Part shown: piece after piece, positions 1 to 32,000 of the stretch | Numbering within the stretch: the stretch's first letter is position 1 | Layout of the letters: each line of letters begins with the position of its first letter | NCBI RefSeq assembly: GCF_017876815.1 | Contig: NZ_JAGIOS010000001.1 | Span: forward strand, 1,050,001-1,082,000 | From: Sinorhizobium meliloti | GTDB lineage: Bacteria; Pseudomonadota; Alphaproteobacteria; Rhizobiales; Rhizobiaceae | Direction of reading: 5' to 3' | DNA length: 32,000 nucleotides | The notes under the pieces: generated by a model | What the model was told of the DNA's origin: nothing | The model's database searches: none | The model's input: the letters and a program-made list of their open reading frames with translations, nothing else | Made by a program: the position numbers and the translations under genes

Positions 1-252
1 GGCGAGGCGACATTCGAGCTGGCGCAGGCCTTCCACGACCTGCCGGGCGTGCGGCCGGTGGACCCGCTGCGCGACGATAAGAACATCGTTTGCCAGCAGG
101 TTTTCATCGACCGCTACGGTCCTTTCGAGTCGTCTCACGGCCGCCCGCGTTACGATACGACCTATCGCTGCCGCGAGGGCAGCGGACCGATCTTCCAAAG
201 CGGCGAACTGCCGCCGTCGCTGGAACGGCAGAAGCGCGGCCTCAACTATTGA
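1..252 (+). CDS. 3' end of a CDS that begins upstream of the window (product not recognised)
   Basis: Frame 1 is open from base 1 to TGA at 250-252 (GEATFELAQAFHDLPGVRPVDPL...RGLNY*). Third-position G/C bias matches neighbouring genes. Only 83 aa are visible and no family is recognised. Confidence 0.4.
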   Translation, partial: GEATFELAQAFHDLPGVRPVDPLRDDKNIVCQQVFIDRYGPFESSHGRPRYDTTYRCREGSGPIFQSGELPPSLERQKRGLNY

Positions 253-337
253 GGTCGAGCCAAGAAAAAAGCACGCTTGCATTGCACGCTCGGGAAAGAC
301 GAAACTACGCCCGGGACGGCACTGACTGGAGGAAACC

Positions 338-1384
338 ATGCCCGAAACCGACAGGCCGCGAACCGACAGGCCACTTGTCATCAGCGCGCCCGCGCCGCGT
401 ACGCTCGATCTGATCTTCACGCCCGACGCGCTCGAGCGTCTTCACCGGCGCTACCGCGTGATCGAAGCCGATCCGGAGAACATCGCCGGGCTCGGCTCCG
501 CCGTCCTCTCCGAGGCCCGCTATATCGTCGGACAGCCGCCGCTTTCCGCGGACACGCTCGAGCGCATGCCGCGGCTGCGGGCCGTTCTCAACGTCGAAAG
601 CAATCTCATCGACAACATGCCCTACGACGTGGTTTTCCGGCGCGGCATCCACGTGCTCACCACCGGCCAGGTCTTCGCCGAACCGGTGGCGGAGATGGGG
701 CTCGCCATGGCGCTCAACCTCGCCCGCGGCATCGTCGATGCGGATGTGGATTTCCGAGAGGGGCGCGAGCGTTGGGGCGGTGAGGGCAACAAGTCCGCCC
801 GGCTCCTCTCGGGCTCGGAGATCGGCATCATCGGCTTCGGCGATCTCGGCAAGGCGCTCAACCGCGTCCTTTCGGGATTTCGTGCGAAGATCCGCGTCCA
901 TGATCCCTGGCTGCCGGCCTCCGTTCTTCTCGACGCCGGCGTCGAACCGGCGTCGCTCGAGACGGTCCTCGCCGAGAGCGACTTCCTGTTTGTCGTCGCA
1001 GCGGTAACCAGCGACAATGAGGGCTTCCTCGGCGCCAAGGCCTTCGCGGCCATGCGTCCGGGCGCCGCCTTCATTCTCCTGAGCCGCGCCGGAGTCGTGG
1101 ATTTCGATGCATTGATCGCAGCCGTCGAAAGCGGCCATATCCGCGCGGCAAGCGACGTCTTCCCGGAGGAGCCCCTGCCCCTCGGACATCCTGTCCGCCG
1201 GCTACCCGGCTTCCTGCGCTCGGCGCACCGGGCCGGTGCGCTCGACATCGCCTTCAAGAGGATGGGCGAGATGGTGCTCGAGGATATGGAACTGATGGAC
1301 CGCAGCCTGCCGCCGATGCGCTGCAAGCGGGCGGAGCGGGAGACGGTGGCCCGAATGCGCTCAAAGCCCGTCACCGTCAACTGA
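338..1384 (+). CDS. D-isomer-specific 2-hydroxyacid dehydrogenase family protein (NAD-binding)
   Basis: 348-aa ORF with GGAGGA 5 nt upstream of the ATG. Rossmann motif GIIGFGDLGKAL. The downstream RxxxH-type region (FLRSAHRAG) is typical of the family. Confidence 0.85.
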   Translation: MPETDRPRTDRPLVISAPAPRTLDLIFTPDALERLHRRYRVIEADPENIAGLGSAVLSEARYIVGQPPLSADTLERMPRLRAVLNVESNLIDNMPYDVVFRRGIHVLTTGQVFAEPVAEMGLAMALNLARGIVDADVDFREGRERWGGEGNKSARLLSGSEIGIIGFGDLGKALNRVLSGFRAKIRVHDPWLPASVLLDAGVEPASLETVLAESDFLFVVAAVTSDNEGFLGAKAFAAMRPGAAFILLSRAGVVDFDALIAAVESGHIRAASDVFPEEPLPLGHPVRRLPGFLRSAHRAGALDIAFKRMGEMVLEDMELMDRSLPPMRCKRAERETVARMRSKPVTVN

Positions 1385-1477
1385 AGAGTGATGGGCAGCA
1401 CAACTGCCTTTATCCTGGCCGCGCGGCGCTGTAGCGCAGCTCGTACACGGCCGGTGGTGCTATGAAAATCCGGTGCA

Positions 1478-3475
1478 ATGCTGCAAAGATCGGAATCCGG
1501 ATTCAAGGACATCGAAAGCATGCAAGATTCCAACGCGGACAAGCCTTCCCGGACCTGGACCAGCTCACTGCGGTCGCTGCTCGGTCTCGTGATGGTTGCT
1601 ATGCTCATCGTCGTGTCCGCGACGCTGGTGGGGCTTGACTACCGCCGCGCACGCAGCGCTGCGATCGCCGGTGCCGAAGACAATATGGATGCCTTCGTCG
1701 GCCGCCTGGTCGATCGGCTCGGCGCCCTCTCCGGGGACACCTCCGCGCTCGTCAGCCTCGTCGCATCCGTCGCCAATTCCTTTCTCGTGCCTCCGCCGGA
1801 GCGCATGAACGACAAGGTGGCAGTGCTGCGCGAGGGCATCGCCCGCTCGCCGCACATCGACGGCGTCTATGTCGGTTATCCGAGCGGCGCATTCTTTCAT
1901 GTGGTCGATCTGGATTCGGCCGCCTGGCGCATGGCCCTGGACGCACCGCGGGGGGCGGCGATCGCCGTGCGCTCGATGGAGAGGAACGACCAGGGCAAGC
2001 CGTTCGACCGGATCCTGTTCCTGGACGCGAGCGGCCTGCAGTTTGCCGAACGTCACGCTGCCTCCAACGGCTTCGATCCGAGGACGCGGCCCTGGTACCG
2101 CGCGGCCGTCAACGGCAAGGCGCCGGTGGCCATCGGTCCCTATGAGATGGCCACCACAGGCAATCTCGGGATGACCATATCGCAAGCGCACCGCGGCAAC
2201 CCCCAAATCGTCATCGGCGCCGATGTCGTTCTCGATACGATCACGGATTTTCTGTCCCGCGAGCGGCTGACCGACGACTCGGTTTCCTTCGTGCTCGATG
2301 CGGTGGGACGACCGATCATCCACTCCGACTCCACCATGATGCGGCGCATCATGGCATCGAAGGGCCGGGACCGGCCGGTGGCCACGCCGCAGGAGGATGG
2401 ACTGATCGAGAGCATCCGGCGCAACCCGCCACCGGCCGGAAAGGCAACTCTCGTCGAAGTCGGAAACCGCACCTATCTCGTCACGGTGGCGCCGCTCGAA
2501 TCGGCATTGCTTCTGTCCGGGCACCGGGTGGTCGTCGCCGCCCCTCTCGACGAGCTGCTGGCGGCCGCAAACGAGACGCTCGTTCAGGGACTTGCCGTCT
2601 CGGGCGCCGTGGTGGTGGTCGCCGTTCTCCTGGCCCTCGTGCTTGCGCATCTGATCACGAAGTCGCTCAACCAGCTCACCGACAGCGCCAACCGCCTGCA
2701 GGACCTGGATTTCGCCACTCCTATCGACGTTTCGTCGCATGTGGCGGAAATCTCGACGCTCAACGGCGCAATGAACAGGGCTCGCGACGCGATCTTCACC
2801 TTCGCGCTCTATGTTCCGAAGGAGCTGGTGCGCAAGGGCATCGAATCCGGCCATTTCGGCGGCCGCGCCGCATGGCGGCAGGAGGTGACGGCGATGTTCA
2901 CCGACATCTACGACTTCACCACCATCAGCGAGGGCCGGTCGCCGGAAGAAGTGGTCGCGATGCTCTCGGAGTATTTCGACCTGTTCAGCGAGGTCGTCGC
3001 CGCCCACGACGGAACCATCATCCAATTCCATGGAGACTCGGTCTTTGCCATGTGGAACGCGCCGGTCGCCGATACCAGGCATGCCGAGCATGCCTGTCGA
3101 TGCGCACTCGCGGTCGAGGAGAGGCTCGAGGCCTTCAATTCTGCGCAACGCGCCAGCGGATTGCCGGAGTTCCGCACCCGCTTCGGCATCCACACCGGAA
3201 CGGCCGTCGTCGGCAGCGTCGGCGCCAAGGAACGGCTGCAATATACGGCGATGGGCGACACGGTGAACGTCGCCTCGCGGCTCGAGGGCATGAACAAGGA
3301 TTACGGCACGAGCGTTCTTGCAAGCGGCGCGGTGGTCGCCCAATGCAAAGACATGGTGAAGTTCCGCCCGCTCGGCACCGCCAAGGCAAAGGGCCGTTCG
3401 ACGGCGCTCGACATTTACGAAGTCGTGGGCGTCGTCCGCGCGGTGAACACTACCGAAGCCGGAACGGCCGCCTGA
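1478..3475 (+). CDS. Membrane-bound class III adenylate/guanylate cyclase with periplasmic Cache-like sensor and HAMP domain
   Basis: TM helix (LLGLVMVAMLIVVSATLVGL), ~300-aa extracytoplasmic region, second TM (AVSGAVVVVAVLLALVLAHLI), and a HAMP-like linker. C-terminal cyclase motifs: VTAMFTDIYDFTTISE, FHGDSVFAMWNAP, GIHTGTAVVGSVGAKERLQYTAMGDTVNVASRLEG. An alternative start at 1520 (MQDSN) has a better AAGGA. Confidence 0.88.
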   Translation: MLQRSESGFKDIESMQDSNADKPSRTWTSSLRSLLGLVMVAMLIVVSATLVGLDYRRARSAAIAGAEDNMDAFVGRLVDRLGALSGDTSALVSLVASVANSFLVPPPERMNDKVAVLREGIARSPHIDGVYVGYPSGAFFHVVDLDSAAWRMALDAPRGAAIAVRSMERNDQGKPFDRILFLDASGLQFAERHAASNGFDPRTRPWYRAAVNGKAPVAIGPYEMATTGNLGMTISQAHRGNPQIVIGADVVLDTITDFLSRERLTDDSVSFVLDAVGRPIIHSDSTMMRRIMASKGRDRPVATPQEDGLIESIRRNPPPAGKATLVEVGNRTYLVTVAPLESALLLSGHRVVVAAPLDELLAAANETLVQGLAVSGAVVVVAVLLALVLAHLITKSLNQLTDSANRLQDLDFATPIDVSSHVAEISTLNGAMNRARDAIFTFALYVPKELVRKGIESGHFGGRAAWRQEVTAMFTDIYDFTTISEGRSPEEVVAMLSEYFDLFSEVVAAHDGTIIQFHGDSVFAMWNAPVADTRHAEHACRCALAVEERLEAFNSAQRASGLPEFRTRFGIHTGTAVVGSVGAKERLQYTAMGDTVNVASRLEGMNKDYGTSVLASGAVVAQCKDMVKFRPLGTAKAKGRSTALDIYEVVGVVRAVNTTEAGTAA

Positions 3476-3534
3476 GGAAAGGCAGATGCCGCGGCGAACG
3501 GCGGCCCCGCTGAATTCGCTTCGAAACTCTGAAA

Positions 3535-3566
3535 GCAAAAAAGCCCGGAAACCCGGGCTTTTTTTG
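3535..3566. terminator. Bidirectional rho-independent terminator between the cyclase gene and tRNA-Leu
   Basis: 8-bp stem aagcccgg(3541-3548)/ccgggctt(3553-3560) with a 4-nt loop, flanked by an A-run upstream and a T-run (3559-3565) downstream. It can therefore terminate transcription from either strand. Confidence 0.6.
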
Positions 3567-3602
3567 ACTTCCGAACCGCAAAAGCGGTTCCTGAAAATGG
3601 AA

Positions 3603-3689
3603 TGGTGCCCAGAAGAGGACTCGAACCTCCACACCCTTTCGAGTACCAGCACCTGAAGCTGGCGCGTCTACCAATTCCGCCATCTGGGC
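3603..3689 (-). tRNA. tRNA-Leu (anticodon CAG)
   Basis: The reverse complement folds as a type II tRNA: acceptor GCCCAGA/TCTGGGC, anticodon stem CCAGC/GCTGG with loop TTCAGGT (CAG), long variable arm, T-loop GGTTCGAGTCC, and encoded CCA. Length 87 nt. Confidence 0.93.
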
Positions 3690-3699
3690 GACGGACCGG

Positions 3700-3728
3700 C
3701 ATGTAAAAGGCCGTGACCGAAGTGTCAA
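3700..3728 (-). promoter_or_regulatory. Putative sigma70-type promoter of tRNA-Leu
   Basis: On the minus strand: TTGACA (3728-3723), 17 nt spacer, TACATG (3705-3700), ending about 10 nt before the tRNA 5' end. Confidence 0.35.
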
Positions 3729-4080
3729 CAGGCATTTTGAAGTTTTCGTCTCGCATCGCGAAAAAGCGCGGTAAAGCGCGGCCGGGTCCACGATGATAGG
3801 GCAAGAATTCCAGTGACATGAGAGCCGGAGAGGCGCATTCTAGAGCAACGGCGAATGGGCGGAATCCGGAACGCCCGCGTCGATACGTGGAGCACGCGCC
3901 CACGAATAGGCATGCGACACCAAACGTCTGCTGCATGTTTCGTTGGTCGGCCGATCACCGCCAAAAAATGCAGCAACTTGAAGAGTTACAGCGGCCTTTG
4001 CGCGTCTGATAAGTCGCGCGGCGCTGAAAGGAGCAGGGACAAAAACCGGAAAGCAACGGCTTTCGGAAAGTGAGGAGAAA

Positions 4081-4608
4081 ATGACGAAATTTCGGAATTT
4101 CGTTGTCAGCTGCGCACTCGCCGCCGCCTCCGCGGTTCCCCCTGTAACGTCCGTTCAGGCCATGCCGCGCCCGGCGCTCGACATTGCGATCAAAGCGCCG
4201 GCCGGCGTCGAGAATGCCACGCATCGCGGCCGTTACGGGTGGCGCGGCGGCTATTCTCGCCGCGGCTATTATGGAGGATCCGGCTTCTATCCGGGCTGGA
4301 GCCCCTATTACAGGCGGTCCGGGATCAGCTTCTATTTCGGACCCAGCTACCGTTACCGCCCGTATTACGGGAACCGCTATTATTACGGACCGCGCTTTTA
4401 TGGCCCCGGCTATTACAGCTATCCCGGGCCCGCATATTACGGTTATCGCTCCTATAGGCCACGCTACTATGGCGGCGGCTACGTCCGGAGCGGCGGCAAC
4501 AGCCATGTCAGCTGGTGCCTGTCGCGCTATCGGTCCTATAACCCTGCCTCCAACCGCTACCTGACCTATGGCGGGGTCTACCGGGTCTGCTACTCGCCCT
4601 ATCGTTAG
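4081..4608 (+). CDS. BA14K family (lectin-like) secreted protein with Tyr/Gly/Arg-rich central region
   Basis: GAGGAG RBS. Signal peptide MTKFRNFVVSCALAAASAVPPVTSVQA. C-terminal BA14K signature HVSWCLSRYRSYNPASNRYLTYGGVYRVCYSPY. Confidence 0.85.
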   Translation: MTKFRNFVVSCALAAASAVPPVTSVQAMPRPALDIAIKAPAGVENATHRGRYGWRGGYSRRGYYGGSGFYPGWSPYYRRSGISFYFGPSYRYRPYYGNRYYYGPRFYGPGYYSYPGPAYYGYRSYRPRYYGGGYVRSGGNSHVSWCLSRYRSYNPASNRYLTYGGVYRVCYSPYR

Positions 4609-4671
4609 GGGAGCGTACCCTTGGATTCATCGAGTCCGCGCGTTCCCTCAAACGCGCGGCGCTCCCGTCAG

Positions 4672-5025
4672 TCAGCGCTTCCTGACGATCCCGACGCGCG
4701 CCATGACTTCCTTCGGAATGCCGTAGCGGCGCACGGCATCGCGGCTGTCGCGAAGGCCGCAGATCTCGCGCTGGATGAGGAAGGCCCAAACCGCGTCGGC
4801 CGCCTCGTCGAGCAGTCGCTCGCGTTCGGAAGGCGGGTGCCTGTTGCTGTTGAAGGCATTCAGGGCGGCAATTGCCTTCTCGACCTTCAGGCCGTTGCGC
4901 CCCAGCGCGTCGGCGCGCTCGGCCATCAGCTCGTATTCGAGGACGTTCACCCCGTTACCGGTGAGACCGAAACTGCGCAGCGATTGCGGCGGGCGAAATG
5001 TCATCGGCGGCTCCATCAAGCTCAT
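4672..5025 (-). CDS. Conserved hypothetical protein (about 110-117 aa)
   Basis: The ORF has coding-like composition and is divergent from the 5144 gene. Three in-frame ATGs (5025, 5016, 5004); the one at 5004 has GGAG 7 nt upstream. No family name recalled with confidence. Confidence 0.55.
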   Translation of the reverse strand: MSLMEPPMTFRPPQSLRSFGLTGNGVNVLEYELMAERADALGRNGLKVEKAIAALNAFNSNRHPPSERERLLDEAADAVWAFLIQREICGLRDSRDAVRRYGIPKEVMARVGIVRKR

Positions 5026-5143
5026 GCCAGGATGGGCCGTGAATGAGCTTCCCGCAAGGGGGCGGCGCGACGACTGCCGCGTGGCGCAAAGTCGTCGTCA
5101 TGGTTAACACTCCCTAAACCCGTTTGACCTAAGCTTGCGGATC

Positions 5144-6724
5144 ATGCCCGATCTGCCCGCCTTCATCGCCATCAGGACAGCCGTCGGATCTGCTGAGGAG
5201 ACGACGCAGGGCCTGCGCCGCTCGCTGCCGGCGGCGGAGCGTAGCGAGGCGATCCGGAAGATCGTCGATGCGCTGTCCCGCCATCTCTCCGGCAAGGAGG
5301 TCCTATCCAAGGACGCACTGGTGAAGCTGGTAGAAGACCTGGCGCTCATCCTCAAATTTCCACCCCTGCCGCAGGAGACCGGACGCGCCTTCATTCGGCG
5401 GTTGACCGGCTTCATCGAGGCATTGCCAATGCCGGAACGCCTGCTTCTGGAGAAGCAATTGGCCACCCGCAGCCTCGTGCAGCGCGTCGCCGTTGCGGCG
5501 ACGATCGCGGGAGACCGCCGGGGCGCGGTGCCGCCTGATCGAACCCCGCTCCGCAGCCTGCCCCTGCCGGCACAGGTCCCGCCAGTGCTCCCGGGCGCCA
5601 AAAGACCCGTGCCGAGCGATCTCGCGCTGCTTCAAGCGATGCTCAAGAAGACCTACGGCGCCGATATGGAGGACGTGCGGATCGAGACGACACCCAAGGG
5701 CGCGGCAATCGAAGCGGCGCAGGAGGAGGCTCCAGCCGGGCCGCAACGTTCGCCGAAGGCGCCCACGAACGCTCCTGCAGCGCCGCGAGGTGCGGAGATT
5801 GCAGCGAGAGATGCTTCGGCAAGCCCGCTTGAGGGGGAAATGGCGGAGATGGCGGATACGGCGGCGATGACGCCGGAAGGCTCCGATGAGCAGCTCCCGG
5901 ATAGCGAAGCGGATTTGGCGGAACCATCGGCGCCGCGCCGCAGTCAGGCGGCGGGCCTGAACGGGAGTGCGCTCGCCCTGCCGAAAGATGCAAAACCTGC
6001 GACAGCCGAGGGCAAAGCTGCAGTCGCGGAAGCCGGCGCTGAAAGCCTCCCTGACGGCGAAGGCCCGGAGGGCACCGACGGCCCCTCGCGCTCCGCGAGG
6101 GAGGACGATAGACCACGAGTGCGGACGCAAAGTGCCGCGCGCATGGCGCAACCGCCGGCGGAGGCCTTGAGAGCGGTCATACGCGACAGTCTTGCGCTGC
6201 CGGGGACGAGCAAGAGCTGGCAACCTCGCGACATGGAAGACGCAGGACCGGCCGCGCCCCTGCTGCCGCCGGAGAACGAGGCGCCGGCGCGGCCACGGGA
6301 GACCGCCGGCGCGGTCAGAAGCGCAGCCGCCGCCAGCGAACCGCCGGTGGACGCCGCGTCCGACACAGGAACCGATGCATCTCTCCCCGACCTGCCCCCT
6401 CCTCAGGCAGAGCGCCGGACCGGCGAGGACGCGATGGCGTCGCAGGGCCTCGCGCGGGTGCCGGAAAGCGGACTTCCGCGGGAAATGTTTCCCTTCGCGC
6501 TGGTTCCCTACCCGCCGGCAGAAGAAAGCGATGCCGACGAGGTGGACCGGCGTAAGCGGGAAAGCGAGGGCGAGCCGGAAAAAGACGCCAGGGATGACGA
6601 GGGAGAACGGGAAAGCGACGACCAGCAGCAGGGACATGCGGCCGGCGGCGAACAGGATCGGGCCGAAGATCGACCGGCAGCCGACGCCTATGACCTCTAC
6701 CGAAAGCTCGGTGGCCTGGCCTAG
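5144..6724 (+). CDS. Hypothetical protein: structured N-terminal ~130 aa followed by a long Pro/Ala/Glu/Asp-rich low-complexity tail
   Basis: 526-aa ORF from ATG 5144 (the track start at 5135 is TTG), with GC3-biased codons throughout. The stop codon TAG (6722-6724) lies inside the first 4 bp of the IS701-family terminal repeat. Confidence 0.6.
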   Translation: MPDLPAFIAIRTAVGSAEETTQGLRRSLPAAERSEAIRKIVDALSRHLSGKEVLSKDALVKLVEDLALILKFPPLPQETGRAFIRRLTGFIEALPMPERLLLEKQLATRSLVQRVAVAATIAGDRRGAVPPDRTPLRSLPLPAQVPPVLPGAKRPVPSDLALLQAMLKKTYGADMEDVRIETTPKGAAIEAAQEEAPAGPQRSPKAPTNAPAAPRGAEIAARDASASPLEGEMAEMADTAAMTPEGSDEQLPDSEADLAEPSAPRRSQAAGLNGSALALPKDAKPATAEGKAAVAEAGAESLPDGEGPEGTDGPSRSAREDDRPRVRTQSAARMAQPPAEALRAVIRDSLALPGTSKSWQPRDMEDAGPAAPLLPPENEAPARPRETAGAVRSAAAASEPPVDAASDTGTDASLPDLPPPQAERRTGEDAMASQGLARVPESGLPREMFPFALVPYPPAEESDADEVDRRKRESEGEPEKDARDDEGERESDDQQQGHAAGGEQDRAEDRPAADAYDLYRKLGGLA

Positions 6725-8142
6725 CACTACAGTTGCATATTTATCTATGATCTGAATCTATGGGTCTCCATGATTCGGAGGTCATGGATGGCAGGTGCAT
6801 CAATCGAGACGACGCTTGAGCTTTGGGCATCATCGTTGCGCGACGTGAAGGCTCGCATGCGCGGACTGTTTACGCAGGAGCGAGTTGCAGCCTCTGCGAA
6901 CCTTTTCCTGGACGGCTTGCTGGGTGACGAGCGGCGTAAGACAGGTTGGATGCGTGCTGAGGCGGCCGGTGATCCCGGCCCGTGGCGGCAACAAGCCATT
7001 CTGGGGCGCGGGCGCTGGGACGCGGACGCACTTCGCGACATCGTGCGAGAGTATGTCGTAGAAAACCTCGCCACGGATGATGCGGTCCTGGTCATCGATG
7101 AGACGGGCTTCCTCAAGCAGGGCAAGACATCGTGCGGTGTTGCACGTCAATATACAGGTTCGGCTGGCAAGATAACGAACTGCCAGATCGGTGTGTTCGC
7201 CGCCTATGTGTCCGATCGCGGCCATGCCTTTATCGATCGAGCCCTGTACTTGCCCAAGAGCTGGACTGGCGATCCGGCAAGGCTTGCAGCAGCTCATGTT
7301 CCTCAGGCTACAGCCTTCGCTACCAAGCCAGGCCTGGCTGTCGAGATGATACGGCGTGCGCTGGCAGCCAATGTGCCGTTTTCATGGGTGGCCGCAGATG
7401 CGGTCTATGGCGTCGGGGACATCGAAGGAACCCTGCGCCGAGCCTGCAAAGGCTACGTTCTTGGGGTTAAATCGGACCACCATTTCGGCTCGTGGTCGGG
7501 AAAGCCTCCGGTCGCCGGCACAGCGCAGGAGATCGCCCGTGATCTCGATCCAAGTGCATGGCAGCGTCTTTCCGCCGGTGAGGGCACCAAAGGCGCTCGG
7601 CTTCATGACTGGGCCTATTGCGAACTCGCCGACCTCGATGCCGACGAATACAACGAGACGAAATCTGGGCTTTGGACCCGTGGCCTCCTGATCCGGCGCA
7701 ATATCAGCGACGGTGATCTCGCATTCTTCACCACATGGTGCCCGGCCGGGACGGGCATCCAGACGCTCGTTTCCGTTGAAGGCCATCGCTGGGCGATCGA
7801 AGACAGCTTCGAGACCGCCAAGAACGAGCTCGGACTCGATCACAACGAAACCCGGTCATGGCATGGCTGGCATCGCCACGTCTCCCTCGTCATGCTCGCC
7901 TTCGCCATGATGGCGGTGATCCGATACCGCGCCAATGACGCGACGCCCCAAAAAAGACTGCGGATGCCGACCATCAGGATTTAATCCGCTGGTCTATCCA
8001 GGAAGTCCGACGCATCGCCATAAGACTCGCTCAGCGTCGCATAAGCCCCGCCTACGTCATCGCATGGTCATGCTGGAGGCGCGCCCATCAGGCGGCCGCT
8101 CGACGAGCTCACCTCAAAACTAAAATGCAACTGTAGTGCTAG
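6721..8142 (+). mobile_element. IS701-family insertion sequence (1422 bp)
   Basis: Perfect 18-bp terminal inverted repeats: ctagcactacagttgcat (6721-6738) and atgcaactgtagtgctag (8125-8142). They enclose a single DDE transposase ORF. The outermost CTAG could instead be a 4-bp target duplication. Confidence 0.85.
6788..7984 (+). CDS. IS701-family DDE transposase
   Basis: Motifs VLVIDETGFLKQGKTSCGVARQYTGSAGKITNCQIGVF and HRWAIEDSFETAKNELGLDHNETRSWHGWHRHVSLVMLAF. GGAGG lies 6 nt before the ATG at 6788; the track start at 6770 is also in frame. Confidence 0.9.
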   Translation: MAGASIETTLELWASSLRDVKARMRGLFTQERVAASANLFLDGLLGDERRKTGWMRAEAAGDPGPWRQQAILGRGRWDADALRDIVREYVVENLATDDAVLVIDETGFLKQGKTSCGVARQYTGSAGKITNCQIGVFAAYVSDRGHAFIDRALYLPKSWTGDPARLAAAHVPQATAFATKPGLAVEMIRRALAANVPFSWVAADAVYGVGDIEGTLRRACKGYVLGVKSDHHFGSWSGKPPVAGTAQEIARDLDPSAWQRLSAGEGTKGARLHDWAYCELADLDADEYNETKSGLWTRGLLIRRNISDGDLAFFTTWCPAGTGIQTLVSVEGHRWAIEDSFETAKNELGLDHNETRSWHGWHRHVSLVMLAFAMMAVIRYRANDATPQKRLRMPTIRI

Positions 8143-8280
8143 TCTGGGGTTTATGACGGCTGCTGCGAGATGGATGATGGCGTTGAAGCTCCGGTCGGTT
8201 TTGCCGGCACGCATGGCTCGATACGCTTGAATTCCTTGAGTACCGACTGCGCGGCCTAGGAACGTATTGGAGGACTGCAA
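8143..8280 (-). pseudogene. Possible remnant of the C-terminus of an IS5-family transposase
   Basis: The minus-strand translation ...GIQAYRAMRAGKTDRSFNAIIHLAAAVINPR resembles the conserved (F/Y)R.IATRYDK....F.A.IHLAAA.I tail of IS5/IS427-group transposases. There is no intact ORF, and the fragment abuts the IS701 right end. Confidence 0.3.
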
Positions 8281-8291
8281 TCTCTCCTCCT

Positions 8292-8409
8292 CCTCATCTC
8301 TGTGCTTGTCACAGAGATCCAGCAGCGCCGCGTCTGCGGCGCGGAGAAATGTTCTTTCAGACCAAGGACTTGGTCTGGCTGGATCCCTGTGACGAGCACA
8401 GGGATGAGG
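8292..8409. repeat. 118-bp nested palindromic mosaic element (RIME/MITE-like)
   Basis: 32-bp terminal inverted repeats (8292-8323 and 8378-8409, 29/32 identical). Each arm is itself a 9-bp-stem hairpin (atcYctgtg...cacagRgat). Two further perfect hairpins lie inside, at 8325-8342 and 8358-8377. Confidence 0.6.
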
Positions 8410-8500
8410 AGATCAAGCCAGCCGCGGCGGCTATCCCGAATCTCGACAGGCCTTGGAGCACTTTCAGGAAAAGTGCGGAACGGTTTTCGCCCTGCCCACG

Positions 8501-8533
8501 AAAAAGCCCGCGGAGATCGCTCTCCGCGGGCTT
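8501..8533 (-). terminator. Rho-independent terminator of rpsA
   Basis: On the minus strand: 12-bp stem agcccgcggaga/tctccgcgggct with a 4-nt loop, followed by TTTTT (complement of 8501-8505), 23 nt after the rpsA stop. Confidence 0.7.
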
Positions 8534-8555
8534 ATCATTTCAAGTCCGTCAACGA

Positions 8556-10262
8556 TTACTCGTTGTTCTGGCGGTTCTTGAGCGCAGCGCCCAGAATGTC
8601 GCCGAGCGAAGCACCCGAGTCGGAAGAGCCGAACTGAGCGACGGCTTCCTTCTCTTCCGCGATTTCCAGAGCCTTGATCGACAGCTGGATCTTGCGGTCC
8701 TTCTTGGAGAAGTTGGTGACCCGCGCATCGACGGTCTGGCCGACCGAGAAACGCTCCGGACGCTGTTCGTCGCGATCGCGCGAGAGGTCGGCGCGACGGA
8801 TGAAGGCGGTGACGTCCTCGTGGTTGACGAGCCGCACTTCGATGCCGCCATCGTTGACGCCGATGACTTCAGCCGAAACGACGGCGTTCTTGCGCAGTTC
8901 GCCGGAAGCGGCAGCTTCACCGACCGCATCACGGCCGAGCTGCTTGATGCCGAGCGAGATGCGCTCCTTGTCGACGTCCACATCGAGAACGACAGCACGG
9001 ACGACGTCGCCCTTGTTGAATTCTTCGATGACCTGCTCGCCCGGGCGGTTCCAGTCGAGGTCGGAGAGGTGGACCATGCCGTCGACATCGCCATCGAGGC
9101 CGATGAACAGACCGAATTCGGTCTTGTTCTTGACTTCGCCTTCGACTTCCGTGCCAGCCGGATGGCTATGCGCGAAGGCCTGCCACGGGTTCTCGAGCGT
9201 CTGCTTGAGGCCGAGCGAGATGCGGCGCTTGGTCGGGTCGACTTCGAGAACGACCACGTCGACTTCCTGGCTCGTGGACAGGATCTTGCCGGGGTGAACG
9301 TTCTTCTTCGTCCAGGACATTTCGGAGATGTGTATCAGGCCTTCGATGCCCGGCTCCAGCTCGACGAACGCACCGTAGTCGGTGATGTTCGTGACGGTAC
9401 CGGAGATCTTCTTGCCGACCGGATACTTCGCACCGATGCCATCCCACGGATCGGACTCGAGCTGCTTCATGCCGAGCGAGATGCGGTGGGTTTCCTGGTT
9501 GATGCGGATGATCTGAACCTTGACCTGCTGGCCGATGTTCAGGATCTCCGACGGATGGTTGACGCGGCGCCATGCCATGTCGGTGACGTGCAGCAGGCCG
9601 TCGATGCCGCCGAGGTCGACGAACGCACCGTAATCGGTGATGTTCTTGACGACACCCTCGACAACCTGGCCTTCCTCGAGGTTCTGAACGATTTCAGAAC
9701 GCTGCTCGGCGCGGGACTCTTCGAGAACCGTGCGGCGCGAAACGACGATGTTGCCGCGGCGCTTGTCCATCTTGAGGATTTCGAAGGGCTGCGGGTTGTG
9801 CATCAGCGGCGTCACGTCGCGGATCGGACGGATGTCGACCTGCGAACGCGGCAGGAAGGCTACGGCGCCGTCGAGATCGACGGTGAAGCCGCCCTTGACC
9901 TGGTTGAAGATGATGCCTTCGACGCGTTCGCCGGCTTCGAACTTGACTTCCAGGCGCTGCCAGCTCTCTTCGCGGCGGGCCTTCTCGCGCGAGAGGACTG
10001 CTTCGCCGAGTGCGTTTTCAATGCGCTCGACATAGACTTCGACTTCGTCGCCGACCTTCAGCGTGCCGTCCTTGGCCTTGGCGCCGAATTCCTTCAGCGG
10101 TACGCGGCCTTCGACCTTCAGGCCGACGTCGACGATTGCGACGTCTTTTTCGATCGCCGTGACGATGCCCTTGGCGACATAGCCTTCGGCGAGGTCCGTC
10201 TTGGCGAAGGACTCTTCCAGAAGCGCTGCGAAATCATCACGGGTGGGGTTGGTTGCAGACAT
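8556..10262 (-). CDS. rpsA: 30S ribosomal protein S1
   Basis: 568 aa from MSATNPTRDDFAALLEESF, with AGGAG upstream. Six S1 motifs repeat through the protein (for example GxVxxIxDYGAFVDLGGIDGLLHVTDMAW). Confidence 0.97.
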   Translation of the reverse strand: MSATNPTRDDFAALLEESFAKTDLAEGYVAKGIVTAIEKDVAIVDVGLKVEGRVPLKEFGAKAKDGTLKVGDEVEVYVERIENALGEAVLSREKARREESWQRLEVKFEAGERVEGIIFNQVKGGFTVDLDGAVAFLPRSQVDIRPIRDVTPLMHNPQPFEILKMDKRRGNIVVSRRTVLEESRAEQRSEIVQNLEEGQVVEGVVKNITDYGAFVDLGGIDGLLHVTDMAWRRVNHPSEILNIGQQVKVQIIRINQETHRISLGMKQLESDPWDGIGAKYPVGKKISGTVTNITDYGAFVELEPGIEGLIHISEMSWTKKNVHPGKILSTSQEVDVVVLEVDPTKRRISLGLKQTLENPWQAFAHSHPAGTEVEGEVKNKTEFGLFIGLDGDVDGMVHLSDLDWNRPGEQVIEEFNKGDVVRAVVLDVDVDKERISLGIKQLGRDAVGEAAASGELRKNAVVSAEVIGVNDGGIEVRLVNHEDVTAFIRRADLSRDRDEQRPERFSVGQTVDARVTNFSKKDRKIQLSIKALEIAEEKEAVAQFGSSDSGASLGDILGAALKNRQNNE

Positions 10263-10425
10263 ATAATCTCCTGCTGCATCTCCTGCCGGAGACGCATATG
10301 CGCCGGGGGTTGGTGTTAGACAGGCCTGAACCCAGTCCGCTCCTGTCATGGAGCAATCCGGCGCGTGGACGGAATTTCAGGCTATTTTCAAGAAGGAGAC
10401 CGGCTGGGCCGGGATCAGGCCTTCT

Positions 10426-11063
10426 TCAAATTTTCTCTTTCAGGGCGGCGTCGACCAGCGTCTTCGCCGCCTGGAATGCCGCCTCTATACTCATTTCGGA
10501 AGTATCAAGCAAGTGCGCGTCCTCGGCAGGTCTCAAAGGACTGTCGGCACGCCCCATGTCGCGCCCGTCGCGCTTCTTCACGTCCTCGAAAATCGCGGTG
10601 TAGTCAGCCTTTCCGCCGCCGGCGACGATCTCGTCATGGCGCCGCTTCGCCCGCACTTCGGGGGAAGCGGTCACATAGAGCTTCACCGCCGCATCAGGGC
10701 AGACGACCGTGCCGATGTCGCGCCCGTCGAGGACGGTACCCGGCTCCTTGCGCGCGAAGGCTCGCTGCGCCTCGACCAGCGCCCGGCGCACGGCCGGCAT
10801 GACGGCGATCTTCGACGCCGCCTCGCCGATCGAATGCTCGGAAAGCACGGCGCGATCGAGCCCGGAAAGGTCCACCTCGCGCGCCGTCTTCTCGGCCACC
10901 GCCTCGTCGTCGAGCGGCAATCCGGCATCCATGAGTGCCTTTGCGGTCGCGCGATAGGTCAGCCCCGTGTCGAGATGGTGGAAGCCGTATTGCTCGGCGA
11001 TCCGGCGCGAGAGCGTTCCCTTGCCGGCGGCCGCAGGTCCATCGATGGCGATTACGAAGGTCA

Positions 11064-11064
<1 letters not shown>
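10426..11064 (-). CDS. cmk: (d)CMP kinase (cytidylate kinase)
   Basis: [38 protein letters not shown] contains the P-loop. The start ATG overlaps the aroA stop by 1 nt (TGATG). The track ORF extends upstream spuriously. Confidence 0.93.
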
Positions 11065-12545
<1,481 letters not shown>

Positions 12546-12597
12546 TCATCCTCCTGCTACGAAGAAAATGACGGCCGGAGCTCGCGGAAGTTTATCT

Positions 12598-12641
12598 TTG
12601 ACAGAACTCGCCAAGATGATTATGGGGACCGGCTAATCATC
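12598..12641 (+). promoter_or_regulatory. Putative promoter of the TIGR02300 gene with an overlapping 8-bp-arm inverted repeat
   Basis: TTGACA (12598-12603), 17 nt spacer, TATGGG (12621-12626). The inverted repeat gatgatta (12615-12622) / taatcatc (12634-12641) spans the -10 region. Confidence 0.3.
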
Positions 12642-12715
12642 ATAAGCTTGATACTTTTCTAACCGCCGGCTTTCCGGCAAGAGCCGGCTCGCCGGCCATT
12701 CAAGAGGCTTTGACT

Positions 12716-13105
12716 GTGGCAAAACCGGAACTTGGAACAAAGCGCATCGACCCGGAAACGGGGCGCAAATTCTACGATCTGAACCGTGATCCGATCGTCT
12801 CCCCCTACACGGGCAAGTCCTATCCGCTGTCCTTCTTCGAAGAGACCTCCGTCGCCAAGGTGCTCGAGAAGGAAGAAGAGGAAGACGTCAAGGAAGTCGA
12901 TACCGAGAACACGGAAGTCGAACTCGTCTCGCTCGAGGAAGCGGATGACGAGGCCTCGGGCGGCGACGATCTGCCGGATCTCGGCGACGACGATGTCGAG
13001 ATCGAGGGCGACGACGACGACACCTTCCTCCAGACCGACGACGAAGACGATGACGACGACATGAGCGACATCATCGGCGTTTCCGACGAGGACGACGACG
13101 TCTGA
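12716..13105 (+). CDS. TIGR02300 (FYDLN_acid) family protein with acidic C-terminal tail
   Basis: A GTG start with AAGAGG 8 nt upstream gives MAKPELGTKRIDPETGRKFYDLNRDPIVSPYTGKSYPLSFF, followed by a long Asp/Glu-rich tail. Confidence 0.8.
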   Translation: MAKPELGTKRIDPETGRKFYDLNRDPIVSPYTGKSYPLSFFEETSVAKVLEKEEEEDVKEVDTENTEVELVSLEEADDEASGGDDLPDLGDDDVEIEGDDDDTFLQTDDEDDDDDMSDIIGVSDEDDDV

Positions 13106-13256
13106 ACAGACCGGCGACGCGGGCGGATCAGCGCCCGCATGCCTGTCCGCAAGCGTTTCGAAAGGCGCACGAAACCGCCCCATCCATCGAGCGCGATCGG
13201 CATCGAAGCATCCGGCCGGAACCGAAAAATAAATCGTCCCGGCCCTCACTTTTCGG

Positions 13257-13286
13257 CTTGCCATCTGCACCTAGCAGAAGTAATAA
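13257..13286 (+). promoter_or_regulatory. Putative promoter of tRNA-Ala
   Basis: CTTGCC (13257-13262), 17-18 nt spacer, TAATAA (13281-13286), about 65 nt upstream of the tRNA. It resembles the rhizobial CTTGAC-N17-CTATAT consensus. Confidence 0.3.
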
Positions 13287-13350
13287 GCCGCCACTCGCCG
13301 GGCACAACGCGCCTCGCGATCTTCCCGGACCGGCAAAGCCGGACCCTGAT

Positions 13351-13426
<76 letters not shown>

Positions 13427-13486
13427 AACTCCCCACCCAACAAATTTGATGTTTATTTTCAGTGGCTTAGCCTTGGTCAATCAACT

Positions 13487-13511
13487 CATTCTGACCAACC
13501 ATTCTGACCAA
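13487..13511 (+). repeat. Tandem 13-mer (cattctgaccaac x2), left copy; candidate integrase arm-type site
   Basis: 25/25 identical to 21503-21527 in the same orientation. It lies 58 nt inside attL. Confidence 0.5.
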
Positions 13512-13939
13512 GCGCCCTATACGTACTACCGGATGTAGTCAGACCTACCGCTACGCAGGTACGATCTCGCTTCATGTTGCGACTGGACGATGTGCGCCGC
13601 GCGACCTCTACAGCTATGGCTGCCTGTAGAAGGGCCTTGTAAGAACCACTGCTCCAGCCTCCTCCACGCCCCCCCTGCGACCGTCCTGTCCCTTCTCCCC
13701 ATTGCCGATTGCCCCTCGGTTAAGGGAAGAACCGTGCTTTGGCTTCTGCGCTCTCAACGTCGCAGGCTGATTACCCCCCACTTAGGGAGAAGAACTGCGT
13801 CACACTCGCCCCGACAGTCGTGTTCGGTTCGTCTCGCTCACGTTCTCTCCTCCTTCCCTCAGTTGCTGTCACCGCAGTCGAGACTTCTCTTGAGGACAGG
13901 GGAAGAGAGAGATCAGGCCAATGTCATAAGAGAGAATGA

Positions 13940-14615
13940 ATGTCAGAACTTACCCCCGATCTGGAGGCGCTCAAGCAAGCCTCTACGGCCGATTTATTGG
14001 ATGCCATCGAGGCCCTCTTAAAGATCTCCGTCCGGCCATGTACTACCGCTCACGAGCCTGCCCGTCTGCCCTGGAGCAGCATCATTGAAATCCCCTCTGT
14101 CTTCCAGGTTAGAGGGGAACACACAGACGAGCGACACGCGACTGCTCTCTTCGATGTCCTCAAGCGCGAGAACGACCTGAGGCCGGTTACCGTCTGGCGG
14201 TGCGGCGAGGGAGCAGTGTTACTTGATGGTCATCATCGCCTCCATGCTTACAAGCGGATGCAAGGGCGTTCTCGGGTAGCCGAGGGGGTGCCTGTTGTTT
14301 GGTTCAGGGGCAATTTGGACGACGCGATCAAGGCGGCGGCCGAAGCCAACAATGAGGTCAAACTGCCGCTTAACACCCATCAGCGGATGAACCTGGGGTG
14401 GAGGCTAGTCGTCCTTGATAGGTACTCGAAGAAGGAGACAGCGAAGATGGCTGGCATCAGCGAACGCACAGTGGCTAACATGCGTACCGTCAGGAAGACC
14501 TTGGAGTTGTCAGGAGTCGGTCGTGATGAGCTACCGCTGAACTGGTGGAGAGCATCGAAAGAGGCCCGAAGGTTGGATGCTCGCGAGGAGCGACTGGACT
14601 ATGAGGATTTCAAGT
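13940..14615 (+). pseudogene. ParB/Srx-domain plus HTH protein, 5' part (gene interrupted by IS21-family element)
   Basis: ParB N-terminal motif VLLDGHHRLHAY and HTH KKETAKMAGISERTVANMR. The reading frame runs into the IS at 14616 and terminates there at 14695. It resumes in frame at 17222. Confidence 0.8.
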
Positions 14616-14741
14616 TGCCGATTCCGATGAAGCCGCCCCTTTGTTCCGAGATGATTGCGCCCCCGGTTTCCGGGATGATCTCGCCCCCTGTTTAGTGGGG
14701 TCTGCAGGCGATGATTGTTGTCAGTTCATTCAGGCGAGGTG

Positions 14742-15479
14742 TCAAGCTTTGCGCGGTAGATTTCGGCGCAGACTATCGCCGCTCAATTCGATGCGGTGGG
14801 CATTGTGGACCAACCTGTCGAGTATGGCATCGGCGTAGGTTGGGTCGCCAATGACGCCGTGCCATGCGGACACGGGAAGTTGGCTGGTAATGATCGTTGA
14901 TTTGCGTCCATAGCGATCTTCGAGGATTTCCAGCAGGTCGTGGCGGGCCTGTTCGTTGAGCGGCTCGAGCCCCCAATCATCCAGTATCAGGAGCTGAACA
15001 TGGCCCAAGGTCCGTTGCAGGCGGGCGTAGCGGCCATCACCGCGCGCGAGCGCAAGCTGGGCAAACAGCCTTGGGACACGCTGATAGAGAACTGAGCGAT
15101 CGTCTCGGCAAGCCTTGTGGCCGAGAGCGCAAGCCAACCAACTCTTTCCGACACCCGAGGGGCCGCAAATGGCCAGATTGTCATGGGCGTTGATCCAGTC
15201 GCCACCGAGCAGCTTCATGAAGAGAGCACGGTCGAGGCCGCGGTCGGCGCGATAGTCGACATCTTCTGGGGTGGCCTGGTGGCGAAGCTTGGCAAACCTG
15301 AGGCGTGCCGCAAGCTTCCGATCGTAACGGGAGCTCCATTCCCGTTCGAGCAGCAGTCCGAGCCATTCGGCGTGCGAGAGATGTTCGGCTTCGCCGTTGG
15401 CAACAAGTTCGCCAAAGGCCTTTGCCATGCCGGCCAGGCCCATGGCATTCAATTTATCCAGTGTTGGATGGGCAAGCAT
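14742..15479 (-). CDS. istB: IS21-family helper ATPase IstB
   Basis: 245 aa with Walker A GPSGVGKSW and LLILDDWG. The N-terminus MLAHPTLDKLNAMGLAGMAKAF is typical of IstB. Confidence 0.93.
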   Translation of the reverse strand: MLAHPTLDKLNAMGLAGMAKAFGELVANGEAEHLSHAEWLGLLLEREWSSRYDRKLAARLRFAKLRHQATPEDVDYRADRGLDRALFMKLLGGDWINAHDNLAICGPSGVGKSWLACALGHKACRDDRSVLYQRVPRLFAQLALARGDGRYARLQRTLGHVQLLILDDWGLEPLNEQARHDLLEILEDRYGRKSTIITSQLPVSAWHGVIGDPTYADAILDRLVHNAHRIELSGDSLRRNLPRKA

Positions 15480-15491
15480 CTTTCGTTCTCC

Positions 15492-17042
15492 TTAGTGGTA
15501 ATAGCGAGGTCCGCGGATGTTGGCGTGATGGATCTGTTCATGCGGCGCCGCTCCATTTGAGGCAGCCGTCCGGTCAAGGTGATTGTCGAGGATGGATCGC
15601 ACCGAGCCATAGGTTCGTGCGCCAATCTCCAACGCACGGCCGCAAGCGGCATTGACCCTGTCGCGGCCGAAGCTCTTGTTGAGGCGGATGATGCCGAGGC
15701 AAGCTCGAAAGCCCTGCTCGGGATGAGGCCTGTCGGCAAGAATGCGCTCGCACAACAGCGCAACATCCGGCCCCATCGCAGAGGCTTCGCGTTGAATCCG
15801 TTCAATCGTCCAGTCGGCAAAGCGGCGATGCGCAGAGGGCATATGATCGGGGATCGTCGTGTGCTTGCCGTTGCCGCTGGAGCGCCGGTGAGCGGCAATT
15901 CGCTCGCCCTTGTGGAAGATCTCGATCGTATTGGCGGTGATACGAGCCTCGACCTGCTCGCGGGCAAAGCGATAGGGAACGGAATAATAGTGCCGCTCGA
16001 TCTCGACGTGATAATCCAGCCCGGCGCGCCGGATACGCCATTCGGCAAAGACATAACGTTCGACAGGCAGCGGTCGCAAAGCCGGACGATCAAGCTCCTC
16101 GAACAATTGGCGGCGCGTGGCGCCGACACGGCGCAGAACGCGCTTATCATTGAGATCATGGAGCAATTGGCCAATCGCCGCATTGACCTCGGCCAAACTA
16201 TAGAATGTGCGATGGCGCAGCCGGCCCAACAGCCAACGTTCGACGATACGAACCGCAGCTTCCACTTTCGCCTTGTCCCGCGGGCGTCGCGGCCGCGTCG
16301 GCAAGACGGCGCTGCCATAATGGGCCGCCATCCCGCAATACGTCCGGTTGACCTGGGGATCGAAGTGGCAGGCCTTGATGATCGCTACCTTGGCATTGTC
16401 GGGAACCAGCAAGGCTGGCGCACCGCCAAAGAACTCCAGCGCCAGGATATGGCATTCAATCCAGTCGGGAAGCGTCTCGCTCCAACGTGCCTGCGCATAT
16501 GAAAGGCTGGATGCTCCCAGAACCGCCACGAACAGGTGCGCCTGCCGTGTCTTGCCGGACAGCCGATCAACGACAACCGTGACCGTGTCGCCGGCGTAGT
16601 CGACGAACAGCTTGTCGCCGGCCGCGTGATCCTGCCGCATCGTCACAGGCAACTTCATCGCCCAGCCGCGGTAGAGGTCACAGAAGCGACTGTAACGATA
16701 GCCCTCCGGATAACGGCTGATGTATTCGTCCCAAAGGATCTGCAGCGTCATATGCTTGCGCTTCAGCTCGCGGTGGACCTGCGTCCAGTCCGGCTCAGGG
16801 CTCCGACGATGACCCGTCTTCGTCCCGCCTGCCTTGTAAAGCGCCGCTTCCAGGACTGCATCGCTGATGTCGTCACCCAACGGCCACGATAGCTCCGCAA
16901 TGGCCGCACGCCGAAGCGTCTCGCGCACCGTCGATGGCGCAGCTCCAACCCGAACCGCGATCGACTTGTGGCCAAGTCCTTGTTCGAAGCGATATCTCAA
17001 TATCTCGCGGACACGCCGCATCTCCAGTCTCTCCGCAGGCAT
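15492..17042 (-). CDS. istA: IS21-family transposase IstA
   Basis: 516 aa with an N-terminal HTH (RRVREILRYRFEQGLGHKSIAVRVGAAPSTVRETLRR) and a DDE core (FVDYAGDT..., LLVPDNAKVAI...). Confidence 0.93.
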   Translation of the reverse strand: MPAERLEMRRVREILRYRFEQGLGHKSIAVRVGAAPSTVRETLRRAAIAELSWPLGDDISDAVLEAALYKAGGTKTGHRRSPEPDWTQVHRELKRKHMTLQILWDEYISRYPEGYRYSRFCDLYRGWAMKLPVTMRQDHAAGDKLFVDYAGDTVTVVVDRLSGKTRQAHLFVAVLGASSLSYAQARWSETLPDWIECHILALEFFGGAPALLVPDNAKVAIIKACHFDPQVNRTYCGMAAHYGSAVLPTRPRRPRDKAKVEAAVRIVERWLLGRLRHRTFYSLAEVNAAIGQLLHDLNDKRVLRRVGATRRQLFEELDRPALRPLPVERYVFAEWRIRRAGLDYHVEIERHYYSVPYRFAREQVEARITANTIEIFHKGERIAAHRRSSGNGKHTTIPDHMPSAHRRFADWTIERIQREASAMGPDVALLCERILADRPHPEQGFRACLGIIRLNKSFGRDRVNAACGRALEIGARTYGSVRSILDNHLDRTAASNGAAPHEQIHHANIRGPRYYH

Positions 17043-17213
17043 CCCGTTCCTTCCTCGTCACGTCGAAGGAAGAAACTTCACACCAGCAGAACACCCACGC
17101 CAGATGCTTTCCGATGGGGGCGGCATCATCTCGGAATCAGGGGGCGACTATTTCTCGGAATTGGGGGGCGAGATCATTTCGGAATCAGGGGGCGGATTGC
17201 CTCGGAATTTGCA

Positions 17214-17427
17214 TTTCAAGTACGAGCAGGCGAAGAAGTGGGCAGATCAGCTCGCAAGAACCTTCTCCACGAAGCTTGCAACGTCTCCAGAGATAGCCGC
17301 CATTGCACTCGATATATATCTCGGGGCGAGGGCAGCAGAGGTTGGTCGGCTTCTTCTTGTGGAGACTGGTGATCCCTTGCGGGAGCAGATCGAGGACGAG
17401 ATGGGGGATGATGATCTACCGTTCTGA
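17214..17427 (+). pseudogene. ParB/Srx-HTH protein, 3' part (after the IS21 insertion)
   Basis: Removing the IS and one TSD copy joins ...EERLDYEDFK to YEQAKKWADQLARTFSTKLATSPEIAAIALDIYL...DDLPF* in frame. This gives a 293-aa pre-insertion product. Confidence 0.75.
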
Positions 17428-17608
17428 CGCCTCTAGGTGTGCATCTCATAGACGGTGCAAAATGCATACTCTTAACGTCAGCCACGAATGTCTCGTGGAG
17501 TATTTCGTGATCTCAATCATGATCTGAGGATTAGGTGTGTCCCCCCCCTCCCTCCCGCACCAATTTGGTTGTACATCAAGTACAGCTCGCGCATCACGAG
17601 GGGGAACC

Positions 17609-18187
17609 ATGCTTGAGTTAGTGGACCAGTTCATTCAATCCGGCATTGGGCAGGCCCTGATCATTGCTGCGATTACCGCAGCGGCCGGCAGGTTCTTCAC
17701 CCCGCGAGGTAAGGTGATATGGGCGGTTTCCCACCAACACCATTACCGCATGCCCAACCTGAATGATGGCGGTTTTTTTCCAGTAGTCACTCAGCAGGTC
17801 TGGTTCCAAAACGTAGGCAGATCAGCCATTCAAGACATAGAAATTGTGCTGAACTGGAAGCCTCAACACTTCGAGATCTGGGACCCAAGAAAGTGGGATG
17901 GAGAGCCTCTTTCAGACGGCAGATGGGTGATCCGTGTGCCGTCATTGAACGCGAAGGAGTTCTTTACCGTCTCAATGATCGACACTGTGACTGATCTTCC
18001 TGCGGTCTTGAACGTCCGTTGCTTAGGAGGGGCCGCAACCAACGTGAGGATGGGACCGCAGCGGGTGTTCCCGATGTGGTTTAACGTAGGTGTTGCAGTC
18101 TTCATGTTCATCGGAGTTGTTGCAACGCTTTACTGGCTTCTCCAGTTCGTGATCGCCGCATTGTCACCACCGCGCCTTGACCGTTAG
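17609..18187 (+). CDS. Hypothetical two-TM membrane protein (192 aa), no family recognised
   Basis: GAGGGGGA RBS 4 nt before the ATG at 17609. N-terminal TM (IGQALIIAAITAAAGRFF), ~130-aa beta-rich middle domain, and C-terminal TM (MWFNVGVAVFMFIGVVATLYWLLQFVIAAL). Lower G+C than the core genome. Confidence 0.6.
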   Translation: MLELVDQFIQSGIGQALIIAAITAAAGRFFTPRGKVIWAVSHQHHYRMPNLNDGGFFPVVTQQVWFQNVGRSAIQDIEIVLNWKPQHFEIWDPRKWDGEPLSDGRWVIRVPSLNAKEFFTVSMIDTVTDLPAVLNVRCLGGAATNVRMGPQRVFPMWFNVGVAVFMFIGVVATLYWLLQFVIAALSPPRLDR

Positions 18188-18206
18188 GGTATACCTCAGC
18201 GGACGC

Positions 18207-18290
18207 TGTCAACCGGCGCTCCAGACTGTCCGGTAGGGTTGACATACCGCTTACGGACATGCTTTCATGTGGACACTACCCTATCGGACA
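18207..18290 (+). promoter_or_regulatory. Putative res/operator region of the serine recombinase
   Basis: Four TGTCC/GGACA pentamers lie within 64 bp (18227, 18255, 18271, 18286). They include the inverted pair tgtccggta (18227-18235) / ttacggaca (18251-18259). A second, interleaved inverted repeat is tgtcaacc (18207-18214) / ggttgaca (18237-18244). TTGACA occurs at 18239-18244. Confidence 0.4.
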
Positions 18291-18301
18291 TGGAGTTCCA
18301 A

Positions 18302-18937
18302 ATGGCAACGTTCCTCTACGCCCGCGTCTCGACCACCGAGCAGTCCCTTGATCACCAGCGAACGCAAGCAGAAAAGGCTGGCTTCACCTTCGACCACGTG
18401 ATCGCAGATCATGGCGTGTCCGGTGTCTCTGTCCTGATGAAAGATCGCCCGGAAGGAAGACGCCTCTTCGACATGCTCCGGAATGGTGACGTGCTGGTCG
18501 TACGCTGGATAGATCGCCTTGGCCGAAACTACGCTGATGTGACAGACACGATCCGCGAGTTCATTCGCCGGGGCGTAATCATCCGCACGATCATCAACAA
18601 CATGACCTTTGACGGCTCCACGACAGACCCCGTCCAAATGGCCGTCAGAGACTCCCTGATCGCTTTCATGGCTGCGACAGCACAGGCCCAGGCGGAAGCC
18701 ACGAAGGAAGCTCAGCGGGCCGCCATTGCCCAGCTGAAGGCCAAGGATGATGGTAGCTACAAGGGACGGAAGCCAAGCTACACGCGCGAACAGTTCTCAC
18801 AGGTCTTGGACATGGACGGTAACGGCGCGTCCGTCTCGGAGATCGCCAAAACCACACGCCTGTCCCGCCAGACGGTCTACCGGATCAAGGAAGACCCGGG
18901 AGCGGCTGAAAAGTCTTTGGCGGTATGGGGCGCGTGA
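18302..18937 (+). CDS. Small serine recombinase (resolvase/invertase family)
   Basis: MATFLYARVSTTEQSLDHQ carries the catalytic Ser motif. Also RWIDRLGRN and a C-terminal HTH (ASVSEIAKTTRLSRQTVYRIK). GGAG lies 6 nt upstream; the track start at 18239 is TTG and covers the res-like region. Confidence 0.9.
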   Translation: MATFLYARVSTTEQSLDHQRTQAEKAGFTFDHVIADHGVSGVSVLMKDRPEGRRLFDMLRNGDVLVVRWIDRLGRNYADVTDTIREFIRRGVIIRTIINNMTFDGSTTDPVQMAVRDSLIAFMAATAQAQAEATKEAQRAAIAQLKAKDDGSYKGRKPSYTREQFSQVLDMDGNGASVSEIAKTTRLSRQTVYRIKEDPGAAEKSLAVWGA

Positions 18938-18969
18938 GGCTGATAATGCCTTTTGATCCTAGGTCGCTG

Positions 18970-20034
18970 TCACCCATCCCACACGTGTGCGCTCGCGGCA
19001 TCATAGAACTTAACTGCGAGCGGCCATCTCTCACCTCTCAGCCGAGACCTCAGGTTCATGAGAGACTGCGCCTGCTTGATCGCTTCGCGATTTGTGGCGC
19101 TTTCGGGATCTCCGTACAACCCAACTAAGAGATTGGCGACCCCACCCGCCGCAATGCAGCGCAAGACATGAGCATCATTGGGCGCGAGAGAGTGCCCGAA
19201 GACCACCAGCGCACCGGTTCCTGCTTTCATGCAGGCTTCGAAGCTCCGAAGAGCCTTATGGAGGTATGCGTTGTGGAGAATGCGCTCCATTTTGACTGAC
19301 GAGGTGCCCTCGGCAACGAAGACCGGAAACTTGTCCTCGTTAAGAGCGTCGCGGACCTGGTCGACAATCGGCAGATCTGTCTTTGACCAAGTGTACTTCG
19401 TTATCTCAGTCCCGCGGTCGAACAGGTGCAACGCGCCGTGTAGGTAGGAGACGGTGGCGCTAGACGCCTGCTGCCAAGAAACGTAGGGAGCGTCTTCGTT
19501 CTCGATTGGATGACGGAAACCATCATCATGGTTGAGTGGCTGATCCTCGAGGTCGCTGTGCATCAACGCCCAATACAAGAGGACGTCATAGTTCAGGGTG
19601 TAGATAGATCGAAACGGCCTCAAGAATGATCGGCAGGAGCGGTATTGATCGGCAGAGACTTCGTATGGCCGACTGGGATGGCGGCTCGCGATCACCTGGA
19701 CCAATACATCCTTGACAATTTCGGCGTCGTTTCGAAGGCCAGCGGCAAGTTTGGCGAGTTTCGGCCGGTATACCTCGAGAATTCGTGCGGTGTCCGAGAG
19801 GTGGCGGATGATCACTTCAAAGTCCCGCGTTCCCAGCGCGTCAAAGATCTTCCGTAGGTAAGGTGCCCTGGAGAAGTCTGCGTTCTCGTACAGTGAGCCG
19901 TACGTGAAGATGTCTGGCTTCAGCGCGATGCTGAAACCGTTTCCGAGCAACAGGTACTTGTTCGTCGCGCGAGCTATAGACTGCATCGCGTCGGGGTACT
20001 GCATCACTTCAACCAAGAGAGCCTCCGAAACCAC
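18970..20034 (-). CDS. SIR2-like (DUF4917-type) protein, putative NAD+-consuming effector
   Basis: 354 aa from a GTG start, or 344 aa from the ATG at 20004. Four motifs occur in the order seen in SIR2_2/ThsA-type domains: LLLGNGFS (28-35), TLNYD (146-150), YLHG (197-200) and VVFGHSLAPNDAHV (277-290). Confidence 0.8.
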   Translation of the reverse strand: MVSEALLVEVMQYPDAMQSIARATNKYLLLGNGFSIALKPDIFTYGSLYENADFSRAPYLRKIFDALGTRDFEVIIRHLSDTARILEVYRPKLAKLAAGLRNDAEIVKDVLVQVIASRHPSRPYEVSADQYRSCRSFLRPFRSIYTLNYDVLLYWALMHSDLEDQPLNHDDGFRHPIENEDAPYVSWQQASSATVSYLHGALHLFDRGTEITKYTWSKTDLPIVDQVRDALNEDKFPVFVAEGTSSVKMERILHNAYLHKALRSFEACMKAGTGALVVFGHSLAPNDAHVLRCIAAGGVANLLVGLYGDPESATNREAIKQAQSLMNLRSRLRGERWPLAVKFYDAASAHVWDG

Positions 20035-20158
20035 TGCGTATCATCGGCATCGCGGGAGTAACCCGTCAGTCACACGACTCGAACGATGCTATTTGAAGTG
20101 GAGCAAATGGAAGATGCACTTGCAAGGATTGCCGGAGATCTCGGCTGCTGGAGCGAGG

Positions 20159-21505
20159 TTATCCACCGCTAGGGAGCATCACCGCCTCAATACACGCCTT
20201 CAACTGAGCTGCGGACGCTCCGGTGGTATAAACGCCAAAGGTGATGTCCTTCTTCTTGTCTGCCTTGTGGCCCACGACATCCCTGATCGTCTCGATCTGT
20301 TGGCCAGCGTGCCGTGCTTCGGTGATGAACCATCTCCGAGCAGAGTGAAAGTTGACGAGGCTGCGTCTCTTACCCGGCCGCTTGTCGTCTACCTGGAGCA
20401 GCACCCGAAAGCGGTTGAAGCGTTTGCCGAATGTGTCCCCAGGGTCACGCAAGCCTGCCAATTCGTGGAAGAGCCAGTCCCTAGCTTCCTTCCCCTCGGT
20501 TCGCCGCTGAATGATCTCCGCCAGAGCAGGATGGATCGGCACCTTACGAGCGGCTGCTTCGGTCTTGCCTTGCTGAATGTCGAAGACCCCATCGTGAACG
20601 TCTTCGATCCACAGCGTCAGCACCTCCGCTTGCCGCATACCTGAGAGGCAGGAGATCGTCAGCGCATCTCGCAGAAGAAGCTCCCAGTCGGGATCGATGC
20701 CGTCCGGGTACCGAGCATAGAGCAGCCGCTTCAACTCATCCTCGGTATATGGTCGCTCTTCCTCTCTCTCCCCCCTCTCCACGCGCCTGCGCTTGCTAAC
20801 CACTTCCTGACCAAGCCAGGGATTATCCTTCAACTCCCCCGTCACGTGTCCTCTCATAAGCAGGTATTCCCAGTAGCCGCGAAGAGCCGTCATGTGCTTC
20901 TTCGCCGTGCTACGGTCCATCGGCTCGATCACTTCCGTCACGTAGCGACCCGCTGTCTTCCGGGTTATGTCAGGCAGCCTGAACTTCTCAGCAAGGCACC
21001 ATCGGGCAAAGTGGTTGAGGACGCCCCGACGTTCAGCGGTGGTCTTTGGGGCTAGCTTGATGGCACCGAGGTACGCATCGAAGTGGTGGTCAATAGGATG
21101 GTCACCAACGAAGGCGCGGGCGAAGCGTTCGCGGGCCTCTTCCTTCAGGGCGTCCTCTTCCGCCTCAGCGGCCCAAACGAGGTCTTGCAGGGCCTCACTA
21201 TCACCGCTCTGCGTGACGGCAGCCATAGCTTCCCGGTAAATCTGCCCTCGCTGCTCGGCTATCTCTTCCGCTGAGGTGATGATCTCCCCAGCCTTCACGC
21301 GGGCGAAGAGCGTTCGAACTTCCCGTTCAAGGATGTCGCGCTGTGCCATGGCTTGTTTGATGTCGCCCGTGTTCAGGCTTTGCATGTACATCGTCTTCCC
21401 GTCGAAGTGGTCTAGACAGGCAGCAGGTACCGCCATGCGAAACCACCAAGTCTGCCCCCGCAAGTCCAGCAATCGCTTGGACCCTTTGCTGCTCTTTCCC
21501 GCCAT
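20159..21505 (-). CDS. int: Tyrosine recombinase / phage-type integrase of the island
   Basis: 448 aa from ATG 21505 (MAGKSSKGSKRLLDLRGQTWWFRMAV). Catalytic signature: LSGMRQAEV (Arg), HSARRWF (H-x-x-R), VGHK (His), FGVYTTG (Tyr). The track start at 21547 is TTG. Confidence 0.9.
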   Translation of the reverse strand: MAGKSSKGSKRLLDLRGQTWWFRMAVPAACLDHFDGKTMYMQSLNTGDIKQAMAQRDILEREVRTLFARVKAGEIITSAEEIAEQRGQIYREAMAAVTQSGDSEALQDLVWAAEAEEDALKEEARERFARAFVGDHPIDHHFDAYLGAIKLAPKTTAERRGVLNHFARWCLAEKFRLPDITRKTAGRYVTEVIEPMDRSTAKKHMTALRGYWEYLLMRGHVTGELKDNPWLGQEVVSKRRRVERGEREEERPYTEDELKRLLYARYPDGIDPDWELLLRDALTISCLSGMRQAEVLTLWIEDVHDGVFDIQQGKTEAAARKVPIHPALAEIIQRRTEGKEARDWLFHELAGLRDPGDTFGKRFNRFRVLLQVDDKRPGKRRSLVNFHSARRWFITEARHAGQQIETIRDVVGHKADKKKDITFGVYTTGASAAQLKACIEAVMLPSGG

Positions 21506-21527
21506 TCTGACCAACCATTCTGACCAA
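21503..21527 (+). repeat. Tandem 13-mer (cattctgaccaac x2), right copy; overlaps the int start codon
   Basis: 25/25 identical to 13487-13511. It lies 59 nt inside attR, and the int ATG is the complement of 21503-21505. Confidence 0.5.
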
Positions 21528-21586
21528 CCTATAACCGGGATTAGCAAGTAAAAACAGGATTTTCAATGGGGTAGCGCCGGAGATCG

Positions 21587-21610
21587 TCGATCCCGCTTAG
21601 CTCCACCAAA
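21587..21610 (+). repeat. attR core (duplicated tRNA-Ala 3' end)
   Basis: 24/24 identity with 13405-13428. Confidence 0.85.
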
Positions 21611-21881
21611 TTTTCCGATGAATTTTTAGGACGCGTTCACGGATATAGGCGATGCGCCGATCATGCGCCCAGCCTTGCATGGTAATCTCCCGCCGCGACT
21701 TTACGTCGGCTGGTGCCTGCGAAGCGGTGACAGCGGATTTCTGTTTCATCCTTCAATAATAGCCGAATATCCGGCATTTACCTTCGCTGTTCGCGTCGGG
21801 CCGGACCGGCCGGCAGACCGAGCAGAAATCGTAGCCACGGTTGATGAAATCTTAACCCGCAGTCGCGGAGAAACTGGACAC

Positions 21882-22669
21882 ATGTTTCTCGTCTCGAAAA
21901 TCTTCTGGCTCGTCGCCCAGCCGCTGTCGCTCGCCTTCCTCGCCCTCGTCGTCGGGGTGCTGCTTATGCTCGGCCGTTTCCGCCGCAGCGGCGGTACTTT
22001 GAGCGCCTTCGGGCTCGCCGTCCTCTTCGTCACACTCTTCACCACCGCCGGCTCCTATTTCCTGCAGATCCTCGAGGATCGGTTTCCCCGCCCCACGCCG
22101 GAGCCCACGGAGCTTGCCTGCATCATCGTGCTCGGCGGCGCCTTCGAGAATGTGGTGATGGCCAGCCGCGGCGGCATGGAGCTGAACCAGGCGGCCGAGC
22201 GGTTCGTCGAGACCTTGAGGCTCGCGCAGGCCTATCCGCAGGCACGCATCCTTGTCTCGGGCGGAGACGGGTCGCTCAGCGGCATCTACGAGGGCGACGC
22301 GCATGCTTCGGAAAATTTCTTCGGGACCTTCGGCATCGGATCCGACCGGCTGATCCGCGAGGGAGAATCGCGGACGACCTTCGAAAACGCACGCTATACC
22401 AGGGATCTGCTGGCCAAGAACGGGCTTGAGCGTTGCGCACTCGTGACCTCCGCATACCACATGCCGCGCTCTATCGGTCTTTTTCGCGCAAACGGCATGG
22501 AGGTCACGCCCTGGCCGACGGATTATCGCACGAGCGGCAAGGTGCGGCTCGGCTTCGATTTCACCAGCCCTCGCTCAACGCCCAATTGGCGACGACGGCC
22601 GCCAAGGAGTGGACCGGGCTCGTTGCCTATTATCTCCTCGGCCGGACGCAGACGCTGCTGCCGCGGTAG
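21882..22669 (+). pseudogene. ElyC/SanA/YdcF (DUF218) family protein with a -1 frameshift near 22563-22570
   Basis: From MFLVSKIFWLVAQPLSL the protein has N-terminal TM helices and a DUF218 core (IIVLGG..., ILVSGG..., LVTSAYHMPRS). After GFDFT the frame drifts into Arg/Pro-rich sequence that overlaps the next gene. The -1 frame instead reads QPSLNAQLATTAAKEWTGLVAYYLLGRTQTLLPR*. The span is 788 nt, one short of a multiple of 3. Confidence 0.7.
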
Positions 22670-22732
22670 TCTACCGCATGTTTTCTTTAATAGGTTACGA
22701 TTAGAGGAGACTTGCAGCCAAGCGGAGCAGCC

Positions 22733-23368
22733 ATGCCGATCCTCGAATTCCTCGACTATGCGGGCGTCGCAATCTTTGCGGCGACGGGCGCGCTGTCGGC
22801 CTCCCGCAAGCAGCTCGACATCATCGGCTATCTGTTTCTCGCTTCCGCGACCGGTATTGGCGGCGGCACCATCCGCGACCTCGTTCTCGGCGCGACGCCG
22901 GTGTTCTGGGTGGTGAACCCCAATTTCATCATCGTCTGCGCGGCGGTGGCGGTCGCCGTCTTCCTCACGTCCCATTTGCTCGAATCGCGCTACCGGATGC
23001 TCGTATGGCTCGACGCGCTCGGCCTCTCGGCCTATTGCGTGATGGGCGCGGCAAAGGGGCTGGCGGCGACCGGCTCGCCCATCGTCGCCCTGGTCACGGG
23101 CGCCCTGACGGCAACCTTCGGCGGGGTTCTGCGCGATCTTCTGGCCGGCGAGCCCTCTGTCCTCCTGAGGCCGGAGATCTACGTCAGCGCAGCCCTCATC
23201 GGCGCCGGCGCCTTCGTCCTGGCCAGCCTAGCCGGATTGCCGCTTGTCGCAACGTCCGCGCTCGGCGTCATCACGGCCTTCGCCGTGCGGGGCGGCGCGC
23301 TGCGATACGGCTGGACGCTGCCGACGGGAAAGGCCGGTCCCGGCCGCGACCCGGACGACGTGATGTGA
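22733..23368 (+). CDS. Trimeric intracellular cation channel (TRIC/UPF0126, YadS-like) family membrane protein
   Basis: MPILEFLDYAGVAIFAATGALSA, and two internal repeats each with the glycine motif (GIGGGTIRDL and TFGGVLRDL). GGAG lies upstream of the ATG at 22733. Confidence 0.85.
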   Translation: MPILEFLDYAGVAIFAATGALSASRKQLDIIGYLFLASATGIGGGTIRDLVLGATPVFWVVNPNFIIVCAAVAVAVFLTSHLLESRYRMLVWLDALGLSAYCVMGAAKGLAATGSPIVALVTGALTATFGGVLRDLLAGEPSVLLRPEIYVSAALIGAGAFVLASLAGLPLVATSALGVITAFAVRGGALRYGWTLPTGKAGPGRDPDDVM

Positions 23369-23398
23369 CGAGACTTCGTGGCTCGGGGTGACGGACGC

Positions 23399-23821
23399 TC
23401 AGCGCTCGGTCTTGTGACGCAGCCGGATTACCACGTCGACATGGGAGATTTCCATGCCTTCCGGCGGTTCGGGGAGATTGTCGATCTGAATATTGCTCAC
23501 CGGAATGTCGAGGACTTCGTTTTCGCCCTCGATGAAGAAATGGTGGTGATCCGAGACATTCGTATCGAAATAGGTCCTGGCGCTCTCGACGGCGAGGACG
23601 CGGATCATGCCGGCTTCGGTGAACTGGTGGAGCGTGTTGTAGACGGTGGCGAGCGAAACGGGAACGCCGGCCGTGACGGCCTCTTCATGCAGTTCCTCCA
23701 CCGTCAGGTGACGGTCGCCCTTGGCGAAGATCAGATCGGCAAGCGCGACGCGCTGGCGCGTCGGGCGCAAACCCGAACTGCGCAGCCTCTCCTGTGAGGA
23801 CATGTGCGTTGCTTTCGTCAT
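23399..23821 (-). CDS. irr: Iron response regulator Irr (Fur family)
   Basis: RPTRQRVALADLIFAKGDRHLTVEELHEEAV..VPVSLATVYNTLHQFTEAGMIRVLAVE, followed by the HHH motif (VSDHHHFF). It is divergent from fabA, as in other Rhizobiales. Start is ATG 23821, with an alternative at 23803. Confidence 0.9.
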   Translation of the reverse strand: MTKATHMSSQERLRSSGLRPTRQRVALADLIFAKGDRHLTVEELHEEAVTAGVPVSLATVYNTLHQFTEAGMIRVLAVESARTYFDTNVSDHHHFFIEGENEVLDIPVSNIQIDNLPEPPEGMEISHVDVVIRLRHKTER

Positions 23822-24198
23822 CGACAACCGTTCCGATATACCTGCGGGATCCGTGGATTATCAATTTGCGATATAACTTCTGGCGCCGCGGCTTTCAATA
23901 GATTCCGCACATGCGAAGGCCGCAAAGGCCTGAAAATCGGCCCAAAGCGGGGGAAGGCGGGCATTTAACTCTGGCCGCCGCCACATTCATACTGTAAGCG
24001 ACGGCGGAATGATGTCACCATTCCGAGCGGTTCGGAGACGATGAGAGAGCTTTCCTTAGCCCGCATGCCGCTCTACTTGGAACGTCACGAGCCGCAGCCC
24101 GCATCGCAGCCGCGGATGACAGGTTGCGCTTCAAATCAGACCGGACTTGCACTAAAGCAGGTCGGAGAACACATAATCGACTCGGGAAGCAACCATTC

Positions 24199-24714
24199 AT
24201 GAACACCAGACAATCCAGCTTCAGCTATGAGGAAATCCTGATCTGCGGCCGAGGCGAAATGTTTGGCCCCGGCAACGCGCAGCTGCCGCTGCCGCCGATG
24301 CTGATGTTCAACCGCATCACCGACATTTCGGAAACGGGCGGGCCAAACGACAAGGGTTATGTCCGCGCCGAATTCGACATCACGCCGGATCTCTGGTTCT
24401 TTCCCTGCCACTTCATGGGCGATCCCGTCATGCCCGGATGCCTCGGTCTCGACGCCATGTGGCAATTGACCGGTTTCTTCCTCGGCTGGCTCGGGGAGGC
24501 CGGCAAGGGCCGCGCCATCTCCACCGGGGAAGTGAAGTTCACCGGCATGGTGACGCCGAAGACCAAGCTGGTAGAATACGGCATCGACTTCAAGCGCGTC
24601 ATGCGCGGCCGTCTGGTTCTTGGCATCGCCGACGGCTGGATGAAGGCCGATGGCGAAACGATCTACAAGGCCACCGATCTCAGGGTCGGCCTCTTCCAGG
24701 AAAAGGCCGACTGA
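24199..24714 (+). CDS. fabA: 3-hydroxydecanoyl-ACP dehydratase/isomerase
   Basis: 171 aa, [40 protein letters not shown]... Active-site region [24 protein letters not shown]. Confidence 0.95.
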
Positions 24715-24763
24715 ACTGCGGGCGATCCCCGCACGGTTCCAATCGAAGAAAAGGTCATCTGAC

Positions 24764-25984
24764 ATGAGACGGGTTGTTGTAACGGGCCTCGGCATCGTTT
24801 CCTCGATCGGCAGCGATGCCGACGAAGTCACCGCGTCGCTGCGCGATGCGCGGTCGGGCATCACGTTTTCTCCGGACTTTGCCGAGCACGGCTTCAAATG
24901 CCAGGTCTGGGGAGCGCCGACGCTCGACCCGAGCGACCTCGTCGACCGCCGCGCCATGCGCTTCCTGTCCCAGGGCGGCGCCTGGAACCATGTGGCGATG
25001 AAGCAGGCGATCGCCGATTCCGGGCTCGAGGCCGGCGACATCACCAATGAGCGCACCGGCATCATCATGGGCTCGGGCGGCCCTTCTACCCGCGCGATCG
25101 TCGAAGCGGCGGAGATCACCCGCAAGAACAACAGCCCGAAGCGGATCGGCCCCTTCGTGGTGCCGAAGGCGATGTCGTCTACGGCTTCGGCGACGCTCGC
25201 GACCTGGTTCCAGATCCACGGCGTCAACTACTCGATCTCGTCGGCCTGCTCGACTTCGGCGCATTGCATCGGCAATGCCGCGGAAATGATCCAGTGGGGC
25301 AAGCAGGACGTCATGTTCGCGGGCGGCCATGAAGATCTCGACTGGACCATGTCCAATCTTTTCGACGCCATGGGCGCCATGTCGTCGAAGTACAACGACA
25401 CGCCGTCCGTCGCGTCGCGCGCCTATGACGCGAACCGCGACGGCTTCGTCATCGCCGGCGGTGCCGGCGTTCTCGTTCTGGAAGAGCTGGAGCACGCCAA
25501 GGCGCGCGGCGCCAAAATCTATGCGGAAATCGTCGGTTACGGCGCCACTTCGGACGGCTACGACATGGTCGCGCCATCAGGCGAAGGCGCGGTTCGCTGC
25601 ATGCGCCAGGCGCTGGCCACCGTGAAGGGCGAGGTCGACTACATCAATACCCACGGCACCTCGACGCCGGTCGGCGATCAGAAGGAGATCGGCGCCATCC
25701 GCGAGGTCTTCGGCGAGAAGATGCCGCATGTCCAGTCCACGAAATCGCTGACCGGCCACTCGCTCGGCGCGGCCGGCGTGCAGGAATCGATCTACGGTCT
25801 CCTGATGATGCAGGCCGGCTTCATCGGCGAAAGCGCTCACATCACCGAGCTCGATCCCGAATTCGAAGGGGTGCCGATCGTCCGCAAGCGCATCGACAAT
25901 GCCAAGATCGACACGGTTCTTTCGAACTCCTTCGGCTTCGGCGGCACAAACGCGACGCTCGTCTTCCAGCGCTATAACGGATAA
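24764..25984 (+). CDS. fabB: 3-oxoacyl-ACP synthase I
   Basis: 406 aa, [16 protein letters not shown]. Active-site Cys region [15 protein letters not shown]; catalytic His motifs [12 protein letters not shown] and [12 protein letters not shown]. Confidence 0.95.
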
Positions 25985-25988
25985 CACG

Positions 25989-26795
25989 ATGAACGGATTG
26001 ATGAACGGGAAGCGCGGCCTCATCATGGGCGTCGCCAACAGCCATTCTATTGCCTGGGGAATCGCCAAGTCTCTCGCCGCCCAGGGCGCAGAGCTCGCCT
26101 TCACCTATCAGGGCGAAGCCCTCGGCAAGCGCGTCAAGCCGCTGGCTGCAGAGGTCAATTCCGACTTCCTGCTCCCCTGCGACGTCGAGGACATCGGCTC
26201 CGTCGACGCTGTCGTCGACGCCATAAAGGAGCGCTGGGGCAAGCTCGATTTCGTCGTCCACGCCATCGGCTTCTCGGACAAGAACGAGCTCAAGGGTCTC
26301 TATGCCGACACGACGCGGGACAATTTCAGCCGCACCATGGTGATCTCCTGCTTCTCCTTTACCGAGATTGCCAAGCGTGCAGCGGAGCTGATGAGCGAGG
26401 GCGGCACCATGCTGACGCTCACCTATGGCGGCTCGATGCGGGTCATGCCGAACTACAACGTCATGGGTGTCGCCAAGGCCGCGCTCGAGGCTTCGGTGCG
26501 CTATCTTGCCGCCGACTACGGATCGCGCGGCATCCGCGTCAATGCGATCTCGGCCGGTCCGATCCGAACGCTTGCGGGCGCCGGCATTTCCGATGCGCGC
26601 GCGATGCTCTCCTGGCAGCAGAAGAACTCGCCCCTTCGCCGGACCGTCACCATAGAAGACGTCGGCAGTTCCGCACTTTATCTGCTCTCGGACCTCTCGC
26701 GCGGCGTCACCGGCGAAATTCATTACGTCGACTCCGGCTACAACATCACCTCGATGCCGACGCTCGAAGCATTGCGGGTCGCAGACGCGGATTAA
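25989..26795 (+). CDS. fabI: Enoyl-ACP reductase (NADH)
   Basis: MNGLMNGKRGLIMGVANSHSIAWGIAK, then YNVMGVAKAALEASVRYLA (the Y-x6-K motif). SDR fold. The ATG follows 4 nt after the fabB stop. Confidence 0.93.
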   Translation: MNGLMNGKRGLIMGVANSHSIAWGIAKSLAAQGAELAFTYQGEALGKRVKPLAAEVNSDFLLPCDVEDIGSVDAVVDAIKERWGKLDFVVHAIGFSDKNELKGLYADTTRDNFSRTMVISCFSFTEIAKRAAELMSEGGTMLTLTYGGSMRVMPNYNVMGVAKAALEASVRYLAADYGSRGIRVNAISAGPIRTLAGAGISDARAMLSWQQKNSPLRRTVTIEDVGSSALYLLSDLSRGVTGEIHYVDSGYNITSMPTLEALRVADAD

Positions 26796-26835
26796 ATCGC
26801 GTGATTGCCACGCTGCCCACGGCGGTTGGATGAGG

Positions 26836-26863
26836 CCCCTCCCTAACCCCTCCCCACAAGGGG
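26836..26863. repeat. REP/RIME-like G/C-tract palindromic unit (left copy, target of the ISAs1 insertion)
   Basis: cccctccctaacccctccccacaagggg. The extended span 26836-26869, which includes the first 6 nt of the IS, matches 28136-28169 in reverse complement at 33/34 positions. Confidence 0.6.
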
Positions 26864-28029
26864 CAGGGGAATCGCATTTAGCAAATAAGCGGTTGTTTTG
26901 TTGCGGCAAATCGATTCTTGGAGTTCTCCGCTGACTTGGAGGTCTCGATGAGTAGATTTGCCGCTTGCTTTGAAGATTTGCCCGATCCGCGCGGTCGCAA
27001 TGCGCGCCATCCGTTGACGTCGATCCTGTTCATTGCCGTTGCGGCGATTGTCTGCGGTGCGGAAAGCTGTACCGATATGGCCGATTTCGGCGTTGCCAAG
27101 AAGAAATGGCTGAAGACAATCGTGCCGCTGCCCTATGGCATTCCCAGCCATGACACCTTCTCCACCGTCTTCCGCCATCTCGATCCGGATGCCTTTGACG
27201 CGGCCTTTCGCCGTCTCACGGCGAGCTTTGCGCAGGGTCTCGAAGGGGTGGTAGCGATCGATGGCAAGGCGGTGCGCGGTGCCTACCGGCGCGCCGCCAA
27301 GGCCACGCCACTCCACTTCGTCAATGTCTGGGCTGCCGGTCCCGGTCTGGTCATCGGCCAAAAGCTCGCGCCGGGCCGCAATGAGGTGCAAGGGGCTCTC
27401 GATGCGCTCGCGCTGCTGGCACTGGAGGGCTCTATCGTCACCGCCGATGCCCTGCATTGCCGGCCCGACACCGCCCGCGCCATCCTCGCTGCCGGCGGCG
27501 ATTATGCTCTGGCACTGAAGGCCAACCAGCCCGGCCTCTTGGCCCAGGCGCTCGCCCGCATCGAGGACGCCGACCACGTCGAGAGCATCCAGATTGCAGC
27601 CGAGACTGCCCATGACCGCACCGAGACACGCCGCGCCAGCGTTGTGGCTGTCGACGATATCAACTTTCCGGGCCTGCAGGCCATCGGCTGCGTCGAGACC
27701 ACAAGCCGTCATACCAACGGCCATTTGACCAGCCATGTCCGCTACTTCCTGCTCTCCACCACCATGTCGCCGAGCGCGCTGATCGAGGTTGTAAGAACCC
27801 ATTGGCAAATCGAAAACAAACTGCATTGGGTTCTGGATGTCCACTTCCGCGAGGACGCCGCCAGAAACCGCAAGGACAACGGCCCTCAGAACATTGCCTT
27901 CTTGCGCAAGATCGCTCTCAACCTCTTGCGATCTCACCCCGACAAGGCCTCCATCCGCCGGAAAATCAAAAAGGCGGGCTGGGATGACCAATTCCTCACT
28001 TCTCTTATCGCTCATATGCGATAGCCCTG
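26864..28029 (+). mobile_element. ISAs1-family insertion sequence (~1166 bp)
   Basis: Imperfect terminal inverted repeats caggggaatcgcat / atgcgatagccctg. A 10-bp direct repeat ccacaagggg flanks the element at 26854-26863 and 28030-28039. Single transposase ORF. The boundaries are uncertain by a few bp because the IS ends resemble the target. Confidence 0.8.
26948..28024 (+). CDS. ISAs1-family transposase (H-repeat-associated type)
   Basis: MSRFAACFEDLPDPRGRNARHPLTSILFIAVAAIVCGAESCTDMADFG and VRTHWQIENKLHWVLDVHFREDAARNRKDNGPQNIAFLRKIALNLL. GGAGG lies 6 nt upstream of the ATG at 26948. Confidence 0.9.
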   Translation: MSRFAACFEDLPDPRGRNARHPLTSILFIAVAAIVCGAESCTDMADFGVAKKKWLKTIVPLPYGIPSHDTFSTVFRHLDPDAFDAAFRRLTASFAQGLEGVVAIDGKAVRGAYRRAAKATPLHFVNVWAAGPGLVIGQKLAPGRNEVQGALDALALLALEGSIVTADALHCRPDTARAILAAGGDYALALKANQPGLLAQALARIEDADHVESIQIAAETAHDRTETRRASVVAVDDINFPGLQAIGCVETTSRHTNGHLTSHVRYFLLSTTMSPSALIEVVRTHWQIENKLHWVLDVHFREDAARNRKDNGPQNIAFLRKIALNLLRSHPDKASIRRKIKKAGWDDQFLTSLIAHMR

Positions 28030-28135
28030 CCACAAGGGGGAAGGGCTAGGCGCTTGCGGCTAGCGCTTTCCCATTTCGCAAGTTCGCGGATGACGCAAAG
28101 GCTGACTTTGGACCCGCGAGGTGCGGCAGAAGTAG

Positions 28136-28169
28136 CCCCTCCCCCTTGTGGGGAGGGGTTAGGGAGGGG
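28136..28169. repeat. REP/RIME-like palindromic unit (right, inverted copy)
   Basis: cccctcccccttgtggggaggggttagggagggg. It is an inverted copy of 26836-26869 and is internally hairpin-forming (cccctcccc/ggggagggg). Confidence 0.6.
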
Positions 28170-28193
28170 TCACATTACGGCAAATAAATCGAC

Positions 28194-29210
28194 TCAGCGC
28201 TTCGCCCAGAGCACCTTGAAGCGCGCATTGCGGCAGGTCTCGCCGATTTCCTTGAAGTTCTCCGTCAGGACCGGCTCATAGGGAAGTCCGCGATTGGCGA
28301 CGAGCATCAGCCGGCCGCCATGCTTCAGCGCCTTGGCGGCCGCCTTGATCATCGCCGCGCCGAGCGCAGGCTCGGCGGCATGGCCCTCGTGGAAGGGCGG
28401 GTTCATGACGATAAGGTCGTATTTGTCGCGCGTCTCTTCGGCCGTCAGGTCGTGCCAATAGAAACGGGCCGCCGTCGAAGGCGCATTCGCCGCCATGTTT
28501 GCCCGTGCCGCCTCCAGCGCTTCGAAATCCGCTTCGAACAGATCGATGCCCTTGAGGCTGGGCGAAGCCTCGGCAAGCTTGACCGAGAGATAGCCCCAGC
28601 CGGCGCCGAAATCCGCCGCGTGGCCGGTGAAATCGCGCGGCAGGCGCGACGCGAGCAGCTCCGAACCGGCATCGACGCGGTCATGCGAGAACATGCCGGG
28701 CGATGCCACGAACAGGCCGTGGACGCGCACCGGGACCTTGGCGAGCGCCGAGATGGCCTCGGCGGCGTCCTCGGGCCGCGTGAACCAGAAGGCGACGCCG
28801 TGATATTTCGGCATCGAGTCGCCATCCCAGCCGAACTTGTCGATCCTCTTGCGCAGCGACTGAATGCCGTCCTCCTTGCCGCCGGCGACTACGATCAGGG
28901 CACCGGCGCGGGTGCGTTCCAAAGCCTGTGCAATGCGGTCTTCGTTCTCGCCCTTGTGCCTGCCGCAGAGAACGAGGGCAGCGTCGTAGCCGTCGCCGGC
29001 CGCGACGGGCACCACATCGGCGCGAGCGGCCGTCAGCGCGCGGTAGAGCGGCTTGAGCGGCTGCACGGCGGAGACGTCCGCAGCAAAGCCTTCCGGCAGG
29101 CGGTAGCCCGCCTCGGCGCCGAGGAAGAGTACCCGCTCGCCCTCTCCCGGCGGATCGATGATCCCCATTGCGAAGGGATGGAACAGTGTTTTCAGCGCGT
29201 CGCGGCTCAT
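28194..29210 (-). CDS. Class I SAM-dependent methyltransferase, RsmC/RlmG-like (rRNA m2G type)
   Basis: 338 aa with the SAM-binding motif ADFGAGWGYLS and the catalytic VMNPPFHEG (NPPF) motif. Confidence 0.85.
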   Translation of the reverse strand: MSRDALKTLFHPFAMGIIDPPGEGERVLFLGAEAGYRLPEGFAADVSAVQPLKPLYRALTAARADVVPVAAGDGYDAALVLCGRHKGENEDRIAQALERTRAGALIVVAGGKEDGIQSLRKRIDKFGWDGDSMPKYHGVAFWFTRPEDAAEAISALAKVPVRVHGLFVASPGMFSHDRVDAGSELLASRLPRDFTGHAADFGAGWGYLSVKLAEASPSLKGIDLFEADFEALEAARANMAANAPSTAARFYWHDLTAEETRDKYDLIVMNPPFHEGHAAEPALGAAMIKAAAKALKHGGRLMLVANRGLPYEPVLTENFKEIGETCRNARFKVLWAKR

Positions 29211-29231
29211 GGTTCGATTCCGTTTCCGTCA

Positions 29232-29266
29232 CAAGAAAGGGCGCGAAGCGATCCGCTCCGCGCCCT
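29232..29266 (-). terminator. Putative terminator of pnp
   Basis: On the minus strand: 8-bp stem agggcgcg/cgcgccct (29238-29245 and 29259-29266), followed by TTTCTT. It lies 24 nt after the pnp stop. Confidence 0.5.
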
Positions 29267-29289
29267 GAATGGTTTCAGCCGAGGCCGGC

Positions 29290-31443
29290 TTACTCGGCGG
29301 CTTCGCCGCCGTCCTTCTTTTCGCTCTTCTCGGCAACGACTTCCTTGCCGGTCGCCTGGTCTACGACCTTCATGGAGAGACGAACCTTGCCGCGCTCGTC
29401 GAAGCCCATCAGCTTGACCCAGACCTTATCGCCTTCCTTGACGACGTCGGTGGTCTTGGCAACGCGCTCGGAAGCGAGCTGCGAGATGTGGACGAGGCCG
29501 TCGCGGGCGCCGAAGAAGTTGACGAAGGCGCCGAAATCGGCCGTCTTGACGACAGTGCCTTCATAGACCTGACCGACTTCCGGCTCGGCGACGATCGAGT
29601 GGATCCACTTGCGGGCGGCCTCGATCTCCTTGGCGGAAGCCGACGCAATCTTGACGGTGCCGTCGTCGTCGATATTGATCTTGGCGCCGGTCTTTTCGAC
29701 GATTTCGCGGATGACCTTGCCGCCCGAGCCGATGACTTCACGAATCTTGTCGACCGGAATGTTCATGACTTCGATGCGCGGTGCGAACTCGCCGAGCTGG
29801 CCGCGGCTCTCGGAGATGGCCTTGGCCATTTCGCCGAGAATGTGCAGGCGGCCTCCCTTGGCCTGGTTGAGGGCAACACCCATGATTTCTTCGGTGATGC
29901 CTTCGATCTTGATGTCCATCTGCAGCGAGGTGATGCCGGCATCCGTGCCCGCGACCTTGAAGTCCATATCGCCGAGGTGGTCTTCATCGCCGAGAATGTC
30001 GGAGAGGACGGCGAAACGGTCGTCTTCCTTGATGAGGCCCATGGCAATGCCGGCAACCGGCTTGGCGAGCGGAACGCCCGCGTCCATCAGTGCGAGCGAC
30101 GTGCCGCAGACGGTTGCCATGGAGGACGAACCGTTGGACTCGGTGATCTCGGAAACGACGCGCAGCGTGTAGGGGAACTGTTCCGCGGTCGGCAGCATCG
30201 GATGGATGGCGCGCCAGGCGAGCTTGCCGTGGCCGATTTCGCGGCGGCCCGGAGAACCCATGCGGCCGGTTTCACCGACCGAATAGGGCGGGAAGTTGTA
30301 ATGCAGCATGAAGTTTTCCTTGTACATGCCAGTCAAGGAATCGACATACTGCTCGTCTTCGCCGGTGCCGAGCGTGGCAACGACGATCGCCTGCGTTTCA
30401 CCGCGGGTAAAGAGCGCCGAACCGTGCGTGCGCGGCAGGATGCCGACTTCGGCGACGATCGGGCGAACCGTGACGAGGTCGCGGCCATCGATGCGGCTCT
30501 TCGTGTCGAGGATGTTCCAGCGAACGATCTTGGCCTGCAGGTGCTTGAAGACAGCGGCAATCTCTTCGGCGGTATGGGCCGGGTTCTCGACGCCTTCCGG
30601 CAGGAAATGCTCCTTGACCTTTGCCTTTACCGCATCGACGGCGGCATAGCGCGCGGCCTTCTCGGTGATCTTATAGGCGTTGCGCAGCTCGTCTTCGGCG
30701 ATCGAGAGCATCGCATTTTCGAGAGCGGAGTGATCTTCCGGATTGAATTCGCGCGGCTCCTTGGCGGCAACTTCCGCAAGCCTGATGACAGCGTCGATCA
30801 CCGGCTGGAAGCCCTTCTGGCCGAAAACGACGGCGCCGAGCATGACATCTTCCGGCAGCTCTTTCGCTTCCGATTCCACCATCAGCACCGCTTCCTGCGT
30901 GCCGGCGACGACGAGGTCGAGCGTGGATTCGTCCATTTCGTCGAGATGCGGGTTGAGAACGTATTCGCCGTTGATGTAGCCGACGCGGGCACCGCCGACC
31001 GGACCCATGAAGGGAACGCCGGAAAGCGTCAATGCAGCGGATGCCGCAACCATCGCGACGACGTCCGGGTTGTTCTCGAGGTCATGCTGCATGACCGTGA
31101 TGATGACCTGGGTGTCGTTCTTGTAGCCGTCCGGGAAGAGCGGACGGATCGGCCGGTCGATCAGACGCGACACCAGCGTCTCGTTTTCGCTGGGGCGGCC
31201 CTCACGCTTGAAATAGCCGCCGGGGATCTTGCCCGCAGCGTAGGTCTTTTCCTGATAGTTGACGGTGAGCGGGAAGAAATCCTGGCCTGGCTTCGGTGCC
31301 TTCGCCGAAACCACCGTGGCGAGCACGACGGTTTCGCCGTAGGTCGCGAGAACGGCACCATCGGCCTGACGCGCGATTTTTCCGGTTTCGAGCTTGAGCG
31401 GACGCCCAGCCCATTCGATTTCTACCTTGTGTGTCTCGAACAT
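29290..31443 (-). CDS. pnp: Polyribonucleotide nucleotidyltransferase (PNPase)
   Basis: 717 aa from [31 protein letters not shown]. Two RNase PH domains, a KH domain ([27 protein letters not shown]) and an S1 domain ([20 protein letters not shown]). Confidence 0.97.
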
Positions 31444-31765
31444 GTTCTGTCCTTCGTGTGCGACAGACCTTCCGCGGCTCATAAAGCGCGGGCGATCTCA
31501 AAGCCGCCTGGTGGCGCATCACGGGCAAGACAACGGGAGGCTTCAAAGAAAACCGGCCGCATACCGCTTTGCCGCGCTGCGTATAGCAGCCGCTTCGGCA
31601 AGCAGGCGCCGAAGCATCCTGCAATCCTGCCCCATGACGGGCCATTGGTTGATCCGCGATCCCGGCCCACCCGGTCCGCTGGACGGTTGCGCGTCCGATA
31701 AGACGCGCGGCGCTGTGGCGCCCTTTACAATACCCTAGGCTTTTTGAAGAGCGCACGGGCTGCAG

Positions 31766-31801
31766 AAAAAAAGCCGGCGGGTTGCCGAGGCAACCCGCCG
31801 G
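31766..31801 (-). terminator. Rho-independent terminator/attenuator between rpsO and pnp
   Basis: On the minus strand: perfect 13-bp stem ccggcgggttgcc/ggcaacccgccgg, followed by TTTTTTT (complement of 31766-31772), 9 nt after the rpsO stop. Confidence 0.7.
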
Positions 31802-31810
31802 ACCAGTCGT

Positions 31811-32000
31811 TTAGCGACGGATGCCCAGGGCACCGATCAGCTTGGTGTAGCGCGCCTCGTCCTTCTTCTTCAGATAGTCGAGGAGCGACCGCCGGCTGGA
31901 AACCAGCGCGAGGAGGCCACGTCGGGAGTGATTGTCCTTCTTGTGGTCCTTGAAGTGTTCGGTCAGGTTGTTGATCCGTTCCGTCAGGATAGCAACCTGA
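31811..32000 (-). CDS. rpsO: 30S ribosomal protein S15 (5' end beyond the window)
   Basis: The minus-strand translation ends ...[44 protein letters not shown], with the stop at 31811-31813. Confidence 0.9.

What the first reader, a model, noticed from the sequence alone, without database searches (positions are those of the whole stretch)
13405..21610. tRNA-Ala(GGC)-targeted 8.2-kb island with an unusual minimal cargo
A perfect 24-bp direct repeat of the tRNA-Ala 3' end brackets 8182 bp. The insert lies between two blocks of conserved housekeeping genes: aroA-cmk-rpsA and the TIGR02300 gene on one side, and the ydcF-like gene, TRIC, irr and fabABI on the other. The island has no phage structural, conjugation or replication genes. 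It carries only an integrase, a SIR2-like protein, a serine recombinase, a 2-TM protein and a ParB-like regulator or nuclease, plus a secondary IS21 insertion. No excisionase ORF of 60 aa or more is visible. This composition fits a small integrative defence or accessory island (possibly mobilisable) rather than a prophage remnant.
Basis: partly seen in the sequence, partly recalled or inferred. Interest (0 to 1): 0.7.

Follow-up and report, generated by a model that had tools for sequence, protein, structure and literature searches.

The report
Minimal tRNA-Ala integrative defence island
An 8.2-kb mobile island is inserted at the end of a tRNA-Ala gene in a Sinorhizobium meliloti strain; it belongs to a widespread, apparently undescribed family of very small integrating elements (integrase, resolvase and a ParB-like protein) that carry candidate anti-phage genes, and this copy has been damaged by an insertion sequence.

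Summary
A perfect 24-bp copy of the tRNA-Ala(GGC) 3' end brackets 8182 bp. The closest related genome has exactly the empty site. The repeat occurs once only in 39 related species.

The insert is a 5.6-kb integrative element plus a 2.6-kb IS21-family insertion. The IS has an 8-bp target duplication and splits the ParB-like gene.

Comparison with more than 90 related loci changes the reading of the "cargo". The tyrosine integrase (DUF6538 type, with conserved arm repeats), the small serine recombinase and the ParB-like protein form a recurring backbone. The recombinase is a gamma-delta/Tn3-type resolvase with its own three-subsite res. The ParB-like protein has a DGHHR motif and an acidic tail ending in Phe. 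Elements with this backbone are 5-12 kb and sit at various tRNA genes.

Only the stretch between the ParB-like gene and the integrase, around the resolvase, varies. Here it holds DUF4917 (PADLOC candidate PDC-S21) and a 2-TM protein. Relatives carry TIR-TM, RosmerTA, a methylase with a nuclease-like protein, or OLD-like ATPases.

No phage, conjugation or replication genes are present. The ParB-like family has no match in 50,697 phage or 72,556 plasmid records.

The island is already listed, uncharacterised, in a 2024 S. meliloti survey. How it transfers is unknown.

The parts
13351..13426 (+). tRNA-Ala(GGC) gene, the integration target (intact after insertion)
   Evidence: ARAGORN; Rfam RF00005, 63 bits
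13405..13428 (+). attL core: 22 nt of the tRNA 3' end plus 2 nt
   Evidence: perfect 24-bp direct repeat; the junction with the empty site in L001
13487..13511 (+). left arm repeat, 2 x CATTCTGACCAA, 58 bp from the core; candidate arm-type integrase binding site
   Evidence: 4 copies in the window against 0.09 expected; present at both ends of the sister islands L058, L059 and L062, 96-100% identical
13713..13795 (+). non-coding leader of the ParB-like gene, with two direct copies of CCCnCnnTTAnGGRRAAGAAC (13713-13733 and 13775-13795); candidate operator or ParB-like binding sites
   Evidence: 2 matches against 0.11 expected; equivalent motifs in L058, L059 and L062; no credible ORF
13940..14615 (+). 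ParB-like (DGHHR) gene, 5' part (codons 1-225)
   Evidence: phrog_1033 ParB-like, E 1.7e-14; 65-70% identical to the intact 286-300 aa proteins of L058 and L059
14616..17213 (-). IS21-family insertion sequence, 2598 bp, with TG...CA ends, repeated terminal motifs, istA at 15492-17042 and istB at 14742-15479. The 8-bp target duplication TTTCAAGT is at 14608-14615 and 17214-17221.
   Evidence: Pfam IstB_IS21 1.8e-70 and Mu-transpos_C_2/rve; inverted terminal repeats; ends and target duplication
17222..17427 (+). ParB-like gene, 3' part, ending in the acidic tail ...MGDDDLPF
   Evidence: removing the IS and one target-duplication copy restores an in-frame 293-aa ORF; AF2 model pLDDT 83.8; Foldseek top matches are ParB, Noc and KorB
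17609..18187 (+). 192-aa protein with two predicted transmembrane segments (cargo; possibly a superinfection-exclusion-type protein)
   Evidence: no family hit; 83% identical homologues in the same position in the tRNA-Gln islands L151 and L152; 64% homologues near Arc-family regulator genes in small capsid-encoding elements of Agrobacterium
18178..18290 (+). res-like site with three subsites: I at 18178-18205 (12+4+12, central TATA), II at 18227-18259 (33 bp), III at about 18266-18290. The half-site is TGTCCGnTA.
   Evidence: clustered inverted half-sites; conserved in L064; the layout matches gamma-delta/Tn3 res as I recall it
18302..18937 (+). small serine recombinase (resolvase), 211 aa
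   Evidence: Pfam Resolvase 7.9e-26 and HTH_7 8.8e-11; best solved-structure matches are gamma-delta and Tn3 resolvase, 3e-19; 90-93% identical in L064, L151 and L152
18970..20034 (-). DUF4917 (SIR2-like) protein, 354 aa; cargo and candidate single-gene anti-phage system PDC-S21
   Evidence: Pfam DUF4917 7.7e-63; PADLOC PDC-S21 9.2e-121 over the full length; the motifs GNGFS, LNYD and YLHG can be read in the translation
20159..21505 (-). tyrosine integrase, 448 aa, with an N-terminal DUF6538 domain and a catalytic domain
   Evidence: Pfam DUF6538 5.9e-9 and Phage_integrase 6.8e-10; the R..K..HxxR..H..Y residues are conserved in 7 family members; 85-87% identical in sister islands at the same att site
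21503..21527 (+). right arm repeat, 2 x CATTCTGACCAA, 59 bp from the core, overlapping the integrase start codon
21587..21610 (+). attR core (partial tRNA copy)

Best explanation
The region is a genuine site-specific integrative element in the 3' end of tRNA-Ala(GGC) of an S. meliloti RU11/001-type strain. It consists of a 5.6-kb element plus a later 2.6-kb IS21-family insertion.

Shown here: the boundaries, the empty site in relatives, the gene content, and membership of a recurring family. The family backbone has three parts. (i) A DUF6538-type tyrosine integrase with paired arm repeats about 60 bp either side of a 24-bp core. (ii) A gamma-delta/Tn3-type resolvase with a three-subsite res directly upstream of its gene. 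(iii) A ParB/Noc/KorB-fold DNA-binding protein with a DGHHR motif in place of the CTP-binding GERR motif, and an acidic tail ending in an aromatic residue. The stretch between the ParB-like gene and the integrase varies around the resolvase and mostly holds anti-phage defence genes or candidates. In this copy it holds DUF4917/PDC-S21 and a 2-TM protein.

Inferred mechanism: the integrase, using its arm sites, excises and integrates a circular form at the tRNA. The resolvase and res reduce multimers or concatemers of that circle to monomers. The ParB-like protein binds the repeated motif in its own leader and acts as a regulator or segregation factor of the episomal form, possibly recruiting a host or helper protein through its SSB-like tail. 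The cargo protects the host against phage; the SIR2-like protein would do so by NAD+ depletion.

The element has no replication, packaging or transfer genes, so it would have to spread as a hitcher on a helper that has not been identified. In this copy the IS21 insertion splits the ParB-like gene, so the element is probably fixed or impaired even though its att sites, integrase, resolvase and cargo are intact.
For: Boundaries and empty site.

Foreign composition.

IS21 target duplication and the restored ORF.

Sister islands at the same att site, with the same 24-bp repeats and arm repeats but different cargo: L058 (6.6 kb), L059 (5.1 kb), L061-63.

The same trio with other integrases at other tRNA genes, bounded by tRNA-end repeats, 5.2-11.7 kb: L064, L065, L098, L105, L133, L135, L143, L151, L152.

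Gene linkage: a resolvase gene lies within 4 kb of the ParB-like gene in 18 of 26 metagenome loci with at least 1 kb on both sides. An integrase lies within 6 kb in 12 of those 26.

res site. Resolvase affinity.

ParB-like fold. DGHHR in 165 of 175 family members and a terminal aromatic residue in 138 of 175.

Cargo: PDC-S21; TIR-TM, a PD-T7-4-like DUF4145 protein and a weak type IV restriction match; RosmerTA, a C5 methylase with a NOV_C protein, an OLD/AriA-like ATPase and an MzaB-like ATPase.

Integrase catalytic residues.

No ParB-like match in the phage or plasmid collections.

Episomal context for the resolvase/ParB-like pair: L127 is a 5.0-kb contig with a 45-bp terminal overlap that carries a Rep3 initiator together with the same pair.
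Against: Excision, circular forms and transfer have not been observed. No excisionase was found.

PDC-S21 is only a candidate defence system. The one DUF4917 protein studied experimentally, C. jejuni SliP, is described as a secreted deacetylase, not a defence protein (PMC10421069).

The roles assigned to the ParB-like protein and its tail are inference. No ParA partner is encoded.

The resolvase could be a leftover of plasmid ancestry rather than functionally needed.

Some cargo genes in sister islands have no defence annotation (L058, L059, L135).

The linkage statistics come from contigs found through the ParB-like protein itself, and many of them are short.
Confidence: 0.8

Rival explanations
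1. Phage satellite. The element is induced by a helper phage and packaged as concatemers in helper capsids. The resolvase monomerises it on entry. The ParB-like protein marks the element DNA for, or redirects, the helper's replication or packaging machinery.
For: Small size (5-12 kb) and defence cargo, as in the PICMI and VEIME elements described in the literature. Some VEIME subgroups carry both a serine and a tyrosine recombinase (PMC9618062). One IMG/VR contig (L067) has the resolvase, famX, ParB-like and integrase genes next to a Toprim/AAA_25 primase-helicase and a GpA-type large terminase. Homologues of the 2-TM protein lie in small capsid-encoding elements.
Against: The element has no AlpA, primase/rep, terS-like or capsid-remodelling gene. 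Only 1 strong ParB-like match turned up in 2.9 million viral contigs and none in 50,697 phage records. The terminase and primase association was seen only once.
Confidence: 0.25
2. Integrative mobilisable element moved by conjugation. A cryptic oriT in the non-coding leader is recognised by the relaxase of a resident rhizobial plasmid or ICE. The ParB-like protein acts as an accessory DNA-binding or nicking factor.
For: There is a conserved 0.5-kb non-coding leader with repeated motifs. ParB/Srx-fold proteins include nucleases (general knowledge). The rhizobial hosts carry several conjugative replicons (general knowledge). The resolvase has 62-70% identical homologues on alpha-proteobacterial plasmids.
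Against: No relaxase, coupling protein or recognisable oriT was found. No ParB-like homologue was found on 72,556 plasmids. Relatives occur in marine and other metagenomes, where such helper plasmids are not evident.
Confidence: 0.15
3. Decayed prophage or other remnant. The genes are the surviving lysogeny module of a degraded temperate phage and no longer form an autonomous element.
For: The ParB-like protein, the 'DNA invertase' and the integrase all match PHROG families. L067 shows the module beside phage-type genes. This copy carries an IS insertion.
Against: Both att cores are perfect and both arm sites are intact. The same compact gene order, bounded by tRNA repeats, recurs in at least 12 independent loci with no structural-gene debris. 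Every gene except the IS-split ParB-like gene is an intact ORF. The ParB-like family has no match in the phage collection.
Confidence: 0.05
4. The 24-bp repeat is a chance or dispersed repeat, and the region is ordinary variable chromosome.
For: None beyond the shortness of the repeat.
Against: Shuffles expect 0 matches. The breakpoints against the empty site are exact. The core is single-copy in 39 related species. A second copy is present only where an island is present.
Confidence: 0.01

Closest known systems
Tycheposons (Prochlorococcus and other marine bacteria; bioRxiv 10.1101/2020.12.28.424599)
   Same: Both are small cargo-carrying elements that integrate through a tyrosine recombinase at the 3' ends of specific tRNA genes; tRNA-Ala(GGC) is among the targets. 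Both are flanked by partial tRNA copies and exchange modules between integrase lineages. A 'small serine recombinase' is listed among the tycheposon hallmark genes.
   Different: Many tycheposons carry primase, helicase or polymerase genes, and some carry capsid or terS genes; none is present here. No ParB-like hallmark is mentioned in that paper. Whether the integrases are related was not tested. The host is a soil alpha-proteobacterium.
Minimal phage satellites: PICMI (PMC10803314) and marine VEIMEs (PMC9618062)
   Same: The size is 5-6 kb, the gene content is reduced, and there are no capsid-remodelling genes. Some VEIME subgroups carry both a tyrosine integrase and a serine recombinase. 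The PICMI abstract describes packaging as concatemers, for which a resolvase would make sense.
   Different: No primase/rep, AlpA, Fis or terS-like gene is present. No helper phage and no presence in virions have been shown. The family is nearly absent from the viral contig collection.
Gamma-delta/Tn3 resolvase-res system, and plasmid multimer-resolution systems
   Same: The 211-aa serine recombinase has a YARVST catalytic motif and a C-terminal HTH_7 domain. Its best solved-structure matches are gamma-delta and Tn3 resolvase. A res-like site of about 113 bp lies directly upstream, with three dyad subsites of 28, 33 and about 25 bp and the half-site TGTCCGnTA.
   Different: It is not part of a Tn3-family transposon: there is no transposase and there are no 38-bp inverted repeats. 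It sits inside a tRNA-integrating element beside a ParB-like gene. Recombination activity has not been tested.
ParB/Noc/KorB family (CTP-dependent DNA clamps)
   Same: The predicted fold, an N-terminal ParB/Srx domain followed by a helix-turn-helix DNA-binding domain, matches ParB, Noc, Spo0J and KorB structures.
   Different: The GERRxRA CTP-binding motif is replaced by an invariant DGHHR motif. No ParA partner is encoded. The C-terminal part is different and ends in an acidic tail with a terminal Phe or Tyr. The family is not captured by Pfam in the close members.
Defence-gene hotspots of small integrative elements (P4-like satellites, Vibrio phage-defence elements; general knowledge)
   Same: A conserved mobility backbone flanks a slot in which unrelated defence systems replace one another between otherwise similar elements.
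   Different: The backbone genes are different and the host range is different. The helper, if there is one, is unknown.

Membership tests
tRNA-targeting tyrosine-recombinase genomic island | Direct repeat of the tRNA 3' end at both borders, with the tRNA gene left intact | tested here: met
   24/24 identical repeat at 13405-13428 and 21587-21610; the tRNA is intact
tRNA-targeting tyrosine-recombinase genomic island | Empty target site in close relatives, with breakpoints exactly at the repeat | tested here: met
   L001 and L004; the core is single-copy in 39 species
tRNA-targeting tyrosine-recombinase genomic island | Tyrosine recombinase with the R-K-H-R-H-Y catalytic residues | tested here: met
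   Pfam PF00589; GMR, GKT, HSARR, GH and VY are conserved in the alignment
tRNA-targeting tyrosine-recombinase genomic island | Excision to a circular attP form | not testable with these tools
   Needs PCR or read data from the strain
Prophage | Capsid, portal, terminase, tail or lysis genes | tested here: not met
   No such match for any island protein in Pfam, NCBIfam or PHROGs
ICE / IME (conjugative or mobilisable element) | Relaxase, coupling protein or T4SS genes | tested here: not met
   None found in Pfam or NCBIfam
ICE / IME (conjugative or mobilisable element) | Functional oriT recognised by a helper relaxase | not testable with these tools
   There is a conserved leader with repeats, but no oriT model was available
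Phage satellite (PICI, P4-like, PICMI) | Own replication module (primase/rep) and AlpA-type regulator | tested here: not met
   Absent
Phage satellite (PICI, P4-like, PICMI) | Helper-dependent induction and packaging | not testable with these tools
   The only indirect evidence is one viral contig, L067
Tycheposon | tRNA-specific tyrosine recombinase, partial tRNA flanks and a cargo module | tested here: met
Tycheposon | Integrase belongs to the tycheposon integrase clade; replication hallmark genes present | not tested
   No tycheposon sequences were available for comparison. Replication genes are absent here.
Gamma-delta/Tn3-type resolvase system | Small serine recombinase with an N-terminal catalytic Ser and a C-terminal HTH | tested here: met
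   Resolvase and HTH_7 domains; alignment to gamma-delta resolvase, including the YARVST motif
Gamma-delta/Tn3-type resolvase system | res site with three dyad subsites next to the gene | tested here: met
   Subsites at 18178-18205, 18227-18259 and about 18266-18290, conserved in L064. Subsite III is weak on one half.
Canonical ParABS partition system | ParB N-terminal domain plus HTH fold | tested here: met
   Profile and Foldseek matches to Noc, Spo0J, ParB and KorB
Canonical ParABS partition system | GERRxRA CTP-binding motif | tested here: not met
   Replaced by DGHHRLxAY; DGHHR is present in 165 of 175 members
Canonical ParABS partition system | Cognate ParA ATPase encoded alongside | tested here: not met
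   No ParA-like gene in this island; none appears in the Pfam annotations or scans of the relatives examined
PADLOC candidate defence system PDC-S21 (DUF4917, SIR2-like) | Full-length match to the PDC-S21 model | tested here: met
   E 9.2e-121, residues 9-353 against model positions 3-335 of 336; Pfam DUF4917
PADLOC candidate defence system PDC-S21 (DUF4917, SIR2-like) | Demonstrated protection against phage | not testable with these tools
   The three literature terms DUF6538, DUF4917 and PDC-S21 returned five papers; the only functional study concerns the C. jejuni DUF4917 protein SliP
IS21 family insertion sequence | istA (DDE transposase) and istB (ATPase) genes, TG/CA ends with multiple terminal repeats, and a short target duplication | tested here: met
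   (8-bp TTTCAAGT)

The most novel reading that the evidence does not exclude
The island is a member of a widespread, so far undescribed class of minimal integrative episomes: tRNA-specific integrase, resolvase with res, and a DGHHR ParB-like protein. These elements shuttle anti-phage genes between bacteria without any replication, packaging or transfer genes of their own. On this reading, the ParB-like protein uses its SSB-like acidic tail ending in Phe or Tyr to recruit host or helper replication or packaging proteins to the excised circle. The resolvase turns concatemers back into monomers and, by recombining tandem islands at res, also drives cargo shuffling.
Probability: 0.35. Interest if true: 0.7.

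Novelty: new variant of a known kind. Interest (0 to 1): 0.5.

Why it matters
Many genomic islands have no known means of transfer. This one shows a very small, repeatedly assembled toolkit: integrase with arm sites, resolvase with res, and an unusual ParB-like protein. That toolkit accompanies defence genes across Rhizobiaceae and in many environmental metagenomes. The ParB-like family has 847 representative clusters at 50% identity with E <= 1e-30, yet it has no match in the sequenced phage and plasmid collections searched. If the backbone functions are confirmed, the family would offer three things: a simple system for asking how minimal islands persist and spread; a marker (the DGHHR ParB-like gene) for finding defence-gene slots in alpha-proteobacteria; and a source of untested defence candidates (DUF4917/PDC-S21, the 2-TM protein, and the unknown cargo of sister islands) in an agriculturally important symbiont.

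Tried and rejected
1. Excisionase. All ORFs of 25 aa or more in the 510-bp leader were inspected. None looks protein-like or is conserved in the sister islands. No AlpA or HTH_17 match was found in the island.

2. Structured RNA in the leader. Rfam finds only the tRNAs. RNAalifold on 4 sequences gives a fold with no net covariation support, so this is inconclusive.

3. Promoter and terminator scan. No enrichment over shuffles.

4. Invertase hypothesis. The only longer inverted repeat near the recombinase (17351-17374 and 18350-18373, 75% complementary) runs into coding sequence and is not conserved. It was rejected in favour of the res-type arrangement.

5. Two-gene system of DUF4917 plus the 2-TM protein. 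Rejected. The 2-TM protein travels with the ParB-like and resolvase genes in L151 and L152, which carry different cargo and no DUF4917.

6. Phage or plasmid origin of the ParB-like protein. tblastn against both collections found nothing.

7. Terminase or primase linkage. Seen only in L067.

8. Circular contigs. Only L127 (a Rep3 plasmid) and L139 (2.8 kb, not analysed) have terminal overlaps. No excised attP form of an integrative member was found.

9. Literature. No paper was found for DUF6538, PDC-S21 or DGHHR, and none combining S. meliloti, genomic island, tRNA-Ala and integrase. The island appears only as a line in a supplementary table of PMC11476347.

Full report
**1. Observation**

ARAGORN and Rfam place tRNA-Ala(GGC) at 13351-13426 on the + strand. 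The 24-mer TCGATCCCGCTTAGCTCCACCAAA is the last 22 nt of the tRNA plus 2 nt. It occurs exactly twice in the 32-kb window, at 13405-13428 and 21587-21610, which is 8182 bp start to start. Shuffles expect no match even with 3 mismatches allowed.

A scan of one genome per species with the flanking DUF218 (ydcF-like) protein returned 55 loci, mostly Sinorhizobium, Ensifer and Shinella.

- In the closest locus (L001, Ensifer sp. USDA 6670, 96-98% identical), window 8467-13428 continues directly into the sequence that follows 21587 in the window. This is an exact empty site. S. medicae (L004) is empty too.
- The 22-nt core occurs once, inside the tRNA, in the 39 of the first 46 loci that hold it at all.

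Composition also marks the insert as foreign. G+C is 57.8% (56.6% without the IS) against 62.5-62.9% in the flanks. GC3 is 61-72% against 77-86%.

The window is 100% identical to a contig labelled 'Mesorhizobium loti' (L057). It is 99.94% identical to the S. meliloti RU11/001 chromosome (L056, CP021219.1).

**2. Anatomy**

From the tRNA onwards the features are as follows.

- attL core, 13405-13428.
- Left arm repeat, a doubled CATTCTGACCAA at 13487-13511.
- A 0.5-kb non-coding leader with two copies of CCCnCnnTTAnGGRRAAGAAC.
- A ParB-like gene, split by an IS21-family element. The IS spans 14616-17213 (2598 bp). It has istA and istB, TG...CA ends and multiple terminal repeats. The 8-bp target duplication TTTCAAGT is at 14608-14615 and 17214-17221.
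- Removing the IS and one duplication copy restores an in-frame 293-aa ORF. That ORF aligns end to end with the intact 286-300 aa proteins of sister islands.
- A 192-aa protein with two predicted transmembrane segments, 17609-18187.
- A res-like site, 18178-18290.
- A 211-aa serine recombinase, 18302-18937.
- On the opposite strand, a DUF4917 protein at 18970-20034 and the tyrosine integrase at 20159-21505.
- Right arm repeat, the same doubled CATTCTGACCAA at 21503-21527, overlapping the integrase start codon.
- attR core, 21587-21610.

The four arm-repeat copies compare with 0.09 expected by chance. They lie 58 and 59 bp from the core, in the same orientation. In an excised circle they would flank the core symmetrically.

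The integrase keeps the catalytic R, K, HxxR, H and Y residues. No island protein matches a phage structural, lysis, replication, relaxase or T4SS family. No small ORF in the leader looks like an excisionase.

**3. The island belongs to a family, which changes what counts as cargo**

*Same att site.* Homologues of the integrase at 85-87% identity lie at the same tRNA-Ala/DUF218 locus in three other assemblies (counting the near-duplicate loci L061-L063 once). They have the same 24-bp repeats and the same 25-bp arm repeats. These are L058 (6.6 kb), L059 (5.1 kb) and L061-63. Each has the order integrase, variable gene(s), serine recombinase, optional small gene(s), ParB-like gene, tRNA. DNA homology between these islands breaks at the 3' end of int and near the 3' end of the ParB-like gene.

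*Other tRNA genes.* The same trio occurs with unrelated integrases (about 33-47% identical) at other tRNA genes, bounded by 14-20-bp tRNA-end repeats:

| Locus | Target | Size |
|---|---|---|
| L064 | tRNA-Gln | 8.0 kb |
| L151, L152 | tRNA-Gln in L151; no tRNA found in L152 | repeats not delimited |
| L065 | tRNA-Ser | 7.8 kb |
| L143 | tRNA-Leu | 5.2 kb |
| L135 | tRNA-Arg | 6.7 kb |
| L133 | tRNA-Arg | 8.2 kb |
| L105 | tRNA-Leu | 9.8 kb |
| L098 | tRNA-Leu | 11.7 kb |

*Mosaicism.* The window's resolvase is 90-93% identical to those of the tRNA-Gln islands. Its 2-TM protein is 83% identical to theirs. Its integrase is only 33% identical and its ParB-like protein 63%. Modules are evidently exchanged between integrase lineages.

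*Linkage statistics.* A metagenome scan with the ParB-like alignment gave 80 loci.

- Among the 26 loci with at least 1 kb on both sides, 18 have a serine recombinase within 4 kb.
- Among the same 26 loci, 12 have an integrase within 6 kb.

*A fourth gene family.* An approximately 225-aa protein, called 'famX' here, has a Cys-rich N-terminus (CxxGC...CxxHK...RRHG). It sits directly upstream of the ParB-like gene in 18 distant loci but is absent from this island.

*Other loci at this site.* L030 (Shinella) has a related integrase and resolvase beside the same DUF218 gene. L037 and L033 have partial ones. The site has therefore been used repeatedly.

**4. The backbone proteins**

*Resolvase.* The recombinase has Resolvase and HTH_7 domains. 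Its best solved relatives are gamma-delta and Tn3 resolvase, at E 3e-19. Immediately upstream of the gene are three dyad sites:

- Subsite I: TGACCGTTAGGG-TATA-CCTCAGCGGACG, 28 bp.
- Subsite II: 33 bp, after a 21-bp gap.
- Subsite III: about 25 bp and weaker on one half, after a gap of about 6 bp.

The half-site is TGTCCGnTA. As I recall it, gamma-delta res has subsites of 28, 34 and 25 bp with the half-site TGTCYRnTA, so the layout corresponds. The block is conserved with the gene in L064. L062 has an analogous cluster of a different half-site upstream of its own, unrelated resolvase. I conclude that this is a resolvase with its own res, not an invertase or a second integrase. Homologues at 62-70% identity occur on alpha-proteobacterial plasmids, including 10-13-kb ones.

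*ParB-like protein.*

- PHROG 1033 matches at E 1.7e-14.
- A family profile weakly matches Noc, Spo0J, ParB and sulfiredoxin.
- An AlphaFold model (pLDDT 83.8) matches ParB, Noc and KorB N-domain plus HTH structures.
- The CTP-binding GERR motif is replaced by DGHHR, which is invariant in the 30-sequence alignment and present in 165 of 175 family members.
- The C-terminus is acidic, with a mean of 6.2 Asp/Glu in the last 15 residues. It ends in an aromatic residue in 138 of 175 members: DF 62, PF 26, EF 17, DY 12.
- Here the tail is DDDLPF, which resembles the SSB C-terminal tip DDDIPF (general knowledge).
- The family is sizeable: 847 representative clusters at 50% identity with E <= 1e-30. 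It has no tblastn match in 50,697 phage records or 72,556 plasmid records.
- One TARA contig (L127, 5084 bp) has a 45-bp terminal overlap, so it is probably circular. It carries a Rep3 initiator together with a resolvase and a ParB-like gene. The pair therefore also occurs on a small plasmid, which fits a role in maintaining a circular episome.

**5. Cargo**

*This island.* DUF4917 matches the PADLOC single-gene candidate PDC-S21 over its full length at E 9e-121. It keeps the GxG, NYD and LHG motifs typical of SIR2-type NADases (read from the translation; the motif assignment is from general knowledge). The only experimentally studied DUF4917 protein is C. jejuni SliP, described as a sirtuin-like deacetylase (PMC10421069). 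Defence is therefore a candidate function only.

The 2-TM protein has 26 homologues, all in alpha-proteobacteria where a source is named. They lie either in the same slot of sister islands or near Arc-family regulator genes in small capsid-encoding integrated elements of Agrobacterium. That placement suggests, but does not show, a superinfection-exclusion-type role.

*Sister elements*:

- L064: TIR-TM, E 1e-63.
- L061-63: DUF4238 plus DUF4145 (weak PD-T7-4 match).
- L060: a ScoMcrA_N-domain protein with a weak PADLOC type IV restriction-enzyme match, plus DUF4145.
- L098: RosmerTA (RmrA 3e-72, RmrT), a trypsin-like protease and an MzaB-like ATPase.
- L105: a C5 methylase, a NOV_C-domain protein and an OLD/AriA-like ATPase.
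- L058, L059, L135: unknown proteins.

**6. How it most likely works**

*Shown:* integration at the tRNA, the backbone and cargo organisation, the res architecture and the IS disruption.

*Inferred:*

- The integrase, using its arm sites, excises and reintegrates a circle. The right arm site overlaps the int start codon, which suggests autoregulation.
- The resolvase and res resolve multimers or concatemers of that circle. They could also recombine tandem islands, which would fit the mosaicism seen around the resolvase gene.
- The ParB-like protein binds the leader repeats as a regulator or segregation factor. It may recruit a partner through its tail.
- The cargo defends the host.

With no replication, packaging or transfer genes, spread must depend on a helper. 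That could be phage packaging or transduction, or conjugative mobilisation. I could not discriminate between these. One viral contig (L067) shows the module next to a primase-helicase and a GpA-type terminase, but this is unique in the data. Because IS21 splits the ParB-like gene, this particular copy is probably impaired.

**7. Comparison with what is known, and novelty**

The element behaves like a tycheposon or other hitcher element. Tycheposons are tRNA-specific tyrosine-recombinase elements with cargo, and a small serine recombinase is listed among their hallmark genes. It also resembles minimal satellites such as PICMIs and VEIMEs; some VEIME subgroups carry both recombinase types. It lacks their replication and packaging genes, and its ParB-like hallmark is not mentioned in those papers.

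It fails the membership tests for prophage, ICE/IME and canonical ParABS systems. It meets those for a tRNA-targeting genomic island, a gamma-delta-type resolvase/res system and an IS21 element.

The island itself is already listed, as 'GI, 8.2 kb, 57.8% GC, tRNA gene 005, strain RU11/001', in a supplementary table of a 2024 survey of S. meliloti integration sites. That survey also lists a 9.3-kb island at the same tRNA gene in strain CXM1-105 (PMC11476347). Its content and family were not analysed there. My literature searches found no description of the integrase-resolvase-ParB(DGHHR) backbone, but the searchable library is limited.

**8. Verdict**

The kind of object is ordinary: a tRNA-integrated defence island. 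Its recurrent minimal backbone is a new variant worth follow-up. Interest is 0.5.

Noticed in passing
window 6724-8467: A 1.7-kb insertion absent from the closest genome, L001. It encodes a 404-aa DDE_5 transposase (E 1.4e-45), so it is another IS element in this strain.
   Followed up: partly
window 26869-28030: A 1.2-kb insertion absent from L001. In the RU11/001 annotation (L056) the corresponding gene is a DDE_Tnp_1 transposase, and RU11/001 carries two tandem copies where the window has one.
   Followed up: partly
window 21882-22663: The ydcF-like DUF218 gene next to attR is frameshifted near 22544-22571 (frame 3 to frame 2 against the L058 orthologue). No gene is called there in RU11/001. 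It is either a pseudogene or a shared sequencing error.
   Followed up: partly
window 17404-17427 (C-terminus of the ParB-like protein); family members P0122-P0296: The ParB-like family ends in an acidic tail with a terminal aromatic residue in 138 of 175 members. Here the tail is DDDLPF, almost the SSB C-terminal tip DDDIPF. This suggests a partner-recruiting peptide.
   Followed up: partly
L127 1-5084 (TARA_R110002020_G_C16309517_1): A 5.0-kb contig with a 45-bp terminal overlap, so probably circular. It carries a Rep3 initiator, HTH_17 and HTH_36/DnaD_N proteins, a serine recombinase and a DGHHR ParB-like gene. The resolvase/ParB-like pair therefore also exists on a small plasmid.
   Followed up: partly
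L067 1-11809 (IMGVR_UViG_3300048599_000759): A viral-collection contig in which the resolvase, famX, ParB-like and DUF6538-integrase genes lie next to a Toprim/AAA_25 primase-helicase and a GpA-type large terminase. It is the only such case found.
   Followed up: partly
L072 7422-8159, L076 8315-8989, L107 2198-2923 and 15 other loci: An unannotated family of about 225 aa ('famX') with a Cys-rich N-terminus (CxxGC...CxxHK...RRHG) lies directly upstream of the ParB-like gene in distant relatives. It has no Pfam match and is absent from this island.
   Followed up: partly
L153 3573-13612, L154, L155 (Agrobacterium): Homologues of the island's 2-TM protein lie in small integrated elements of about 10 kb at tRNA-Phe or tRNA-Val. 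L153, for example, carries an integrase, Arc-family regulators, an HK97-type capsid protein, a TMP_3 protein and an HTH_36 protein. These may be capsid-forming satellite-like elements.
   Followed up: no
L057 (GCA_003024615.1, PYJO01000009.1): A 9.8-kb contig deposited as 'Mesorhizobium loti' is 100% identical to the window, which is S. meliloti RU11/001-type sequence. This suggests a mislabelled or contaminated assembly. The contig ends inside the IS21 copy.
   Followed up: no
L060 9896-20443 (Rhizobium laguerreae): An integrase 71% identical to the window's, with the same tRNA-Ala core next to it, heads a larger island of more than 11 kb. That island carries a ScoMcrA_N-domain protein (weak PADLOC type IV restriction-enzyme match), an IS110, a DUF4145 protein and a resolvase, in a different chromosomal neighbourhood. 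The far end was not reached.
   Followed up: partly

Follow-up and report, generated by a model that had tools for sequence, protein, structure and literature searches.

The window analyzed here, a stretch of 32,000 nucleotides from Sinorhizobium meliloti, carries at positions 18970..20034 of the minus strand a gene for a stand-alone SIR2-fold protein, which was assigned from its open reading frame, from Pfam and PADLOC profiles, and from an AlphaFold (AF2) model compared with known structures using Foldseek. The protein belongs to the Pfam family DUF4917 (PF16263). As judged from profile matches, this family is the same as the PADLOC candidate PDC-S21, and the window protein appears to be a plain rhizobial member of it. 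We lean modestly toward the view that this gene by itself provides an anti-phage or abortive-infection effector, which consumes NAD+, is held in an autoinhibited state, and is released by an infection cue. For this protein we infer that the chemistry is that of an NADase and not of a transferase or deacylase, and we likewise infer the autoinhibition, what triggers the enzyme, and its effect on phages. The DUF4917 family is a large one that occurs in defense islands, in the moron slots of prophages, and in type I restriction-modification (R-M) operons, and its sole experimental paper describes an unrelated virulence role. Validation as a one-domain NADase defense would provide a mechanism for a PADLOC candidate and probably also for the 30-year-old AbiH, and it would offer the simplest system for asking how a bare SIR2 domain recognizes infection.

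The open reading frame is intact and encodes 354 amino acids from a GTG start. The true start is likely the TTG at 20016, which has a GGAGG sequence upstream of it at a spacing of 5 nt and gives a protein of 348 residues, compared with 347-349 residues for the homologs. The close orthologs have identities of 58-90%, and the closest relative found in the databases is 90% identical. A sequence-only reading of the window had called attention to four motifs, LLLGNGFS (residues 28-35), TLNYD (residues 146-150), YLHG (residues 197-200), and VVFGHSLAPNDAHV (residues 277-290), and had described the protein as SIR2-like and of the DUF4917 type. All four motifs are present in the 354-residue frame, and the assignment to the family was borne out by a match to PF16263 with E=7.7e-63 and 213.2 bits (cutoff of 28 bits) that covers the model from position 1 to 311 of 311.

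The conservation of these motifs was determined from an alignment of 106 sequences, including the query, with identities to the query of 33-59%. The invariant columns include G31, N32, G33, F34, S35, Y149, D150, H199, G200, G280, and D287, so that the cores of the motifs are constant in all 106 sequences, and conservation is at least 90% at N148 and H289. There are 21 invariant columns in total, and the window protein carries each of them, as it must because the alignment that defines these columns includes the query. The four motifs are not a product of chance, as shown by this conservation and by the match to PF16263. The NAD-binding glycine loop G31-N32-G33-F34-S35, which corresponds to the GAGxS motif, is encoded at 19930..19944 (minus strand), and the C-terminal Rossmann motif G280-H289 (GHSLAPNDAH), recognized from its conservation among the homologs, is encoded at 19168..19197 (minus strand). 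Clustering at 50% identity divides the family as a whole into about 2,470 clusters, and in nearly all of them the proteins are 330-370 residues long with PF16263 as their only domain. Members of the family are distributed among the Proteobacteria, Firmicutes, Deinococcus, and spirochaetes.

The window protein was also matched by the two PADLOC profiles for PDC-S21, PDLC04960 (E=9.2e-121, positions 3-335 of 336) and PDLC04961 (E=1.1e-66), and by no other PADLOC profile at E<=0.01. The PDCs are 145 candidates that were nominated through guilt-by-embedding in a 2024 preprint on embedded systems, whose authors present them as untested; the 2022 paper on the PADLOC web server gives no definition of them. 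PDC-S21 is a single-domain protein of about 345 residues with the same invariant motifs as the window protein, and the embedding in type I R-M operons that was the basis for its nomination is also seen among the homologs of the window protein. No mention of PDC-S21 was found in the texts of papers. The listing of PDC-S21 and the publication of the DUF4917 protein SliP from Campylobacter jejuni mean that the novelty claimed in the sequence-only reading, that of an undescribed module with no assigned function, was overstated; AbiH and the sole-Sir2 protein are further precedents. The family is thus already known as a defense candidate, and the window gene is a good example of it rather than a new kind of system.

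The AF2 model of the window protein has a pLDDT of 95.3 and a pTM of 0.92 and consists of a single domain. This SIR2-fold domain, as defined by Pfam and the AF2 model, covers the 354 residues fully, and no fused sensor domain is present, which agrees with the sequence-only reading. The best Foldseek match is the E. coli SIR2 protein of the SIR2-HerA system (E=2.9e-11, TM score of 0.56-0.61, about 14% identity), followed by ThsA (E=1.5e-5) and then by human SIRT2 (E of about 3e-4, TM score of about 0.37); yeast Sir2 was also among the fold matches. The proposed similarity to the defense sirtuins is supported by these matches, and the SIR2/Rossmann fold of the model is nearer to that of the defense NADases than to that of the sirtuin deacylases.

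The putative catalytic residues were mapped with a profile alignment to the SIR2 chain of PDB 8W9L, in which N148, D150, and H199 of the window protein correspond to N163, D165, and H212. These three residues of 8W9L were named as catalytic in the paper on that structure, and their mutation abolishes protection from T7. On conservation and on this alignment, N148-Y149-D150 (19585..19593, minus strand) would contribute the catalytic Asn and Asp, and H199-G200 (19435..19440, minus strand) would contribute the catalytic His, the position that the sequence-only reading had also selected. A single-sequence phmmer search of the PDB chains found no relative, and the best hit with the 106-sequence profile was the same 8W9L chain at E=0.72, which is not significant. 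The 8W9L alignment was used for the mapping of residues only, since the relationship was first established by the fold search. With this PDB profile search not significant and with no match of the window protein to the Pfam families SIR2_2 or AbiH, the catalytic assignment rests on the fold and on the alignment of the motifs.

A search with SIR2_2 (PF13289; gathering score of 24.5 bits) had been suggested in the sequence-only reading. The window protein gave no match to SIR2_2 at E<=1, and the link to SIR2_2 therefore holds at the level of the superfamily only. That profile touches 61 of the 106 members (best E=3.6e-7), and the scores for 20 members taken singly are all at or below 23.1 bits, under the 24.5-bit threshold. 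Similarly, the window protein is not matched at E<=1 by AbiH (PF14253; gathering score of 30.9 bits), and weak collinear matches to AbiH are found in 38 of the 106 members (best E=4e-5). Unrelated Pfam families are matched by just one or two of the 106. Overall, DUF4917 falls within the "immune" SIR2 superfamily as one of its branches, alongside ThsA, DSR2, the SIR2 protein of SIR2-HerA, and AbiH. The lactococcal AbiH is a single-gene Abi protein, ICE-borne and sirtuin-like, for which phage resistance is proven and NAD+ depletion is suspected, and it has been grouped with the immune "SIRim" SIR2s. It stands alone as do the DUF4917 proteins, yet it belongs to a separate Pfam family and the kinship is remote.

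SIR2 chemistry permits transfer as well as hydrolysis, and an alternative reading is that the window protein is an NAD+-dependent protein-modifying sirtuin, either a deacylase or an ADP-ribosyltransferase, with specific protein targets such as those proposed for SliP of C. jejuni; it could regulate proteins of the host or the island, or could itself be an exported effector, without depletion of NAD+. The resemblance of the modeled fold to human SIRT2 and yeast Sir2 would be compatible with such a role, although the model is much closer to the defense NADases (E=2.9e-11, TM score of about 0.6) than to the sirtuins (3e-4 and about 0.37), and the canonical sirtuin family SIR2 (PF02146) does not match the window protein. 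TSA and butyrate are not known to inhibit sirtuins. Support for this alternative also comes from SliP (CJJ81176_0779), the only characterized DUF4917 protein, which was published as a flagellar-secreted sirtuin, histone deacetylase, and virulence factor. SliP hydrolyzes NAD+ in vitro and requires glycines G24 and G26 of its glycine loop, and its deacetylation of lysine is stimulated by NAD+ and Zn. These activities are weak, with a loss of NAD+ of about 2-fold and a deacetylation of 3.8-fold compared with 12-fold for SIRT2, and the deacetylation is blocked by TSA and butyrate. The one experimental study of the family assigns it a different role, that of a secreted deacetylase, and this counts against the defense reading.

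The cysteine content of the family argues in the other direction. The zinc ribbon has been reported to be necessary for deacetylase activity and to be missing from the bacterial defense SIR2s. There are three cysteines in the window protein, two of which are not conserved and the third of which, C134, is present in 77 of the 106 sequences, and there is no Cys4 or CxxC arrangement; a family without conserved cysteines has no sirtuin zinc ribbon. It should also be noted that sliP lies in an operon with the R subunit gene (hsdR) of a type I restriction system and that its presence varies among strains. SliP and the window protein share a Pfam family and the NAD-binding glycine loop, but nothing in the window organism hints at a secreted virulence role, and there is no sign in the window of a secretion signal or of a secretion-system neighbor. 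In view of these findings we regard a protein-modifying function as quite improbable. If the NADase function were validated, SliP would have to be re-read.

How a SIR2 protein that lacks a sensor domain is kept inactive had been put forward as an open question. A ready hypothesis does exist, since autoinhibition by the small domain has already been described for bacterial SIR2s. In both SIR2-HerA and ThsA the protein is autoinhibited by its own small domain, which in SIR2-HerA acts on the NAD+ pocket, and this mode of autoinhibition is conserved in bacterial SIR2s. The AF2 model of the window protein has a small domain in which helices H72-89 and H91-118 form a long hairpin. The tip of this hairpin, residues ~81-110 (19705..19794, minus strand), was located from the model and from the alignment entropy, which is highest in these columns of the 106-sequence alignment and makes the tip the most variable region of the family. 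This region may be a candidate sensing or autoinhibitory surface; its variability could also reflect simply a weak structural constraint. In the mechanism that we propose for the autoinhibited NADase, an infection cue would lift the block on the enzyme by binding to the hypervariable hairpin tip, by driving oligomerization, or by both, and the ensuing collapse of NAD+ would abort the replication of the phage. The autoinhibition and the trigger are extrapolated here from relatives at about 14% identity.

The window protein was compared with the characterized SIR2 systems. SIR2-HerA (Nezha/GAO_19; PDB 8SUB and 8W9L) is the best structural match, with alignable catalytic N, D, and H residues and a helical small domain in both proteins, but a gene for the HerA ATPase is absent from the island and was not found beside the homologs in any of the 45 clusters. 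ThsA of Thoeris is a SIR2-fold NADase with a fused SLOG or Macro domain and a ThsB partner, whereas the window protein is a bare SIR2 domain; neither a SLOG/Macro fusion nor an adjacent TIR-type ThsB was detected in the window protein or in the four other island ORFs that were scanned. The DSR1/DSR2 and SIR2-APAZ/pAgo systems have a large C-terminal sensor or an APAZ or pAgo partner. The window protein lacks these features, and no APAZ, short pAgo, or DSR-type sensor was found in the protein or in the island or was conserved among the 45 loci. The sole-Sir2 protein of a CRISPR-supervised system, which protects against T2 and T4 and converts NAD+ to ADPR, is also partnerless, but it is about 440 residues long, having an additional N-terminal region besides a SIR2 domain that resembles the one in DSR2, and the likeness to DUF4917 is one of fold. 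The same is true for the vertebrate FAM118B/SIRanc, a small and partnerless protein of eukaryotes that is reported to be a stand-alone immune-type sirtuin acting through the formation of filaments.

The genomic neighborhoods of the homologs were examined by the clustering of neighboring genes at 45 non-redundant DUF4917 loci. The sample was drawn from plasmids, IMG/VR contigs, and a few genomes and is biased toward mobile DNA, and the contexts are to be read qualitatively; a scan of genome contigs with the single window protein as the query returned five loci. The clustering ruled out that a partner, an antitoxin, or a sensor gene is conserved beside DUF4917. The most widespread family of neighbors occurs at 8 of the 45 loci and consists of phage backbone genes, in agreement with the expectation that the protein has no partner. 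A DUF6232 membrane protein was considered as a partner and rejected, as it is confined to a subgroup of P2-like prophages.

Within this sample the DUF4917 genes are almost always located on islands, ICEs, plasmids, and prophages, and often lie amid toxin-antitoxin genes. In an ICE of E. coli and K. pneumoniae the DUF4917 gene sits between retron Eco8 and an ABC-3C system with a restriction endonuclease. One homolog adjoins BstA_C and TacAT, and another shares an island with NaeI/Vsr. In P2-like prophages the gene occupies the moron slot between gpV and gpS, with further copies in other prophages, and the tail-gene hotspots of P2 are known sites of defense systems. These individual cases, from a sample that favors mobile DNA, uphold in a qualitative manner the suggestion that homologs occur in mobile and defense-rich contexts. 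No DUF4917 homolog was found by tblastn in 50,697 GenBank phage records, and a Foldseek search of the BFVD viral structures yielded no homolog, with generic sirtuins as the best matches (E=1.8e-3). Predicted prophages in IMG/VR do carry DUF4917.

The association with type I R-M systems suggests a different reading, in which the protein is a guard of the PrrC type that is silent while the type I complex is intact and is fired by a phage anti-restriction protein; for the window protein, the guarded type I system would be encoded elsewhere in the genome and the action would be in trans. At two loci (L004 and L039) the DUF4917 gene lies inside a type I operon, with hsdS on one side and hsdR on the other. 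It directly flanks such operons on two plasmids (from Methylobacter and R. johnstonii) and is part of the C. jejuni hsdR operon mentioned above. The PDC candidates were derived from embedding of this kind, and PrrC is a precedent for it. However, a type I R-M system adjoins DUF4917 at just 4 of the 45 non-redundant loci, most copies including that of the window have none within 10 kb, and according to the same 2024 preprint many unrelated and autonomous defense systems are embedded in the same way. We give this guard function little credence for the window protein. A bolder proposal, still improbable but perhaps slightly less so, is that DUF4917 is a minimal and self-contained immune sirtuin in which a SIR2 domain of about 350 residues would both sense and kill with the hairpin as its receptor. 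Some members would then serve as PrrC-like guards of type I R-M systems that deplete NAD+ when fired by phage anti-restriction proteins, and a corollary is that SliP would primarily be a phage defense protein.

The nearly universal carriage on mobile elements, often with toxin-antitoxin genes nearby, could also indicate that the beneficiary is the element itself, with the protein acting as an addiction or stabilization toxin or as a means of attack on rival plasmids, ICEs, and prophages. The short pAgo-SIR2 systems, which are reported to act against plasmids as well as phages, offer a precedent. Against this, true anti-phage systems are carried on mobile elements just as typically, and no antitoxin-like partner is conserved among the 45 loci. 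Some DUF4917 alleles elsewhere are inactivated, having been split by IS1 or frameshifted, and the persistence of IS-disrupted alleles without loss of the surrounding element argues against addiction. A benefit to the mobile element is possible but on the whole unlikely, and the anti-phage NADase remains our preferred reading.

The window gene itself is cargo of a tRNA-Ala island whose limits are exactly defined. The island of 8.2 kb, including one att copy, extends from 13429 to 21610, as determined by blastn against the empty-site locus of a sister strain (L067). The sequence of that strain aligns with the window as far as 13428 and again from 21587, and a 24-nt core is common to both matches. 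The integration target is tRNA-Ala(GGC) at 13351..13426 (plus strand, ARAGORN). The attL core is the 24-nt direct repeat at 13405..13428 (plus strand) at the 3' end of the tRNA gene, identified as an exact repeat and as the overlap of the two empty-site alignments, and the second exact copy at 21587..21610 (plus strand) is the attR core, also located by the empty-site alignment. The site is empty in 8/8 long contigs with an identical Fur protein, and the DUF4917 protein is present on only 16 contigs, in comparison to 2,135 blocks in which the flanking Fur protein is indexed. The window is modest in itself, but it offers a good test candidate in a small and well-delimited island for which most strains of the genus have an empty attachment site.

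The island tyrosine integrase (DUF6538 and Phage_integrase by Pfam) is encoded at 20159..21547 of the minus strand, with an annotated start at 21505 in the public records of identical loci. The DUF4917 gene lies downstream of it in the same orientation with 124 bp between the two genes, as the sequence-only reading had noted. The lower G+C content that had been judged by eye was confirmed by calculation, with values of 0.562 for the DUF4917 ORF and 0.578 for the island versus 0.634 and 0.625 for the flanks, and the GC3 of the ORF is 0.68 versus 0.83 in one core gene. PADLOC recognized no known defense neighbor when the four other ORFs of the island were scanned, and the evidence from context therefore comes from the homologs.

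The remaining genes of the island are an IS21-family insertion sequence with istA and istB at 14630..17198 (minus strand), defined by its ORFs, terminal inverted multi-repeats, and matches to IstB_IS21 and Mu-transpos_C_2; a hypothetical protein at 17537..18187 (plus strand; ORF of 216 residues, annotated as 192 residues) with no family match; and a serine recombinase of the resolvase/invertase type at 18239..18937 (plus strand; Pfam Resolvase and HTH_7). The insertion sequence splits a ParB-like gene. The hypothetical protein is not a conserved neighbor of the other DUF4917 genes. The serine recombinase and the DUF4917 gene converge on each other across a gap of 32 bp, and the recombinase belongs to the cargo of the island or to its mobility machinery and is not a functional partner. 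A role for this resolvase as a promoter flipper was considered and set aside, as no convincing inverted repeats were found around the gene or upstream of it. The notion of a travelling module of resolvase and DUF4917 was also dropped: the neighboring recombinases are not orthologous. For DUF4917 proteins that share 50-81% identity, the recombinases beside them are 27% identical or unmatched, and the value of 27% was obtained for the pair of DUF4917 proteins with 81% identity.

The partial degradation of the island by IS21, together with the inactivated alleles seen elsewhere, raises the question of whether the gene is a silent or decaying passenger in the present strain. A scan for a sigma-70 promoter gave no match for the DUF4917 gene, but such a scan is uninformative for an organism of this type. 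The ORF is full length with all of the invariant residues intact, and the sequence is identical on the 16 contigs that carry it, and we therefore consider a passenger to be very improbable. In R. leguminosarum, too, this tRNA-Ala hot spot holds a DUF4917 homolog, and a gasdermin-protease gene lies close by.

The gene at 18970-20034 on the minus strand was found to encode, from a GTG start, a protein of 354 amino acids, with the same coordinates and length as in the sequence-only reading. The protein covers the whole of the Pfam DUF4917 model (PF16263) at 213 bits (cutoff 28; E = 7.7e-63), as had been anticipated. When 1.84 billion representative proteins were searched exhaustively, ~2,470 clusters of relatives appeared at E ≤ 1e-3, nearly all of 330-370 amino acids. 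In an alignment of 106 sequences (the query and 105 homologs, 33-59% identity), the invariant columns are G31-N32-G33-F34-S35, Y149-D150, H199-G200, G280, and D287; N148 and H289 are conserved at 90% or more. The four SIR2-like motifs noted earlier are all present with invariant cores and are not a chance pattern. A TTG codon at 20016-20014 (codon 7 of the annotated frame), with GGAGG (20026-20022) 5 nt upstream, is an alternative start that gives 348 amino acids, matching the length of the homologs. The placement of the GGAGG and the homolog length suggest that TTG is the true start; the choice leaves all conclusions unchanged.

Sequence searches of PDB chains returned nothing significant. 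An AlphaFold2 model obtained from the 106-sequence alignment (pLDDT 95.3, pTM 0.92) was compared with the PDB using Foldseek. Its best hit was the SIR2 subunit of SIR2-HerA, an antiphage complex of E. coli (E = 2.9e-11, TM 0.56-0.61), followed by the SIR2 of Paenibacillus SIR2-HerA and then Thoeris ThsA (1.5e-5), which bears out the predicted SIR2 fold. Human SIRT2 and yeast Sir2 rank behind ThsA, at ~3e-4 and above, with TM ~0.37. The best profile alignment to the PDB, which is not significant, is to 8W9L, a structure with the SIR2 chain of SIR2-HerA. It places N148-Y149-D150 on N163-Y164-D165 and the invariant H199, previously proposed as the catalytic histidine of the YLHG motif, on H212. 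In the paper describing 8W9L, N163, D165, and H212 are catalytic, and catalytic mutations abolish protection against T7. Because there are no conserved cysteines in the 106-sequence alignment, the DUF4917 family is without the canonical sirtuin zinc ribbon, an absence likewise noted for bacterial defence SIR2s in that paper.

Pfam SIR2_2 is weakly matched by 61 of the 106 family members (best E = 3.6e-7), and AbiH, also weakly, by 38 (best E = 4e-5). The two sets of matches are collinear and span the catalytic core, and unrelated Pfam families are matched by just one or two members. The window protein itself matches neither SIR2_2 nor AbiH at E ≤ 1, so the SIR2_2 match looked for in it was found among its relatives instead. 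Since these matches arise at the family level and the protein's own are missing, DUF4917 is a distinct family, separate from AbiH, in the superfamily of defence-type SIR2s, called "SIRim" in a preprint that counts AbiH among its members.

The earlier description of this architecture as having no assigned function was overstated, because the family is already catalogued as PDC-S21, is the subject of one conflicting functional paper, and shares a superfamily with AbiH. The window protein matches PDC-S21 at E = 9.2e-121; the PADLOC PDCs are 145 "phage defence candidates", nominated because their homologs sit within BREX, DISARM, or type I restriction-modification (R-M) operons. AbiH, a lactococcal single-gene abortive-infection protein cloned in 1996, is described in a 2026 review as sirtuin-like, ICE-borne, and "possibly" NAD-depleting. 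A "sole-Sir2" of ~440 amino acids, which turns NAD+ into ADPR, confers protection against T2 and T4 on E. coli.

Among the five papers that a full-text search for "DUF4917" found, functional work is confined to the SliP line from C. jejuni. SliP, itself a DUF4917 protein, has been read as a secreted sirtuin deacetylase that activates neutrophils, on modest biochemistry: NAD+ fell ~2-fold and deacetylation rose 3.8-fold, and TSA and butyrate inhibited the deacetylation. Its NAD+ hydrolysis depends on glycines equivalent to G31 and G33, and its gene, variably present among isolates, is in the same operon as the gene for a type I restriction R subunit. That the window protein works on the SliP model, as a deacylase or transferase of proteins, is improbable, given that the zinc module is missing from the family, the defence NADases are a much closer structural match, and the SliP data are weak. 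Neither TSA nor butyrate is known to inhibit sirtuins.

The gene was demonstrated to be island cargo, as proposed. A 24-nt exact direct repeat of the 3' end of tRNA-Ala(GGC) lies at 13405-13428 and 21587-21610. A sister strain with an empty site, located via the flanking Fur protein, is 100% identical to the window up to 13428 and 99.9% identical from 21587 on, and what these alignments have in common is precisely the 24-nt core; the island is therefore 13429-21610 (8.2 kb). The assembly collection has the identical Fur protein indexed in 2,135 blocks, and the site is empty in 8/8 long contigs among the matches listed. The window DUF4917 protein is present on just 16 contigs, every time within the same island. 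The lower G+C perceived earlier was confirmed (gene 0.562, island 0.578, flanks 0.63), and GC3 is 0.68 for the gene versus 0.83 for a core gene. Also as first read, the gene lies directly downstream of, and co-oriented with, the tyrosine integrase (20159-21547, minus strand), at a distance of 124 bp. The island further carries a convergent serine recombinase (18239-18937, plus), a hypothetical protein (17537-18187, plus), and an IS21-family element with istA and istB (14630-17198) that splits a ParB-like gene into pieces at 13940-14695 and 17104-17427. PADLOC defence models matched none of the 4 other island ORFs scanned.

The split ParB-like gene carries a DGHHR motif. The IS21 element ends in 24-nt multi-repeats at 17116-17194, with inverted copies at 14631-14693, and in a sister assembly the locus holds a second IS21 copy. 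A 25-nt sequence of two 13-nt units (CATTCTGACCAAC) occurs in the same orientation ~60 bp inside each island end, at 13487-13511 and 21503-21527; the one on the right overlaps the start annotated for the integrase, and a further 72% copy lies at 21490-21514. These copies may serve the integrase or an excisionase as arm-type binding sites.

The neighbours of the family were surveyed by calling ORFs in 59 homolog loci (genomes, plasmids, IMG/VR contigs, and assembly look-ups), which formed 45 clusters at 90% identity, and clustering all neighbours by BLASTP. The commonest neighbour families, which are P2-like prophage backbone, reach only 8 of the 45 clusters. The absence of an operon partner was thus upheld, and the single-gene reading stands. 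Serine recombinases lie nearby in 7/45 clusters; they are non-orthologous, the window and R. leguminosarum copies being 27% identical versus 81% for the DUF4917 proteins. No inverted repeats suggesting an invertible switch were seen at the gene.

The neighbourhoods are consistently mobile and defence-rich, which is a qualitative statement because the sample is biased toward mobile DNA. At two loci (L004 and L039) the gene is inside a type I R-M operon, in the orders hsdM-hsdS-DUF4917-RhuM-hsdR-YgjP and hsdM-RhuM-hsdS-x-DUF4917-hsdR-YgjP; both operons hold a RhuM-family gene and end in a YgjP-like metallopeptidase gene, so several accessory genes are nested together. It directly flanks such operons in two further cases, a Methylobacter plasmid and R. 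johnstonii pRL11; the pRL11 copy adjoins a DUF262 gene too. This independent embedding matches the signal by which PDCs were nominated. It also makes attractive the idea that the protein guards type I R-M and is set off by anti-restriction proteins, which we nevertheless consider quite unlikely, as R-M-linked loci are only 4/45 and the window copy has no such link.

Elsewhere, 36 of the 5,426 complete E. coli genomes have the gene, as does K. pneumoniae, on an ICE with retron Eco8 on one side and an ABC-3C system and restriction endonuclease on the other. It is flanked by a BstA_C gene and a TacAT pair in R. palustris, shares an integrase island with a Dcm/NaeI/Vsr system in Ferrovibrio, and occupies the same tRNA-Ala/FYDLN hot spot in the R. 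leguminosarum chromosome as an 82%-identical copy, a few kb from a gasdermin-protease gene. This hot spot holds other cargo in related rhizobia. In a metagenome case (L023-L025), an 84-aa integrase remnant is all that accompanies the gene, and the NrtR-nadABC cluster ~1.5 kb beyond is probably there by coincidence.

In a group of P2-like prophages, the gene lies in the gap between gpV (baseplate) and gpS (tail completion), behind a gene for a small DUF6232 membrane protein; defence systems are known from the tail-gene hotspots of P2. In other prophages it is close to terminase, lysis, or integrase genes. No homologs were found in curated phage genomes or a viral structure library. The co-oriented membrane protein immediately upstream at the P2-like loci (L030-L038, L043, and L044) is ~124-144 amino acids as called, and that of L035 (7543-7962) is a Pfam DUF6232 match. 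This gene may be a partner specific to the subgroup, or else an exclusion gene in its own right. A benefit to the mobile element itself, such as addiction or competition between elements, is an unlikely reading.

Inactivated alleles are common; cells can evidently do without the gene, which has often been lost. IS1A-split alleles occur in a number of E. coli chromosomes (H56-H62), two-piece alleles in two Leptospira plasmids, and a truncated one in a metagenome-assembled genome. That the gene is a silent passenger seems very improbable.

The sequence-only reading was right in substance in proposing a stand-alone SIR2-fold defence candidate, and we lean, at slightly better than even confidence, toward a single-gene effector of anti-phage defence or abortive infection that consumes NAD+. 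The glycine loop would bind NAD+, and N148, D150, and H199 would hydrolyse it. How such a protein is kept inactive was posed as an open question; relatives offer a published answer, in that a small domain sterically blocks the NAD+ pocket of the SIR2-HerA SIR2 and of ThsA, termed a conserved regulation mechanism by the authors. By analogy, the helical small domain (~residues 40-140) would hold the pocket closed until an infection cue binds it, drives oligomerisation, or both. Variability within the family peaks in three stretches: the tip of a long helical hairpin (~81-110), the loop at 161-170, and the helix at the C-terminus (311-339). The hairpin tip is a candidate recognition surface, and its variability may only reflect weak constraint. 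As a representative of a large candidate family, the window gene is clean, intact, and easy to test, and abundant empty-site host strains of the same species add to its value.

Two other insertion sequences in the window are missing from the empty-site strain. The first (6721-8142; 21-nt terminal inverted repeats, 404-aa transposase at 6770-7984) is inserted right at the end of a 529-aa ORF (5135-6724) of low complexity, rich in Ala, Pro, and Glu, in a region with G+C ~0.71 and strong AT skew. The second (26864-28029), with a DDE_Tnp_1 transposase, lies within a 40-nt G+C-rich palindromic repeat with arms at 26830-26869 and 28136-28175.
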